Source of the DNA: Candidatus Omnitrophota bacterium
GTDB lineage: Bacteria; Omnitrophota; Gorgyraeia; Duberdicusellales; 4484-171
Length of the DNA stretch: 64,000 nt
Reading direction: 5' to 3'
Assembly (NCBI GenBank): GCA_041652815.1
Contig: JBAZGN010000002.1
Location: 366,261 to 430,260, forward strand
In this document: positions 1 through 64,000 of the stretch, one piece after another
Layout of the letters: every line of letters begins with the position of its first letter
How positions within the stretch are numbered: position 1 is the first letter of the stretch
Position numbers and translations under genes: made by a program
The notes under the pieces: generated by a model
Seen by the model: only the letters and a program-made list of their open reading frames with translations
The model's database searches: none
What the model was told of the DNA's origin: nothing

Positions 1-613
1 TTCTTCAGCTACAATAAGAAACGTAATGGAGACTCTGGAGAAAAAAGGGTTTCTTTCTCATATCCACACATCATCAGGGAGAGTCCCCACAACAAAGGGT
101 TTTAAACAGTACGTAGAATGTCTTAAGAAAGAAAAGATGGTAAATAATTACCCGATAGAGCTGGAATTTTATAATACAATTTCCGATAGCAGCCAGGTTA
201 TTAATAGTGCGCTGGATACTTTGGCGCTAAAAAGCGGTTATGCTTCATTTTTGGCAGTCTCTGGCGAAGGGCATAAGTTATTTTTTAGGGGCGCGCGTTT
301 TATTCTTGAGCAGCCGGAATTCGAAAACATCGTGCGGCTTAAGAGCGTTTTTTATGCTCTTGAGGTAAGATTAAATCAAATACAGGAGTTGCTACTTAAC
401 TATTTTGATGAGCAGGTAAAAATTTTGGTGGGCGATGAAATAGGTTTTGACGAAATATCGGATTGTTCGCTGGTTGTGTCTGGTTCCGGAGAAAAAAAGG
501 TTTCCTATTCACTGGCATTGCTTGGCCCGATGAGGATGGATTATGTAAGAGCTGTTTCCTGCTTGCAATCCATTAAATATCAGCTTGAAGCAATTATCGA
601 AGATAAGTTATGA
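1..613 (+). CDS. hrcA: Heat-inducible transcription repressor HrcA, C-terminal part (5' end lies off-window)
   Basis: Frame is open to the window start. VSSATIRN-like motif spans nt 2-28, then LE..G....HTSSGRVPT as in HrcA. Followed by grpE-dnaK-dnaJ. Confidence 0.8.
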
Positions 614-723
614 ACCCCGCCCTTCTAAGGCGCATTATGGTTTTTGAAAAATATAATAAATCTTACGAAAAACAAGGGTTGGGGTAAAAACAATAAATCT
701 AAAATACAAGGAGGAAGGGCGGG

Positions 724-1353
724 GTGAACGACGGTAAAGCAAAAAATAATAAAAACAACAAAGAAGAATTAGCTAAAGAAGAGAAGAAAGAAGAGCTTTG
801 CTTTCCGGTAGGCTCAGGTAAAGAAAAAAAAGAAGACTATGATGCTCTTTGGGGAAAATATACGCGGATCTGTGCGGATTTTGCTAATGCCAGAAAGCGC
901 TGGGACAGGGAAAAAGAAGACTTAATAAAATTCTCTACATCGTCGCTGATTAGAGACCTTTTAATAGTGCTTGATGAGTCAGAGCAGGCATTAAAAATGG
1001 TAAAAGAGCACGGCAATATAGAAGAAATTATAAAAGGCCTTGAAATGGCTTATAATAATTTTGTAAATCTTCTTAAAAAAAGAGGCCTTACACCTATAGA
1101 AAGTATTGGCAGGTTTTTTGACCCGCATTTACATGAAATAGTGGCAACTAAAGAAGTTGACGACTCAACAGATAAACCTATGGTTTTAGAAGAAATTCAA
1201 AAAGGTTATATGCTTGAAGATAAAGTATTACGTCCTTCAAGGGTAATTGTAGGGATTAAAAAACAGAGTACAGAGAACAGAGGGCAGAGTACAGATAACA
1301 GAGAACAGAAAACAGAAGAGGAAGAGCAAAGCCCAGAGGATAAAAAAAACTGA
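724..1353 (+). CDS. grpE: Nucleotide exchange factor GrpE
   Basis: GTG start after an AAGGAGG RBS. K/E-rich N-terminus and GrpE core. Synteny hrcA-grpE-dnaK. C-terminal low-complexity tail QSTENRGQSTDNREQ. Confidence 0.85.
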   Translation: MNDGKAKNNKNNKEELAKEEKKEELCFPVGSGKEKKEDYDALWGKYTRICADFANARKRWDREKEDLIKFSTSSLIRDLLIVLDESEQALKMVKEHGNIEEIIKGLEMAYNNFVNLLKKRGLTPIESIGRFFDPHLHEIVATKEVDDSTDKPMVLEEIQKGYMLEDKVLRPSRVIVGIKKQSTENRGQSTDNREQKTEEEEQSPEDKKN

Positions 1354-1414
1354 TCTCTGTTTTCTGTCATCTGTCGTCTGTAAACTAACCGACGAGTGAA
1401 ACGAGGAGGTTGAT

Positions 1415-3349
1415 ATGGCGAGAGTAATTGGTATAGATTTAGGAACTTCTAATTCAGCGGCAGCAGTAATGGAGGGGGATCGCCCTGTAATTCTTCCGTC
1501 AGCAGAAGGAGCGGGAGTTGCCAGCGGAAAAGCTTTTCCTTCTTTTGTTGCATTTACAAAAGACGGACAGAAACTTGTGGGTGAACCCGCAAGGCGCCAG
1601 GCTGCTATAAATCCTGAAGGAACTATTTTTGCGGCAAAACGCAAAATGGGAACAGATTATAAATTTAAGGTATTCGGCAAAGAATATACGCCTCAGCAGA
1701 TATCTGCGTTTATTTTACAAAAAATTAAACAGGACGCAGAAGCTTATCTTGGCGATAAAGTTGAAGAGGTGGTTATAACTTGCCCGGCATATTTTGACGA
1801 TAACCAAAGAACCGCCACAAAAGACGCAGGCGAAATAGCAGGGCTTAAGGTGCTTAGAATTATCAATGAGCCAACAGCCGCCTGCCTTGCTTACGGGCTT
1901 GAAAAAGCAGGAAAGGAATTAAAAATCCTGGTTTTTGACTTTGGCGGCGGAACTCTTGATGTCACCGTCATGGAGATGTGGAAAGAGGGTGGATTTAAAG
2001 TAATGGCAACAAGCGGAGATACACAGCTTGGCGGAACAGATATGGATAATGTCATAATTGATTATATTGTTAATCAATTCAAACGTGAAACAGGCATTGA
2101 TTTGCGTAATGACAAAATGGCAACGCAAAGAGTGCGCGAAGCTGCCGAAAAAGCAAAGGTAGAGCTTTCAAGCACTCTTACAACGGACATAAACCTTCCC
2201 TTTATAACCGCAGATAGCAGCGGGCCAAAACACCTTACAATGTCAATTAACCGCGCGAAAATCGAGGAATTGGTAGGTTCTATTGTAGAGCGCTGCCGCG
2301 GGCCGCTCGAGCAGGCGCTTCGCGACGCAAAAGCTGCTTTCGAAAAAGAAGGAGTAACTTTTAGCGATAAAACTGCGATAGATAAGATTATTATGGTAGG
2401 CGGCCCCACAAGAATGCCTATAGTTCAGAAATTCGTAGAAGATTATTTCGGTAAAAAAATTGAACGCGGGGTAGACCCCATGGAATGCGTTGCCTTGGGA
2501 GCAGCAGTGCAGGCAGCGATTATCAAGGGCGATGTAAAAGATGTGTTGCTTTTAGACGTAACACCCCTTTCTTTGGGTATTGAAACCTTAGGAGGAGTAA
2601 ATACCAAGCTTATAGAAAGAAATACAACTATACCTACAAGAAAATCCCAGATTTTTTCAACAGCTGCCGATAACCAGACCGCGGTTACCATACGCGTAAT
2701 ACAGGGAGAAAGGACTATGGCTGATGCCGAAGGCAATGTCGAGCTTGGCAGGTTTGATTTGGTTGGTATTCCTGCAGCACCCCGTGGAGTGCCTCAGGTT
2801 GAAGTTGCTTTCGATATAGACGCAAACGGAATCGTACATGTTTCAGCTAAAGATTTAGGCACGGGTAAAGAGCAGTCCATACGTATTACCGCTCCCAAGA
2901 AACTTTCCAAGGAAGAAATAGATAAAATGGTCCATGATGCCGAGAAATTTGCAGCTGAAGATGCGAAAAAGAAAGAAGAAGTAGAAACAGTAAACCAGGC
3001 AGACCAGCTGATTTACGCCACAGAAAAATCATTAAAAGATTATGGTGACAAAATTTCGCAAGCTGAGCGTGCCGACATTGAAGCAAAGATTAATGATTTA
3101 AAAACAGCAGTCAAAGATAAAAACGTAAATATGATTAAGAAAGGTATGGAAGATTTGACCAAAGTAGCACATAAGCTTGCTGAAGAAATCTATAAGAATG
3201 CATCTCAAAAACAGCAAGAACAAGGAAAGGCTAAGAGTGAGGCAGGCCCACAGGCTGGCCCTCAGGCCGGGCCAACCCAGGAAGCTCCAGAGCCGGAGAA
3301 GAAAGAGGATATTATCGACGCGGACTTTAAGGAAGAAGATAAGAAATAG
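1415..3349 (+). CDS. dnaK: Chaperone DnaK (Hsp70)
   Basis: [18 protein letters not shown] and VTIRV motifs; 644 aa. Confidence 0.97.
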
Positions 3350-3443
3350 CTATCAGCCATCAGTCGTCAGCTCTCAGCCCCCCCTAAGGGGCGCCCGTAA
3401 AGGGTGGCTGATAGCTGAAAGCTGACAGCTGATAACTGAAACA

Positions 3444-4565
3444 ATGAGTACACAAAAAAGAGACTACTACGAAATCTTAGGCGTTAAAAAAACTGCTTCT
3501 GTTGAGGATATAAAACGGGCATATCGGCAGCTTGTTATGCAATATCATCCTGATAGAGTTGCTCCCGAAAAAAAGAAGGAAGCTGAAGAAAAGTTTAAAG
3601 AACTTTCCGAGGCTTACGCGGTCTTAAGTGACCCCAGTAAAAAGCAGCTTTATGACCAGTATGGCCACGCCGGTGTTGATTCGCGTTATTCTACTGATGA
3701 TATTTTTAAGGGAGCTGATTTCTCAGATATTTTTAGAGGCCGTCAGGGTGCAGGACAAGGAGATTTTGGCAGTATTTTTGAAGAATTTTTTTCTGACCTT
3801 GGCTTTGATGTTTTTGGGGCATCCAGCCGTCAGGGACAGGGCCGCAGGCGCCATGGCGAAGATGTCCAGTTAGAAATGTCGGTGGCGCTTGAAGAGGCTG
3901 CTTTCGGAGCAGAGAAGGAAATTTCTTTCTATCACTACGAAAATTGTTCGCAGTGTAACGGAAGCGGTGTCCAGCCTGGTTCAAAAAAAGAAACTTGTTC
4001 AACGTGCCGCGGCAGAGGGGTAGTTTCCAGCAGAATGGGGCCTTTAAGTTTTTCGCAAACTTGCCCTGATTGTCAAGGAGAAGGGGCAACGTTTAAAAAT
4101 CGCTGTTCAAAATGTTCAGGCCAGGGCAGAATAAAGGTTAAAAAACAAGTCAAAGTAACAATACCGCAGGGTGTTGATGATGGTTCCGTGCTTCGCTTAA
4201 AAGGTGAAGGAAATTTCGCCGGTGCCGGATACGGTGATTTGTACCTGCATATAGTAGTAAAACCGCATATTCTTTTCCAGAGGCAAGGCGATGATGTAAG
4301 ATGCAAGGTAAAAATAAACGTCTTTAAGGCCATGCTTGGCGCAGAGATTGAGGTGCCGACTTTATCGGGGAATGTTAAGATGAATATTCCCACCGGCACT
4401 CAACCAAACGCAGTTTTCAGGCTCAAGGGGAAAGGAATAGCTAATTTACGTACAAAAAGATTGGGCGATGAGCTGGTTGAGGTTGAAATAGAAATACCAA
4501 AAAGGGTATCCGCAAACGAGAGAAACGTTTTACTTGAAATAGCAAAAGAGCGCGGTGAAATCTGA
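3444..4565 (+). CDS. dnaJ: Chaperone DnaJ
   Basis: J domain (HPD), G/F-rich region, four CxxCxGxG zinc-finger repeats. Confidence 0.95.
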   Translation: MSTQKRDYYEILGVKKTASVEDIKRAYRQLVMQYHPDRVAPEKKKEAEEKFKELSEAYAVLSDPSKKQLYDQYGHAGVDSRYSTDDIFKGADFSDIFRGRQGAGQGDFGSIFEEFFSDLGFDVFGASSRQGQGRRRHGEDVQLEMSVALEEAAFGAEKEISFYHYENCSQCNGSGVQPGSKKETCSTCRGRGVVSSRMGPLSFSQTCPDCQGEGATFKNRCSKCSGQGRIKVKKQVKVTIPQGVDDGSVLRLKGEGNFAGAGYGDLYLHIVVKPHILFQRQGDDVRCKVKINVFKAMLGAEIEVPTLSGNVKMNIPTGTQPNAVFRLKGKGIANLRTKRLGDELVEVEIEIPKRVSANERNVLLEIAKERGEI

Positions 4566-4690
4566 TCGCGAATATTCGCGAATTTAAACCTTGATAGTTT
4601 GATTAAGGTATAAACGCGAATACACGCGAATGGAAAACAAATGTAAACAAAACTATTCGCGACCATTCGCGTTGGATTCGCGAGAATTTG
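4566..4690. repeat. Hairpin element built from ttcgcgaat/attcgcgaa words
   Basis: Includes the perfect palindrome cgcgaatattcgcg. Related elements at 6270-6488 and 10722-10808. Confidence 0.8.
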
Positions 4691-4747
4691 TGTTTAGAAA
4701 CTTGCAACTTATAGCTTTGTGTATATAATATCAGGGAGGTTTTTGTT

Positions 4748-4975
4748 ATGCCTACGTATGATTACGAATGTACAAAATGCGGCCATCATTTTGAGGCTTT
4801 TCATAAAATAAGCGAGCAGAAAAAGATAGAATGCCCGAAATGCAAAGCTATAAGCAAAAAAAAGATAAGCGCAGGCAGCGGCCTGATTTTTAAGGGCAGC
4901 GGTTTCTATGCTACGGATTACAAAAAAAATAAATCCTGTGATTGCCCGAATAGCAAAAACTGCAATAAAAAATAA
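4748..4975 (+). CDS. FmdB-family zinc-ribbon regulatory protein
   Basis: MPTYDYEC..CGH.FE......CP.C N-terminus typical of the FmdB family. Confidence 0.7.
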   Translation: MPTYDYECTKCGHHFEAFHKISEQKKIECPKCKAISKKKISAGSGLIFKGSGFYATDYKKNKSCDCPNSKNCNKK

Positions 4976-5073
4976 TTGAGCCCTTAAGGTTTTTTATTAT
5001 CAGTGACTCATCCTGAGGAGCGAAGCGACGAAGGATCTCAAAACGGGACAATCAGTAAAATCTTTAAAATTTA

Positions 5074-6294
5074 ATGGCAGATATAATAAGGCCCTTCCGG
5101 GCTACACACTACAATCCTTCTTTTTTCAAAAATCTTTCTGCGTTTACTTGCCCGCCGTATGATGTTATAAGCAAAAAACAGCTTTCTTTGTTAAAAAGAA
5201 AATCTCCTTATAATTTTTCAAATATTCTTATTGCAACTAATAACGACTACAAAGAAATAGGCGAGAGGTTACGCAGCTGGATTGATAAACGGATATTGGT
5301 AGACGACCCGGCAGAGAGTATTTTCCTTTATGAACAGAGATTTAGAATCGGAACCGAGAAATATAAACGCTTCGGATTCCTTTCACTTTTGAAAATGAAT
5401 CAAAAAGGAGCAATTTTCCCTCACGAATATACTTTAAGCGCTCCGAAGGAAGACCGCAAAAAAGTAATAGAGGAAGTTGAGGCTAATTTAAGCCCGATAT
5501 TTGTGATAGCGCCGAAAAAGATTAACTATTTTCATGCGCTGCACAATCGGTATTGCACCAAAAAACCGTTCATGAGATTTAAAGATTTAGACGCGAATGA
5601 AAATCTGGTTTGGAAAATAACCGATAAGGATACGATAAAAAAAATATGTTCACAGGCAAACGGTAAAAATCTTGTGATAGCTGATGGGCACCACCGCTTT
5701 GAAGTAGCCTCCGGCTACTACAAGAGAAACAAAAGGCGTTTTAAAAACCTAAATTATATAATGAGTTACATAACAGACGCGCAGCGCGGGCTTGTAATAC
5801 TACCTACCCATAGAGTAATTTCAGTGCCGGATTTTGATGGTGCGCTTGCCACGCTTAAGCAATATTTTGATATAAAAGAAGTAAAAAACGATAATGTTCT
5901 TACAGGCCATCTTGGAAAAGAAAAAAAATTTTCCTTCGGTGTTTATAGACGGAGTAAATTCTATTTTCTGAAGTTGAAGAATGAAACTATCCTTGATAAG
6001 CTTTTCCCGGCGTCTCCCTATAAGAAACTTAATACGTATCTATTGCACCAGTTTGTTCTACCTATGCTTAAAACGGACGGTAGTATCCAATATACGCACG
6101 ACATAAAAGAAGCCGAAAAGCTGGCAGGCCACGATAAAACCGCTTTTATCTTAAAGCCGGTTAGTCTATCGGCAGTATTTGACATAGCCAATCGTGGCTA
6201 CCGCCTGCCTCAGAAATCAACATATTTTTATCCCAAAGTTTACAGCGGAATAGCCATACGAAGGTTTGCTAACGCGAATATACGCGAATTTTAA
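5074..6294 (+). CDS. DUF1015-like protein
   Basis: N-terminal M..I.PFRA.HYNP pattern resembles DUF1015. The last codons (ANANIREF) lie in the cgcgaat repeat. Confidence 0.45.
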   Translation: MADIIRPFRATHYNPSFFKNLSAFTCPPYDVISKKQLSLLKRKSPYNFSNILIATNNDYKEIGERLRSWIDKRILVDDPAESIFLYEQRFRIGTEKYKRFGFLSLLKMNQKGAIFPHEYTLSAPKEDRKKVIEEVEANLSPIFVIAPKKINYFHALHNRYCTKKPFMRFKDLDANENLVWKITDKDTIKKICSQANGKNLVIADGHHRFEVASGYYKRNKRRFKNLNYIMSYITDAQRGLVILPTHRVISVPDFDGALATLKQYFDIKEVKNDNVLTGHLGKEKKFSFGVYRRSKFYFLKLKNETILDKLFPASPYKKLNTYLLHQFVLPMLKTDGSIQYTHDIKEAEKLAGHDKTAFILKPVSLSAVFDIANRGYRLPQKSTYFYPKVYSGIAIRRFANANIREF

Positions 6295-6488
6295 CCTAAA
6301 TAGTTTATTTAGGCATAAACGCGAATATTCGTAATTAATAGGGCGCTCTGAATACTTGTTATATGCGTAAATTTGATTTATAATAAAGGCAAATATGCGC
6401 TAACGAAGTGCGATAAATTTATTCGCGTTCATTAGCGTTTGCACCTCTAATAAACATAAAGGTATAAATTCGCGACAATTAGCGTTTT
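6270..6488. repeat. Hairpin element built from cgcgaata/tattcgcg words
   Basis: Left arm overlaps the last codons of the DUF1015 gene. Confidence 0.75.
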
Positions 6489-7328
6489 ATGAGAATATTT
6501 AAAAAACCATTTCGTTATACTCTGGCAAGAAGAAGAAAGGAAATGCCTGACGGGCTTTGGAGTAAATGCCCCAGCTGTTCCCATCTTATTTTTAATAAAA
6601 TACTGCAGGAAAATTTAAAAGTGTGCCCTAAATGTAATTATCATTTTTCTCTTGTCTGCTGGGAACGCATAGAATTGCTTGTAGATGCTGATACCTTTAA
6701 GGAATTTGATAAGGATATGGAATCATTAGACCCTCTCAATTTTGCAGGGCCTAAATCCTACAAAGATAAATTAAAAGAAGATACGCAAGATACAGGATTA
6801 AAAGATGCGATAATAACCGGTGAAGCAAAAATGGACAAAAAAAATATTGCCCTGGGAGTTACCGATTCCCGTTTTATTATGGGCTCTATGGGTTCAGTAG
6901 TTGGTGAAAAAATTACCCGTCTTATAGAGTATGCTATTAGCAAAAAACTGCCGGTAATTATTGTTTCAGGTTCAGGCGGAGGAGCACGGATGTATGAGGG
7001 GTTACTTAGCCTTATGCAAATGGCAAAAACATGCGGGGCCCTTTCACGTTTAAAAGAAGCACGCTTACCATTTATTTCCGTGCTTACGCACCCGACAATG
7101 GCCGGCGTTATGGCATCGTTTGCGGGAATAGGTGATGTAATTATCGCCGAGCCGGGGGCGCTCATAGGCTTTACCGGGCCGCGGGTTATAAAACAGACGA
7201 TAAAACAGGATTTGCCTAGAGGTTTTCAAACTTCTGAATTTAACTTAGAGCATGGCCTTTTAGATATGGTGATAAGCAGAAAAGATTTAAAAGCGACTTT
7301 ATCCAAGTTATTGTATTATTTAACTTGA
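6489..7328 (+). CDS. accD: Acetyl-CoA carboxylase carboxyltransferase beta subunit
   Basis: N-terminal C4 zinc ribbon (CPSC..CPKC) and CT-beta core with GGARM. Confidence 0.9.
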   Translation: MRIFKKPFRYTLARRRKEMPDGLWSKCPSCSHLIFNKILQENLKVCPKCNYHFSLVCWERIELLVDADTFKEFDKDMESLDPLNFAGPKSYKDKLKEDTQDTGLKDAIITGEAKMDKKNIALGVTDSRFIMGSMGSVVGEKITRLIEYAISKKLPVIIVSGSGGGARMYEGLLSLMQMAKTCGALSRLKEARLPFISVLTHPTMAGVMASFAGIGDVIIAEPGALIGFTGPRVIKQTIKQDLPRGFQTSEFNLEHGLLDMVISRKDLKATLSKLLYYLT

Positions 7329-7420
7329 CATCTCTTTAACTAAAACATAAAATTATGCTTTGTTTGGTGTTTTGATTGGTGATTTTTTCTGTTTCTACTC
7401 TACCTTAATCTATAAAAAAT

Positions 7421-8524
7421 ATGGCACAAGTTAGTCTTAAAAATGTAATGAAACAATATAACGGTGATTCAATTGCCGTTAAGAATGTAAGCCTCGGCGT
7501 AGAGAACAAGGAGTTTCTCGTTCTTCTTGGCCCTTCCGGATGCGGTAAATCAACCACCCTGCGCATGATTGCTGGCCTTGAGTGCCCTACTGAAGGAGAA
7601 ATCTACATTGCAGACCGTCTGGTAAATAACGTCCCGGCTAAAGACAGGAATATTGCGATGGTTTTTCAAAACTACGCTCTTTATCCTCATATGTCGGTTT
7701 ATGAAAATATGGCATTTGCACTTAAACTACGTAACTATGCAAAGACAGACATAGATAAACGCGTAAAAGAAGCAGCTCAGATATTAAGCATAATGCATTT
7801 ATTGAATAGAAAACCCAGAGAGCTTTCAGGCGGAGAGCGGCAGAGAGTTGCGGTAGGAAGGGCAATTGTAAGAAAGCCCCTTGTTTTTCTTTTTGATGAA
7901 CCCCTGAGCAATCTTGATGCAAAACTTCGCGTACAAATGCGCACAGAAATCCATAAACTGCATCTTAAGATTCAGACTACAATGATTTATGTTACACATG
8001 ACCAGACAGAAGCAATGACTCTCGGAGACCGAATTGCCGTAATGAAGGATGGAAATTTGCTTCAGCTGGATACGCCGCTAAATGTTTACAATAATCCTAT
8101 CAATAAATTTGTCGCGGGATTCATCGGTTCTCCCCCGATGAATTTTATGAAAGGTATCATTATAAAGAAAAATGAAAGCCTTTATTTTAATGAAGGAAGT
8201 TTTAAGATAAAGATACTTGAGGGAATGAACGATAAGCTCAAAGCTTATATGGATAAAGAGGTTATACTAGGGCTACGCCCAGAAAATATTTATGATAAAT
8301 TATTTGCATCAAACTCTACCCCCGATAATACGGTTGCCGTAGTCTGTGATGTCGTTGAAACTATGGGTTCGGAAAATTACGTATATCTTTCCAGCGGAAA
8401 ACATATCTTTGTAGCAGTGGTTGAAGCTTCGAATATACCTTCTATCGGAAGTATGATAGAGGTTGTCTTTGATATGAAGCGAGTTCATTTTTTCGACCCA
8501 GCTAGCGAAGAAACCATTGTATAA
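7421..8524 (+). CDS. ABC transporter ATP-binding protein, MalK/UgpC-type with C-terminal TOBE domain
   Basis: Walker A GPSGCGKST, signature LSGGERQR, Walker B LFDEP. Confidence 0.9.
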   Translation: MAQVSLKNVMKQYNGDSIAVKNVSLGVENKEFLVLLGPSGCGKSTTLRMIAGLECPTEGEIYIADRLVNNVPAKDRNIAMVFQNYALYPHMSVYENMAFALKLRNYAKTDIDKRVKEAAQILSIMHLLNRKPRELSGGERQRVAVGRAIVRKPLVFLFDEPLSNLDAKLRVQMRTEIHKLHLKIQTTMIYVTHDQTEAMTLGDRIAVMKDGNLLQLDTPLNVYNNPINKFVAGFIGSPPMNFMKGIIIKKNESLYFNEGSFKIKILEGMNDKLKAYMDKEVILGLRPENIYDKLFASNSTPDNTVAVVCDVVETMGSENYVYLSSGKHIFVAVVEASNIPSIGSMIEVVFDMKRVHFFDPASEETIV

Positions 8525-9773
8525 TCTTATTGCAACCTTAAGTCTGCTATTGTTTTTAGGTTTCGCCTTGATAACTGCTATTGTAGGCAAGCTAAGTTTT
8601 TTATTTTGTGCAATTACCTTCCTGATATTTCTTGTAATTTTTTGGATATTCCGCAAAATCAACCTTAAGATAGCCTCAAATTTCCAAGTCGAATACGAAA
8701 AGCTTGAAGAAAAAATAAATCTTTTATCTCAGGATATTTGCGAAAAAAAGAAAATTTCAATTTTACTTCCGGAGAAATCTAAGAAAATAGAATCCCTTTT
8801 CGAAGTTTCGCATGAACTGGTTGAATTATATAATTTTCAGGAAATATTTGATTTTCTGCTTAAGTCTTTATGCTGGCTGTTTCCCTCTGCGGAAAACATA
8901 ATGCTTTTTGCACTGCACAAAAATTCGCTTTCTCTGGAACTTTCCTTCAAAAAAGAAGAATACGTAATTAAAGAAAAATGTGGAGATATTATCGAAAAAT
9001 GGTTGCTCAAGCATAACCAATCTTTGATAATAGATGATTTGTTCAAAGATTTTCGGTTCGATTGTAATAAAATAGCAGCTTTTCGCGAAAGAAAAATCCG
9101 TTCTCTTATCGCGAGCCCGATTTCTGTAGGCGATACTCTTCTCGGTACTGTACGCGTCGAGCATAAAATGCCTTCTTCTTTTTCTTTTGATGATTCCCGC
9201 CTGTTGCGTGATATGTGTGACCTTACTGCGGTAGTTTTGGAGCGTGCCGCGCTTTTTGCTAAAGCCGAGGAGCTTGCCATAAGGGATTCGCTGACGTTTT
9301 TATTTGTAAAAGGCCATTTCTACAAGCGCGTTGAAGAAGAACTTAAGCGTGCAGAGTATAAGAAGAGTAATTTAGGGATAATTATGATTGATATCGATGA
9401 TTTCAAAAAAATAAATGATACTTACGGCCACATAGTCGGAGATATTGTCTTAAAACGCTTGTCCGCCGTGTTGATTGAGACGGTAGGCCCGACCGGAGAT
9501 ATTATTGCAAGATTCGGAGGAGAAGAGTTTGTTGTAGCGCTTATTGAATGTGATAAAGAAAGGCTTATTAAAGTAGCCCAAAACATACATAGTAATGTTG
9601 AACTCGCCAAAATAGGTTTTCGCCGCAAAACCATAAATTTTACGGTATCTCTTGGAGCTGTTTTGTATCCAGAAGACGGATTAGAATTAAACGGTTTGGT
9701 CAATCGAGCCGACCAGTGTTTATACAAAGCGAAAAAAGAAGGAAAGAATAAGGTATGTTTTACCTGGCAGTAA
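8517..9773 (+). CDS. Membrane-anchored GAF-like/GGDEF diguanylate cyclase
   Basis: TTG start overlapping the upstream stop. RFGGEEF active-site motif. N-terminal TM helices. Confidence 0.8.
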   Translation: MYNLIATLSLLLFLGFALITAIVGKLSFLFCAITFLIFLVIFWIFRKINLKIASNFQVEYEKLEEKINLLSQDICEKKKISILLPEKSKKIESLFEVSHELVELYNFQEIFDFLLKSLCWLFPSAENIMLFALHKNSLSLELSFKKEEYVIKEKCGDIIEKWLLKHNQSLIIDDLFKDFRFDCNKIAAFRERKIRSLIASPISVGDTLLGTVRVEHKMPSSFSFDDSRLLRDMCDLTAVVLERAALFAKAEELAIRDSLTFLFVKGHFYKRVEEELKRAEYKKSNLGIIMIDIDDFKKINDTYGHIVGDIVLKRLSAVLIETVGPTGDIIARFGGEEFVVALIECDKERLIKVAQNIHSNVELAKIGFRRKTINFTVSLGAVLYPEDGLELNGLVNRADQCLYKAKKEGKNKVCFTWQ

Positions 9774-10720
9774 TTTTTCTGTTAATAATCGTATTTATCC
9801 TTGAAGAAATACTTCTCTTAAAAAGATTTCTGAATAAAAATTTTAGAAATAAAGAGCAGCTGTTGGTTAAAATAGATGCGTTGGATAAAGAACTGAGCCC
9901 TATAAAAAAGAATATAGATGCCTTAGAAAAACAAATGTCTGAGCATTTCTTTTTCTATGACCTGATGCGTAAACTTTCACCTTTTCTTAACAAAAAAGGC
10001 CTCTTTAAGGTTTTTTCTGAAGAAATAAAATATCTCGGCGAAGTGGAAGCCGTAGAATTCAGCCGCCCGGAGAACGAAAAAAAATATTTGCAATTTGTGT
10101 TTGATGATGAAGGAAGTAGCTTATATGTAAAAACTACATCGAAAAAAATTATCGAGCATCAGGATGTTTTAAGGAAGCTCCTTGAGCTTTGTACAGAGAG
10201 GATAAACCTTTATGACAGATTCCAACAGCTATCTATATATGATGCTTTAACCGAAACCTATAACCGGCGTTATTTTGTAATACGATTTATCGAAGAGTTC
10301 GAGCGTGCCAAAAAGTTTTCCTTAAAACTATCGTTTCTCATGATTGATATTGATAATTTTAAAAAGATAAACGATACTTACGGCCATTTAGTGGGCGATG
10401 CTGTTTTAAAAGAGATAGCGAAGATTATAAAGCAAAACATAAGAGAAATAGATTCTTTAGCCAGATTCGGGGGCGAGGAGTTTTCGTTAATTTTACCTGA
10501 GACGGATAAGATGTCCGCAATAGTAGTTGGGGAAAGAATACGAAGCAAAATTTCCGAGAGAATAATAAAGGCTTTTGATGAAACGCTAAGTGTTACGATA
10601 AGCACCGGAGTGGGAAGTTTTCCGCAGAATACTTTGTATTCGGATGTTTTGATGGAAATTGCCGATAAGGCGCTTTATCAGGCAAAAATTTCCGGCAGAA
10701 ACCGGGTGTGTTGGTTTTGA
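9755..10720 (+). CDS. GGDEF diguanylate cyclase
   Basis: RFGGEEF motif and coiled-coil N-terminus. Overlaps the upstream paralog. Confidence 0.8.
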   Translation: MFYLAVIFLLIIVFILEEILLLKRFLNKNFRNKEQLLVKIDALDKELSPIKKNIDALEKQMSEHFFFYDLMRKLSPFLNKKGLFKVFSEEIKYLGEVEAVEFSRPENEKKYLQFVFDDEGSSLYVKTTSKKIIEHQDVLRKLLELCTERINLYDRFQQLSIYDALTETYNRRYFVIRFIEEFERAKKFSLKLSFLMIDIDNFKKINDTYGHLVGDAVLKEIAKIIKQNIREIDSLARFGGEEFSLILPETDKMSAIVVGERIRSKISERIIKAFDETLSVTISTGVGSFPQNTLYSDVLMEIADKALYQAKISGRNRVCWF

Positions 10721-10721
10721 T

Positions 10722-10808
10722 AAACGCGAATTTCCACGAATTTGGAACGAATTAACACGAATAAATTCGTGGTAATTCGTCTTGTATCCGTGGTAATTCG
10801 TGTCTAGC
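10722..10808. repeat. Hairpin element built from cacgaatt/aattcgtg words
   Basis: Four cgaat words on the left arm, three attcg words on the right. Confidence 0.75.
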
Positions 10809-10848
10809 ATTGCAATTAAAAATTTTCCTGCTATAATTCTACTTCATT

Positions 10849-12270
10849 ATGATGGACAGATTAGAGCAATATCTTTTAGACGCGCAAGGCAAGGAGAAAG
10901 AGGAAATTTCCTCAAACAATCCTTATGGAAAGATAGGGTTTGATAGCGGTAAAAAACGCCTTGGTTGGGTAAGAGTTACGCCTTTTAATTTAATAAAAGA
11001 TTCCTTATTGAGCATCTCACCGCTTTTAAAAGGAAAAGAGAACTTCATTTTTGTGGGCATGGGAGGCTCAATCAATGGGATTAAAACACTTTTTTTCCTT
11101 TTTAAAAGGCATAAACTTTTCACTCTGGACAGCCTGGATCCCGCTGCAACAGAAGCTATACTTAAGAAAATCAAAAATATAGATAAAACTCTCGTTATTT
11201 CTATTTCAAAATCAGGTACAACCCAGGAAACGCAGCTTTTGTCTTTAGCCTTGCGGGAGAGTTTCGGCAGCAATTGGTCGAAACACTTTTTGTGGCTGGC
11301 TGACCCGTCAGCTTTTGAAAAACTTGAAACTCTTGGCTGGAAAGGAGCCCAAATGCGGCCTATCCAGTTTGACGCGCAAGCTGATGTGGGTGGAAGATTT
11401 TCTTGTCCGCACACGCTTATATTTTTTCTTCCTTTATTTCTGCTTTTGAAACAAGATATAGGTAAACTTAAACAGGTTTACGATATTTATTTATCTTCCC
11501 AGGCGCTGGCGCGGCACCAAGCTTATTTATTTGCCGAAAAATATAAGGATAAGGAACCGGCGTATTTTTTTCCGCAAGTAAAGGGTAACCTTGGCGAAAG
11601 TTTTTCTTCATGGATTGTGCAGCTTTTTCAGGAATCACTGGGCTCTAAGAAAGAAAACTTTAGCGTAAAAACAACAGGATTACTTAAGGTGAAGAATAGT
11701 TTGTTTCTCCCCATTAAGCTTAAAGCTAAAATTAATAATCCCGTAGCGTCCCTTATGAGCCAAATGTATTTTTTTCAGGCATTTGTAGCATTCTATAGCG
11801 CTTTTAAAGATATAAATTTTGTCGATCAGGAATTTGTCGAAAAATATAAAGACGCAATGCGAAAAATCGAAGGAAGTAAAACTGATGACATAAATTTATT
11901 AGATTTAGCGCAAATTATTAAGGAAGTTAAAGGTAAAATCTCTACAAAACAAAAATTCATCGAAGTAGTGCTTTATTTTTATCCTTCCAAGGAAATAATC
12001 GCAAAGGTAAGGCAGGCGATGAGTAGGGCATTTAGCGATAGGATGGTTTTTGTGTTTGTCGGCAGCGACTGGAACCATCATTCTTATCAGGCGGCTTTTG
12101 CGGATAAAAATACATTTTATGTATTTTTGCTTGCTTCAAGCTATCTAAACTTCGTAGAAGGTATCTCGCAGGCTACACTTGTTAAAAATATCGAGAAACT
12201 GAAAATCATAAGCAAAGCTACCCACCTTACGTTAGAGGATAAATCTCTTCTTTTTAGATTTAGCCGATAA
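10849..12270 (+). CDS. Glucose-6-phosphate isomerase-like (SIS/PGI superfamily) protein
   Basis: FVGMGGS.NG motif resembles the PGI IGIGGS motif. Divergent. Confidence 0.4.
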   Translation: MMDRLEQYLLDAQGKEKEEISSNNPYGKIGFDSGKKRLGWVRVTPFNLIKDSLLSISPLLKGKENFIFVGMGGSINGIKTLFFLFKRHKLFTLDSLDPAATEAILKKIKNIDKTLVISISKSGTTQETQLLSLALRESFGSNWSKHFLWLADPSAFEKLETLGWKGAQMRPIQFDAQADVGGRFSCPHTLIFFLPLFLLLKQDIGKLKQVYDIYLSSQALARHQAYLFAEKYKDKEPAYFFPQVKGNLGESFSSWIVQLFQESLGSKKENFSVKTTGLLKVKNSLFLPIKLKAKINNPVASLMSQMYFFQAFVAFYSAFKDINFVDQEFVEKYKDAMRKIEGSKTDDINLLDLAQIIKEVKGKISTKQKFIEVVLYFYPSKEIIAKVRQAMSRAFSDRMVFVFVGSDWNHHSYQAAFADKNTFYVFLLASSYLNFVEGISQATLVKNIEKLKIISKATHLTLEDKSLLFRFSR

Positions 12271-12525
12271 TATTTAGCCATACTTACTCATTTAGGTTAC
12301 TATAGGCTAATCCATCTCTAAACAGCTATTATAAGAATCAAAATACAAATTGAGAGCGTTGAAAAACCTTTTCAACGCTCTCATCCCGAGCGTCCGCGAG
12401 GGATCTCAAAATGAATTCTCTATATAATTTTAAGATCCTTTACTTCGTTCAGGATGAGACCGTTGACTCTTTTAACGGTCTCAAATTAGTTCTACTTTAC
12501 TTGTTGGGATGATGCAGCTTTAGCT

Positions 12526-13602
12526 GTGGTTAATTTTTTTGCTTTTTACGTAATGAATGATATAATTTTTGCTATGAGAAGATTATGTTTTTTGCTTATA
12601 ATTTTATTTTTTACAGCCTGCGCTACAACTTCCAGTCGGCAGGCTGGTATGGGGTATAGGCAGTCAGATTTTATATATATAGGTGATTTTTGTAAGAAAC
12701 ACAACCTGCAATATGATTTTGACACTCTGGATGATGTCATAAAAATTTCCTCAAGCGGAAAAGATATACGGTTAATTTTAAATTCAAATATAGTTTATTT
12801 TAATGGCTCAACTTTTTCACTTTCCGATGCGCCGCAATATTCAAACGGGAAGCTCTTTGTGCCGCAAGGCCTTGAAAAAACAATTTTTTCTAAAGAGCCG
12901 GTATTTTCTGGGTCAATTTTCACCATAAAAACAGTTGTTATTGACCCCGGCCACGGAGGAAAAGACCCGGGAGCCCTGTCTTGCCGGGGCATGCGGGAGA
13001 AGGATTTAAATCTAAAAATAGCAAAATATCTTAAAGAAGAATTGGAAGATCGCGGGATTAAAGTTATACTCACACGAGACAGGGATATTTATATTTCCTT
13101 GCAGGGAAGAGTGAATGTGGCAAAGCGCCACAATGCGGATATTTTTATAAGTATTCATGGCAATTCCAATCGTTCGAAGCGCTTAAAGGGCGCAGAGGTA
13201 TATTATCTTGCGCCAAATCGCTTCAATAGCCAGGAGCGCGCTCTGAAATTGGCTAAGGAAGAAAACTTTCGCTTAAAGAGGGTTAATCCGGACACAGAAG
13301 CAATTCTCTGGGATTTATTGCTTACTCAAAATTATGTATTATCAGTTGAGCTGTCGCGCTCACTTTATTTTTCTTTCAGAGACTTAGGGTTTTCAATGCG
13401 CCCTCCTAAAAAGGCGCCTTTTTATGTTTTACGGCTTGCCTATGTTCCTTCAGTGTTGGTTGAAACCGGTTATTTAAGCAATCGTTATGAAGAAAAATGG
13501 CTCAGGAAGGAGTCTTATCAAAGGCAAATCGCAGAAGCAATTGCCTTGGCAATAGTTTCTATGAATAAACAGTATAATAATTTTGCAAGCAAAAGTAAGT
13601 AA
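12526..13602 (+). CDS. N-acetylmuramoyl-L-alanine amidase (Amidase_3)
   Basis: IDPGHGGKDPGA motif. The likely true start is the internal Met at ~12574, which has a lipoprotein-like signal. Confidence 0.85.
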   Translation: MVNFFAFYVMNDIIFAMRRLCFLLIILFFTACATTSSRQAGMGYRQSDFIYIGDFCKKHNLQYDFDTLDDVIKISSSGKDIRLILNSNIVYFNGSTFSLSDAPQYSNGKLFVPQGLEKTIFSKEPVFSGSIFTIKTVVIDPGHGGKDPGALSCRGMREKDLNLKIAKYLKEELEDRGIKVILTRDRDIYISLQGRVNVAKRHNADIFISIHGNSNRSKRLKGAEVYYLAPNRFNSQERALKLAKEENFRLKRVNPDTEAILWDLLLTQNYVLSVELSRSLYFSFRDLGFSMRPPKKAPFYVLRLAYVPSVLVETGYLSNRYEEKWLRKESYQRQIAEAIALAIVSMNKQYNNFASKSK

Positions 13603-13617
13603 AGATAGGATAAAACT

Positions 13618-14421
13618 ATGGAAAACAAGGCGATAGGTATTTTTGATTCAGGAGTTGGAGGGCTAACTGTTCTTAAGGAAGTAGAAAGATTATTGCCGAA
13701 TGAGGATATAATTTATTTCGGAGATACAGCGAGAGTCCCATATGGCAATAAATCAAAATCTACTATAATAAAATTCAGCACCGAAAATATCCTTTTCCTA
13801 TTAAAGAAGAAAGTGAAAATCATCGTAATTGCCTGCAATACAGCGTCAAGCCTTGCGTTAGATTCTTTGAAAGATATTTTTAGTGTCCCCCTTATTGGCG
13901 TTGTTGAAGCAGGGGCAGCCAAGGCGCTTAAAGTATCTAAAAACAGGAAAATCGCGGTTGTAGGGACACGTTCAACCATAAACAGCAAAAGTTATGAAAA
14001 GGCTATTCTAAAAAATGACAAAACAGCAAAAATTTATTCAAAGGCTTGCCCTTTATTTGTGCCGTTAGTTGAAGAGGGGATTTTGGAAGGGGTAATTGCA
14101 AAAAGCATTATTGAGATGTATTTGAAAAGCTTTAAGAGTGCCCATACAGACGTAATTATCTTAGGCTGCACGCATTACCCGCTTTTAAAAAGGCAAATCG
14201 CGGCCTACTTAAAGGGGGTTTATATTGTTGATTCAGCAACAGAAGTAGCCTTGCATGCTAGGGGAGTGCTTATGCAGCACAATCTACTGCGCAGCAAAAA
14301 TAATAAAACCGGAAAAAGAGAATTTTACGTTACCGACGAGCCAAAAGCTTTTATGAGGCATGCCGGATTATTTTTAAAAAGAAAGATACCATTGCCTAAA
14401 GTTATAAATAATTTGCAATAA
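13618..14421 (+). CDS. murI: Glutamate racemase
   Basis: IGIFDSGVGGLTV and VIACNTAS motifs. Confidence 0.92.
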   Translation: MENKAIGIFDSGVGGLTVLKEVERLLPNEDIIYFGDTARVPYGNKSKSTIIKFSTENILFLLKKKVKIIVIACNTASSLALDSLKDIFSVPLIGVVEAGAAKALKVSKNRKIAVVGTRSTINSKSYEKAILKNDKTAKIYSKACPLFVPLVEEGILEGVIAKSIIEMYLKSFKSAHTDVIILGCTHYPLLKRQIAAYLKGVYIVDSATEVALHARGVLMQHNLLRSKNNKTGKREFYVTDEPKAFMRHAGLFLKRKIPLPKVINNLQ

Positions 14422-14424
14422 GCT

Positions 14425-14793
14425 ATGTATAAAATAAAAATAAATTCAAATTTTAGCGCTGCTCACTTTTTGCGCGGTTACCAGGGTAAATGTGAAAATC
14501 TGCATGGCCACAATTGGAAAGTTGAGGTCGTAGTTGTATCAAAAGTGCTTGGCACATCCGGAATGGTTATGGACTTTAGCGAGTTAAAGAAGGCTACCTC
14601 TGCTATATTAGAGGAACTGGATCATAAACACCTAAATGAATTGCCCTATTTTGCCGATATTAATCCTAGCTCCGAAAATATCGCCTGCCACATATTCAAC
14701 AAACTAAAAGAAGGGCTTAAAGGGAAAGACTGTAAACTGGAAGAAATAAGCGTATGGGAAACCGACGCTTCTTGCGCTTCGTATAAAGAATAA
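14425..14793 (+). CDS. queD: 6-carboxy-5,6,7,8-tetrahydropterin synthase
   Basis: C.NLHGHNWKVEV motif. Confidence 0.88.
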   Translation: MYKIKINSNFSAAHFLRGYQGKCENLHGHNWKVEVVVVSKVLGTSGMVMDFSELKKATSAILEELDHKHLNELPYFADINPSSENIACHIFNKLKEGLKGKDCKLEEISVWETDASCASYKE

Positions 14794-14842
14794 TAGCTTT
14801 GCCAAATAAACAATAAATTCTTATATATCCAAAACATATAAA

Positions 14843-15217
14843 ATGATATGTCCGAAATGCCACAAAAAAATTAACCCATTCTTGATTCTTCCTCGCCATT
14901 GGTACGGCACTATTTACCCTATTTACTTTTTTACTAAATTTCGTTGTTATCATTGTCAAACAGGGTTAAAGCCAGACATTCGTAAACATAAGTGCCTGGC
15001 TATCATATATAACCTTGCATTTTATTTCATATTCGTAACAGCAGGAATGGTAATATGGAAAAAGTATTTTTATGGTAATTCTATCGGATTGTTAGTAGTA
15101 GGATCTTTTTTGATTATATTATTATATTTTTTGGACATAAAGTTATTAGGTAGCAAACTGGCTTTGTTTTATTGTGAGGCATATTTAGATGATAAAGAAT
15201 TCGCTGCCAGGCAATAG
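14843..15217 (+). CDS. Hypothetical zinc-ribbon membrane protein
   Basis: CPKC...CYHC pairs plus TM helices. Sits between queD and queC. Confidence 0.4.
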   Translation: MICPKCHKKINPFLILPRHWYGTIYPIYFFTKFRCYHCQTGLKPDIRKHKCLAIIYNLAFYFIFVTAGMVIWKKYFYGNSIGLLVVGSFLIILLYFLDIKLLGSKLALFYCEAYLDDKEFAARQ

Positions 15218-15221
15218 TTTT

Positions 15222-15872
15222 ATGACTGGAGCAGTTATTTTACTTTCTGGTGGTCTTGATTCGGCAGTTACCTTATATTATGCGAAAAATAGAGGCTATA
15301 AACTAACTGCTCTTATCTTTGATTATAACCAGCGGCATAAGAAAGAAATGGATTCTGCCGTGCGAATTGCGCGGTTGAATAATCTAAAGTTTTATGTTAT
15401 AAAAATAGAGTTGGATTGGGCAAAATCAAGCCTTACTGATAAAAGAATAAAAGTTCCCATAAACCGCAGCATAGAAAGCAAAGGCATCCCGCTTACGTAT
15501 GTTTCTGGAAGAAATATAATTTTTTTAAGCTATGCCGCATCTCTCGCAGAAAGTATCGGTGCAAAATCAATATTTATCGGAGCGCATATCCAGGATTATT
15601 CCGGTTATCCCGATTGCCGGCCGCAATTTCTAAAAGGTTTTGAGAAAACTTTAGGCGAAGGTTTAAAAAATAAAGGCATAAAAATTGTTGCCCCGTTACT
15701 TAATAAGAATAAAAAAGAAATAATTCAGTTGGGGTTAAAATTGAAAGTTCCATTTGAATATACTTGGTCGTGCTATAATGGTAACAAGAAGCCTTGCCTA
15801 AAATGTGATAGTTGTAGGTTTAGGATAGGGGCATTTGAGGAGCTGGGGATGAAAGATCCGTTATTGCGATAA
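15222..15872 (+). CDS. queC: 7-cyano-7-deazaguanine synthase
   Basis: AVILLSGGLDS PP-loop and C-terminal Cys cluster. Internal Met start chosen (the ORF opens at 15189). Confidence 0.85.
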   Translation: MTGAVILLSGGLDSAVTLYYAKNRGYKLTALIFDYNQRHKKEMDSAVRIARLNNLKFYVIKIELDWAKSSLTDKRIKVPINRSIESKGIPLTYVSGRNIIFLSYAASLAESIGAKSIFIGAHIQDYSGYPDCRPQFLKGFEKTLGEGLKNKGIKIVAPLLNKNKKEIIQLGLKLKVPFEYTWSCYNGNKKPCLKCDSCRFRIGAFEELGMKDPLLR

Positions 15873-15875
15873 GCT

Positions 15876-15990
15876 GCCTCACGTAACAGGTAGCCTCGCC
15901 ACCATAGAAAGATATTTAGGCGAGTCCACCTGGAGTGGACGTAACACGTTTATTAAATAAGACTTGTTACCTGAAACGTGCTACGTGATA
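15876..15990. repeat. Hairpin element with acgtaacacg/acgtgctacgtgatac words
   Basis: Paralogous to 33375-33545. Confidence 0.65.
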
Positions 15991-16000
15991 CTTAAAACAA

Positions 16001-16672
16001 ATGGATATGAAGGCTAAAATTTCAGAAATTTTTAAAAGTATACAAGGTGAAGGCCTGCATCAGGGGACCGAGCAGATATTTGTCCGTTTCTTCGGCTGTA
16101 ATATGCATTGTTCATTCTGCGATACACGGTTAAACGATTACAGCGAAAAAACAGTTGAAGAGGCATTGAAAGATATTCTTTCTCTCGGCGTTTGCAGTTT
16201 TGTTTCTTTAACCGGAGGAGAGCCGCTCATGCATGCCGATTTTGTAAAAACTTTAGCTAGCCGGTTAAAGGGCGAAGGCAAAACCGTATATCTTGAAACT
16301 AATGGAATTATGTATGAAAATCTGAAAGAAATAATAGGTTTTACTGATATAATAGCAATGGATTTCAAATTACCTTCTTCGACTAATTTGATTAGTTTTT
16401 GGCATGAGCATGAGAATTTTTTGAAGATTGCCAGCGCAAAAGAAGTATTCGTTAAAGCTGTAATCGGCAAAGATACCCAAGTAGATGATATTTTTGAATC
16501 AATAAGAATAATTAAAAGAGTAAATCCGGATGTGCCATTTGTGCTTCAGCCGCAAAATCCTTTCGAAGAGGCTTTAAGGGAAAAACTTATATTTTTTTCC
16601 GATATTTGTCAAAAGGAGCATATAGATGTAAGAACCATGTGCCAGCTTCACAAAATATTGGGTGTTAAATGA
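16001..16672 (+). CDS. queE: 7-carboxy-7-deazaguanine synthase (radical SAM)
   Basis: SIQGEG and CNMHCSFCDT (CxxxCxxC). Confidence 0.88.
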   Translation: MDMKAKISEIFKSIQGEGLHQGTEQIFVRFFGCNMHCSFCDTRLNDYSEKTVEEALKDILSLGVCSFVSLTGGEPLMHADFVKTLASRLKGEGKTVYLETNGIMYENLKEIIGFTDIIAMDFKLPSSTNLISFWHEHENFLKIASAKEVFVKAVIGKDTQVDDIFESIRIIKRVNPDVPFVLQPQNPFEEALREKLIFFSDICQKEHIDVRTMCQLHKILGVK

Positions 16673-17517
16673 AGAATCCATTAAAGTGCGATATCGAGCT
16701 CTTGGTTAAAGAGGCAAATTTTTCTCTCAGAAGGGACGTTTCGAAGTTATTGAATAGAGCTTATCGTGCTGAAACAAATAAAAAAGCAAAAAAAGCTTTA
16801 AGCTGGATTTTGGGAAACGCGGATATTGCAAAAAAGCAAGATTTGGCAATCTGCCAGGATACCGGCCTGCCAATAATTTTCATTGAGGTAGGTAATAATA
16901 AATCCATATCCTGTGTTTGTGTAAAAAACATAGAACAGGAAGTCTCTTTAGCTTACAGAAAGAACTATTTACGCCCTTTTTCGGTTTCGCCGCTTTGTAG
17001 AATTACCCCTTCTTATAAAGGTGTAATCACTCATGTTGATTTTAATCCGGCTAAAAGAGGTATCAAGGTAACTGTTTTTCCGAAAGGTTTCGGCAGTGAG
17101 AATAAATCACAGCTTAAAATGTTTAACCCTACCGTCGAGGTGACGGAAATTGAAGATTTTATTGTTGAAAGTGTGGCGAAAGCCGGCCCCGAAGCTTGCC
17201 CTCCCTTTATTGTGGGAGTTGGAATAGGCGGAACTTCTGATGAGGCATTGCTTTTGGCTAAAAAAGCGCTTCTTGCGGGGATAGATCTTCCAAATAAAGA
17301 TAGATTACTGAATAACCTTGAGAAAAGGCTGCTTAAAAAGATAAATGCTTTAGGCATAGGGCCAATGGGGTTAGGCGGAACGCATACAGCTTTAGCAGTA
17401 AAAATAAAAACTGTGCCTACGCATATCGCCGGGCTTCCGGTAGCAATAAATATAAGTTGTCATGCTCTTCGCAGTGCAAGTTGCGAACTAAAAAATATTA
17501 CGGCAAATGAAAGATAA
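16669..17517 (+). CDS. Fe-S hydro-lyase (class I fumarate/tartrate dehydratase) alpha subunit
   Basis: CQDTGLPIIF motif. Confidence 0.85.
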   Translation: MKNPLKCDIELLVKEANFSLRRDVSKLLNRAYRAETNKKAKKALSWILGNADIAKKQDLAICQDTGLPIIFIEVGNNKSISCVCVKNIEQEVSLAYRKNYLRPFSVSPLCRITPSYKGVITHVDFNPAKRGIKVTVFPKGFGSENKSQLKMFNPTVEVTEIEDFIVESVAKAGPEACPPFIVGVGIGGTSDEALLLAKKALLAGIDLPNKDRLLNNLEKRLLKKINALGIGPMGLGGTHTALAVKIKTVPTHIAGLPVAINISCHALRSASCELKNITANER

Positions 17518-18004
17518 GTGGTTGCTTACGATAAGAATAGTTACGGCGTTTGTGATTGTGGTTAATCTGCTGCTTTTGTTGCCGATAAGCCGTGGGGCGC
17601 TTTTGCACATGGATGATATTGTGCGTTTTTCGTTACTGAAAAGCTTGATAATTTCTCCTTTAGGTTTTTACCAGGACCTTGCATTTATGCCTTACCAATT
17701 ATTTTTTTCATTTATAGTTTCAACTATAATACTTTGCGTATTCATTTTAATGTCAAAGAATATTGCCAGAATAATGTTTATTCTTTTTCAATGCGCAATT
17801 ATTTTGTTCGGGCTTGTTATTATGGCATTATTTTTTGTTATCAGCAGGCAAAGCAGAATGTATTGGATTTTTGATACTTTTATCCGTATCTGCCTTTTTC
17901 CGGCTATCTATTGCGTGTTTTTTTCATTGCCAAAAGTAAGAGAACAATTTAAGGGAAATAAGCCCTTTGATTCCCTTGCATTGCATCGCGGTCGCTCAGG
18001 ATGA
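17507..18004 (+). CDS. Hypothetical polytopic membrane protein
   Basis: Hydrophobic ORF only. Confidence 0.4.
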   Translation: MKDKWLLTIRIVTAFVIVVNLLLLLPISRGALLHMDDIVRFSLLKSLIISPLGFYQDLAFMPYQLFFSFIVSTIILCVFILMSKNIARIMFILFQCAIILFGLVIMALFFVISRQSRMYWIFDTFIRICLFPAIYCVFFSLPKVREQFKGNKPFDSLALHRGRSG

Positions 18005-18190
18005 AATTACAAAAAATACGGAACACCAAACTGGCAAGTCCATGTTGCCTAAAATATATCTACCTTAGGACTTGCTAATATAGTGACATCCGCCGACTTG
18101 TCCTCCGAAGCTTTAGCGTAGGAGGAAGCCCATCATGGCTATTGCTCTTCTAACAAAGAGCGAAGGCGGATAAACCTACGGAGGCATTTT

Positions 18191-18745
18191 ATGAAAGCAT
18201 CAGGGTTGAGGAAAGGTTCGGTTATTAATGATAAGGGTGAACTTTGTATAGTTGTGGATATGGACCATAGAACCCCGGGCAATTACCGGGCGTGCTATCA
18301 GGTTTATTTAAAGAACCTAAAGGACGGCCGCGTTGTAAAGCAGCGTTACAATCCCGATGATGAAGTTGAAGAGGTAAGGCTTGAGGCTCAAAAGGCGCAA
18401 TACTTGTATCATGATAATAGCGGATTCCATTTTATGGATATGGAAACTTACGATACAATTATATTAAACGAAGAAATTGTAGGTGATGCCAAGAATTACA
18501 TTAAGGAAAACTCAGAAGTAACATTCTTATGCCACAACAAGAAAGCTGTTTCGCTAGATTTACCGCCGAGAGTTGACCTTCGTGTGGTGGAGGCGCCGAT
18601 AGGCTTAAGAGGAGATACAGAAGGCACAGCCAGAAAACAGATTACTCTTGAAACCGGTTTTAAGCTCAATGCCCCGCTTTTTATCAAGGAAGGAGACATT
18701 GTGCGTATAGACACGGCAACTGGCGAATACGTAGGGAGAGCTTGA
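18191..18745 (+). CDS. efp: Elongation factor P
   Basis: EF-P length and KPGKG-region architecture. Confidence 0.88.
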   Translation: MKASGLRKGSVINDKGELCIVVDMDHRTPGNYRACYQVYLKNLKDGRVVKQRYNPDDEVEEVRLEAQKAQYLYHDNSGFHFMDMETYDTIILNEEIVGDAKNYIKENSEVTFLCHNKKAVSLDLPPRVDLRVVEAPIGLRGDTEGTARKQITLETGFKLNAPLFIKEGDIVRIDTATGEYVGRA

Positions 18746-18747
18746 TG

Positions 18748-18848
18748 AAGGTTACGAATGTTACGAAAGTTACGCAGGTTACGAAGGTTACAATAAACCA
18801 CGAGGTTTTAAATGTAACTTTCGTAACTTCCCGTAACCTTCGTAACCT
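18748..18848. repeat. Hairpin element built from gttacgaa/ttcgtaac words
   Basis: Related copy at 41617-41764. Confidence 0.8.
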
Positions 18849-18870
18849 AAAGTTGATATAGCTATAACAA

Positions 18871-19401
18871 ATGAAAGTTCATAAGGAAGCAGAAATGAAT
18901 GCTCTGAGGATGCTTAAGGCGGGAGAAGAAATATTGTTCTCTGGTTATGTCTATACCGCAAGAGACCAGGCGCATAAAAAAATTGTAGATTTGATAAAAA
19001 AAGGTAAAAAGCTCCCGTTAGATTTAAAAGGCCAAATCATATACTATTGCGGCCCGACTGAAACGCCAAAGGGTAAAATCATCGGTTCCTGCGGGCCTAC
19101 CACATCCAGCCGAATGGATGAGTTTGTCGATTTATTTTTAAAGAAAGGGCTTGTGGGAATGATAGGAAAGGGAGCCAGGTCAAATAAAGTACGAGAATTG
19201 ATAAAAAAATATAAATGCGTTTATTTTATTGCGCCAGCAGGTTGTGGCGCGCTTTTAGCCCAAAAAGTTTTGTCTAAAAAATTAGTATGCTTTAAGGCTC
19301 TTGGCCCGGAAGGAGTTTATAAACTTAAGGTAATTGATTTTCCTTTAATTGTTGCTATAGATTCCAGGGGAAATAATATATATCAACGTTTACCCCGTTA
19401 G
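18871..19401 (+). CDS. Fe-S hydro-lyase (class I fumarate/tartrate dehydratase) beta subunit
   Basis: TtdB/FumB C-terminal-domain-like: YYCGPT...GSCGPTTSSRMD. Confidence 0.8.
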   Translation: MKVHKEAEMNALRMLKAGEEILFSGYVYTARDQAHKKIVDLIKKGKKLPLDLKGQIIYYCGPTETPKGKIIGSCGPTTSSRMDEFVDLFLKKGLVGMIGKGARSNKVRELIKKYKCVYFIAPAGCGALLAQKVLSKKLVCFKALGPEGVYKLKVIDFPLIVAIDSRGNNIYQRLPR

Positions 19402-19438
19402 GAAACTAAGTTCTCTAACGGGATTTACAGAAGTAACT

Positions 19439-19996
19439 ATGCTTTCAACTCTTTTCTTTAATGTTATAAAGCCGGTATTAAACTTCGGTTTTTTTGCTAT
19501 ATTCTTTTTGATTCTTAGTTTTGTCTGTATAAATTTTTACTTGTCTTCAAAAAGCAAAAAAAGAAAAATCCCGTTTGCGATCATATTTATATCCGGCCTC
19601 AATGTTTCTGTCGGTATAGCCGGATTGATAGTTATGTTTTTCGTCAAGGAAACTAAATCTTTTGTCTATGATTTTCTTCTAAAAGCGGGCGTATTTTTAT
19701 TCGCGGCTGTAAATATATTTCTTGGGATAATTTTGGTAAAACTTAAACCTTACGCGAAGGTATTGATACTATGGATTTTAGCTATTTTTGCAATTTTCGA
19801 TATAGTTTTTACACTTACTACCGAGCATTCTAAATATATTTTTGGTTTTATAGGCTTTTACGCGGTAGTATTTACCATGTATTATTCCGGGCTGAACGAA
19901 AAATATTTTAAGAGCGGAGATGAAGGTTTCTCTTTGCGTAGCGATGCAGCTATTAAGAAAGAGCGTTCTACGATTACGGATTTTTTTAAAGAATAA
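19439..19996 (+). CDS. Hypothetical membrane protein
   Basis: Hydrophobic ORF only. Confidence 0.4.
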   Translation: MLSTLFFNVIKPVLNFGFFAIFFLILSFVCINFYLSSKSKKRKIPFAIIFISGLNVSVGIAGLIVMFFVKETKSFVYDFLLKAGVFLFAAVNIFLGIILVKLKPYAKVLILWILAIFAIFDIVFTLTTEHSKYIFGFIGFYAVVFTMYYSGLNEKYFKSGDEGFSLRSDAAIKKERSTITDFFKE

Positions 19997-20089
19997 CTTT
20001 GGGGAAAGCTATATTTACCCCTTGCGTCTAGATACCAGGGGCTGCGGGGTTAATTTTCCGCCGTAGGCGGAAAATTAAGGAGGAAATAT

Positions 20090-20812
20090 ATGAAAAGAAT
20101 TGACAACAGGGCTTTTGAGGAACTTAGAAAAATCAATATCGAAAGAGATTATATAAAATACGCGGACGGCTCATGCCTTATTGAAGTGGGCAATACCCGC
20201 GTAATCTGCACGGCTACAGTTGACAGAAATGTCCCTTTATTTTTGCGTAACTCAGGCACAGGCTGGGTAACTTCGGAATACGGTATGCTTCCGCGCTCAA
20301 CGCAGATACGTATACCAAGAGATAAAAATTCAGGAAGAACCATGGAGATACAGCGGCTAATCGGGCGGTCACTGCGAAGCGTAGTTGATTTAAGAAATAT
20401 CGGAGAACGTACAATCTATATTGATTGTGATGTCATACAGGCTGATGGCGGAACCCGTGTCGCATCAATCGTTGGAGGATTCTGCGCCCTTACCGATAGT
20501 TTGCATAAGCTTTTTAAGTCAGGGACTATAGCCAAGATGTGCATAACTGATTTTTTAGGCGCGATAAGTGTTGGTATATGGAAAGGCAAATACATCCTTG
20601 ATTTAAACTTTGCCGAAGACTCAGATGCCGAGGTTGACATGAATATTGTTATGAAGTCGTCTGGTGAATTTATCGAATTGCAAGGCACCGGCGAGCATGG
20701 TTCGTTTTCAAAAGACGATTTGAATGCGCTTATTGACCTTGGGAAATCCGGCATAGAAGAGATAATTGATATGGAGAGAAACCTATTTAAAGATATTTTA
20801 CCGAATGTATAA
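20090..20812 (+). CDS. rph: Ribonuclease PH
   Basis: RNase PH core (R.DGR-like, ..ADGGTR). Confidence 0.9.
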   Translation: MKRIDNRAFEELRKINIERDYIKYADGSCLIEVGNTRVICTATVDRNVPLFLRNSGTGWVTSEYGMLPRSTQIRIPRDKNSGRTMEIQRLIGRSLRSVVDLRNIGERTIYIDCDVIQADGGTRVASIVGGFCALTDSLHKLFKSGTIAKMCITDFLGAISVGIWKGKYILDLNFAEDSDAEVDMNIVMKSSGEFIELQGTGEHGSFSKDDLNALIDLGKSGIEEIIDMERNLFKDILPNV

Positions 20813-20831
20813 TTCAAACAGGGGAGAAAAT

Positions 20832-21377
20832 ATGAAAATTATTAATGTGGTTTCTATGTTTTTGATTTTGTTTTTACTCGGAGGCTGCCTTACTACCAAT
20901 AAAAAGAAAAATGATAAAAATATAGAAATTTATAAGCTTGATTTAGATAAGGATATGATAGAAGAAGTGGTTGAAATCGAAAACCGCTTTGCGGCACATG
21001 GCGATATGCTAATTAAGATAACCAAACCTGCTAAAAATAAAAAAGCAGAGCCAAAAATATTCAATTTTACAATTAACGGGCAGTTCAATAAGGTTGAATT
21101 CGCTGAATTAGGCTGTGACGGATTTAAGCAAATGCTTATTTATTATGATACGGCAAAAAAATTTACCCACCTTGTTATCTACAAGTTTAAGAATGATAAG
21201 GTGTCCCAGATTTTTTTAGCCAGCAGTAATTGTGATATTGAAACTGATTTTGACACGGTTCCAAGAGTGAAAATAGCAAAAAACATCGATAGGGGAAACG
21301 ATTGTTCTGTTATAGCTCGCGGCAATGAATGGGAAAGCTGGGCATGGGATGGGGAAAAATTTGTCAAAGAGCCATAA
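20832..21377 (+). CDS. Hypothetical lipoprotein
   Basis: MKIINVVSMFLILFLLGGC lipobox. Internal start chosen (the ORF opens at 20766). Confidence 0.45.
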   Translation: MKIINVVSMFLILFLLGGCLTTNKKKNDKNIEIYKLDLDKDMIEEVVEIENRFAAHGDMLIKITKPAKNKKAEPKIFNFTINGQFNKVEFAELGCDGFKQMLIYYDTAKKFTHLVIYKFKNDKVSQIFLASSNCDIETDFDTVPRVKIAKNIDRGNDCSVIARGNEWESWAWDGEKFVKEP

Positions 21378-21544
21378 ATTTTTCAACCTTTCGAAAAATT
21401 TATTATCTTGACATTTAAAGGCTTAATTGTAAAATAACCTCGTTTTGAGGACAAAGGCGTCCTTTCTGTTAACAGGGAGGGGACGCTATTTTTTTTGTTT
21501 TGGTTGTTTAGCCTTTAAACATATAATGCACAAAATTTAAGCAT

Positions 21545-22384
21545 ATGAGTATAAAAATATTAGAGAAAAAAATATTGGCGGATGTGCCCGGTTCAAGGAT
21601 AGTTCAGATAAAACTTGCTGCTCAAAATATTGCCGTTCGTGCAAAGGCAGGGCAATTTATAGTGCTTATGGCGGGTGAAGAAGGCGAAAGAATACCCCTG
21701 ACCATAGCCGAAATCGACGCAAATAAAACAGCTATTACTATAATCTTTCAGGAAGCCGGGTTTACTACCAGGCTTTTAGGGAAGTTAAACGTTGGAGATT
21801 CTTTATATGCGCTTGCCGGGCCTCTCGGGCACCCTACAGAAATTCATAAATCTGCTAATGTGATTATAGTCGGCGGCGGCGTGGGCATGGCAGAAATTTA
21901 TCCTGTAACTCGTGCGTTTAAAGCAGCAGGCAACAGGGTAACTACTATTTTAGGCGCACGGACTAAAGAGTTGCTAATTTTAGAGCAGGAGTTAAAGAAA
22001 GCATCAGATAACTTTTATATAACGACAGATGATGGGTCTTACGGGAAAAAGGGCTTTGTTACCGATATTTTGAAAGATTTATTAGCTCGAAAGAGTGAGC
22101 CATACAGCCTTGTATATGCTGTCGGGCCAATACCAATGATGCGTAAAGTTGCTGAAACAACAAAACCATTTAATATAAAAACTCTTGTTTCGCTTAACGC
22201 TCTGATGGTTGATGCAACCGGTATGTGCGGGTGCTGCCGGGTAAGCGTTGGGGGAAAGACCAAGTTTAGCTGTGTTGACGGCCCGGAATTCGATGCCCAC
22301 GAGGTCGATTGGGATGAGCTGACAAAAAGAAACAAGATTTATTACGATAAAGAACAGCATATTTGTCGGTTGAATAATTTGTAA
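21545..22384 (+). CDS. NfnA/SudB-like FAD/NAD(P)-binding electron-transfer subunit with C-terminal [2Fe-2S] cysteines
   Basis: FNR-like fold with MCGCCRV..G....C. Paired with the GltD-like gene downstream. Confidence 0.75.
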   Translation: MSIKILEKKILADVPGSRIVQIKLAAQNIAVRAKAGQFIVLMAGEEGERIPLTIAEIDANKTAITIIFQEAGFTTRLLGKLNVGDSLYALAGPLGHPTEIHKSANVIIVGGGVGMAEIYPVTRAFKAAGNRVTTILGARTKELLILEQELKKASDNFYITTDDGSYGKKGFVTDILKDLLARKSEPYSLVYAVGPIPMMRKVAETTKPFNIKTLVSLNALMVDATGMCGCCRVSVGGKTKFSCVDGPEFDAHEVDWDELTKRNKIYYDKEQHICRLNNL

Positions 22385-22506
22385 GCAGCGATAAACAATA
22401 AATTTCTATTAATTTCTACGAATCTCTATCAATTTTAATCGAAATTGGTTGAAATTGGTTGTTTAGTAAAATTTATCTACTCTTTAAACTTAAGAGGTTT
22501 AACATC

Positions 22507-23922
22507 GTGAAAAAAGAACCCGTAAAAATCAAAGAAGTAGAAGCTAAGGTCAGAGCCGAAAATTTCAATGAAGTTATATTGGGATATGGCGAAGAAGAGG
22601 CTCTTGCCGAGGCGGGTCGGTGCTTGCAATGCAAAAATCCGCTTTGTATCTCAGGGTGTCCGGTTGAGATAGATATAAAAACATTTATTTATAAAATTAC
22701 CCAGAAAGATTATGCTGGCGCTTATAATACTATCCGGGAAAAAAATAATTTCCCTTCTATTTGCGGAAGAGTTTGCCCCGCTGAATACCAATGCCGAAAA
22801 GCATGCGTTTTAAGCAAAAAAGGTGAGCCTTTTGCAACGCCTCAGGCGATAAACATTCATTTTTTAGAGCGTTTTATTGGCGATTACGGAATGAATCATA
22901 ACGATTCTACGCCCCACGCCCCACGCCCCACGCCACACGCCAAGCGAGTGGCTATAGTTGGCTCCGGCCCTGCAGGCATAGCTTGCGCCGGCGAACTTGC
23001 CCGTAGAGGAATAAAAGTAGTTATGTTTGAAGGCTTGCATAAATTAGGGGGGGTGCTGCGTTATGGAATACCGCCTTTTAGGCTGCCAAGAAATATTCTT
23101 GATTATGAGATAGATTCACTTAAAAAAATGGGCGTTGAATTTATACCTAATTTTATTGTGGGTAGAAACAAAGATGTGGACGAATTATTAAAAGAAGGGT
23201 TTTCCTCGGTGTTTTTAGGCTTGGGCGCGGGAATACCGTCTTTCTTAGGCATTAAAGGGGAAAACCTTTGCAATATTTATTCGGCTAATGAATTTTTGAC
23301 CAGAGTAAATTTGATGTCTGCTTATAAGTTCCCTAAAGCTCACACCCCGGTAAACATAGGCAAAAGTATGGTTGTTATCGGCGGCGGCAATACTGCTATG
23401 GATGCAGCGCGATGCGCTTTGCGATTACAGAAAATGAATGGCATTAACCCAAATACCACTATTCTTTATCGCCGTAGCGAGGTAGAAATGCCGGCAAGGC
23501 GCCTTGAGATTGAACATGCCAAGGAAGAAGGCATACAATTTAAACTTTTAGTTAAGCCGCAGGAGTTTTTCGGGGATGAGAAAGGTTTTGTTACGAAACT
23601 GCGTTGTTTACAATGCGAGTTGGGAAAGCCAGATAGCTCAGGCCGGCGAAAGCCCATAGAAATTCCGGGAAGTGATTTTGAGGTAGATTGCGATATCGCG
23701 ATAGTTGCTATAGGTTTAAATGCTAATCAAATATTAACTAAAGTTACTCCAGCGTTAAAAACAGATAAATATGGCGATATTATTGTGGAGCAAGAGGCCA
23801 TGGAAACATCCATAAAAAATGTTTTTGCCGGAGGAGATATTGTCGGAGGTGAAGGAACAGTAATTGAAGCAATGGGTATGGCTAAAAAGGCAGCCAAGGC
23901 TATTATTGATAGGCTTAAATAA
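22507..23922 (+). CDS. GltD-like NAD(P)H oxidoreductase (NfnB/SudA-type, glutamate synthase small-subunit family)
   Basis: Two Fe-S Cys clusters and a GSGPAG FAD motif. Likely GTG start at 22507 after AAGAGG (the ORF opens at 22459). Carries an internal cgcccca repeat linker. Confidence 0.8.
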   Translation: MKKEPVKIKEVEAKVRAENFNEVILGYGEEEALAEAGRCLQCKNPLCISGCPVEIDIKTFIYKITQKDYAGAYNTIREKNNFPSICGRVCPAEYQCRKACVLSKKGEPFATPQAINIHFLERFIGDYGMNHNDSTPHAPRPTPHAKRVAIVGSGPAGIACAGELARRGIKVVMFEGLHKLGGVLRYGIPPFRLPRNILDYEIDSLKKMGVEFIPNFIVGRNKDVDELLKEGFSSVFLGLGAGIPSFLGIKGENLCNIYSANEFLTRVNLMSAYKFPKAHTPVNIGKSMVVIGGGNTAMDAARCALRLQKMNGINPNTTILYRRSEVEMPARRLEIEHAKEEGIQFKLLVKPQEFFGDEKGFVTKLRCLQCELGKPDSSGRRKPIEIPGSDFEVDCDIAIVAIGLNANQILTKVTPALKTDKYGDIIVEQEAMETSIKNVFAGGDIVGGEGTVIEAMGMAKKAAKAIIDRLK

Positions 23923-23997
23923 TAGCGGTGCCGGCTTTGCTCAAAGTTAGAGTAAAGCCCTTAAAGCAAGGCAGCAAAGTTAGTAAAAGGAGGATAT

Positions 23998-25335
23998 ATG
24001 ATAAAAAAAGTTGACGAATTCATGAAGAAGGTAATTAAAAGAGATCCCGGGCAACCGGAGTTTCATCAGGCAGTGCGTGAAGTAGTTGAATCAGTTATGT
24101 CGTTCATTGAGGCAAATCCAAAATATGAAAAAGCAAAAATATTAGAAAGAATGGTTGAGCCGGAAAGGGTAATTATGTTTCGCGTTCCCTGGATTGATGA
24201 TAAGGGGGAAATCCAGGTAAACAGGGGTTTTCGTATCCAGATGAATAGCGCTATAGGCCCCTATAAGGGTGGTATACGCTTGCATCCAAGTGTTAATTTG
24301 GGCATATTAAAGTTTTTGGCATTTGAACAGGTATTTAAAAATAGTTTAACCACATTACCTATGGGTGGCGCTAAGGGCGGCTCTGATTTTGACCCTAAAG
24401 GAAAATCTGATAATGAAGTAATGCGTTTTTGCCAGAGCTTTATGACTGAGCTTTTCAGGCATATTGGCCCGGATACAGATGTTCCTGCCGGAGATATCGG
24501 AACAGGTGGCCGTGAAATAGGTTTTATGTACGGGCAGTATAAACGCCTGCGCAATGAATTTACGGGAGTTTTAACCGGCAAAGGCTTACAGTGGGGCGGA
24601 AGCTTAATCAGGCCGGAAGCTACCGGTTATGGTTGTGTTTACTTTGTGCAGGAAATGCTTAAAACAAAAGGTGAATCTTTGAAAGGAAAAGTTTGTGCGG
24701 TTTCCGGTTCCGGTAATGTCGCGCAATACACCGTTGAGAAGTTGCATCAATTAGGTGCTAAAGTTGTTACGCTTTCTGATTCTAACGGGTTTATTTATGA
24801 CAAAGATGGAATTGACGACAAAGAATTAAAGTGCGTAATGACCCTTAAGAATGAGCGCCGCGGCCGCATCAGAGATTGCGCTAAAGAATTTAGCTGTAAA
24901 TATTTTGAAAACGAAAAGCCATGGAACATTAAATGCGATATTGCTTTTCCGTCTGCTACGCAGAATGAAATAGACGAAGCTGATGCAAAAGTTTTGGTTA
25001 AGAATGGCTGTATGGCAATAGGTGAAGGTGCAAATATGCCATCTACCCCTGAAGCGATTAAAGTGTTTCAGAAGGCAAAAATTTTATACGCGCCTGGAAA
25101 AGCTTCTAACGCCGGCGGTGTTGCAACTTCTGGTTTAGAGATGTCGCAAAATAGTATGAGGCTTTCTTGGAGCCGCGAAGAAGTAGACAATAAATTGCAC
25201 GACATTATGATTGCTATCCATGAACAATGCGTAAAATACGGCAAAGACGGAAAATATATAGATTATGTGAAAGGAGCAAATGTCGCAGGATTTGTTAAGG
25301 TCGCTGAGGCAATGCTCGCGCAAGGAGTAGTATAA
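23998..25335 (+). CDS. gdhA: NADP-specific glutamate dehydrogenase
   Basis: GGAKGG and GDH family motifs; 445 aa. Confidence 0.92.
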   Translation: MIKKVDEFMKKVIKRDPGQPEFHQAVREVVESVMSFIEANPKYEKAKILERMVEPERVIMFRVPWIDDKGEIQVNRGFRIQMNSAIGPYKGGIRLHPSVNLGILKFLAFEQVFKNSLTTLPMGGAKGGSDFDPKGKSDNEVMRFCQSFMTELFRHIGPDTDVPAGDIGTGGREIGFMYGQYKRLRNEFTGVLTGKGLQWGGSLIRPEATGYGCVYFVQEMLKTKGESLKGKVCAVSGSGNVAQYTVEKLHQLGAKVVTLSDSNGFIYDKDGIDDKELKCVMTLKNERRGRIRDCAKEFSCKYFENEKPWNIKCDIAFPSATQNEIDEADAKVLVKNGCMAIGEGANMPSTPEAIKVFQKAKILYAPGKASNAGGVATSGLEMSQNSMRLSWSREEVDNKLHDIMIAIHEQCVKYGKDGKYIDYVKGANVAGFVKVAEAMLAQGVV

Positions 25336-25357
25336 GTTTAGAATAAGTAGATTTTTC

Positions 25358-25394
25358 TAAATAGGCGCCTCATTTTGAGGCGCCTATTTTATTT
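25358..25394. terminator. Bidirectional rho-independent terminator between convergent gdhA and glnA
   Basis: aaataggcgcctcattttgaggcgcctatttt: perfect hairpin with T runs on both sides. Confidence 0.8.
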
Positions 25395-25400
25395 TAGCGG

Positions 25401-26936
25401 TTATAGCAGAGGAAGATACTTTTTTATTTCGTGCTGGGTAATTTGAATCCGGTATTCTTCCCATTCTTTTTTCTTGTTGAATAGAAACCGCGTGAATACA
25501 TGCTCGCCTAAAGTTTCTTTTATGAATTTACTTTTTTCTGTTTCTAATATTGCTTCAAACAGGTTACCGGGTAGCGACTCTACACCCCGTTTCTCGCGTT
25601 CCTCCATAGCCATGTGATAGAGGTTAGGTTCAACCGGCGGCATAAGCGTATATTTTTTTTCAATACCTTCTAATCCGGCAGCAAGCATTACCGCAAAAGC
25701 AAGATAAGGATTACAGGCCGGGTCCGGGCACCTTAATTCTACCCGCGTTGCTTTTTCGTTTCCCGGCCGATATAACGGAACCCGCAGGAGTGCGGTGCGG
25801 TTTTTTTGCGCCCAGGAAATATAGACCGGTGCCTCATAGCCGGGAACCAGCCTCTTGTAAGAGTTAACCCATTGCGCGGTAAGAGAGCAGATTTCGCGCG
25901 CATGGATTAATTGCCCGGCGATAAATTCCTTGGCAATTAAGGAAAGGTGATGTTTGTCTTTTTTCTCAAAAAATGCATTACGGTCTTCCTTGAATAATGA
26001 TTGATGCACATGCATACCTGAACCATTCACGCCGAAAAGCGGTTTAGGCATAAAGGTAGCATAGACTCCATTTTGCTGGGCAATTTCTTTGATTACATAT
26101 TTGCTGGTTATGGCGTTGTCAGCCATAGAAAGAGCGTCATTATATTTAGGGTCTATTTCATGCTGGCTGGGGGCAACTTCATGATGGGTTGCTTCCATAG
26201 TAATCCCCATCTCTTCCAGGACCCTCACAGTTTTATTGCGCATATTGTCAGCGAGGTCATTAGGTATCAGCTCAAAATAAGAGCCCTCATCTATAACTTC
26301 AGGGTTTTTGTCTGATCTAAAATAAAAATATTCAATTTCAGGGCCGACGTAGAAAGTAAAGCCTAATTTTTTTGCCCGAGCAAGAGCTTTTTTCAAAACA
26401 TAACGCGGGTCTCCTGCGTAAGGAGTTTGGTCCGGATTTAATATGTCACAAAAAAGCCTGGCAGTAAGGTGAGTTTCTTTTGTCCAGGGGAGTATCTTAA
26501 AAGTTGCCGCATCCGGCATGGCAACAATATCTGATTCCTGAGCTTCCGCAAAGCCGGTGACGGAGGAGCCGTCAAAGCCTTTTCCGTGCTCTAAAACATC
26601 TTTTAACTCTCCCGGAGTTATGGATATGCATTTTAGTATTCCTAAAATATCAACGAACCAGAGCTGTATGGTTCTGATTTCAGATTTACGTACTTTTTCC
26701 AAAATGCTTACGGTAAGTTCATTCTTATTCATTTTTCTTTTGACTCTGTCGCTTGCATCAGGTTCTTCCTTAATGGAGGAATGGCCGGCTGCGCTAAGCG
26801 TGTTTTTAGGAATAATATAACGGTTTCCAACTCTCTCCGCATAAAGATTACCATGTTTAATCCGTTCAATAACTGCCTGCCGGCTTATGCCTAAAACCTT
26901 AGCCGCTTCTGTTGGGCTTAGATATTCTTGTTCCAT
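25401..26936 (-). CDS. glnA: Glutamine synthetase (type I-like) with N-terminal helix-turn-helix domain
   Basis: GS catalytic region plus an N-terminal ~50-aa HTH (LSPTEAAKVLGISRQAV). Confidence 0.85.
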   Translation of the reverse strand: MEQEYLSPTEAAKVLGISRQAVIERIKHGNLYAERVGNRYIIPKNTLSAAGHSSIKEEPDASDRVKRKMNKNELTVSILEKVRKSEIRTIQLWFVDILGILKCISITPGELKDVLEHGKGFDGSSVTGFAEAQESDIVAMPDAATFKILPWTKETHLTARLFCDILNPDQTPYAGDPRYVLKKALARAKKLGFTFYVGPEIEYFYFRSDKNPEVIDEGSYFELIPNDLADNMRNKTVRVLEEMGITMEATHHEVAPSQHEIDPKYNDALSMADNAITSKYVIKEIAQQNGVYATFMPKPLFGVNGSGMHVHQSLFKEDRNAFFEKKDKHHLSLIAKEFIAGQLIHAREICSLTAQWVNSYKRLVPGYEAPVYISWAQKNRTALLRVPLYRPGNEKATRVELRCPDPACNPYLAFAVMLAAGLEGIEKKYTLMPPVEPNLYHMAMEEREKRGVESLPGNLFEAILETEKSKFIKETLGEHVFTRFLFNKKKEWEEYRIQITQHEIKKYLPLL

Positions 26937-27435
26937 AGAGACCCTCCTTTCGCTTTGTAAACCAATATTTCGTTATTACGATACAATTGTAAAACATTAC
27001 TTTACAATTGTCAAGTATTTTTTATCTTTTTTTATAATAGGGCAAAAACTGTTGAAAAATATAGCATTTTTTGCTTAAGAACTAAGCACAATCTACAATT
27101 TTTGTAAAAGATGCTGCAAATAGTATTATCCTGATTGAACCAGCCTTAAGATGCTTAAGAGTTGATACGTTTGGCGGCGCACAAACCGCGCCCTTTAGGG
27201 CGCGGAATATACAGGCGCCGCTCAGTATCAACCCTGAGCAAACCACGGGCTATAAAGCCCGTGGTACGTCGAATGGGTTGATTTTATGCTAAAAGTTGCT
27301 ACAATATAAGACACGAAAGAGGATTTATCCTTCTTTGCCCTTCGCTAATTGGAATTCCTGGTAGGGCTTCGAAGGAATGAACCTCTGGTAAATTTTTCAA
27401 ATAAACCCTGTTATCTACGGCGAGAAGGTTCGTTT

Positions 27436-28137
27436 ATGAAAAAAAGCCCCCATAAAGAATATCTGGAAACACTGCGTGAAATTGGTAAGGCTATAACCAG
27501 CGATCGTTACCTGGAAGATATTTTAAAGCTTATTGTCACACTTACCGCTAACGTAATGAATGCTAAGATATGTTCGCTTTGGTTGCTGGATGAAAAGGAT
27601 AAGGCATTGAAGATCCGGGCAACGCAGGCAATGAGTGAAGAGTATCTTAAGGAAAGAAAATTAATGGTGGGAGAAGGTATCGTAGGCTTGGTAGCTAAAG
27701 AGAAAAAGCCTATCGTGATACCGGATGTTTTAAAGGACCCTCGTTATAAGGAAAAGACTTTAGCCAAGAAAGAAAAATTAACTTCCATGTTGAGTGTTCC
27801 GATGATGGTAAAAAACCGGGTTATCGGAGTTATTAATTGTTATACTACGACATTATATGAATTCAGCGAGAGCGATATTGACCTTTTAACTACAGTCGCC
27901 AATCAGGCTGCAGTCGCTATAGAAAATACTGAGTTGCTGGTTAAAACTAAAATTGTTCAGGAAGAGCTTGAGGCGCGTAAAAAGATAGAAAGAGCAAAAG
28001 GAATATTAATGAAACAAAAAGGCCTTAGCGAAGAGCAGGCTTATGAGCTCCTAAGAAAAGTGAGCATGAATAAACGCCTTACCATGAAGGATGTTGCTGA
28101 GGCGATAATCCTTTCGTACGAAATCAAAGGGGCTTGA
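27436..28137 (+). CDS. GAF-ANTAR RNA-binding antitermination regulator
   Basis: GAF domain followed by an ANTAR helix bundle (ERAKGILM...LLRKVSMNKRLTMKDVAEAI). Internal Met start chosen (the ORF opens at 27349). Confidence 0.8.
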   Translation: MKKSPHKEYLETLREIGKAITSDRYLEDILKLIVTLTANVMNAKICSLWLLDEKDKALKIRATQAMSEEYLKERKLMVGEGIVGLVAKEKKPIVIPDVLKDPRYKEKTLAKKEKLTSMLSVPMMVKNRVIGVINCYTTTLYEFSESDIDLLTTVANQAAVAIENTELLVKTKIVQEELEARKKIERAKGILMKQKGLSEEQAYELLRKVSMNKRLTMKDVAEAIILSYEIKGA

Positions 28138-28189
28138 TAAGCTGGCCTTTTAATATGGTATAAATATATAATAAAATAATTTAAGGCAA

Positions 28190-28225
28190 ACAAACCCCAA
28201 TCCAAAAGATTGGGGTTTTTCATTT
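28190..28225 (+). terminator. Rho-independent terminator after the GAF-ANTAR gene
   Basis: aaaccccaatccaaaagattggggttttt. Confidence 0.75.
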
Positions 28226-28296
28226 TAGAAAACAGCGATGCCATAAAAAAGCGCCTCTTTTTCTTATACCTAGAGCTTATTATTACGCAAAAAATA

Positions 28297-28324
28297 TTGA
28301 CAAATTCATCAATAAGAGTAAAAT
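28297..28324 (+). promoter_or_regulatory. Sigma70-like promoter of the hydrogenase operon (TTGACA, 16-nt spacer, TAAAAT), followed by a ~340-nt structured leader
   Basis: Consensus hexamers read directly from the sequence. Confidence 0.5.
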
Positions 28325-28663
28325 TTTTCTTTAATTGATACGTATGATTTAGAATATTTCCCGAAAAGCGCCTAATTCCAAAAAATTGGAGGACCAAATT
28401 AACCCATTTTTGGCGCAAAAAGCTTGAAATGGGTTATTTTTATTCTTCTTAGCCTATATGGCGAAGAAGAATAATCCTTCGAAGCCCTACCGGCGACTAA
28501 AAAAGTGGAGGGCGAAGAAGGATATATTTAGGTGTTTGGCACTTCGACTTCGCTCAGTGTCGATGGTGAGCGTAATCGAACCATTGGCTTCGAAAAATGA
28601 ACTGAATGCCCGCGCTCCGCCTTTGGCGTTTGGCCGCGGGGAATAATAAGGTATTCCATAAAC

Positions 28664-30094
28664 ATGCCCGAAACTATTCTAATTCTAACCATTCTTATTC
28701 CTATGGCCGGGTCGGCTGTCCTGCCCTTTGCAGGATTATTGAGCCGGCGCTTGAGGAATATTCTTGCCTTTTGCTTTGTTTTTTCTTCATTTCTACTTTC
28801 CCTGGTTATGCTGACACGCATTCTCTCCGGTGAACAGATTGTTTTTTTCAAACAATTCCCTTTAGGCCTTAATTTTTCTTTTACCGCGGATGCTCTTGCT
28901 GTTTTTATGGCGATAGTTTCATCCTTAATCAGCTCAATCATAGTATTTTATTCTTTCGGATATATAAGCCACTATGAACACCAAACTGAATATTATTCGA
29001 TGGTTACTTTGTTTTTGGGTTCAATGATGGGGCTTGTATTTTCTTCAAATTTGATTCTTATTTATGTATTCTGGGAGATGACGGCAATCTGCAGTTGGCG
29101 GTTAATTGGTTTTTTCAGGGAAAAGAATTATGTCCTGCGCGCTGACAAAGCATTTTTAATGACGGTATCCGGCGCGTTACTTATGCTTGCGGGTTTTCTA
29201 CTGGTTTACCAACAAACCGGATCTTTTGACCTTAGCGTTATCAAAGGCAATCCTATTGGTAACCTGGCGATTTTCTTTATCCTGGCAGGTATACTTTCCA
29301 AATCAGCCGTATTACCTTTTCAGGCCTGGCTTCCGGATGCCGGCGTTGCGCCTTCGCCGGTTACCGCACTTTTACATGCTGCGGTTTTAGTTAAAATCGG
29401 CGTATATGTTTTTGCCCGCCTTTTTGTATTTACTTTTAACATCGACCAAATATGGCATACGATTGTTCCAATTATTGCAGCAGCAAGTGCGATTGTTTCA
29501 GCGGGTTGCGCGTTGGTTGAAACAGATATCAAAAGAATAATTGCCTATTCAACCATAAGCCAGATAGGTTTTATTTTTTTAGGCCTAAGCACAAATTCTA
29601 ATATCGGAATAGTGGGCGGGCTTTTGTATATTCTTATGCATGGCCTTTCCAAAGCCGGGCTTTTTCTTTGCGCCGGCATTGTTGAGCAGAATACAAAAAT
29701 AAAAGACATAACCAGGCTTGGCGGGCTTATCAAGGCCATGCCGATTACTGCGATTTCTTTTTTGCTTTGCGCTTTTTCCGTAATGGGCATTCCGCCTTTT
29801 GGCGGTTTTTTCAGCAAATATATGGTGTTTGCTTCAGCTGTTGAGTCCGGGCATCTGGTAATTAATTTTGTTTTTCTTATCGGCGCGTTTATGACAGTGC
29901 TTTATCTTGTCAGATTATTTAACCTGGTGTTTATGGGCGAGCCCCATACAACCCTGGTTAAAGAGGGCTCACGCACTATGGTTACGGCAGTTTTGATTTT
30001 AGGCATACTTTCATTAGCAAGCGGAATATTTGTTTATTATCCTTTTAAAGTAGCGCAGTTTAGCGTTTTAAACGTAGCAGGGTTGATTAAATGA
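28664..30094 (+). CDS. Group 4 hydrogenase membrane subunit, NuoL/MrpA/HyfB-like antiporter-type
   Basis: Proton-conducting NuoLMN-family TM protein, 476 aa. Confidence 0.8.
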   Translation: MPETILILTILIPMAGSAVLPFAGLLSRRLRNILAFCFVFSSFLLSLVMLTRILSGEQIVFFKQFPLGLNFSFTADALAVFMAIVSSLISSIIVFYSFGYISHYEHQTEYYSMVTLFLGSMMGLVFSSNLILIYVFWEMTAICSWRLIGFFREKNYVLRADKAFLMTVSGALLMLAGFLLVYQQTGSFDLSVIKGNPIGNLAIFFILAGILSKSAVLPFQAWLPDAGVAPSPVTALLHAAVLVKIGVYVFARLFVFTFNIDQIWHTIVPIIAAASAIVSAGCALVETDIKRIIAYSTISQIGFIFLGLSTNSNIGIVGGLLYILMHGLSKAGLFLCAGIVEQNTKIKDITRLGGLIKAMPITAISFLLCAFSVMGIPPFGGFFSKYMVFASAVESGHLVINFVFLIGAFMTVLYLVRLFNLVFMGEPHTTLVKEGSRTMVTAVLILGILSLASGIFVYYPFKVAQFSVLNVAGLIK

Positions 30095-31947
30095 CAAATT
30101 TTTCTATGTACTTACCTTTATATATAAGTTTATTGGTTATCCTTCCGATTGGGGGAGCGCTTATTTTATTTCTCCTGCCGCAGAGCTTAAGGAAGCTTAA
30201 CGCAATCTTTACGTTTTTTGTTGCCTTTATCAATTTAATACTAGCCGCGTTACTATTCGGTAAAAATTTTTCCTATGTCACCCCCTGGCTTAATTTCGGC
30301 TTTGAAATTGCGATAAGATTATATAACTTTAGTTCCTTTATGCTTATCGCTGCCGCGGGCTTCTGTTTTTTAATCACTCTTTACTCGATAGTTTTCATGA
30401 AAAACAGGGAGCATCAGACGCAATTCTATTCTTATCTTCTGATAACCCTTGGTTTAACAAACGGCGTATTAATTTGCGATAATTTATTTTTGCTTTTATT
30501 TTTCTGGGAAGGTTTGCTTTTGGTGTTGTTCGGTATGATAGCAGTCGGTTCAAAAACTGCTTTTAAGGCAGCAAGTAAGGCTTTAATCATTACAGGTATC
30601 TGTGATCTCTGTATGATGATAGGTATTATTCTTGCCGGACATCTTGCGGGCACTCTGACTATTTCTAAAATTCATCTTGCTTCCGGCGGGCTGGGAAGCT
30701 TAGCCTTTTTGCTTTTGATGATAGGTGCAATTTCCAAAGCCGGTTCCATGCCGTTTCACAGCTGGATACCTGACGCTGCAATTTCTGCGCCGCTTCCCTT
30801 TATGGCGCTTGTTCCCGCAGCTTTAGAAAAACTTATTGGGATTTATTTTCTCGCAAGAATTTCTCTTGATATGTTTAAACTTAGCACGAATTCCGCTCTT
30901 AGCACTATCCTTATGTGGATAGGTATCTTAACCATAATCCTTGCGGTTATGATGGCGCTAATACAAAAAAACTATAAACGGCTTCTTTCCTATCACGCCA
31001 TAAGCCAGGTAGGATACATGATTTTAGGTATAGGAACTGCTGTCCCGGCAGGCATAGTCGGCGGCCTGTTTCATATGATTAATCACGCAATTTACAAAAG
31101 CGGTTTGTTTTTAACCGGTGGTGCAGTTGAGAAGCAAACAAATACAACTAACCTTGAAGAGCTGGGTGGGCTTGGCAAAAAAATGCCGGTTACCTTTTTA
31201 TGTTTTATTATAACTGCGGCTTCAATATCGGGAGTACCTCCGTTTAACGGATTTTTTTCCAAAGAGCTCGTTTACGATGGCGCCCTCGAAAGGGGATTGA
31301 TATTCTATCTAGCCGCGATAGCAGGTTCTTTTTTAACTGCAGTGTCATTTCTTAAACTCGGGCACACGGTATTTCTTGGAAAATCTTCACAGAGCCATGA
31401 AAATGTCCGGGAAGTTAAATGGCAAATGTTTTTGCCTATGCTTATTCTAAGTTTCTTTTGCGTGTTATTCGGCCTTATGAACAGTTTGCCGTTAAATAAG
31501 ATTATACCGATAGTTCAAGCTTCTTTACAAGATAGCCGGCATAGTTATGTTTTCCATATCAATATAAAACTTATCATCGCTACGGTAGTTGTGCTTATCT
31601 TGGCATTATTAAACCATATTTTTGGAGTACGTTTAAATAAAGGCGCTTTGCACGCTTCAGACCACATAAGGTACGCGCCAATACTGTCCGGGATTTATGA
31701 TAAAGCCGAAAGAAGATTTTTTGATCCCTTTGAAATAGGTTTAAAGGTAACCAGGCTTTTATCAAAAATTACTTTTAAGTTCGACAGGTTAATAAATTGG
31801 GTTTACGACGTTTTAACCGTTAAAATATTTTACGCTACCGGTTCTTTTATTCGCAGGCTTCATATGGTGAATTATCCGGTTTATCTGATGTGGTCGTTGC
31901 TTGGGTTTGCGGCGGTTGCTTTATATTTACTGTATTCACTTAAGTAA
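30091..31947 (+). CDS. Group 4 hydrogenase membrane subunit, NuoL/MrpA-like
   Basis: NuoLMN family, 618 aa, overlapping starts. Confidence 0.8.
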   Translation: MTNFSMYLPLYISLLVILPIGGALILFLLPQSLRKLNAIFTFFVAFINLILAALLFGKNFSYVTPWLNFGFEIAIRLYNFSSFMLIAAAGFCFLITLYSIVFMKNREHQTQFYSYLLITLGLTNGVLICDNLFLLLFFWEGLLLVLFGMIAVGSKTAFKAASKALIITGICDLCMMIGIILAGHLAGTLTISKIHLASGGLGSLAFLLLMIGAISKAGSMPFHSWIPDAAISAPLPFMALVPAALEKLIGIYFLARISLDMFKLSTNSALSTILMWIGILTIILAVMMALIQKNYKRLLSYHAISQVGYMILGIGTAVPAGIVGGLFHMINHAIYKSGLFLTGGAVEKQTNTTNLEELGGLGKKMPVTFLCFIITAASISGVPPFNGFFSKELVYDGALERGLIFYLAAIAGSFLTAVSFLKLGHTVFLGKSSQSHENVREVKWQMFLPMLILSFFCVLFGLMNSLPLNKIIPIVQASLQDSRHSYVFHINIKLIIATVVVLILALLNHIFGVRLNKGALHASDHIRYAPILSGIYDKAERRFFDPFEIGLKVTRLLSKITFKFDRLINWVYDVLTVKIFYATGSFIRRLHMVNYPVYLMWSLLGFAAVALYLLYSLK

Positions 31948-31951
31948 AATT

Positions 31952-33370
31952 ATGTTGGCACTTCTGATTACAGTTCCTTTTTTCAGTATATTATTCTTTA
32001 ATCTGCCGTTTCTTGGCTCTTTAAGGCGGGCAATTACTACCTGGGCTTATGTTTTGTTTTGTGCTCAGATAGCGTTAGCGCTTCGGTTCTTTTCTCCCGA
32101 ATTCTTAAATAGTTTCACCTCGCAAGCGCATCTTTTTAATTTCAATATCGCTTTGGATAATTTAAGCCTGATTATACTTTTGTCATCTGCGATTGTGCTT
32201 TTTATAACTTTGATAATCGCAACTTATACGATTGATTCGCAAAGGCAAAGGTTTAATTTCGTAAACTTGCTCCTTTTTGCTCAAGCCGGGTTAAACGGCC
32301 TGTGTTTGGCACGAGATATGTTTTCGCTTTATATTTTTATTGAAATAGTTGCCGTAACTTCCTATATTCTGATAGTTTTTGATAAAGATATCAAGGCGCT
32401 GTCAGCGGCTTTTAAATATGTCATATTATCTACCGTAGCAAGTGTTTTTATGGTTGCATCAATTGCTCTGATGCTTTTAATTTCAGGAGATACTAAATTT
32501 TCCGTAATTCAAAAAACTATCAGCGGCCAATCGCCTAATTTCTTAATTATGTTTTCAGTTGTGCTTTTCGTATGCGCGGCCTTTGTTAAAGCCGGAGTTG
32601 TTCCTTTCCACGGCTGGCTTCCTGAAGTATATTCCCGTTCGCCTGCGGCAGTTTCGGTCCTGTTTTCCGGTATAATTTCAAAAGCGCTTGGAATTTATAC
32701 GCTTATGCGCGTAGCCAAGGATGTATTCGGAGTTAACGTTGCCTTAAATAATGTTCTTCTTTTTATCGGAACCGTTTCTATCATTGTAGGCGCATTAGCG
32801 GCCTTGGTTCAGAAGGATTTTAAAAAGATGCTCGGGTTTTCAAGCATAAGCCAGATAGGATATATTATTTTGGGTGTAGGCTCCGGTACAATTCTGGGTT
32901 TCGCCGGCGCTGCATTTCATATTTTTAACCACGCAATTTTTAAATCGCTTTTATTCGTAAATTCTGCGGCAATTGAGAGTAGAACCCGCACTACGCACAT
33001 GCATGAATTAGGCGGACTTTCCAAAGTTATGCCAATTACAGGTTTTACTTCTATTTTGGGTTTTATTTCTGCGGCGGGGCTGCCGCCTTTAGCAGGATTT
33101 TGGAGCAAGCTTTTAATCGTAATGGCTCTTATATTATCCGGGCACTTTATCTATGCAATTCTGGCAATTGTTTTAAGCGCGTTAACTCTTGCCTATCTGC
33201 TTTCCATGCAGAGGCTGGTTTTCTTTGGTAAATTAAATGAAAGGTTTATAAAAATAAAAGAAGCTGAATTCGGATTTAGTTTAGCGGCAATTATACTTGC
33301 TGCGATAATAATTATTACGGGCTTATTTTACCCGTTTGTGTTAGGGAAATTCATATTGCCTCTGGTGTAG
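31952..33370 (+). CDS. Group 4 hydrogenase membrane subunit, NuoM/N/MrpD-like
   Basis: NuoLMN family. Internal Met start chosen (the ORF opens at 31901). Confidence 0.75.
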   Translation: MLALLITVPFFSILFFNLPFLGSLRRAITTWAYVLFCAQIALALRFFSPEFLNSFTSQAHLFNFNIALDNLSLIILLSSAIVLFITLIIATYTIDSQRQRFNFVNLLLFAQAGLNGLCLARDMFSLYIFIEIVAVTSYILIVFDKDIKALSAAFKYVILSTVASVFMVASIALMLLISGDTKFSVIQKTISGQSPNFLIMFSVVLFVCAAFVKAGVVPFHGWLPEVYSRSPAAVSVLFSGIISKALGIYTLMRVAKDVFGVNVALNNVLLFIGTVSIIVGALAALVQKDFKKMLGFSSISQIGYIILGVGSGTILGFAGAAFHIFNHAIFKSLLFVNSAAIESRTRTTHMHELGGLSKVMPITGFTSILGFISAAGLPPLAGFWSKLLIVMALILSGHFIYAILAIVLSALTLAYLLSMQRLVFFGKLNERFIKIKEAEFGFSLAAIILAAIIIITGLFYPFVLGKFILPLV

Positions 33371-33374
33371 TTCT

Positions 33375-33545
33375 TTAGTATTTTGGTAAGGAAGTCACAT
33401 CGGTTGCGGCAATTGTTGCGGTTGCACAACCAGCATCGTAACACGTAGCATGTAGCAGGTAACACGTCAAGGAAACAAGAATCAAAAGAAGACGTGCTAC
33501 TTGATACGTGTGACGTGATACATAATCCATACGAGCCGCGCAACC
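33375..33545. repeat. Hairpin element with gtaacacgt/acgtgctacttgatac words plus ggttgcacaacc palindrome
   Basis: Paralogous to 15876-15990. Confidence 0.65.
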
Positions 33546-33570
33546 GGTAGGCGTAATTTGGAGTATTTAA

Positions 33571-34065
33571 ATGAACTTAAACATACTAATACTAATAATC
33601 TTGATAACCGCCGCGCTCTGGGCAGCAATGACCAGAAGCCTGCTTCGTGCGGCAATAGGCTTGGCTCTGATGAGTATTGTGCTTGCCATACTTATGTTTC
33701 GTCTTAATTCCGGGCTTGCGGCAGTGTTTGAACTTTCTGTTTGCGCAGGGCTTATTCCCGTACTTTTTGTAAGCACCATAAGCCTTACGCATCCTTTAAC
33801 AAAAGAAGAAGTTTTACAGCATATGAAAGACAGAATCCGCAGGTTCTGGTATCTTCCTTTTATAACTGTTGTGTTAGGTATTGCTTTAAGCTTGATAACG
33901 GTAAAGCTTAATATTAAATTGCCGCCCCCTGAGACAGAGAAAGATGTACGCGCGGTTTTATGGAACCAGCGGCCGCTTTATCTTACCGGGCAAATCATAA
34001 TTTTACTTGTTGGTGCATTTAGTGTAGTTATCCTTTTTAAGGAGGCAGGGAAAGATGAGCGTTGA
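33571..34065 (+). CDS. MnhB/MrpB-like small membrane subunit
   Basis: Hydrophobic; its position in the Mrp module. Confidence 0.5.
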   Translation: MNLNILILIILITAALWAAMTRSLLRAAIGLALMSIVLAILMFRLNSGLAAVFELSVCAGLIPVLFVSTISLTHPLTKEEVLQHMKDRIRRFWYLPFITVVLGIALSLITVKLNIKLPPPETEKDVRAVLWNQRPLYLTGQIIILLVGAFSVVILFKEAGKDER

Positions 34066-34375
34066 GGCGTTACAAATGTTCTGGCCGTTTTTGCTTTTTG
34101 TGATAATGCTTTTTATAATAGGCATATATTGTATTCTAATCACTTTTAACCTTATCCGGGCATTGCTTGGTGTTGAAATACTTATCAAGGCAGTCACGCT
34201 TTTAATCGTAATTGCCGGTTTCGTAAGCGGGCATACTGCTCTTGCGCAGACAATAGTTATTACTTTAATAGTCGTAGAAGCTGTTTCTATAGCTGTTGCA
34301 GTAGGCATTGTCCTTGGTATCCACAGCCATAATAATTCGCTTGATGTAAGAAGGCTTTTAGATACAGATAAGTAA
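34055..34375 (+). CDS. NuoK/MnhC/HyfE-like subunit
   Basis: ~100-aa 3-TM protein with the NuoK-like LIRALLGVEIL motif. Confidence 0.7.
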   Translation: MSVEALQMFWPFLLFVIMLFIIGIYCILITFNLIRALLGVEILIKAVTLLIVIAGFVSGHTALAQTIVITLIVVEAVSIAVAVGIVLGIHSHNNSLDVRRLLDTDK

Positions 34376-34376
34376 A

Positions 34377-34667
34377 ATGAACCCAGCCCTTCCACATACA
34401 TATTATGTTTATCTATTGTTGTCAGATAAGGGCGGCCATATATACATTGGTTGTACGGCTAATTTGGAAAGAAGAATTAACGAGCATGAAGCAGGAAAAG
34501 TGTTTTCTGCAAAAAGATATCTTCCGATGAGCTTAGTTTATTACGAAACATATATTTCAAGAGTGGATGCGTTTAATCGTGAAAAATCACTTAAACAATA
34601 TGGTAGTGCTTTAGCAAAGTTGAAATTACGTTTGAAAGATACCTTGCAAGGAGGAAGGGCTGGGTGA
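34377..34667 (+). CDS. GIY-YIG nuclease-domain protein (YhbQ/UPF0213-like)
   Basis: YYVYLL...G.IYIGCT.NL.RR..EH motif; 96 aa. The ORF is bounded by 13-bp perfect inverted repeats. Confidence 0.8.
   Translation: MNPALPHTYYVYLLLSDKGGHIYIGCTANLERRINEHEAGKVFSAKRYLPMSLVYYETYISRVDAFNREKSLKQYGSALAKLKLRLKDTLQGGRAG
34381..34665 (+). mobile_element. 285-bp mini-element carrying the GIY-YIG ORF, bounded by perfect 13-bp terminal inverted repeats acccagcccttcc / ggaagggctgggt
   Basis: The two repeats are exact reverse complements at 34381-34393 and 34653-34665. The right end supplies AAGGAGG plus GTG for the downstream gene. Confidence 0.6.
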
Positions 34668-34996
34668 ATAGTTTATTATTAACTCCACCAATTGCATTTT
34701 TAATAATTCTATCTGTTTCTATCGCGGTTAGTTTTTCCTTTTCAAAGCTTAGCTTTAAGGGAAAGAAGAAAAGCGAGGAAAGCGGGGATTCCTACGCCTG
34801 CGGCGAAGATTTGTATGACCACATGGCCCAGCCTGACTACAGCAATTTTTTCCCTTTTGCTTTTTTCTTTACGCTTGCCCACGTAGGAACATTGATAATA
34901 GCAACTGTCCCGATAGAAACTATTAAATCATTTGATATGGCGGTTGTTTACATTATAGGTATTATCGTCGGGCTTTCGATTTTATTTAGAAAATAA
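34664..34996 (+). CDS. NuoA-like small membrane subunit (tentative)
   Basis: 3-TM protein with a YACGED motif reminiscent of NuoA/ND3 YECG. GTG start inside the element's right repeat. Confidence 0.45.
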   Translation: MNSLLLTPPIAFLIILSVSIAVSFSFSKLSFKGKKKSEESGDSYACGEDLYDHMAQPDYSNFFPFAFFFTLAHVGTLIIATVPIETIKSFDMAVVYIIGIIVGLSILFRK

Positions 34997-35001
34997 TTAT
35001 T

Positions 35002-35153
35002 AATAACCAAGTTCCAAGATACAATAACCAAATAATGACCAATAATCAAATTCCAATAACCAAACAAAAAAGGACAAAACTGTTTGGTCATTGGTTATTG
35101 GATATTGGAATTTATTTGGAGCTTGTATCTTGGTTATTGGTTATTTCGTAAGC
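35002..35153. repeat. ~150-bp hairpin element built from aataaccaa/ttggttatt words, copy 1 of 3
   Basis: Near-identical to 39451-39603 and 40335-40468. Confidence 0.85.
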
Positions 35154-35173
35154 AGGTAGTTAAATAAAAAACA

Positions 35174-35638
35174 ATGGGAGTGCTTAAAAAAGTTGTAACT
35201 TGGGCGCGCATAAAATCACCTTGGATTTTACATTTTAATACCGGTGCTTGTAACGCCTGCGACATAGAAATTATCGCAACGCTTACCCCGCGTTACGACC
35301 TTGAACGATTTGGCGTGCAACTTAAAGGCACCCCGCGCCACGCAGATGTTCTTATTTGTTCAGGCCCGGTAACAAAACAGGTGCACGATAGGTTACGCAG
35401 AATTTACGAACAGATGTGCGAACCTAAATTCGTAATTGCAGTAGGCACTTGCGCTTGTTCGGGCGGCGTGTTTAAAGGCTGTTATAATGTTGATTCCGGA
35501 ATCGATATGGTTTTGCCTGTAGCAGCATATGTTCCGGGGTGCCCTGCAAGCCCCAAAGCTATAATTGATGGAGTGGTTAAGCTGTTGCAGAGCCTTGAAG
35601 AAAAAGAAACCAGAAACCAGAGCACAGAAACCAGATGA
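35174..35638 (+). CDS. [NiFe] hydrogenase small subunit (NuoB/HycG/EchC-like)
   Basis: CNACDIE, GTCACSGG and GCPASP cysteine motifs. The C-terminal tail KETRNQSTETR is encoded by repeat words. Confidence 0.88.
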   Translation: MGVLKKVVTWARIKSPWILHFNTGACNACDIEIIATLTPRYDLERFGVQLKGTPRHADVLICSGPVTKQVHDRLRRIYEQMCEPKFVIAVGTCACSGGVFKGCYNVDSGIDMVLPVAAYVPGCPASPKAIIDGVVKLLQSLEEKETRNQSTETR

Positions 35639-35746
35639 TAGAAAATAAAAATAAAATGGTAAAGTTTATTCCGTCATATCCTTATACTCTGTACTCTAGT
35701 TTCCGGTTTCTGGTTTCTCTGATAAACCGAGCGAAGCGAGGTTAAC

Positions 35747-36202
35747 ATGAATAGCGAAGAAAAAATACAACAAGAACTAATTGCTAAATTCAGCTACCTT
35801 GACGGTAAAGTCAAAGTGCAACGCGCTCGGCGCATTTTTGCGGAAGTAGAACAGGAAAAGTTTTTTGAAGTTTTTGACTATATTGTAAGAGACGCCGGTT
35901 TTTCTCATCTTTGCGCAATTACTGGCTTGGATGAAGGCCCCGGCACTCTGGGTGTTATTTACCATCTTTCAGGCAATGCCGGTGTTATCATTAACCTGAA
36001 AACATCGATTCAGAAAGAAAATCCCATACTCCAAACGGTAACACCTTATTTTCCGGGAGCGGAAATTTATGAAAGAGAGTTAACAGATTTATTAGGCGTT
36101 GAAATAGATACTTTATCTCCGGGGCCAAGATATCCCTTGCCGGATGATTGGCCGCATGACGAATTTCCTTTGCGTAAAGACTGGAAACCGCGGGATAAAT
36201 AA
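35747..36202 (+). CDS. NuoC/HycE-N/EchD-like subunit
   Basis: 30-kDa-subunit-like; position before the large subunit. Confidence 0.7.
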   Translation: MNSEEKIQQELIAKFSYLDGKVKVQRARRIFAEVEQEKFFEVFDYIVRDAGFSHLCAITGLDEGPGTLGVIYHLSGNAGVIINLKTSIQKENPILQTVTPYFPGAEIYERELTDLLGVEIDTLSPGPRYPLPDDWPHDEFPLRKDWKPRDK

Positions 36203-36204
36203 TA

Positions 36205-36298
36205 GAAGCGGATATCCGCGGATCTAAACGCGGATATCCGCCAGCGAATTACCGTGCGTCTATCCGCGTAGATATCCGCGGTAATCCGCTTCTATAAT
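36205..36298. repeat. Hairpin element built from gcggatatccgc words
   Basis: Outer stem tagaagcggat/atccgcttcta. Confidence 0.7.
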
Positions 36299-36311
36299 AT
36301 AGGAGTATAAA

Positions 36312-37538
36312 ATGCGTAAACAAAATAAATTTAGAATTCCCATAGGACCGCAGCACCCTGCGCTTAAAGAGCCAGCTGGTTTTAGCGTGGCTTTAAAGGG
36401 AGAAAAAATAAAGGGCGTTAGTGTCCGGCTTGGTTATAATCATCGCGGCATAGAGAAAGCCTGTGAACAGCGGACTTATGTCCAGGATGTATATCTTATC
36501 GAGCGTATCTGCGGCATATGCTCGCATACACATTCAACCTGTTTTGTGCAGGGAGTTGAGGAAATTGCTGGTTTGGCAGTTCCTAAAAGGGCGCTTTATA
36601 TCCGCACGATAATCGGAGAGCTTGAGCGTATCCACAGCCATTATTTATGGCTAGGGGTAGCCGGCCACGAGATAGGTTTTGATACTCTGCTTATGTATTC
36701 CTGGCGTGACAGGGAAGTAGTTATGGATGTGTTAGCTATGCTTACCGGAAATCGTGTAAATTACGGCATAAATTGTATCGGCGGAGTCCGGCGCGATATA
36801 GACGAAGCGCAGGTAGGCCAAGTCCTTAAAGCTATAGATATTCTTGAAGAAAGGACTAAGTATTATATTGAAGTGGCTACCGAAGAAACCACAATGATAA
36901 AAAGGCTTTCCGGTGTTGGAGTATTAAGCCGCGAAGATGCTTTACGTCTCGGTGCAGTCGGCCCGACTGCCCGAGCTTCAGGCTTGGATTATGATATAAG
37001 GCGCATTGACCCTTATGCAGCATACGCGGAGCTTGATTTTGATGTAATAACAGATACTCACTGTGATGTCTACGGCCGGACAGTCGTGCGGATGAAAGAG
37101 CTAATGCAATCCTGCCGGATAATTCGCCAGGCGCTTAAGAATATGCCGCAAGGCCCGATTTCAATAAAGGCTCCGCGTAAAATCGCCGCCGGCGAAGTTA
37201 TCAGCAGATACGAAGCCCCGCGCGGAGAAGATGTGCATTATATTAAATCAAACGGCACAGAACAGCCGGAAAGAGTAAAAGTTCGAGCGCCCACGCTTGC
37301 CAATATGAAAGCGGTTAAGCATATGCTTCGTGACAGGTATTTGGCTGATATGCCTATTGTTATCGCTGCGATAGACCCTTGTTTTTCCTGCACTGACAGA
37401 ACTATTGCACTTGATAACCGCGATACCAAAAAGAAAGAAATCATCGAGTGGAAAACTTTGCGCAATTACGGTATAGAGTGGTACAAGGGGCGGGGAATAG
37501 ACTTTACAGATTTAAATAGAAGGTTAGCTTCTATTTAA
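36312..37538 (+). CDS. Group 4 [NiFe] hydrogenase large (catalytic) subunit
   Basis: Both Ni-Fe ligation motifs present: RICGICSHTH (L1) and DPCFSCTDR (L2). Complex I NuoD lacks these. Confidence 0.9.
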   Translation: MRKQNKFRIPIGPQHPALKEPAGFSVALKGEKIKGVSVRLGYNHRGIEKACEQRTYVQDVYLIERICGICSHTHSTCFVQGVEEIAGLAVPKRALYIRTIIGELERIHSHYLWLGVAGHEIGFDTLLMYSWRDREVVMDVLAMLTGNRVNYGINCIGGVRRDIDEAQVGQVLKAIDILEERTKYYIEVATEETTMIKRLSGVGVLSREDALRLGAVGPTARASGLDYDIRRIDPYAAYAELDFDVITDTHCDVYGRTVVRMKELMQSCRIIRQALKNMPQGPISIKAPRKIAAGEVISRYEAPRGEDVHYIKSNGTEQPERVKVRAPTLANMKAVKHMLRDRYLADMPIVIAAIDPCFSCTDRTIALDNRDTKKKEIIEWKTLRNYGIEWYKGRGIDFTDLNRRLASI

Positions 37539-37655
37539 ATAACTATCAGTTATTGGCTTTGGCTAAAAGGAAAAGCCAAACCACGGCCTTCTGGCCAGCA
37601 GTTTTCTGCTTTCAGCTGAAGACTGACGACTGAAAGCTGATAGCTATATTTAATT

Positions 37656-38597
37656 ATGTTTTACCAACTTTTTTCTTTATTAATATTTCCCGGGCTTTTA
37701 TTTGTGAGCGTATCTTCGCTTTTTGCCGAATTTCTGGACAGAAGAATTTACGCCAGGCTGCAAAATAGAATTGGTCCGCCCTGGTTTCAGCCTTTTGCTG
37801 ATTTTATCAAGCTGCTTGCCAAAGAAGAAATTATTCCCAGAGACGCAAACCCGAGAATGTTTAAAATGATGCCGATATTTGCCTTTGCCTCGGCAGTTTG
37901 CGCTTTTCTTTACATACCGCTTTATAAAACGCATTCGCTTTTCTATTTTGATGCGGATTTAATTGTTGTGCTTTATTTTTTAACTATTCCCACTCTCGCT
38001 TTTTTTATCGGCGGGTGGTATTCCACTTCTCTTTATGCAAGAATCGGCTCGGTGCGTTCCCTTACCCAGTTATTTGCCTATGAAGTTCCTTTATTTATCG
38101 GCATACTTTCCGCGGCAGTGCTTGCGAATACCTGGTCAATTTCCGAGTTGAGTATTTTTTATGGCCGGCACCCGTTTTACTGGCTTTTTAACCTGATTGG
38201 TTTTGGTGTTTCACTGATTGCTCTTTTGGCAAAGCTTGAGAAGGGGCCGTTTGATATTCCCGAAGCAGAAACCGAAATTGTTGCAGGCAGTTTTACCGAA
38301 TACAGCGGCCGCCACCTGGCATTTCTGCGCCTTACTTTAAACGTGGAAATGGTTGTCGGAAGCGCACTGCTCGCTGCGGTATTTTTACCTTTCGGCTATG
38401 AATTCGGCCCGGTTATCGGTTTTCTGATTTTTCTCTGTAAAATAATCTTCATAATTGCGTTACTTTCCTTGTCCAGGACTGTTTTTGCCAGAATGCGTAT
38501 TGACCAGATGATAAATTTTTGCTGGAAGTATCTGGTTCCTTTTGCATTCTTTCAGCTTCTACTAAACCTTATTTTAAAAGGAGTGATACTACGATGA
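37656..38597 (+). CDS. NuoH/HycD/EchB-like membrane subunit
   Basis: 8-TM NuoH family. Confidence 0.8.
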   Translation: MFYQLFSLLIFPGLLFVSVSSLFAEFLDRRIYARLQNRIGPPWFQPFADFIKLLAKEEIIPRDANPRMFKMMPIFAFASAVCAFLYIPLYKTHSLFYFDADLIVVLYFLTIPTLAFFIGGWYSTSLYARIGSVRSLTQLFAYEVPLFIGILSAAVLANTWSISELSIFYGRHPFYWLFNLIGFGVSLIALLAKLEKGPFDIPEAETEIVAGSFTEYSGRHLAFLRLTLNVEMVVGSALLAAVFLPFGYEFGPVIGFLIFLCKIIFIIALLSLSRTVFARMRIDQMINFCWKYLVPFAFFQLLLNLILKGVILR

Positions 38598-38968
38598 GGC
38601 CGGGGAAAATGATAAGGCAGGTCCTTAAATCGATATTTAAAAAGCCTGTCACCGTAATGTATCCCTATGAAAAGCTGGAAATGCCTGATAAGTTTAGAGG
38701 CAAGCTGAAATATTATCCCGAAAGATGCATCGGCTGCCGGCTTTGCATAAAAGATTGCCCAACCGGAGCAATCGATATAAAAAAAGTCGGCGAAAACCAA
38801 TTCGAAGCGTTGATTGATTTAGGAAGGTGTATTTATTGCGCCCAGTGCGTTGATAGCTGCCCAAAAAAAGCTTTGGAAGCTACAAAAGATGTAGAGCTTG
38901 CCCAATTGGATGAGAGCAAGCTAAAAATAATATTTCATGCAAAGCCTTATAAACCAGCTGACAAATAA
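38594..38968 (+). CDS. NuoI/HycF-like 2x[4Fe-4S] ferredoxin subunit
   Basis: CIGCRLCIKDCP and CIYCAQCVDSCP. Internal ATG chosen (the ORF opens at 38519). Confidence 0.8.
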   Translation: MRPGKMIRQVLKSIFKKPVTVMYPYEKLEMPDKFRGKLKYYPERCIGCRLCIKDCPTGAIDIKKVGENQFEALIDLGRCIYCAQCVDSCPKKALEATKDVELAQLDESKLKIIFHAKPYKPADK

Positions 38969-39437
38969 ATTAGCCAATGCCAAGCGTATTGTTGTCCTTG
39001 GAGTTGGCTCGGAGCTTCGCAGTGACGATGCCGCAGGCCTTATCGCTGCAAGAACTATCCAAAAAAAAGTTTCCAAATCTAAAAAACCACAAGTTGCTGT
39101 GCTTTTAGGGGAAACCGCCCCGGAAAATTTTACCGGAGAAATCAAGAAGTTAAAGCCAACGCATCTTATAATCATTGATGCGGCAGATATTTCTAAAAAA
39201 AGTGGAGATGTTGTGTTGTTTAACCCGGAGGATATAAAAGGAATTTCTTTTTGCACTCACCAGCTGCCGATGAGCATTATGATTGATTACCTGAAAAATT
39301 ATATTAACTGCGACGTTTCAATCATTGGCATCCAGCCTAAGAGCTTGAGAGTGGGAAATAACCTTTCCAAAGAAGTTAAGATTGCGGTAAAATGTGTGAG
39401 CGATGCAGTTTTGGGCGCTATATATACAAGTAAGTAG
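38937..39437 (+). CDS. Hydrogenase maturation endopeptidase (HycI/HybD family)
   Basis: VLGVGSELRSDDAAG motif; ~160 aa. Confidence 0.8.
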   Translation: MQSLINQLTNKLANAKRIVVLGVGSELRSDDAAGLIAARTIQKKVSKSKKPQVAVLLGETAPENFTGEIKKLKPTHLIIIDAADISKKSGDVVLFNPEDIKGISFCTHQLPMSIMIDYLKNYINCDVSIIGIQPKSLRVGNNLSKEVKIAVKCVSDAVLGAIYTSK

Positions 39438-39450
39438 AAAGATAGTGGAG

Positions 39451-39603
39451 GAATAACCAAGCTCCAAGATACAATAACCAAACAATGACCAATAATCAAA
39501 TTCCAATAACCAAACAAAAAAGGACAAAACTGTTTGGTCATTGGTTATTGGATATTGGAATTTGTTTGTATCTTGTACCTTGGTTATTGGTTATTTCGTA
39601 AGC
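39451..39603. repeat. aataaccaa/ttggttatt hairpin element, copy 2
   Basis: See copy 1. Confidence 0.85.
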
Positions 39604-39638
39604 ATCTTTGTTAATCTGTGTAACAAAAGGAGGAAACA

Positions 39639-40253
39639 ATGTTCAATTTCATCATAAAAGGCGGGCCGATTATGATTCCTATTCTTCTTGGCTCGCTTTT
39701 TGGCTTTGCCATAGCCATTGAAAGATTTTTTGTTTTTAGAAAAACCCGTCTTGATACTTTTCAGTTTGTTGAAGAAGTCTTTAAAGCTTTAAAGATTAAA
39801 GATACAAGAAAAGCTTTAGAGCTTTGTGAGCGCAGCCGCCATCCGCTGGCAAGTATTTTCAAAATCGGCATCGAGCGCCGCGGGCTACCTTTAGACCGGC
39901 TTGAGAAAATTCTGGAGCAGGCAGGAAACAACCACGTTTATAAACTTGAAAAAAGGCTGGGTGCGCTTTTATCCATAGTCAGCATTGAGCCATTGCTTGG
40001 ATTTCTTGGAACAATTACCGGATTAATCCACGCTTTTATGACCTGGGAAAAAGCCGGCGCAAGTGTTACTGTGAGTTCGCTTGCCTCTGGTATCTACGAA
40101 GCAATGATTACAACCGCAGCCGGCTTAACTATCGCCATACCGCTTTATCTTTGCTATAATTATTTTATAAGCCGCATAAAAATTATCTCTAACGACCTTA
40201 CAAACCATAGTATCCAACTGCTCGAGGTAATCGCGGAAACTAAAGATAAATGA
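39639..40253 (+). CDS. MotA/TolQ/ExbB proton-channel family protein
   Basis: 3-TM protein with the conserved ExbB/TolQ C-terminal region. Confidence 0.8.
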   Translation: MFNFIIKGGPIMIPILLGSLFGFAIAIERFFVFRKTRLDTFQFVEEVFKALKIKDTRKALELCERSRHPLASIFKIGIERRGLPLDRLEKILEQAGNNHVYKLEKRLGALLSIVSIEPLLGFLGTITGLIHAFMTWEKAGASVTVSSLASGIYEAMITTAAGLTIAIPLYLCYNYFISRIKIISNDLTNHSIQLLEVIAETKDK

Positions 40254-40334
40254 AGTTATGTTGCGAAATTTCGGTTATGGTAACAGTAACGAAACTCCTA
40301 TCAGTTATGTCTAACGGCAACGCCTATGAAAATA

Positions 40335-40468
40335 AATAACCAAGCTCCAAGAAACAATAACCAAATAATATCCAATAACCAAATATCAATAACCAAACAT
40401 TTCTGTTTGGTTATTGGTCATTGGAACTTGGAATTTGTTTGGAACTTGTATCTTGGTTATTGGTTATT
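40335..40468. repeat. aataaccaa/ttggttatt hairpin element, copy 3
   Basis: See copy 1. Confidence 0.8.
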
Positions 40469-40597
40469 TTTATCTTAACGTAAACGTAACCCTAAGACGA
40501 AATTGGCATCGTAACCATAGCCATAACCGAATTCTTAATAGGCTTGTAGATAAAATTAGGAGAAATTTAAGTGAAAATCTCTGGAAGGCGTGAATAT

Positions 40598-40993
40598 ATG
40601 GGTGCGCTGGAATCGGTTGCAATGACCGATATCATCCTTAATATGTTTATTTTCTTTTTCATTTCTTTCAGCCTTCTTTACACATTTAACACAAGCCGCC
40701 TGCATAAACTTGGTGTTACCATACCAAAAGCAAAAACTGCCACACCCGTTGACGACGCAAGTGTTATAAATATTTCCGTAGCCAAAAACGGTGTAGTTTA
40801 TTTTGAAAAAGAAGCCGTAACTCTGGATGAGCTTATTGACGGCATAGAGGTTACTAAATCAAAAAATCCTAGCCTACGCGTTCTCGTGCGTGCAGACCAA
40901 ACCGCGCCCTTTAAAGATGTTGCCAAAGTTTTGGATGTTTTAAACGGCCTTCAGGTTCAAAATATCGGTATAGCAGTCGAAGCGGAGAGGTAA
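40598..40993 (+). CDS. ExbD/TolR biopolymer transport protein
   Basis: Single N-terminal TM plus ExbD periplasmic domain. ATG at 40598 preferred over GTG at 40571. Confidence 0.8.
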   Translation: MGALESVAMTDIILNMFIFFFISFSLLYTFNTSRLHKLGVTIPKAKTATPVDDASVINISVAKNGVVYFEKEAVTLDELIDGIEVTKSKNPSLRVLVRADQTAPFKDVAKVLDVLNGLQVQNIGIAVEAER

Positions 40994-41100
40994 TGAATAG
41001 ATGGCAGATGACAGTTTGGCAGATGGCAGATAAAATCTATCTGCATAACTGCTATCTGCCATCTGCTATCCGCTTGAGTTTTTAACCATATGAGGTGATG

Positions 41101-41616
41101 TGTATGATAAGAAAAATTTCCCTTATTTTAACATTTTCGTTTTTACTCTTAGGCCTTTTGAAAGTTAATGGAGAAGGAGGAATATCTATGAAGCTAACCA
41201 GCCCGGATTTTAAAAATAATGAATATCTGCCGAAAAAATTTACCTGTGACGGTAAGGCTATAAACCCCAGCCTTAATATCGAAAGTATTCCTGATAACGC
41301 AAAGAGCCTTGCGTTGATTGTTGACGATCCTGACGCACCAGCCGGAACATTCATCCATTGGATAGTTTTTGATATTCCGGTTACAAATAAAATAGCAGAA
41401 AACACTGCCCCCGGTAAGCAAGGCATTACTAGTTCGCGCACTAAAGAGTATGTCAGCCCCTGCCCGCCTTCCGGCACCCACCGTTATTTCTTCAAAATAT
41501 ATGCTTTGGATACTATGCTGAATTTAAAAGAAGGCATTACCAAGCAAGAGCTTGAGGCGGCGATGAAGGGGCATATCGTGGCGCAAGCGGAGATGATAGG
41601 GTTGTATAAAAGATAG
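41101..41616 (+). CDS. YbhB/YbcL-family PEBP (Raf-kinase-inhibitor-like) protein
   Basis: DDPDAP.GTF.HW motif and signal peptide. Confidence 0.8.
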   Translation, partial: CMIRKISLILTFSFLLLGLLKVNGEGGISMKLTSPDFKNNEYLPKKFTCDGKAINPSLNIESIPDNAKSLALIVDDPDAPAGTFIHWIVFDIPVTNKIAENTAPGKQGITSSRTKEYVSPCPPSGTHRYFFKIYALDTMLNLKEGITKQELEAAMKGHIVAQAEMIGLYKR

Positions 41617-41764
41617 GTTACGAAGGTTACGGATGTTACGAGGGTTACGAAAGTTACCCTTAAACCGCGTGTTTTATTGTAACCTCCGTAACTTAATTCT
41701 TCCGCCTCCGGCGGAAGAATTAACGTAACCAGACTGCCGTAGGCAGGCGCGTAACCTTCGTAAC
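41617..41764. repeat. Hairpin element built from gttacgaa/ttcgtaac words
   Basis: Related to 18748-18848. Confidence 0.8.
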
Positions 41765-41766
41765 AA

Positions 41767-41800
41767 AAAAAAGAGGAGCCAAAAAAGCTCCTCTTTTTTA
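41767..41800. terminator. Bidirectional terminator hairpin
   Basis: aaaaaagaggagccaaaaaagctcctctttttt. Confidence 0.7.
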
Positions 41801-41907
41801 TTAAACAACAGGGAGGCGAATCCCTTCACTTTTATTTTTGCGCAGAATAGAATTAATGCAAGAGAAAAAGCGTATTTTTTGGAAAGCGTTTACAGTATTT
41901 TTCTATC

Positions 41908-42096
41908 TTGAATAGATTATCCAGAGACAATATCAAAACAGACGAGGATTTTATGACTAACGCTAAAGGCGTATTCGCCGCCGGAGATATGCATAAAGGC
42001 CAATCGCTAATTGTTTGGGCGATTGCAGAGGGAAGACAAGCGGCGTATAATGTTGATAGCTACTTAATGGGAAAGAGTAGTTTGCCTGCGATTTAG
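41908..42096 (+). pseudogene. 3' fragment of a gltD-type (glutamate synthase small subunit/FAD oxidoreductase) gene, last ~55 codons only
   Basis: VFAAGDMHKGQSLIVWAIAEGRQAA..D.YLMG is the conserved GltD C-terminus with no upstream body. Confidence 0.7.
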
Positions 42097-42156
42097 TCGA
42101 TAGTCTAACCTAAAGCCTGTTAACTTAATAACCAAAAAACCCACTATCGTTTTTCA

Positions 42157-42185
42157 TTGACAACTATTTCATATCGTAATATAGT
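42157..42185 (+). promoter_or_regulatory. Sigma70-like promoter for the retron (TTGACA, 17 nt, TATAGT)
   Basis: Consensus hexamers read directly from the sequence. Confidence 0.5.
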
Positions 42186-42247
42186 TAGGCAATAAACGAT
42201 TTGGAGTGGTGAACAAATCTATTAGATAATTTTAGATTAAAAATATA

Positions 42248-42398
42248 GGCATCTGCAGAAAGGTATTTAATGTGTCGTTGATCCAGCGACAGTTAACGCA
42301 AAGTTTCGCTTTAGGCCATGTTTACTGCAATGATTTTGAGTTAATGATAAACTGATGATCTGAGTTTTCGGCAAAAGGTAGAATACTCTGCAGATGCC
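42248..42398 (+). ncRNA. Candidate retron msr-msd ncRNA flanked by inverted repeats a1 (ggcatctgcag) and a2 (ctgcagatgcc); a2 overlaps the RT start
   Basis: 11-bp perfect a1/a2 inverted repeat at 42248-42258 and 42388-42398. Internal stem-loops; immediately 5' of a retron-type RT. Confidence 0.6.
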
Positions 42399-43905
42399 AA
42401 TTAATATCGACCTATCATTAAATAGAACGGAAGAAGAGCTAAGGGAATCATTTTTTTTACTGAAAACTTGCGATGATCTAGCATTACTTTTAGAAATACC
42501 TGCCTCAAAATTAACATATTATCTTTACGGCTTGCCTGAAGACAAAAAATACTATAATTTTACAATTCCGAAAAAATCTGGAGAGCAAAGAGTTATTTGT
42601 GCTCCGATAAATGGATTAAAAATTATTCAGCAGAAAATAAGCCAAGTTCTGTTTTGTATTTATAGACCAAAATCATCTGTGAATGGTTTCGTTTCAAGCA
42701 GGAATATTGTTACCAATGCAAAAGTACATTGCAATAAAAAGTTTGTTCTAAATATTGATTTAGAAAACTTTTTTCCATCGATACATTTTGGCCGGATACA
42801 AGGAATGTTTATGGCTTGGCCTTACAACTGCAATCATGAAGTAGCTAAAACATTAGCGCAAATCTGTTGTTGTAACAAAAAACTACCTCAGGGGGCACCG
42901 ACCTCGCCCATTATTTCTAATATGATTTGTAGTAAGATGGATTCAGAACTTCAGGGGTTGGCTAATAATTTCCGGTGTAGGTATACACGATACTCAGATG
43001 ACCTTACTTTTTCCACTTCTTCAGCTAAATTCCCAATAGAATTAGCAAAATATACGTTATTGTCGGGCAACAAAACACTAGTTGTGGGGGGCCATTTAAA
43101 AGAAATTATCGAAAAAAATAATGGGTTTCGAATTAATTACCGTAAAATAAGATTGCAAGAATTCAATCACAGGCAATCTGTAACAGGCATTATTACGAAT
43201 AAATTCCCCAATGTAAAAAGAAAATATGTCAGGCAAATAAGAGCAATGTTGCATGCTTGGGAAAAATTTGGACTAAAAGATGCAGAGCGTGAGTTTCGTC
43301 AAAAATTTGCTAAATGCCGCTGTCCCGCAAAGCAGTTACCATCTTTTCTTGAAGTGCTAAAAGGTAAAATAGGATTTTTAGGCATGGTAAGAGGTAAAGA
43401 TGATCCAATTTATTATTTTTTCAATTATAAATATAAAAATCTTTTGCGCCCCACATATTTAGATAAAAAAGGAGAAATAATGCAAAATAGATACGACGCT
43501 TTCATTAGTTATGCTAGTGAAGACAAAAAAAATTTTGTAATAAATTTAGCTAAAGAACTCATTAGAGAAGGTTTTGACATTTGGTTTGATGAAACTGCGA
43601 TAAAAGTTGGGGATAGTATCAGACGAAAGATAGATGAAGGTCTGACAAGATCAAGGTTCGCTATTGTTATATTTTCGGAAGCTTTTTTCAAAAAGAATTG
43701 GCCACAACATGAATTGTCTGGCTTAGTATCTCTAGAAATGAATGATGGCAGAAAACGTATACTGCCTATTTGGTACAAGATCGATAAGGAATATATAATA
43801 TCAATAAGCCCTCCATTGGCCGATATCCATGCATTAACCTTTCCACAGCAGACAATCGGGCAGATGGTGGATGAATTATCTAAAAAATTAAAAGACAAAA
43901 GCTAA
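42394..43905 (+). CDS. Retron-type reverse transcriptase fused to a C-terminal TIR domain
   Basis: Retron RT hallmarks: Y.F.IPKKSGEQRVI.AP, NAKVH (NAxxH), FFPSI, LPQGAPTSP, YTRYSDDLTFS (YxDD), SVTGIITN (VTG). C-terminus (aa ~370-503) is TIR-like: YDAFISYASEDK...IWFDE...GDSI...SRFAIVIFSE.F..K.W...EL. Confidence 0.85.
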   Translation: MPINIDLSLNRTEEELRESFFLLKTCDDLALLLEIPASKLTYYLYGLPEDKKYYNFTIPKKSGEQRVICAPINGLKIIQQKISQVLFCIYRPKSSVNGFVSSRNIVTNAKVHCNKKFVLNIDLENFFPSIHFGRIQGMFMAWPYNCNHEVAKTLAQICCCNKKLPQGAPTSPIISNMICSKMDSELQGLANNFRCRYTRYSDDLTFSTSSAKFPIELAKYTLLSGNKTLVVGGHLKEIIEKNNGFRINYRKIRLQEFNHRQSVTGIITNKFPNVKRKYVRQIRAMLHAWEKFGLKDAEREFRQKFAKCRCPAKQLPSFLEVLKGKIGFLGMVRGKDDPIYYFFNYKYKNLLRPTYLDKKGEIMQNRYDAFISYASEDKKNFVINLAKELIREGFDIWFDETAIKVGDSIRRKIDEGLTRSRFAIVIFSEAFFKKNWPQHELSGLVSLEMNDGRKRILPIWYKIDKEYIISISPPLADIHALTFPQQTIGQMVDELSKKLKDKS

Positions 43906-44978
43906 TGAATAGTACATTATTAGATTTTAGTGAAGCATTAAAGCAAGCTGTAAATATTGGTGGAAAGAAACAGCTGTTTTTGGGCAACGGATTTAGCATA
44001 GCTTGTTATCCAGGCTTTGAATACGGCACATTATATGAACAAGCTAAAAATAGCGGGCTCTCTAAACATTTAGATGAGCTTTTAAAAAGATATGGTAACA
44101 ATTTTGAAGATGTATTGAAATACCTTGATGAAGGAATGTTTTTGGCGGAGCATTACTATTTAAAAAAAAGTAAAAAAACTAATAGAGACATGGCTCAAGA
44201 TTACAAGGAACTTAAAGAGGCGTTAATAACGACAATAAGTGATAATCACCCTGATTATCCTAGCAGGATATCTAAAAATAAGTTTGAAAGTTGTATAAAA
44301 TTTTTAAGAAATTTTGATGCGGCTTTTACTGTGAATTATGATTTGCTTTTATATTGGGCTTCTTTGCATATTGACGAAAGTAAGGGCGAAGAGTTTCCAT
44401 TCTCTGATGGCTTCGGAAGAGAAGATGATGCTGCGAATCCCGATTGTTCTTTTTCCTATTCGAGCATGAGCTCGAAGCCATATTTATTTTTTCTACACGG
44501 CGCCTTGCATCTTTATACAAAAGACGGACATGTTTGGAAGCGTGTTTGGAATACTACAGGCATCCCAATCATTAAATGCGTTAGAGAAGCTTTTAGCAAA
44601 AAGAGTTACCCATTAGTGGTGACTGAAGGCAAATCTCTTGATAAACTTAAGAAGATTGAAAGTAGTAGCTATTTATCTCAAGCATATAGAAAATTCAAAA
44701 ATATCCAGGGGCATCTTTTTATTTTTGGACATTCGCTTAGTGAACAAGATAATCATATACTTAATGCAATAATTTGCTCAGAAAAATTTAAACTTACGCA
44801 TCTTTGGATAGGAATACATGGAGATTCAAATTCTGCTCATAACAAAAATATAATTGCGAAAGCATCTTTCTTAAGAATGAAAAGAGAAGAGCTCATTCCA
44901 AAAAAACTTAAATCTAAAGGCGAAGGTGAATTAAATATTGGATTTTTCGATAGTGCCTCAGCGCATATTTGGGATTAA
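43905..44978 (+). CDS. SIR2-family (SIR2_2/DHS-like NAD-binding) protein, probable effector
   Basis: LFLGNGFS (GAGxS-like), TVNYDLLL (TTNYDxLLE-like), LHGALH (KLHG-like) and IFGHSLSEQD (GYSl.D) motifs. 1-nt start/stop overlap with the RT-TIR gene. Confidence 0.7.
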   Translation: MNSTLLDFSEALKQAVNIGGKKQLFLGNGFSIACYPGFEYGTLYEQAKNSGLSKHLDELLKRYGNNFEDVLKYLDEGMFLAEHYYLKKSKKTNRDMAQDYKELKEALITTISDNHPDYPSRISKNKFESCIKFLRNFDAAFTVNYDLLLYWASLHIDESKGEEFPFSDGFGREDDAANPDCSFSYSSMSSKPYLFFLHGALHLYTKDGHVWKRVWNTTGIPIIKCVREAFSKKSYPLVVTEGKSLDKLKKIESSSYLSQAYRKFKNIQGHLFIFGHSLSEQDNHILNAIICSEKFKLTHLWIGIHGDSNSAHNKNIIAKASFLRMKREELIPKKLKSKGEGELNIGFFDSASAHIWD

Positions 44979-45199
44979 TCTAAAAAGGTAATTTCAGGGA
45001 CACAATACTTAATTATTTGACCGCACCATTTTTCCACAGTAAAATACCCGCAAGTTCCGGGGCGTAGGGAAACATACAATTTGGAGTTAACATCAAAGCG
45101 TCGGGAAACCGACGCTTTTTAATTAAACCAAAATTAATTATTGTATTCCTGTAATACCGAAATGGGTACAATAGAAGTAATTTTATAAAGAATAAATCA

Positions 45200-46531
45200 A
45201 TGGAACATCAAAGCGCATTAAGAAAGTTTTTAAAAACAATCCTTATCCCACAGCAAAAGGACAGCAAAAAGTCTTTCCTGTCTGGTGGTTTTATGCAAAG
45301 GCGGATTGATGAAAAATTACTGACGCCAGAGCTAAAAAAGTCAGGAAAGATTTTTTTTACTCTTGAAGGTGATGAGTTCAAGGGTTTTGAGAAAATTCAA
45401 CGTAATTTAAGACAAGATATTTCTACCGAATATTTGAAAGATAGAGAATTAGGCGATGCGTTATGGTATCTACTTTGCGATGTTTATTTAAACAAAGAAG
45501 TATATAGAAATTCAGAAAGCCTGAAGAGGCGAATAGAAAAATTTATTCAGCAAATTTGTAAACCGCTAAAAGACTACGAAGTTATATTCGGAGTATCGAA
45601 CCTTTCGATTAAAAAATATCCACTGCAAATATGGGATGTGGCTCTAAACAAGTTGACTAAAGAAGATTTGGAAAGAATGGAACTTAAAATCGGAGGAAAG
45701 TTAAAGGAGTTACTTTTTAAAAAGTTTATTAAGAACGCAGTAGTTATTATTGCTATGCAGGGCAATAATAGTGGTTTTGTTGTTGAAAGAGCTAGAGAAA
45801 AGGCTGAGTTTGCATTAAAGGTATTACAAGTGTATTTTAATGAATTAATTGAAATTCATGACGAAAATCTGCTTTTTGATGTTTCTGACTTCGCTCTTAT
45901 TAGGGGTAAAGAAATAAATAAATGGGCTTGGAGTTGGAAAAGAAAACGATCACCATTTGGTATTAGCATCGGAGATTCTTTATTGGCTTCTATCACGAAA
46001 GCTAATGATCATTTTAAGGTAATTAGTTATCTTAATCCTAATTTTCAATCTAGGGTGCAAAGGGCAATCTATTGGTTGGGTTCTGCCATCGAAGAAGAAG
46101 CTTTTGACCATAAAATGATTCATTTATGTACAGCGCTAGAAAGTTTATTAACCAGTCGGAGTGACAAGAGGAAGGGGGAGGTAATTGCCTATCGTATGGT
46201 AATTCTGAATCATCTGACAGAAGGTAATTTTCCTGATCCTTTTCGTTTGATGTGGTTTTATGAGTTACGTTCCAGAATTGTACATGGATCTGCCATTGGA
46301 CAAACCACTAAATCAGACTATCTTAATTTACAAGATATTACCACAAGGACCTTATTTAGTCTTATTACCCAAATAAAACAGCTTAATGCTAAAGACTATT
46401 TTGACCTTATATCTCAATTAGAAAATGAAGTAAATTTAAAACTAGTTAAATCTTATTTCGAAGGATTTAAGGGAGAGTGGCCACAGTCGATACTACAAAT
46501 TTTAAATGAAAAATTAGAAAAGTTTAAATAA
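45200..46531 (+). CDS. Hypothetical protein with C-terminal HEPN-like R-x4-H motif
   Basis: ELRSRIVHGS in a helical C-terminal region. No confident family. Confidence 0.35.
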   Translation: MEHQSALRKFLKTILIPQQKDSKKSFLSGGFMQRRIDEKLLTPELKKSGKIFFTLEGDEFKGFEKIQRNLRQDISTEYLKDRELGDALWYLLCDVYLNKEVYRNSESLKRRIEKFIQQICKPLKDYEVIFGVSNLSIKKYPLQIWDVALNKLTKEDLERMELKIGGKLKELLFKKFIKNAVVIIAMQGNNSGFVVERAREKAEFALKVLQVYFNELIEIHDENLLFDVSDFALIRGKEINKWAWSWKRKRSPFGISIGDSLLASITKANDHFKVISYLNPNFQSRVQRAIYWLGSAIEEEAFDHKMIHLCTALESLLTSRSDKRKGEVIAYRMVILNHLTEGNFPDPFRLMWFYELRSRIVHGSAIGQTTKSDYLNLQDITTRTLFSLITQIKQLNAKDYFDLISQLENEVNLKLVKSYFEGFKGEWPQSILQILNEKLEKFK

Positions 46532-46607
46532 CCAGTGATAATGGGGTCAGACCTCAAGATTAGAAACTAATCGGGTCAGGCCTCACCCTTAGCAGGGAGA
46601 GACCCTT

Positions 46608-46760
46608 CGACTCGCTTCGCTCGCTCAGGGTTAATTCGCACTATCATTTTTCCTGCGCCACTATTGGCTTGGAAAAATGATGTGCTCATTAGATTTCACA
46701 ACCGCCGGTTTTTAGTTAACCTAAATCCTACCGCGTAGGTGGGCTTTAGGTTGATATTAC
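46608..46760. repeat. ~150-bp cassette-junction module (cgctcagggttaattcg...ccattattggcttggaaaaatg...ttaacctaaatccNaccgcgtaggtgg hairpin)
   Basis: Near-identical copy at 48972-49140; partial copies at 47200-47230 and 53045-53085. Confidence 0.8.
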
Positions 46761-46766
46761 TGATTA

Positions 46767-47222
46767 TTGAAGATGAGCAAAGATATGATTGAACAAAGAA
46801 GAATAGTGTTTCCCGTCAAAGGCAACGACGCCAAATGTTTGGTTCCTTTTGTCCAATCTCTTGTCCAAAAAATTTATACACTCATTTCGCAGGAATATTT
46901 AAACAAATATAAAATTCAGTTAAAAGGGGATAATGATCCTAAAATTGTGGCATCAGATATTTTTATACAATTCGATAAGAAAATTTCTATTAGAATTAAT
47001 TTTTTCGCGCGGGAAAAAGACATTAACACGTTTATAGCCGGCGTTGTTATTGAGAAAAGTTTATTGGGATTTTTTTCACGAGTTGCAACTGATGACGCGC
47101 AAAGATTTTCGGAAATTATTTACAATAAAATTGTCAATATAATAGAAGCCGAAACCGGTTTACGTGGCTGGACGCATGAAGAGGCAGGGCAAAGATTAAA
47201 AAACCTAAATCCCACCGCGTAG
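46767..47222 (+). CDS. Hypothetical protein
   Basis: ORF between junction modules. Its last codons lie in the cctaaatcccaccgcgtagg hairpin. Confidence 0.4.
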   Translation: MKMSKDMIEQRRIVFPVKGNDAKCLVPFVQSLVQKIYTLISQEYLNKYKIQLKGDNDPKIVASDIFIQFDKKISIRINFFAREKDINTFIAGVVIEKSLLGFFSRVATDDAQRFSEIIYNKIVNIIEAETGLRGWTHEEAGQRLKNLNPTA

Positions 47223-47272
47223 GTAGGGAAAAATGTTTTTCTTGTCATTATATACAGTATTGGTAAAATAAA

Positions 47273-48130
47273 TTGATGCGATTTTATTTTTTCGCAATAC
47301 TTTTATTTTCCGGTTGCGCAGCTACAACGCCTCAAGCTACTTCGAATGATAGCGCAAATACTAATGTTGATGTGTTGCGTTTCGAACAAGCCAAAGCTTT
47401 ATCTGCTTCTGATATTCCTGATATCAATATTTCCCGCCTTTCTAAAGGAAGCAATGTAAAAATAAAACACATACAGGATGGTTTAGGCAGAACTTATTTT
47501 ACGGTAAAAACAGTGAAGGATGTAAAAGCCGCAGATAATGGCAAGATTTATGTTATTGATTCTGTAACGGAAGGAAGAACTTATACATTTTCAGAGGATT
47601 CAGCATCGTTACGCAAGGTAGTTTCGCCGTATGAAAATATACAACCGCTGGCAGATTTTAAAGACCCGTCAATGTCAGGCATGCCAGCAACTTTTATAAA
47701 TGCTCTTGGAGCCGGCGGCATCGGAATTGCCTTAATCCCGGTTACCCGCTCACAGGAGAGAGAAAGGAATAAAGAAGCAGGAGACCATGCAAGAGGAATG
47801 CGGGTAGAAAGAAAAATCACAGATTTTAAATTTGTATCAGATGAGGTTTTAAAGATTGCGGATAAGGATATTTTATGTAAGGTCTATCAAATTCATAGCC
47901 TTACCCGGCAGACAATGCCTGCTACTAAAACAATACCTTCCACGTTGCTCATAATTAATACTTCTGAGCGGATATGGATTTCCGAAGACGTTCCTTTTGG
48001 CATAGCCAAAAGAGAAAGCACCCAAACATTACATATGTCTCTGGCAGGCGGCGGCCGTTCGCGCAGGGATATTATACCTTCAGCGCAAACAACCCGCGAA
48101 ACTAACGAAGTTGTGGAATTCAGTTATTAA
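47273..48130 (+). CDS. Hypothetical lipoprotein
   Basis: Signal peptide with LFSGC lipobox. Confidence 0.45.
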   Translation: MMRFYFFAILLFSGCAATTPQATSNDSANTNVDVLRFEQAKALSASDIPDINISRLSKGSNVKIKHIQDGLGRTYFTVKTVKDVKAADNGKIYVIDSVTEGRTYTFSEDSASLRKVVSPYENIQPLADFKDPSMSGMPATFINALGAGGIGIALIPVTRSQERERNKEAGDHARGMRVERKITDFKFVSDEVLKIADKDILCKVYQIHSLTRQTMPATKTIPSTLLIINTSERIWISEDVPFGIAKRESTQTLHMSLAGGGRSRRDIIPSAQTTRETNEVVEFSY

Positions 48131-48416
48131 AAGTTCAATAACTCCGATGGCACAATGGAATTCCGGGGGCACAATACTTAATCATTTGACCACACTTTTT
48201 TCCGGCAGTGAAGCTTTCAAGCGAAACCCTGCCTCGAACCAGAATGAATTCGGTTCAGGGCAGCCCTAAATCGACCTTCGGTCTGGTTTGGCGGCTGAAC
48301 CGTACAGAACCTATACTGGTTCTGGACTGGTTCAGGGGTAAAATACCAGCAAGTTCACGGGTGTTAGTTTTTTATTCAATAATCAAAAGTTAACATTAGC
48401 CATATAATAAAAAAAT

Positions 48417-48878
48417 ATGAATACAAAAGTTTTCAAAATAATAGTCCTGAATCTAGTTGGTGTTATTATCGTTTATCTTCTTTTAATGGCCGGTTGTAGG
48501 GCTTTAATTATGAGAAGCTTCCAGCCCGATGCAAAAGCTATGTATAGGCATTATTTTTCAACCCCGATAGAAAAAGTAAAAGGGCTGCGTAGCGGCGGAA
48601 TGGCTTGGCTGGATAATCCGGTTTGCATAAAGTTTCGGAGCAAAGAAACAATAATTTTAAAAGACCAGAATTTATATTCTCCTGCTGATTCATCAGTGCC
48701 TCGCAGGTTTTTTTTGAGGGAATACCCTAATGATAAAATCATCTTAAATGATGTGGAAAACCTGGTATGTATTCGCTATGACAAGAAAGTAAAGGCCAGC
48801 GATAACAGGCAATACTCTTTATTGCATTGGCTGTTATATAATAAAAAGACAGGAAGCTATTATTTTCTTATTGAATAA
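48417..48878 (+). CDS. Hypothetical membrane-anchored protein
   Basis: N-terminal TM helix; ORF only. Confidence 0.4.
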   Translation: MNTKVFKIIVLNLVGVIIVYLLLMAGCRALIMRSFQPDAKAMYRHYFSTPIEKVKGLRSGGMAWLDNPVCIKFRSKETIILKDQNLYSPADSSVPRRFFLREYPNDKIILNDVENLVCIRYDKKVKASDNRQYSLLHWLLYNKKTGSYYFLIE

Positions 48879-48971
48879 CACTATCAATAAAGATTTGATA
48901 AATTTGGTTCCATCTTGGCCACTCCATCCCGTTCGGCTTCCTTCGGCTTGATTCGGTAAGGCTCACCACAA

Positions 48972-49140
48972 GTCGCTCAGGGTTAATTCGTGCTAACATT
49001 TTTCTTGCCCGCTTCGCCAAGCGAAGCGAGGCGAGCGCCATTATTGGCTTGAAAAATGTTGCACTCATTAATTTCCCGCAGTAAAATACCCACAACTTTC
49101 AAATTAACCTAAATCCCACCGCGTAGGTGGAATTTAAGGG
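48972..49140. repeat. Cassette-junction module, second copy
   Basis: See 46608-46760. Confidence 0.8.
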
Positions 49141-49208
49141 AAGATGACAGATAAAATATGATTTTTGCATTTGGCATGAAAAATAGCTTCTAAAAATAGG
49201 AGCCAAAA

Positions 49209-50126
49209 ATGGACTATTTCGAAGTGCCTCGCCCGCCAAAAGAAGGATTTTGTTCTGATAAAAACTGCCCCTGCCATGATACAGTAATTCTTCCCGGAGA
49301 AGGCTATTTGTATATCAGCCAGAAGCTGATTGATTTTCGCCGAGATTGTTTTACTTATGCCCAGCTGCAACTTAAATTAAAACAGATGGCCGAGTCAGAC
49401 CCGCTTAATAAGCTCGGCGCCGGCGGATTTGTGCGATTCTTGCCCCAGGGGACAACCAGCCCGATAATGATGTGTAAGCAAGCGGCAATGTTAAGGAGTC
49501 TTGACTTGGAAGTAGCCAGTGCCGATGCCAAATATTGGTGGAAAACCGGATTGGTGCCGTTCAGGGTAACGCCCTTGGTAGGAGGCGAGTTGAAAAATTC
49601 CATCTATGTTGAGCCTTCTGGTGCCGTGAGAGAAGAAACTAAAGTAAATCCATCGGCCATTAAAGGAAAGATATATCGCAATAGAAAATATGCATTTTCT
49701 TTGAATCTATCCGATGGCTGGATGGCAGAAAGAAAACTCCTGGATTTCGTATGCAATCCCAAAGAGGCAACCTTTAAATACAAAAAAGAAAATTTATCAT
49801 TATCTTTACATGTTTGCGTCACGCCTGTAGATAAAAAGACAATTTTTAACAAAGAGCATGAAGAGCACTCATTATTAAAAACTTTAGAAAAAACGGTTTC
49901 GCAGATGGAGCGAAAATCTAATCCTTTTTTATTGATAGATAAGACAATTGATGGTGAAAAAAATACTGTATGGGGAGAGTTCCACTCCATCTCCATTGAT
50001 AATAGTATTGAATTATTCGGAATCATCCATGCCCTGCATAATGGTTTATATTACATTATAAAATATTTTGGTGACTTGGCATTAGAGAATGAAGTCAAAA
50101 AAATATTATCTACTTTTCATTTTTGA
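49209..50126 (+). CDS. Hypothetical protein
   Basis: ORF only, 305 aa. Confidence 0.4.
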   Translation: MDYFEVPRPPKEGFCSDKNCPCHDTVILPGEGYLYISQKLIDFRRDCFTYAQLQLKLKQMAESDPLNKLGAGGFVRFLPQGTTSPIMMCKQAAMLRSLDLEVASADAKYWWKTGLVPFRVTPLVGGELKNSIYVEPSGAVREETKVNPSAIKGKIYRNRKYAFSLNLSDGWMAERKLLDFVCNPKEATFKYKKENLSLSLHVCVTPVDKKTIFNKEHEEHSLLKTLEKTVSQMERKSNPFLLIDKTIDGEKNTVWGEFHSISIDNSIELFGIIHALHNGLYYIIKYFGDLALENEVKKILSTFHF

Positions 50127-50450
50127 GATATCGCGGAAGGATAACGGGGCCAAGACCCAACATTAGAGTTTAGGATGCTTATGTCCGGCTGCCTATATAC
50201 TGATAAATTTTCTACGAAAATTTATCAGAGCAGCACGGACACGGCTGCTTCGCAGCCGGGGTTAGGCCTCGCCCGCCATTTATTATTTAACCCACTCCAC
50301 TCCGTAAGTGATATAGATTAAAGAGGGGAGGCGGCGATAAGGAGGTAAGGTTTAGTTAAAATATATCATATGATTATTATAACAAAGTTAGAAATTCTAA
50401 CTTGACATACTTTCCTACTATATGGTATACTTCTAATGGAGGTGAAAACA

Positions 50451-50708
50451 ATGACAGTAACGCGTCTTAAAACGAAAAATCAGATTACTATTCCGCAAAG
50501 CCTTGTGAAGCGCTTACATTTGAAAAAAGGGGAGCTTTTTGCCATAGATATAGAGGATAACTATCTAAGGCTTATGCCTGTTGAAATTGCCCCAAAATAT
50601 AGCGCAAAAGATTTAAAAAAGATAGACCGTATAGTTAAGAAAGAAAAAGGCAAAGCGAAATCTTTAAAATCAGGAAAAGAATTTGGAGAATACATTACAA
50701 AGATATAG
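50451..50708 (+). CDS. AbrB/MazE/SpoVT-family antitoxin
   Basis: TKNQITIPQSLVKRLHLKKGELF swapped-hairpin motif. Internal Met start chosen (the ORF opens at 50436). Confidence 0.65.
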   Translation: MTVTRLKTKNQITIPQSLVKRLHLKKGELFAIDIEDNYLRLMPVEIAPKYSAKDLKKIDRIVKKEKGKAKSLKSGKEFGEYITKI

Positions 50709-50710
50709 TA

Positions 50711-50992
50711 ATGAGAATAGTAAAAATTCTTCCTTCCTTTGAACGCTCACTTAAAAAGCTTTCTTCTCGCGATAAAGATAAATTAAAGGAAACCCTTGTG
50801 CAATTTAATGATTTTCTTGTCTCTGGTGTTTTTCCCGTTGGCCTGGGTTTTAAAAAGATAAACCATGACAAATATGAATTTAGGGTGGATATCCGCATAA
50901 GAGTGATTGTAAAAATTGAAAAAGAATATGTTTATCTTGTGCTTGCTGGCAGTCATGATAGGGTAAAACGTTATCTTCGCGAATATCGTTAG
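50711..50992 (+). CDS. RelE/ParE-family type II toxin
   Basis: C-terminal ...RIRVIVKIEKEYVYLVLAGSHD.V pattern; 93 aa; 3 nt after the antitoxin. Confidence 0.55.
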   Translation: MRIVKILPSFERSLKKLSSRDKDKLKETLVQFNDFLVSGVFPVGLGFKKINHDKYEFRVDIRIRVIVKIEKEYVYLVLAGSHDRVKRYLREYR

Positions 50993-51100
50993 AGAGGATA
51001 ACGGGATCAGGCCTTCAGATGTCAGATGAAACCCCGTCCACCCCGGAGGTGGACGCTGATTGTTGTTGATGGTGCTTGAAATTGAGGAGGTAGTTTAGCA

Positions 51101-51670
51101 ATGGAGAAAAATATTCGACAAATAAACCTTTCTGAAAGAGACCGGGCAATTCGCATGAAACTTGCCGTTGGGTTAGTTATTGTTTTTGTTTCTCTAGCCG
51201 TTTGGATGGGCAGTGGTATTTATCGACAAGCAGAAAATGGCGTTAGTTCTTCTCAATGGCCATCTACCGAAGGCTATATTGTTTCATCCGAAATTACTCG
51301 GCACGCAAATGGTAGTAGCCGGCGATTGCGTGCAACGCGATACTCGCCTAATATATACTATACTTATAAAATCAATGGAATCGAATATGAAGGCCGCCGT
51401 CTTACTTTTATGAATAGCTCAGGAGGGAAGAGCTGGGCTGAGCAAAAAGTCAATAATTATCCTGCTGGTAAGCGGGTAGATGTATATTATAAACCGCAAG
51501 ATTTAACAATTTCCGTATTGGAACCCGGGGCTACTATGAAATGGCTTATCCTGTCAAGCGGTGCAATATTAATTTTCTGTGTTGTTTTTTTGCTGATAGC
51601 ATATGTTTGTTACAGGGATTATCAAAAAGTCAAGAAAGCTCGTTTCGAAGGAGGAAGGTATTATTTCTAA
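51101..51670 (+). CDS. DUF3592-like membrane protein
   Basis: N-terminal TM, conserved YYTYKINGIEYEG..L and NYPAGKRVDVYY core, C-terminal TM. Confidence 0.55.
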   Translation: MEKNIRQINLSERDRAIRMKLAVGLVIVFVSLAVWMGSGIYRQAENGVSSSQWPSTEGYIVSSEITRHANGSSRRLRATRYSPNIYYTYKINGIEYEGRRLTFMNSSGGKSWAEQKVNNYPAGKRVDVYYKPQDLTISVLEPGATMKWLILSSGAILIFCVVFLLIAYVCYRDYQKVKKARFEGGRYYF

Positions 51671-51796
51671 AAATAGAGGAATTCCGGGGCACAATATTTA
51701 ATATTTTTTTTACGCTTATTAACCTAAAAACCTACAATCTAATAACCAAAATCATTGACCGCTGTATTTTCCCGCAGTAGAATAATTTCAATTCTG

Positions 51797-52741
51797 ATGA
51801 CGCAGCCACAAATATTAAGCCGGGATAAGATAGAAGAGCTGAATAGCGCGGTTTGTTTTTTTACTTTAAAAAGCAGGCGCAAAATAGCTTATTACGAATA
51901 CGGCGATCCAGCCGGAAAGCCCATATTTTTTTGCCACGGAACCGGTTCGCACATTCACGTCATGCTTCTGCACGATTCTGCCAGGCAGCACGGATATAGA
52001 ATAATTGTGCCTGATAGGCCAGGGGTCGGGTTATCCGATTTTGCTCCGCGGAGAAAACTCCTTGACGGGGCAGACGACATCGGACTTCTCGCCGACAAAT
52101 TAGGCATAGACAGATTTGGGGTGATGGGCATTTCAGGGGGCGGGCCGACCATACTTGCCTGCGCATACCGTTTACAAGAGAGGCTTAATTTCGTGGTGGA
52201 CCTTGCCGGCGCAGTCCCGCTTTATAATGATCCCGAAGCGCTAAAAAAGCTCGGCACGGTGGATAGATTTTACGCAAAGTTAGGCAGCCGCCTGCCATTA
52301 TTTTTATTTCAGATACCCTTCGCTTTGCTTGGGCTTCAGCAGAAGATGCTTAAAAGCCCGCAAGCTTTCGTCAACATGATGCGCTCAAGTATGTGCAAGG
52401 CAGATATGGAATTATTTATGATTCCAGAAATGCAATATGTTTTTATGCGCGATTTTCAGGAGCTTTTCCGCCAGGGTTCCCGCGGGCCGGCTCTTGATGC
52501 CCAGTTAATATATCATCCGTGGGATTTTGATATCAGTAAGATTAACACGCACGTAGAAATACGCCAGGGCAGCGAAGACCGCTGGATACCGCCATATTTT
52601 AGCCAGTATTTGGCAAAGACACTGCCGGACGCGACGCTTAACACGATAGAAGGGCAGGGCCATTTCTATCATATGGCTTACGCTGATGCTACGTTGTCTT
52701 TTGTAGGCCAGATAGCTAAGGATAATGGGAGCAAATCTTGA
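51797..52741 (+). CDS. Alpha/beta hydrolase fold protein
   Basis: HGTGSH and GISGGG (GxSxG) motifs. Internal Met start chosen (the ORF opens at 51755). Confidence 0.7.
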   Translation: MTQPQILSRDKIEELNSAVCFFTLKSRRKIAYYEYGDPAGKPIFFCHGTGSHIHVMLLHDSARQHGYRIIVPDRPGVGLSDFAPRRKLLDGADDIGLLADKLGIDRFGVMGISGGGPTILACAYRLQERLNFVVDLAGAVPLYNDPEALKKLGTVDRFYAKLGSRLPLFLFQIPFALLGLQQKMLKSPQAFVNMMRSSMCKADMELFMIPEMQYVFMRDFQELFRQGSRGPALDAQLIYHPWDFDISKINTHVEIRQGSEDRWIPPYFSQYLAKTLPDATLNTIEGQGHFYHMAYADATLSFVGQIAKDNGSKS

Positions 52742-52858
52742 AACTTAAATTTAGGATAATTGTGTCCGGCTGCGGACATACTACGAAAATCCCATGCTTT
52801 TCAAGTAGAATATTTTCATAGTTTTTATAATTTTAACCTTTTAATAGAGGAGGTCAGC

Positions 52859-52984
52859 ATGGCAGTAAAGAAAGTGGGAGAAAAGTATCGGTGTAATGTT
52901 TGCGGTAATGAAGTTACTGTAACCAAAGTTGGCGGTGGGGAGCTGGTTTGTTGCAAAAAACCGATGGAAAAAATTGACGGATAG
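52859..52984 (+). CDS. Desulforedoxin (rubredoxin-like Fe(Cys)4 protein)
   Basis: KYRCNVCGNEVTVTKVGGGELVCC..PME matches desulforedoxin. Internal Met start with AGGAGG RBS; the ORF opens at 52760. Confidence 0.75.
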   Translation: MAVKKVGEKYRCNVCGNEVTVTKVGGGELVCCKKPMEKIDG

Positions 52985-53135
52985 GAGTAAAATGTATAAT
53001 AGGGTTAAGCCTTCAGATGCCAGATAAATAAAAGGCCACGTTTTGCTGGCGCCTAACGGGTTAATTCACGCTATCATTTTTCTACGTGCAGGGAGCACTT
53101 GGAAAATTGCAAGTTTCATTAAATGGAGGGTCAAA

Positions 53136-53342
53136 ATGCATACAGGCAAGATTAAGAAATTGGTTCTCGAAAAAGGGTTTGGTTTCATAACTGATAGTGA
53201 CGGCACGGATGTATTTTTCCATAAGAATAATCTTGTGGGTATTACATTTGAAAGTTTAACCGGCGGGGAAGAAGTTACTTTTGAAATTGAACAAAATCCC
53301 AAAGGTAAACGTGCAATTAACGTGAGCCTTGCGAGTAAATAG
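53136..53342 (+). CDS. Cold-shock domain protein
   Basis: GKIKKLVLEKGFGFIT...DVFFH...G...VTFEIE..PKGKRAINV. Internal Met start; the ORF opens at 53043. Confidence 0.8.
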   Translation: MHTGKIKKLVLEKGFGFITDSDGTDVFFHKNNLVGITFESLTGGEEVTFEIEQNPKGKRAINVSLASK

Positions 53343-53460
53343 CAGGAAAGAAATCGAAGAAAAATTGAAATTCAGGATAATTATTCCTGGCTGCTTTGCA
53401 GCCAGGAATAATTATTTCATGCCCCGATGTTACTTATAAAGAGGGCATAGGTTAAATTTT

Positions 53461-53907
53461 ATGTTTTATTTTATTCTTGTTTTCGGCCTTGTTTGGGTTT
53501 TTGGAATGCTGTATGTCATAATAATGGGCCTGCGTAGTAAGAGCTGGCCTCTAACAACAGGGAAAATCGTTTCTTCCGAAGTCCGTAAACAAGTCAGTCG
53601 TGCTCGCGGCAACCGTCCCAATCCAGCTTCATATCAACCATATGTGCTTTATGAATACTCTGTTGGCGGCAATCGAATGCAGTCAGAGCAATTAGCTTTT
53701 GGCGGAAGAATGCAGGTTTCTGAAAAAAGAGCGCAAAAAATAATTGAAAACTACCCGGCAGGCAAAAACATACCAGTTTACTATAACCCTCAAAAACATA
53801 CCCAGTCAGTGCTGATAGCCGGTAATGTTATCGGGGTCTATATAATGCTTGCGTTTGGATTTGTATTTATTGCTCTTGGCGTAGCAGGCATTGCGCTTAA
53901 GTGGTAA
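53461..53907 (+). CDS. DUF3592-like membrane protein, paralog
   Basis: Same architecture and NYPAGKNIPVYYNP core as 51101-51670. Confidence 0.55.
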   Translation: MFYFILVFGLVWVFGMLYVIIMGLRSKSWPLTTGKIVSSEVRKQVSRARGNRPNPASYQPYVLYEYSVGGNRMQSEQLAFGGRMQVSEKRAQKIIENYPAGKNIPVYYNPQKHTQSVLIAGNVIGVYIMLAFGFVFIALGVAGIALKW

Positions 53908-53985
53908 TAACGAGATAACAGGATTAGTTTTCGCTCACCTCAGGCTAATTGCATAGAATATCTTAAATTGAGGAGGTAATCAATA

Positions 53986-54798
53986 ATGGCTACAGCTATC
54001 TATTATTTTTCCGCAACCGGTAATTCTCTCACCGTAGCTAAAGACCTTGCAGCAAGATTCGATAATGTGCAAATTATTCCTATAGCTAAAGCGCTTAAAA
54101 ATAATTTTGAGCAGCCTTTTGATGTTGTCGGCATTGTTTATCCTGTATATATGTTTGGCCTTCCGCTCATTGTCGCAGATTTCCTGAAACAAATAAAAAT
54201 AAAACCGCAGGCTTATATTTTTGCAGTTGCCACTTTAGGCGGCCTGCCGGGTTTGGCACATACACAAACCAAAGAAATACTTGAGAGTCGGGGGTTTTTG
54301 CTTTCTGCCGCTTTTTCCGTACTTATGCCGGGAAATTACACTCCGCTCTATGGAGCAATTGATAAAGAAAAACAGGAAGAAATGTTTAAAAAAGAGAAAT
54401 TACGCATAAACACAATTGTCGCAGCGGTTAAAGAGCAAAAGCGCGGCATAATGGAAGAAAAGCCGTTCCTTCTTAACTTTCTTTTTAATAAATTATTGTA
54501 TAAAGGCGGCACAAAACAAATTCCTTTAAGCGGAAGAAATTTTTGGGTGACAGAAGCTTGCACCAAATGCGGGCTTTGTGCTAAAGTCTGCCCGGTAGAA
54601 AATATTGAGCTGGTTGATAGCAAGCCCCAATGGCTTACTCATTGCCAGCATTGTATGGCGTGCCTTCAGTGGTGCCCGGTTGAGGCAATCCAGTATAAGA
54701 AATCAACTCTGGGCAGGAAGCGTTACCGGCATCCAGCTATAACCGTGCAGGAAATTGAAAATCAAAGGGTTAGCTCGGTAGAAGGAGACAGTAAATGA
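53986..54798 (+). CDS. EFR1-family ferredoxin (flavodoxin-like domain + 2x[4Fe-4S])
   Basis: IYYFSATGNS N-terminus and CTKCGLCAKVCP...C..C..C..CP. Confidence 0.7.
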   Translation: MATAIYYFSATGNSLTVAKDLAARFDNVQIIPIAKALKNNFEQPFDVVGIVYPVYMFGLPLIVADFLKQIKIKPQAYIFAVATLGGLPGLAHTQTKEILESRGFLLSAAFSVLMPGNYTPLYGAIDKEKQEEMFKKEKLRINTIVAAVKEQKRGIMEEKPFLLNFLFNKLLYKGGTKQIPLSGRNFWVTEACTKCGLCAKVCPVENIELVDSKPQWLTHCQHCMACLQWCPVEAIQYKKSTLGRKRYRHPAITVQEIENQRVSSVEGDSK

Positions 54799-56048
54799 AG
54801 AAAATTTTTAAAAGCAAAATTCAAATAGGCATAGGGATTATGGTTTTTGCGTTTATCTTCAGTCTTTTTTATTCTACCCAAATTTTTTCCGAGGAAATTC
54901 CCTTTAAGCGTTTGGATAAATTTTCCAAACGCATGCACCAGCTGCGCGGGGAGGCAGTAGGGTATCCGGTTAATCAAAATACAGACCTTAAGGAATTTTA
55001 TCAGTGGTATATTGATTCAAGGCTCTATGATGTTTCGATGAACAATGTCGGCGACCCCCAGAAAGCAAGCATCTATAGTATGAACACCCATGAGTTTGAA
55101 AATGAGTTGATTGATTTCTTTGCGCCGTTGTATGGATTTTCCAAAGATGAAGCCTGGGGAATAGTCACGATGAGCGGTACTGACGGCAATATGCACGGGA
55201 TGTATTTCGGGGTAAAGCAGCTTTTGAGCCAGACAAAAATGCTTCCGATTTGCTATGTTTCTGAAGAAGCGCACTATTCCATAAAGAAACTGGCAGATCT
55301 CCAAAACCTGGAGCTACGTTTAATCAAGGCTGACGAATCCGGGAAGATGATTGTAAGTGAATTTGAAAAAGCGCTTGACCCAACAAAACCGGCACTGGTG
55401 GTTATTGCCATGGGTACTACTTTTAAGGGCGCAATCGATGACCAGGCGGCGATTGACGCGGTGATTCGTAAAAAGAAGCCGATTGCCGTCTACAGGCATG
55501 TTGATGCGGCTTTATTCGGCGGGTATTTACCATTTACAGAAAACAAAGATTTGGTAAACCGTAAGGTGTTTTATTTTGATTCAATTGCCGTAAGCGGCCA
55601 CAAATTCTTCGGGTTTGATGAGCCGATGGGTGTTTTTATCACTACGAAAAAGACACTTAGCCAGATTAACCCTTTTAACGTGCCCTATCTTAATCAGGCC
55701 GTACCTACAATCACCTGTTCCCGCAATGCGCTTTCTGCCTTAAAATTCTGGTGGAAGGTTAAGAAAACCGGGATGCAGGGGTTTATAACGCAGGCAAAGG
55801 AAATTCTGGCGAATGCCAAATATTTAGAAGCTGAACTGCAAAAAATCAACTGTCCGGCTTGGCGGGGAGAATATTCCAATACTGTCTATTTTAAACGGCC
55901 AATTCAAACCGTGATGAGGAAATACGACCTTGCCCCTGAATTTGATTCTCGTTTGGGTGGCAATTTGGCACATATAGTGGTTATGCAGAATGTAAGCCGT
56001 AAAGTTATAGATGAAATTGTTAGTGATGTAAAAACTAAAATGCAATAA
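54795..56048 (+). CDS. PLP-dependent group II amino-acid decarboxylase (histidine-decarboxylase-like) with N-terminal TM/signal
   Basis: SGHKFFG lysine motif in a fold-type I context. Confidence 0.6.
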   Translation: MKKIFKSKIQIGIGIMVFAFIFSLFYSTQIFSEEIPFKRLDKFSKRMHQLRGEAVGYPVNQNTDLKEFYQWYIDSRLYDVSMNNVGDPQKASIYSMNTHEFENELIDFFAPLYGFSKDEAWGIVTMSGTDGNMHGMYFGVKQLLSQTKMLPICYVSEEAHYSIKKLADLQNLELRLIKADESGKMIVSEFEKALDPTKPALVVIAMGTTFKGAIDDQAAIDAVIRKKKPIAVYRHVDAALFGGYLPFTENKDLVNRKVFYFDSIAVSGHKFFGFDEPMGVFITTKKTLSQINPFNVPYLNQAVPTITCSRNALSALKFWWKVKKTGMQGFITQAKEILANAKYLEAELQKINCPAWRGEYSNTVYFKRPIQTVMRKYDLAPEFDSRLGGNLAHIVVMQNVSRKVIDEIVSDVKTKMQ

Positions 56049-56187
56049 AAGATCCCAAAATCATCGACCATCAAATTTTTGCGCAGTAAAATATTTCTAA
56101 TTGCGAGGCGTTACAGGCATTCATACAATCAGGAGTTGACATCAATGTTTAATGCTAGGTGATTTTGTTTATAAACAACCAGGAGGC

Positions 56188-56733
56188 ATGATGAGAAAGA
56201 AACCTTATCTATATATATTATTATTGATTGGACATTTTCTGTGGTGTGTTGCTATAACAAATAATTATGCTAGCGCTGAAGAAAAAACTTTCCTTGCGGA
56301 AGAATCTCTGGATCCCGAAGGAACCAGTTGTATGAAATTTCATGGATTTTATAACCCATCAAAGGAGGTTTCACCGGATGCCTGCAGGCAGAAAAACGAA
56401 GTGTATACATCCAATCCAAACAAAACAATTACTTTCAAATGGGATTGTCCAATAAAAGATGGGATTCCTTCCTTTTACTGGTTTTGTTGTTCATGTAAGG
56501 ACAATACAAGTTATACCGTTCCCGTTCCTTTTCCAATACCAGGCGTTCCTTGTCCTGTTTTGCCGGTATCCTGTAAGTTAGAAGATAATCCAAATAATGA
56601 TTACATTTCAGCATCTTGCACATTAACGGTTGATCCAAACCATGAATATGCTTATTCGGTAGCTTGCCCATTAAAAGCAGGCGTCATGAGTGGGTGTGGC
56701 GATAAATTGCGAGTTATAAAATACAAAAAGTAA
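56188..56733 (+). CDS. Cysteine-rich secreted protein
   Basis: Signal peptide and many Cys. An alternative start at 56146 lies inside the junction module. Confidence 0.4.
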   Translation: MMRKKPYLYILLLIGHFLWCVAITNNYASAEEKTFLAEESLDPEGTSCMKFHGFYNPSKEVSPDACRQKNEVYTSNPNKTITFKWDCPIKDGIPSFYWFCCSCKDNTSYTVPVPFPIPGVPCPVLPVSCKLEDNPNNDYISASCTLTVDPNHEYAYSVACPLKAGVMSGCGDKLRVIKYKK

Positions 56734-56955
56734 ATAGAAAAAAGGATAGTGGGGTTAGGTTTTCAGGTGTCAGACATATTCCAAAATTCCACCTTGACCA
56801 CCCAATTTCTGTGGAGTAAAATATTTCCAATTGTGAAGCGTTAAGTGCATTCATACAATTAGGAGTTAGCATCAAAGCGTTGGGCAACCAGCGCTTTTTG
56901 ATTATAAGTAGATAATAAGATTAAGCTGCTCCGCAGCCAAAATAACGAGGGAAGA

Positions 56956-57486
56956 ATGCGTTTGAAACAGAAAATATTGGATAAATTTAAAACGTATTGG
57001 GTAAATGTTTTTTACATAACTTTATTTTTTAGTATTTTCACTGATTACAGAAGATTGATATTGGCTCATTATCAAATTTATTATGGAGCGTATGGTATCA
57101 GCTTTATTAAGGGGTTAGTGTTAGCTAAGGTTATTCTGGTGGCAGAGCATTTTCACCTTGGGCGGGGATTCGAAGATATGTCCCTTATCGTCCCAACTCT
57201 ATATAAGTCGTTTATGTTTACTATCTGTGTTGCCATTTTAAGCATAATTGAATTTATGGTTCGCGGTTTTCTAAAAGCAGAAGGCTTAATTAAAGTATCC
57301 GATGTATTTATAAAATGCTTCTCATATGAATGGTTTTCCGGCATGTTGATAGTATTCGCGGCTTTTATTCCTTTTTTTGGAATCAGGGAATTAGGAAGGG
57401 TGTTGGGAAGCGGAAAAATAAGCGAGCTTTTTTTCCATAGGAAGATAGCTGCCGGGTCAAATCTTTCCAAGGATGAATCGCAATAG
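56956..57486 (+). CDS. Hypothetical membrane protein
   Basis: ORF only. Confidence 0.4.
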   Translation: MRLKQKILDKFKTYWVNVFYITLFFSIFTDYRRLILAHYQIYYGAYGISFIKGLVLAKVILVAEHFHLGRGFEDMSLIVPTLYKSFMFTICVAILSIIEFMVRGFLKAEGLIKVSDVFIKCFSYEWFSGMLIVFAAFIPFFGIRELGRVLGSGKISELFFHRKIAAGSNLSKDESQ

Positions 57487-57549
57487 TTTGCTATAATAAT
57501 TTATCCCAATGGCAATTAACATATTGATGGGATTAAATAATAGAAGGAG

Positions 57550-58056
57550 ATGAATATGAGAAGAATAGGAGCAATTACTTTTTTGTTAGTTTTTGTAACC
57601 ACTGTAATATGTTTTGCGGATGAGATTAAAGGTAAAGTCAGCGTTGTAGATAAAACGAAAAAGACATTACAAATTTCCGGCGTGCTGATACAGGCAGCTG
57701 ATGCATGGATAGAAAACGAACAGGATTATCCGCTGGTTCTTGGCAGTGTCGCAGCAGGAGACTATGTTGAAGTAGATGGCAAATTTATAGGTTCATCCGA
57801 GATAAAAGCAAGAAAGATTGACCGAAAGAAACCAGAATGCGGGGTTGTCAAAGGTAAGATTGCATCAATAGATACTAAAAAAAGAGAAATTATTATTAGC
57901 GGTATTATAATAAAAGTTCCAGCTGATGCCTGGTTGGAAGGGCCGAGCCGGGTTAGAATACCGCTTGAGTTATTTGCTCTCGGCTATTCTGTAGAATGCA
58001 GGGGGGATTGGACAGGAATTTCCGAATTGACAGCTTTTAAGGTAACTGTTGATTAA
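57550..58056 (+). CDS. Hypothetical secreted protein
   Basis: Signal peptide. Confidence 0.4.
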   Translation: MNMRRIGAITFLLVFVTTVICFADEIKGKVSVVDKTKKTLQISGVLIQAADAWIENEQDYPLVLGSVAAGDYVEVDGKFIGSSEIKARKIDRKKPECGVVKGKIASIDTKKREIIISGIIIKVPADAWLEGPSRVRIPLELFALGYSVECRGDWTGISELTAFKVTVD

Positions 58057-58229
58057 TCCCTTTGCCAGAAATCCACGGGCACGCCTGCCTTCGGCAGTCA
58101 GGCCCGTGCGGGCTCCAGATTAAAAAATTCTCTTCCATAATTTTTTGACGCTTAACGGGGATAATTCGAATAAAATAATTTTTCTGGCAGGAAGCCTGAA
58201 AGATAGCAAGTCTCATTAGGAGGTGGGGA

Positions 58230-59042
58230 ATGAAAAAATTGGTGAAGATACTTATAATTGCAGTAGTTATAATTTTTGTACTCTCGCTGGCTAAAGACAT
58301 AATTATTAAAATCTCAGTTGAAAAAGGAGTTGAATTTGTCACAGGCCTTAAACTAAATATAGGAAGCTTTAATGTCGGCATACTTAGGCCGATAACCGCT
58401 ATAAAAAATCTGAGATTATTTAATCCTGCTGGTTTTCCAGACAAAACTATGATTGATATGCCTGAAATTTACGTGCGCTACGACCTTCCGGCTATAATCG
58501 GCGGAAAAATTCATCTTCCAGAGGTTCGTCTTGTGCTTCGTGAATTTGTTGTCGTAAAGAATTCCAAGGGAGAACTGAATCTGAATGCTTTAAAGAGCGC
58601 GCAGGCGCAGAAAAAAGGTAAAACTCCAGAACAGAAAACAACCGGCAAAGCCCCTAAGATAAAGATAGATAAACTTGCGCTTAGCATAGGTAAAGTTATT
58701 TACAAGGATTATTCCAAAGGTGGTACTCCGGATGTGAAAGAATTCAATATCAACCTTAATGAAGTTTATACTAATGTGGACAATCCGTATACGCTGGCAA
58801 ACCTGATTGTAGTAAAAGCGCTTATAGGTACGCCTATAGCCGCCCTTGCCAATTTTGACCTTAAAGGTTTACAGGGGTCAGTCGGTGATGCTATGGCAGG
58901 CGCGCAAAAGACAGCCTCTACGGCAGCGGATAAGGCAGGCAAAACTGCAACGCAGGCAGCGGATAAGGCAGGCAAAACTGCAACGCAGGCAACGGACAAG
59001 GTGAAAGGCTTGCTTAAAAATCTTTTTGGCTCTGGTAAATAA
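58230..59042 (+). CDS. AsmA-like/DUF748-like membrane-anchored protein with C-terminal ADKAGKTATQA tandem repeat
   Basis: N-terminal TM. Resembles the partial ORF at 63067. 33-nt tandem repeat at 58926-59000. Confidence 0.45.
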   Translation: MKKLVKILIIAVVIIFVLSLAKDIIIKISVEKGVEFVTGLKLNIGSFNVGILRPITAIKNLRLFNPAGFPDKTMIDMPEIYVRYDLPAIIGGKIHLPEVRLVLREFVVVKNSKGELNLNALKSAQAQKKGKTPEQKTTGKAPKIKIDKLALSIGKVIYKDYSKGGTPDVKEFNINLNEVYTNVDNPYTLANLIVVKALIGTPIAALANFDLKGLQGSVGDAMAGAQKTASTAADKAGKTATQAADKAGKTATQATDKVKGLLKNLFGSGK

Positions 59043-59081
59043 AAATCGCAATTCGAAGCAAATCGGCCACGAAGCTTTTCG

Positions 59082-59513
59082 ATGACTACCCGCCTATCGG
59101 CGGTTAAAGCCCAAAAATTTCTGTTTTATTGTCCGGACAGCGCAAATATCATGATTGTAAAGCGGCTTAAGAAATGCAAAAAGTTTATTTCCGGAGATAA
59201 CGCGGTTTTGCGTGAGCTCCTGCATTCTGCTAAGGGTAATTTTAAATTCCGTTATAGCCTGGCGCATGCAATAATTAAACCGGCAAAAGCCACAAAGCCT
59301 CACAGGCTTAGAACTTGCGAGGTGTATTATATCTTAGAGGGTTTTGGCCTGATGCATGTTGATGGTGAGACTGCAAAAGTAAACAGCGGCTGTGCTATCT
59401 ATGTTCCGCCGCGCGCAGTGCAATATTTAAAAAATACCGGCAATTCTGATTTGGCGTTTTTGTGCATTGTTGACCCTGCCTGGCGCAAAGAAGATGAAGA
59501 AATCCGTGGTTAG
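59082..59513 (+). CDS. Cupin-domain protein
   Basis: YYILEG.G...VDGE...V..G.AIYVPP motif. True start may be the internal Met. Confidence 0.6.
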   Translation: MTTRLSAVKAQKFLFYCPDSANIMIVKRLKKCKKFISGDNAVLRELLHSAKGNFKFRYSLAHAIIKPAKATKPHRLRTCEVYYILEGFGLMHVDGETAKVNSGCAIYVPPRAVQYLKNTGNSDLAFLCIVDPAWRKEDEEIRG

Positions 59514-59549
59514 GACAGCGAAGTTAAATTTTTTCGATAGCTTATTCTA

Positions 59550-60128
59550 ATGATGCAAATAGAATCTTTCTTCCCATTTATTGTATTTTTGGCTTTCTTT
59601 GTTATTATTTATATTAGCAGTAGAAAGGGAAATGAAACCCTGAAAAAACTTTCCACTCATTTTAATGGCTCTGTTGTTAAGTTTGCTTTTTACCCCACAT
59701 TTTACGGCGAGCATCATGGTTTAAAATTTTCCATTAAGCTTATTCCAGCCAGCAAATCAACGCCGCCGCGCCTAAAGATTTCTTTAATTAAAAGTTCTTT
59801 TTTAAAATTAAGCATATATCGGGAAGGTTTTTTAAGTAATGTAGGGAAAAGATTACGTATAATCCGTGAAGTGAAAATTAATGATGAGTTGTTTAATAAA
59901 GAGTTTTTAATTTTTTCCAATAATTCTAAACAGGCAATAAGCCATCTTAGCGATGAGGCTGTAAAAACTGCGGCCAGAGAGTTATTCAACGAAGGATTTG
60001 AATATATAATTGCAAATTGTAAAACATTTACGATTCAAAAACCAAATTATGTTTTAGAAAGAGACCTTGATGCTAAATATATAACAAGTATCTTGCAGAA
60101 ATTGATTTTGTTTTCAAAGGGTTTGTAA
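59550..60128 (+). CDS. Hypothetical protein with N-terminal TM
   Basis: ORF only. Confidence 0.4.
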   Translation: MMQIESFFPFIVFLAFFVIIYISSRKGNETLKKLSTHFNGSVVKFAFYPTFYGEHHGLKFSIKLIPASKSTPPRLKISLIKSSFLKLSIYREGFLSNVGKRLRIIREVKINDELFNKEFLIFSNNSKQAISHLSDEAVKTAARELFNEGFEYIIANCKTFTIQKPNYVLERDLDAKYITSILQKLILFSKGL

Positions 60129-60137
60129 GATAAAGCG

Positions 60138-61220
60138 ATGAGAATAGCAGAATCAATGGTGCGCACTATGCCAAAAGTTAAAAGAAACTATAAAGCTTTA
60201 GCCGTACTCTTGGCATTTCCTTTAATAATGGGGGTGAGTATGAAAGAACCTGCGAAAGGCACAAAAATAAAAATATTCAATTCTTCAATAGGTAAAGTTG
60301 AAGAAGTAGAAAAAATCTACAAAACTAATGACGAATGGAAAAAAATTCTTACTCCCGAACAATACCGCGTTACCCGGCTTAAGGAAACAGAGAGGCCTTT
60401 TTCAGGGCAGTGCCCGCTACCACCTAAAGGCGGAGCAGGAATTTATCAATGTGTTTGTTGCGGTACTGATTTGTTTCGTTATGAAAGTAAATTTGAATCA
60501 GGCACTGGCTGGCCTAGTTTCTTTGAGCCGGTATCAGAACTTAATATTAGGCTGGTTACGGATAAGAGTTTTGGTATGCAAAGGCTTGAAGTACTTTGTG
60601 CAAGATGTGACGCCCATTTAGGCCATATTTTTGATGATGGGCCGGCTCCAACAGGAAAACGCTATTGTATTAATACAATAGCGTTAAAGCTTGCGGCAGC
60701 TATGCCTAAAAATATTACCAAGCAGATTGATACAGCTACTTTTGGCGCAGGTTGTTTTTGGGGTGTAGAGGCAGTATTTCGTAAGTCTAAAGGTGTTTTA
60801 ACTACAACTGTAGGCTTTATGGGCGGCAATCTCAAAAACCCAAGCTATAAAGATGTTTGTACTGATAAAACCGGACATGCTGAGGTTGTGCAGATAGAAT
60901 ATGACCCAAAGGTTATTTCTTACGAAGAACTTTTAGGTATTTTTTGGGATATTCATGACCCAACCACAGTAAACAGGCAAGGCCCGGACATAGGCAGCCA
61001 ATACCGGTCAGTAATTTTTTATCATAATGCCGAGCAGGAAAAAATTGCCCGCGCCGCCAAGGAAAAGCTGGAAAAGTCCAGAAGGTTTAAGGGCTTGATA
61101 GCCACAGAGATTGTCCCCGCTAAAGAATTTTACAAAGCAGAAGAATATCACCAGCGTTATTACGAAAAACAAGGTATTGAGCCGGTATGCCATTTGCCGG
61201 GAAAGCTTAAAAAGAAATAA
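60138..61220 (+). CDS. Bifunctional peptide-methionine sulfoxide reductase MsrB-MsrA with N-terminal signal/TM
   Basis: MsrB CxxC...GWPSF...CARCDAHLGHIFDDGP followed by MsrA GAGCFWGVEAVF. Confidence 0.88.
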   Translation: MRIAESMVRTMPKVKRNYKALAVLLAFPLIMGVSMKEPAKGTKIKIFNSSIGKVEEVEKIYKTNDEWKKILTPEQYRVTRLKETERPFSGQCPLPPKGGAGIYQCVCCGTDLFRYESKFESGTGWPSFFEPVSELNIRLVTDKSFGMQRLEVLCARCDAHLGHIFDDGPAPTGKRYCINTIALKLAAAMPKNITKQIDTATFGAGCFWGVEAVFRKSKGVLTTTVGFMGGNLKNPSYKDVCTDKTGHAEVVQIEYDPKVISYEELLGIFWDIHDPTTVNRQGPDIGSQYRSVIFYHNAEQEKIARAAKEKLEKSRRFKGLIATEIVPAKEFYKAEEYHQRYYEKQGIEPVCHLPGKLKKK

Positions 61221-61244
61221 TAGATTAATTAATACGGAGGTTTT

Positions 61245-62483
61245 ATGGCGAAAAGGTTCTTTGTTAAGCAATTTACTGCAGGAAGTTGTTATTCCTATAT
61301 AATTTCTTCAATCGGCGAAGCGCTGGTTATTGATCCCCACATAAGTTTATTAAAAAATTACGAAAGTTATTTAGTTAAAAACAATTTGAAATTGAAAATT
61401 ATTGTGGATACGCATACTCACGCCGACCATTTTTCTTTGGCAGCGGTTTTAAAGAAAAAATATGGAGCTAAAGTTTTAATGGGAGAAAAAGCAATATCAA
61501 GCGTTCGAGATATAAGCCTTAAGAACAATGATGAAGCAAAAATCAGCGAGGTAAGTTTGCGTGTTTTATACACTCCGGGGCATACCGATGATGCGATAAG
61601 CCTTTTTGGAGAAAAAACTTTATTTACAGGTGATGTTCTTTTAATTGGAAGCGTTGGTAGGGCTGATTTTCAAAATGGTTCGCCTGAATCTATGTTTGAT
61701 ACTTTACAGAGATTAAAGGAACTGCCTGATGATACAGTTGTATTTCCCGGGCACGATTATCATGAAAAACTTTCCTCAACTATTTCCAGGGAAAAGAACA
61801 AAAACCCATATTTGCAGGAAGAAAACAAAGAGGCATTTGTCCGGAATATGCGCGCAAAACAAATCCCAAAGCCTTTTAACATTGATAATATTATTCGAGT
61901 AAACCGGAAAGGGGAAGCTGTTACTTTGGAAATGATTTCTCCCCGCGACGCGCAAAGTTTGGCGCAAAACGATTCTAACGCAAAGTTTCTCGATGTACGG
62001 AGTGCCTTTGAGTTTGTTCAAATGCATATTAAAGATTCGATTAACATTCCGATAGATATGCTTGGCGCAAAAATTGATGATTTAAGCAAGGCCGACAATA
62101 AGTATATTGTTTTTTGCCGTACCGGAAACCGTTCGCCCATGGCCGCGGATATGCTTATTCAGGCAGGTTTGCATAATGTTAAGGTTATGGATGGAGGAAT
62201 CACCAGCTGGCAGAAAGAAAGATTGCCGGTTATAAAAGGAGAAGGCGGAATATCGCTTGAGCGCCAGGTAAGGCTTCTCGCCGGCTCATTTGTTCTGGTG
62301 GGCCTACTTTTGTATTGGTTTCTACACCCTGCTTTTGTGATTATCCCTATTTTTGTTTCCTGCGGATTAATCTACTCGGGCTTAAGCGATAATTGTCTTA
62401 TGGGTATGCTGCTTATGAAGCTTCCTTATAATAAAAAGCTTTATAAAACCAAATTAGGCGGCGGTACTTGTTCTGTAAGCTAA
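61245..62483 (+). CDS. MBL-fold hydrolase-rhodanese fusion with C-terminal DUF2892-like TM domain (persulfide-dioxygenase-like)
   Basis: HTHADH metal motif, rhodanese CRTGNRS active-site loop, C-terminal hydrophobic domain. Confidence 0.75.
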   Translation: MAKRFFVKQFTAGSCYSYIISSIGEALVIDPHISLLKNYESYLVKNNLKLKIIVDTHTHADHFSLAAVLKKKYGAKVLMGEKAISSVRDISLKNNDEAKISEVSLRVLYTPGHTDDAISLFGEKTLFTGDVLLIGSVGRADFQNGSPESMFDTLQRLKELPDDTVVFPGHDYHEKLSSTISREKNKNPYLQEENKEAFVRNMRAKQIPKPFNIDNIIRVNRKGEAVTLEMISPRDAQSLAQNDSNAKFLDVRSAFEFVQMHIKDSINIPIDMLGAKIDDLSKADNKYIVFCRTGNRSPMAADMLIQAGLHNVKVMDGGITSWQKERLPVIKGEGGISLERQVRLLAGSFVLVGLLLYWFLHPAFVIIPIFVSCGLIYSGLSDNCLMGMLLMKLPYNKKLYKTKLGGGTCSVS

Positions 62484-62509
62484 TATGCCCTTCTATTTTT
62501 TTATTTTGA

Positions 62510-63070
62510 TTGTATAATAACGCTATGTTTTCCTTCATAAAAATTCCGGCAAGATTTTTGAGTTTTCTTCTGGGTTTACGCATTACCAGTGGAGATGTGG
62601 CGCTTGGCGTTTGCCTGGGAATGTTTCTGGGCTTTGTTCCTTTGAACAAGGCAATGGCGCTATTTTTACTTTTGCTTTTCATAATAATACGCTTAAACCG
62701 TTTGACCGCCTTGATTGTTCTTCCTTTTTTTAAATTACTTTATATTATCGGTATAAGTAATTTAACCGACAAAATAGGCGAATACTTACTGGTTGATGCC
62801 AAATATCTTACAAATTTCTGGAGCTGGTTTACGTCGCAACCGATAATTGCGCTGCTTGATTTTAATAACACGCTTGTTTGCGGAGGCATAGCGTTTTCGC
62901 TCATTTTGTCCCCGTTTGTTTACTTTATTTCAAGAACGCTATATACGATTTATGTTGAAAAATACGTAAGAAACTTTCGGCAATCGAAATTTATAAAAAC
63001 AATTACAAAGAATAATTTTATAAATAGGATAGTTCTGGCTATGGAAGGTATCAGGGATAAGGCTGAATGA
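62510..63070 (+). CDS. DUF2062-like membrane protein
   Basis: Hydrophobic; family assignment tentative. Confidence 0.4.
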   Translation: MYNNAMFSFIKIPARFLSFLLGLRITSGDVALGVCLGMFLGFVPLNKAMALFLLLLFIIIRLNRLTALIVLPFFKLLYIIGISNLTDKIGEYLLVDAKYLTNFWSWFTSQPIIALLDFNNTLVCGGIAFSLILSPFVYFISRTLYTIYVEKYVRNFRQSKFIKTITKNNFINRIVLAMEGIRDKAE

Positions 63071-64000
63071 TTAAATATTTAAACCTTATAAAAATTTCGA
63101 TAATTCTGGTTATGCTTGTTGTATTTAATTTTGCAATAGGCTTGTTCATCTCTCCCGCCGTAACGCAATTTATAATAGCCCAACTGAATAAGAATACTGC
63201 CGCAAAAATATCTATTGATAAGGCGCAAGTCTGGCCTTTAACGTTAAGCGTTAAGCTGATTAACCTTAAAATATTTGACACGGATGATGTTAAAAAACGT
63301 ATTCTTAGTGTACCTGAAGCTTCCTGCCGATTGAGCCTTTTAGGAATTCTTTCAAAGCGGGCAGTTATATCGCATGCTGTATTAAATGATGCGGAAATTT
63401 CTCTTGAGAGAAGAGAAGATGGGTCTTTTAATATCCAGAATATCATTAAGCACAAACTGCCGTCAAAGGCGACGGAAAAACCCGTAGATATGGAAACGCC
63501 CAAGAAAGAAAATACATTAAGCGGTGCGTATAATGTAATCAAGGATATTTTTTCCAAAAAACACGCAGAGGAAGCCGCGCAAAAAAGGAAAGAAGATAAA
63601 CGGGTAACTGAAACAATAGAAAACCTTCCTCAGGGAAAGCTCGTTCATTTTAAAACCGTAAAGTATCTTTTGGAAATAGTCGATTTGGATTTTAATAACG
63701 CGGCAGTTTCTTTCAAAACAGCCGAAGGTAATACCATAGAGATAACTAAAGCAAAAATACAGCTGCGAGATTTTGCCTTTGACCCGAAACTTGGGATGCA
63801 GCTTGGCGGTTTCATAATCAATGCAACGCTGTCAAAAGATAAAATAACTCTTGGCGGCATATCGGCCAAAGGAACAATCCGCTATGTTCATGATGAGCCT
63901 AATGTGAATTTAGATATACAGCTTACGGAAGTTAACCCAAAACCCTTAGAATTCATTTACCGGGATTCTTTGCCGGTTACAATTGAAAAAGGAAGAATTA
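63067..64000 (+). CDS. AsmA-like membrane-anchored protein, N-terminal part (runs off window)
   Basis: ATG at 63067 with an open frame to the window end. N-terminal TM. Resembles 58230-59042. Absent from the ORF track only because no stop lies in the window. Confidence 0.5.
   Translation, partial: MIKYLNLIKISIILVMLVVFNFAIGLFISPAVTQFIIAQLNKNTAAKISIDKAQVWPLTLSVKLINLKIFDTDDVKKRILSVPEASCRLSLLGILSKRAVISHAVLNDAEISLERREDGSFNIQNIIKHKLPSKATEKPVDMETPKKENTLSGAYNVIKDIFSKKHAEEAAQKRKEDKRVTETIENLPQGKLVHFKTVKYLLEIVDLDFNNAAVSFKTAEGNTIEITKAKIQLRDFAFDPKLGMQLGGFIINATLSKDKITLGGISAKGTIRYVHDEPNVNLDIQLTEVNPKPLEFIYRDSLPVTIEKGRI

Follow-up and report, generated by a model that had tools for sequence, protein, structure and literature searches.

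Mosaic intergenic modules resembling expression signals in a variable gene neighbourhood of an Omnitrophota bacterium

In the window analysed here, a 64-kb stretch (64,000 nucleotides) of DNA from a Candidatus Omnitrophota bacterium, 12 of the 14 spacers between the genes at 44,979-56,955 contain common modules in varying combinations, far above chance. Our preferred reading, with a rough probability of 0.65, is that they are lineage-specific mosaic intergenic modules, similar to mobile promoters and BIMEs, in a variable gene neighbourhood, the 5' end of which is a defence hotspot. The modules are repeated, they share the orientation of the genes, their hexamers and hairpins are conserved, and in related genomes they lie beside different genes. 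Each of them looks like an expression signal, a function suggested by sequence.

The 15 genes called in this range, all on the forward strand, would mostly be single-gene transcription units; a preliminary description of the window had counted at least 19 ORFs. It had also taken nearly every spacer to be modular, which holds except for the spacer at 47,223-47,272, where there is the tail of one module only, and that at 53,908-53,985, where no convincing common module was found. The range then given, 44996-56910, does contain the modules, but the family reaches beyond it, with one more copy at 58,057-58,229. With 64 kb as search space, self-BLAST of the modules gives E-values between 3.5e-6 and 5e-5, and the motif GGGWYAATTCR occurs four times versus an expectation of 0.31, a count reached in 0 of 100 shuffles. 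The non-coding share is 21% in the region versus 11% and 4% in its flanks, and the spacers are longer than those of the flanks (Mann-Whitney p = 0.012). The types of junction are heterogeneous, with lengths from 50 to 330 nt, and the modules assort independently among them. Every BLAST-detected copy points the same way as the genes: the plus strand carries all of them in the window and in the related contig L090, and the minus strand all of them in L096. Coordinates are collected in Table 1.

Table 1. Genes, junctions (I) and module copies of the neighbourhood and its surroundings.
Feature	Position	Strand	Description
gltD-like relic, 3' end	41,908-42,096	+	~55 codons and stop; 80% nt identity to L090/L096 gene ends
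Type XII retron, first slot	42,158-44,978	+	PADLOC RT-TIR_XII 3.4e-148, PDC-S21 2e-96
Retron RT-TIR	42,394-43,905		Pfam RVT_1+TIR_2
DUF4917/PDC-S21 gene	43,905-44,978		Pfam DUF4917
I1	44,985-45,125	+	post-stop head and upstream box 44,985-45,016; promoter TTGACC-17-TAAAAT 45,017-45,045; leader 45,066-45,100; terminator hairpin with T-run 45,091-45,125
c1, 443 aa	45,200-46,531	+	no family match; R-x4-H motif (ELRSRIVHG)
I2	46,536-46,754	+	two post-stop A copies 46,536-46,605; E-core hairpin GGGTTAATTCG..CTCATTAG 46,621-46,705; REP-like M3b hairpin 46,716-46,754
c2 (151 aa) and c3 (285 aa)	46,767-48,130	+	c3 candidate lipoprotein (preliminary description)
I4	48,154-48,344	+	head and upstream box; -35 TTGACC 48,186-48,191; -10 TAAAAT 48,339-48,344
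c4, 153 aa	48,417-48,878	+	no family match
I5	48,973-49,140	+	E-core hairpin 48,973-49,070; -10 half 49,071-49,096; M3b hairpin 49,102-49,140
c5, 305 aa	49,209-50,126	+	no family match
I6	50,135-50,285	+	A 50,135-50,167; long M5 hairpin 50,168-50,250; second A-like GGGGTTAGGCC 50,252-50,285
Putative toxin-antitoxin pair	50,436-50,992	+	AbrB/MazE-like protein, 85-90 aa, and 93-aa protein
I7	50,993-51,055	+	post-stop A and G+C-rich hairpin, terminator-like
DUF3592 paralogue a	51,101-51,670	+	Pfam 9e-16
I8	51,675-51,783	+	head and upstream box 51,675-51,705; AACCTA-rich insert; promoter TTGACC-17-TAGAAT 51,755-51,783
Alpha/beta hydrolase	51,797-52,741	+	final codons shared with module A (52,716-52,747)
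I9	52,748-52,782	+	M5 hairpin
Desulforedoxin, 41 aa	52,859-52,984	+	Pfam 2e-16
I10	52,994-53,135	+	A 52,994-53,028; E-core hairpin into ribosome-binding site of cold-shock gene 53,051-53,135
Cold-shock protein	53,136-53,342	+	
M5-like perfect hairpin	53,362-53,417	+	
DUF3592 paralogue b	53,461-53,907	+	
Flavodoxin/4Fe-4S protein (Fld-Fer4) and PLP-dependent decarboxylase	53,986-56,048	+	overlapping genes
I13	56,064-56,150	+	promoter TCGACC-17-TAAAAT and leader, without terminator; runs into c15
c15, 180-193 aa	56,191-56,733	+	no family match
I14	56,741-56,903	+	A 56,741-56,778; promoter TTGACC-17-TAAAAT 56,794-56,822; leader 56,845-56,880; terminator hairpin 56,871-56,903
c16, 176 aa	56,956-57,486	+	no family match; hydrophobic N-terminal region
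Full E element	58,057-58,229	+	upstream of AsmA-like gene 58,230-59,042
M1 copies	44,985-45,045; 48,154-48,191 (-10 at 48,339-48,344); 51,675-51,705 and 51,755-51,783; 56,064-56,092; 56,794-56,822; 49,071-49,096	+	last one -10 half only
M2 leader copies	45,066-45,100; 56,115-56,150; 56,845-56,880	+	CATACAATTNGGAGTTRRCATCAA
E-core copies	46,621; 48,973; 53,051	+	TCGCTCAGGGTTAATTCG and hairpin
M3b copies	46,716; 47,199; 49,102	+	REP-like hairpin AACCTAAATCCCACCGCGTAGGTGG, separable; absent at 53,051
A copies	50,135; 50,993; 52,994; 46,536; 52,716; 56,741	+	post-stop motif GGATAAYGGGG..TCAGATG
M5 copies	50,168; 52,748; 53,362 (weaker)	+	hairpins TTTAGGAT..GTCCGGCTGC

Module M1 consists of an upstream box and a predicted sigma-70-type promoter, TTGACC-N17-TARAAT, according to a general consensus that may not be Omnitrophota's own. 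This pattern occurs three times in the whole window, always in the region (45,017, 51,755 and 56,794), and a TCGACC variant of the module is found at 56,064. In ten copies from four genomes the hexamers and their spacing are kept and the sequence of the spacer varies. A further promoter-like site, TTGACA-18-TATACT at 50,402-50,431, is separate from the modules of I6. Module M2 is a conserved leader of ~65-75 nt, which usually ends in a predicted intrinsic terminator. A covariance model of leader and terminator has matches confined to the region (I1 94.9 bits, I14 82 and I13 29.4), and double changes in 4 of 10 pairs of the terminator hairpin show that it covaries. No antiterminator structure is predicted for the leader, and Rfam holds no match for it; M2 looks like what would be an sRNA-like element or an attenuator. 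When a promoter is followed, ~70 nt on, by a terminator upstream of a gene, the gene would need read-through or a second promoter. The activities of promoter, terminator and leader are all predicted ones.

Module E (M3a) is a covarying 5'-UTR hairpin, the base of which abuts the ribosome-binding site. Compensatory changes occur in 9 of 18 pairs across its eight copies, and 0 of 500 shuffles match the observed score. The full element downstream of c16 has an A/T-run hairpin, GGGGATAATTCG, a second hairpin and CTCATTAGGAGG directly before the start codon. In modules A and M5, a motif right after the stop codon is followed by hairpins. All five module families of the preliminary description are present within ~15 nt of where it had placed them, and some changed in content. 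Its leaders with hairpins (45075, 56118 and 56848) are there as leaders, but a hairpin follows the first and third only; its third module (46608, 48972 and 53045) occurs three times, but the AACCTAAATCCCACCGCGTAGGTGG hairpin is separable from it and missing at 53,051. The fourth, module A, has three further copies (46,536, 52,716 and 56,741) besides those already noted (50,135, 50,993 and 52,994), and of the fifth, M5, the hairpin at 53,362 is weaker than those at 50,168 and 52,748. Modules were also rightly said to run into ORFs, since two of them overlap 3' ends: a partial M3b copy at 47,199-47,227 in c2, and A at 52,716-52,741. The identities proposed for the genes are right overall, except that the toxin-antitoxin call corresponds to weak AbrB/MazE matches, the 93-aa partner being without family match. 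The last protein, c16, is probably membrane-bound because of its hydrophobic N-terminal region.

Repeats of this kind may also be selfish non-autonomous elements, MITE-, REP- or REPIN-like, which inserted independently in spacers and have no role in expression. The genome does have 150-nt perfect palindromes (35,002, 39,452 and 40,335) and GTTACG-repeat palindromes (18,778 and 41,617), the M3b hairpin is found on at least four contigs of one metagenome, sometimes clustered, and the hycI-exbB spacer has different elements in two species. Furthermore, the promoter of I4 is split by a structured insert of ~140 nt (about 48,196-48,337; folding z = -4.7, with 0 of 200 shuffles folding equally well). 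This explanation is nevertheless unlikely, since neither terminal inverted repeats nor target duplications were found for the M1, M2, A and E units, which are strictly co-directed with the genes and have a fixed placement relative to stop and start codons. The promoter hexamers are more conserved than the spacer between them, and five of the eight E copies stop exactly at the ribosome-binding site.

Module copies were surveyed in ~100 kb of DNA from the window organism and its closest relatives, the compared contigs being from congeneric Omnitrophota MAGs (L090, L096, L089 and L008, also L091). The modules of these congeners are 85-100% identical to those of the window over 25-111 nt and adjoin different genes. 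In comparisons between species, modules share 85.6% of positions over 111 nt and 94-100% over 25-35 nt, and orthologous coding DNA shares 75-82%. Instead of constraint, a recent transfer between species that co-occur could explain why the modules have the higher identity; sample ERZ27247363 contains both the window organism and that of L091. The 111-nt match is between I1 and L096 3,864-3,755. Both are the second junction past a gltD-like gene, and the genes downstream of them differ; the paralogues of I1 within the window are less similar to it than this L096 junction is.

The module kit surrounds genes for Fic, an OmpA-like protein, omptin, c16 and OprB in L090/L091, and rSAM-like/HATPase, REase-like and SIR2-like genes in L096. 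In L089 it lies upstream of AsmA, with a hairpin nearly identical to that of I14, and in L008 E elements lie upstream of glnB, exbB and glnN, the E-core stem of I2 being nearly identical to L008 3,929-4,003. The arrangement of A and CCACCCCGGAGGTG in I7 recurs at L090 3,110-3,175. The c16 homologue at L090 6,415-6,909 (67% aa identity) has retained the promoter and leader unit upstream of it (6,262-6,375), and c16 is, judged by sequence, a lineage-conserved gene. The Fld-Fer4 orthologue (82% aa) follows AsmA in L090 and precedes c16 in L089, and desulforedoxin homologues have PEBP or AsmA as neighbours on other contigs from Omnitrophota. All three genes thus have homologues on related contigs, and for Fld-Fer4 and c16 the gene order differs. 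The preliminary description had proposed to compare related genomes for cassettes present in some and absent in others: the gene content of the neighbourhood does vary between species, but five assemblies of the window organism showed no such variation.

It had also likened the region to a sedentary integron array. In this reading, or in that of a CALIN, which is a group of attC sites lacking an integrase (reportedly treated by Cury and co-workers in 2016), the junctions would be attC sites and the genes promoterless cassettes captured by an IntI encoded elsewhere. As in such arrays, the genes are small, co-oriented and unrelated, with a putative toxin-antitoxin pair among them, the junctions are repeated, and gene content differs among relatives. 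However, as had been noted by eye, canonical attC sites are not recognisable: a rule-based scan finds no candidates at a stringency passed by an attC control (that of aadA7), and a relaxed scan gives the shuffled expectation (8 versus 6.8 and 10 versus 13). The junctions are mosaics of different lengths and not one site type of 57-141 nt, and several have promoter-like modules inside, whereas promoters are typically missing from integron cassettes. The earlier finding that the window holds no integrase is confirmed, and no recombinase (tyrosine recombinases included) or transposase was found in the 64 kb and ~3 kb beyond each end. In addition, the GTT of GGGTTAATTCG is not kept in the L008 copies, which read GGGACAATTCG, and conserved housekeeping genes have the modules in front of them (AsmA in both the window and L089; glnB, glnN and exbB in L008). 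Some "cassettes" are conserved lineage genes. The integron reading is largely refuted by these results and must be regarded as highly improbable.

An undescribed site-specific cassette system, in which the GGAWWNCGGGG core of a "head" is cut and rejoined by a recombinase encoded elsewhere, is another conceivable reading. This G-run motif occurs within ~25 nt past the majority of stop codons and also where modules meet; by reading, 10 of the 14 junctions have a head-like motif, placed at the 5' end of A as well as of M1a, and the strict form GGAWW-N1-3-GGGG is at four of those junctions and one site outside the region. Modules of L096 appear to be joined at CGGGG (..GTTCTGGGGATAACGGGGTCAGCC), and the independent assortment of modules and the closeness of I1 to the L096 junction are in line with such a system. 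We hold it to be quite unlikely, because no recombinase was found close by, the head is a degenerate motif, and ten CGGGG lie inside coding sequences of the region as well. No gene was found with identical ends in two contexts, no excision or insertion variants turned up in the five assemblies, and homologous recombination at modules of 30-110 nt explains the pattern without a new enzyme.

The mosaic neighbourhood starts with a gltD-like relic, which, as far as its sequence tells, marks the ancestral left edge. L090 and L096 have intact gltD-like genes, and the relic was not copied from the window's own gene at 22,459-23,922. In the retron slot that follows, the non-coding region has a1/a2 inverted repeats (42,248 and 42,388), exact over 11 nt, a promoter-like site, TTGACA-17-TATAGT, was spotted by eye, and the GC content is 0.34 versus 0.39 for the window. 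After the gltD-like gene, the window and three relatives have four different defence-type genes in four genomes. The earlier suggestion of a modular defence hotspot is partly supported: it is borne out for the 5' slot, with its type XII retron and PDC-S21 and a content that differs in each genome, but the genes at 51-57 kb are mostly non-defence.

Among known systems, putative mobile promoters are 50-100 nt long, at least 80% identical and located upstream of non-homologous genes (Matus-Garcia et al. 2012, PMC3488235). I13 and I14 are 83% identical over 80 nt, and by identity and length both this pair and that of I1 with L096 are putative mobile promoters in this sense. The spread of such sequences to non-homologous genes goes by the name of promoter propagation. 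The modules likewise have lengths of 50-110 nt and at least 80% identity upstream of non-homologous genes, within and between genomes, and contain -35/-10-like hexamers. Here, however, the promoter is one of several co-assorting modules, together with leader/terminator, 5'-UTR hairpin and post-stop motif, and the copies seen cluster in a single variable neighbourhood.

Mosaic extragenic repeats include the BIMEs and REP of E. coli, the NIMEs and Correia elements of Neisseria and the BOX elements of pneumococci. As in these, spacers are made from a few short motifs in various combinations, are placed at gene ends, are lineage-specific and contain imperfect palindromes that fold in RNA; unlike these, the present modules are strictly co-directed with genes and form complete promoter-plus-terminator units, and their copy number appears low in the ~100 kb read. 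In leader-terminator architectures, such as type III toxin-antitoxin loci, attenuators and processive-antitermination leaders (ops/JUMPstart, LoaP), a promoter, a short conserved RNA and an intrinsic terminator precede a gene, and one leader may stand before unrelated operons, as is the case here. The present leaders differ in that there are no tandem RNA repeats, no predicted antiterminator, no cognate factor found and no Rfam match.

Defence islands and hotspots occupy conserved chromosomal positions, and the "minimal mobile elements" of Neisseria are a further parallel. Both have a conserved flank, here the gltD-like gene, and then a different defence-type gene per genome, and by analogy genes could plausibly be exchanged through homologous recombination in the conserved flanks. 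In the present case recognisable defence genes are confined to the first one or two slots, and the island's internal conserved anchors are non-coding modules, not genes. With mosaic intergenic modules, as we prefer, we infer that recombination occurs at the modules themselves. They would be ready-made expression signals for incoming genes, and at the same time stretches of homology, at which genes may be swapped or reordered by ordinary homologous recombination.

The spacers between the single genes at about 44,979-56,955 are built from shared modules that recur in different junctions, and this observation is confirmed. All five module families named in the preliminary description were recovered within about 15 nt of where it had placed them, by a repeat search and a self-BLAST, and each was verified by reading the sequence. 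In the self-BLAST of the 64 kb the E-values of the modules range from 3.5e-6 to 5e-5, the core GGGWYAATTCR is observed 4 times when 0.31 are expected, and all three occurrences of TTGACC-N17-TARAAT in the window fall within the region, which together means that the repeats go beyond chance. The description of their setting needs correction, in that the range 44,996-56,910 contains 15 called genes rather than at least 19 ORFs, and that shared modules, said to lie in nearly every spacer, are found in 12 of the 14. What had been taken for a third module is present, but is actually two separable ones, and a further full copy of the module E lies beyond the range, upstream of the AsmA-like gene. 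The junctions are heterogeneous, 50-330 nt long and of varied composition, with the modules combined as a mosaic, and every copy detected by BLAST in the window is on the plus strand, as are the genes. Rfam 15 has no match at gathering score in the whole window, and over 41.5-58 kb, at E-values up to 5, gives only sub-threshold matches at chance level, none of them relevant.

The window has a GC content of 39%, and nearly all its genes are on the plus strand (see the table). The non-coding share is 21% in the region, compared with 11% upstream and 4% downstream, and the spacers of the region are longer (p = 0.012). The segment with the retron and gene c1 has a lower GC content of 0.34. A tRNA and tmRNA scan for possible integration targets found none, and the region's genes c1-c5, c15 and c16 have no matches in PADLOC, NCBIfam or Pfam. 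Elsewhere in the window, the sole sizeable gene on the minus strand encodes a glutamine synthetase that is unusual in being fused to an HTH_17 DNA-binding domain at its N-terminus (Pfam 8e-7); a small GIY-YIG nuclease-domain ORF between hydrogenase membrane-subunit genes may be a free-standing homing-endonuclease-like insertion in the operon; and the 3' part of the AsmA-like gene has an exact 33-nt tandem duplication, so that the peptide AADKAGKTATQ is encoded twice, with repeats that differ by 2 nt in the ENA strain (L006).

Positions of genes, repeats and other features in the window and, where marked, in the related locus L008
Feature	Position	Strand	Remarks
Housekeeping genes	1-25 kb		grpE, dnaK, dnaJ, accD, queuosine synthesis, fumarase, efp, RNase PH, gltD-type gene (22,459-23,922), gdh
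56-nt spacer repeats	4,567-4,622; 6,273-6,327		one after dnaJ, the other across the 3' end of the DUF1015 gene (stop 6,294)
GTTACG(A/G)NG palindromes	18,778-18,827; 41,617-41,760; L008 4,360-4,470		after efp; after the PEBP gene; after glnB
glnA	25,401-26,936	-	after the housekeeping block
GAF-ANTAR regulator gene	27,349-28,137		after glnA
Mbh/Ech-type hydrogenase genes	28.6-39.4 kb		
GIY-YIG ORF	34,377-34,667		96 aa, between NuoK-like and NuoA-like genes
~150-nt palindromes	35,002-35,154; 39,452-39,604; 40,335-40,469		within the hydrogenase operon and on both sides of exbB
exbBD, then PEBP gene	PEBP 41,095-41,616		between hydrogenase and module region
gltD-like relic	41,908-42,096		last ~55 residues
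Type XII retron	42,158-44,978		apparently complete
M3b hairpins	46,716; 47,199; 49,102		47,199 incomplete
Insert in an M1 copy	48,196-48,337		~140 nt
Full E copy	58,057-58,229		upstream of AsmA-like gene
AsmA-like gene	58,230-59,042		preceded by DUF5666, followed by cupin, msrAB and MBL-rhodanese genes
Tandem duplication in AsmA-like gene	58,922-58,987		33-nt units
Full-length E in L008	3,840-4,016; 4,995-5,176; 8,765-8,926		directly upstream of glnB (P-II), exbB and glnN

To see what the modules may do, consider M1, which consists of an upstream box (GGGGCACAATACTTAAT) followed by TTGACC-N17-TARAAT. Its 10 copies from four genomes agree in the hexamers and in the distance of 17 nt between them, and the sequence of the spacer drifts, as would be expected if M1 were a real sigma-70-type promoter, its predicted role. 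Intact promoter-like hexamer pairs are present in four junctions (three with TTGACC and one with TCGACC, all with N17 and TARAAT). In a fifth copy an insert separates the -35 from the -10 hexamer; it has a folding energy of -62 kcal/mol (z = -4.7), and no second copy of it occurs in the loci that were read. The putative toxin-antitoxin pair has its own promoter-like TTGACA-18-TATACT.

M2 is a conserved stretch, CATACAATTNGGAGTTAACATCAAAG, followed in most copies by an A-tract, a hairpin and a T-run. RNAalifold predicts this hairpin alone, with compensatory double changes in 4 of 10 pairs, so that M1 and M2 together would encode an RNA of about 65-75 nt, in which a conserved 5' part that lacks structure is followed by an intrinsic terminator. 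An alternative antiterminator pairing, suggested by eye in some copies, was not recovered by RNAalifold. The combined unit lies upstream of an ORF and is co-oriented with it, a predicted terminator standing between M1 and several of the ORFs, and could be either an sRNA-like unit or a terminator-gated leader, both roles being predicted. An ANTAR dual-hexaloop reading of the leader, prompted by the GAF-ANTAR gene, was dropped because the loop features, judged by eye, did not fit.

Stretches from these units recur in front of different genes. Positions 56,066-56,145 and 56,796-56,875 are 83% identical over 80 nt, 45,073-45,125 and 56,852-56,904 are 87% identical over 53 nt, and 44,990-45,099, the M1a-M1b-M2 unit that forms the junction behind the first slot, matches its counterpart in L096, a related contig with another array, at 85.6% identity over 111 nt. 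The genes downstream of the matching stretches are unrelated in each case. Such stretches, 50-100 nt long, at least 80% identical and upstream of non-homologous genes, are what defines a putative mobile promoter.

The module E (M3a) consists of GGGWYAATTCG, a hairpin and CTCATTR, the last of which, in five of the eight copies, leads directly into GGAGG and then the start codon. The hairpin has compensatory changes in 9 of 18 pairs, and none of 500 shuffles matches the observed covariation. Readings of E as a sigma-54 or an extended -10 promoter were dropped, the spacing being unfit by eye. In L008, a long outer helix of the full-length elements shows compensatory changes (CCCGAAACAC/GTGTTTCGGG versus CCGAAGTGC/GCACTTCGG) and is followed by the hairpin of the E core and then CTCATTGGGAGG. 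The full-length element is a candidate structured 5' UTR, the counterparts of which in the window have no Rfam match.

M3b is a REP-like hairpin of about 35 nt, which was also found in metagenome Ga0265297, on at least four contigs, and in a second metagenome on a single 90-kb contig; an exact-pattern scan of 185,579 species genomes, among whose representatives the source MAG is not included, had 0 matches. The module A, aGGATAAYGGGG-TCAGGCC-TTCAGATG, begins 0-25 nt past stop codons, and in most cases a hairpin comes next, either M5 or a stem rich in G+C. Twice it starts inside the end of an ORF. Short imperfect extragenic palindromes are thus mixed with other motifs, as in REP and BIME elements.

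Other palindromes occur outside the region. A near-perfect palindrome of about 150 nt, rich in AATAACCAA-type repeats, is present in three copies that are 81-96% identical, and in the hycI-exbB spacer of L008 an E element takes its place. A second palindromic family carries GTTACG(A/G)NG units on both arms, and ACGCGAATATTCGCGAATT palindromes are present in two 56-nt spacer repeats that share 87.5% identity.

Arrays of small co-oriented genes with repeated junctions invite comparison with integrons, and the region had been likened to an integron-type cassette array. Integron cassettes are co-oriented, mostly promoterless and expressed from Pc; their attC sites, at the cassette 3' ends, are 57-141 nt long with paired R''/R' and L''/L' boxes, and IntI is a tyrosine recombinase encoded next to the array. 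The genes of the region are indeed co-oriented, but the promoter-like pairs in the junctions disagree with promoterless cassettes. In a rule-based scan of both strands, which asked for R'' (RYYYAAC) and R' (GTTRRRY) at a distance of 50-145 nt and for R and L boxes that are complementary, no attC-like site was found in the region at a stringency passed by a control attC (aadA7), and under relaxed rules the counts equal those of dinucleotide shuffles, i.e., chance level. Phage_integrase and other recombinase or transposase Pfam domains, that of IntI included, are absent from all ORFs of the 64 kb and from the genes called in the roughly 3 kb outside each end. The GTT in GGGTTAATTCG is not conserved in relatives. 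With no attC-like site in the region and no integrase in the 64 kb or its near flanks, with heterogeneous junctions, with promoter-like pairs and with this unconserved GTT, an integron array is rejected. MITEs are rejected as well, because M1, M2, A and E have internal hairpins without terminal inverted repeats and keep one orientation throughout.

The modules were then followed into related genomes. Among 80 Omnitrophota loci around PEBP homologues (1.13 Mb), they were found in the closest, L008, alone, the ExbB of which is 97% identical in amino acids. It has four E elements, three upstream of glnB, exbB and glnN and one truncated, and its PEBP gene is followed by a porin gene and glnN, with neither retron nor array. 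In several more distant genomes PEBP adjoins homologues of AsmA, msrAB, MBL-rhodanese or desulforedoxin. Through homologues of the AsmA-like protein, L089 and L090/L091 were reached, and L096 through a metagenome scan for the M3b hairpin. The AsmA of L090/L091 is 78% identical in amino acids to that of the window, and in the spacers of that locus copies of M1, M2, M3b and A, 92-100% identical over 20-44 nt, lie between genes for Fic, a 273-aa protein, an OmpA-like protein, omptin, a 150-aa protein, a c16 orthologue and OprB. In L089 it is AsmA itself that has an M1+M2 unit upstream, with a hairpin nearly identical to that at 56,871 in the window, and in L096 the array is on the minus strand with all modules co-oriented with the genes. 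Two more distant AsmA loci (L092 and L093) have, by their gene calls, a compact gene order with other neighbours, which makes them uninformative on synteny, and no match to the M2 leader model R1, and L092 has no match in the module BLAST either.

In the comparison of the window with L096, orthologous coding DNA is 75-82% identical, compared with the 85.6% of the shared unit, the flanking genes of which differ; it follows that conservation of the modules is no lower than that of the genes, and that they are tied to no particular gene. Three genes of the region, Fld-Fer4 (82% in amino acids), c16 (67%) and desulforedoxin, have homologues on related contigs and are therefore not obviously foreign, and Fld-Fer4 and c16 are ordered differently with respect to AsmA from one genome to another. 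Gene content and order thus vary between species around the same modules. Within the strain level, contigs of five other assemblies (ENA ERZ27247363, Logan SRR18595300 and SRR8542065, JGI 3300014205) are 100% identical and colinear over the overlapping stretches, one 16-kb contig spanning 39,209-54,452; no presence/absence polymorphism of cassettes was seen among these assemblies, and the arrangement is not an assembly artefact.

At the left of the region, the gltD-like relic is 80% identical in nucleotides to the ends of intact genes directly before the arrays of L090 and L096, and it bears no relation to the gltD-type gene that the window has elsewhere. It implies a past rearrangement, or import of the neighbourhood along with its flank. 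What comes after the gltD-like gene differs in all four genomes: in the window, a type XII RT-TIR retron with exact a1/a2 repeats (PADLOC 3e-148) and a PDC-S21/DUF4917 gene; in L090, a Fic protein (PDC-S04/SoFic); in L096, rSAM-like, HATPase and cyclase-like genes, then REase-like and SIR2-like genes, all with weak defence assignments; and in the related contig L104, an N6/N4 DNA methyltransferase. A conserved flanking gene is hence followed by different defence systems in relatives, as in defence hotspots, and the label of a modular defence hotspot is partly right, as it suits the 5' end of a variable, partly defensive locus. The retron has a promoter-like TTGACA-17-TATAGT and a non-coding region of about 210 nt in which exact inverted repeats of 11 nt are formed by GGCATCTGCAG at 42,248 and CTGCAGATGCC at 42,388; the latter overlaps the RT start, and the DUF4917/PDC-S21 gene start overlaps the RT-TIR stop.

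The most economical reading is that the lineage has its own kit of expression-signal modules and reuses it next to non-homologous genes; the promoter, terminator and translational roles of its parts are predictions. Reuse of such upstream stretches is known as promoter propagation or putative mobile promoters (PMC3488235). The mosaic make-up of the modules recalls BIME, NIME and BOX elements, and the locus belongs to known kinds, mosaic intergenic repeats or mobile promoters within a variable, partly defensive locus. The kit sits in a neighbourhood where gene content and order change between species, with a defence hotspot at its 5' end. Independent assortment, conservation above that of coding DNA and shuffled gene order suggest that the modules may serve as homology for recombination.

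A more far-reaching proposal, to which we give low odds, is that the modules are joints of a slot-by-slot gene exchange and, as a second element, that M1-M2 is a new family of terminator-gated leaders at potentially toxic genes. Promoter with leader and terminator, hairpins and the G-run head after stops would then be portable homology or putative recombinase sites, and congeneric cells could exchange defence and envelope genes while the expression signals in front of them stay fixed. If this were true, the outcome would be integron-like without IntI or attC, and if the modules mediate gene exchange at all, the region would exemplify how non-coding repeats can organise a variable locus.

For the signal kit itself, the main interest lies in the phylum and in the reuse of the signals. 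A false integron lead is removed, and the slot downstream of the gltD-like gene becomes a handle for mining new defence systems in the lineage. In an uncultured phylum without genetics, the promoter consensus, the terminators and the 5'-UTR hairpin by the ribosome-binding site are reusable candidate signals, which could aid gene calling, the prediction of transcript units and the heterologous expression of Omnitrophota genes.
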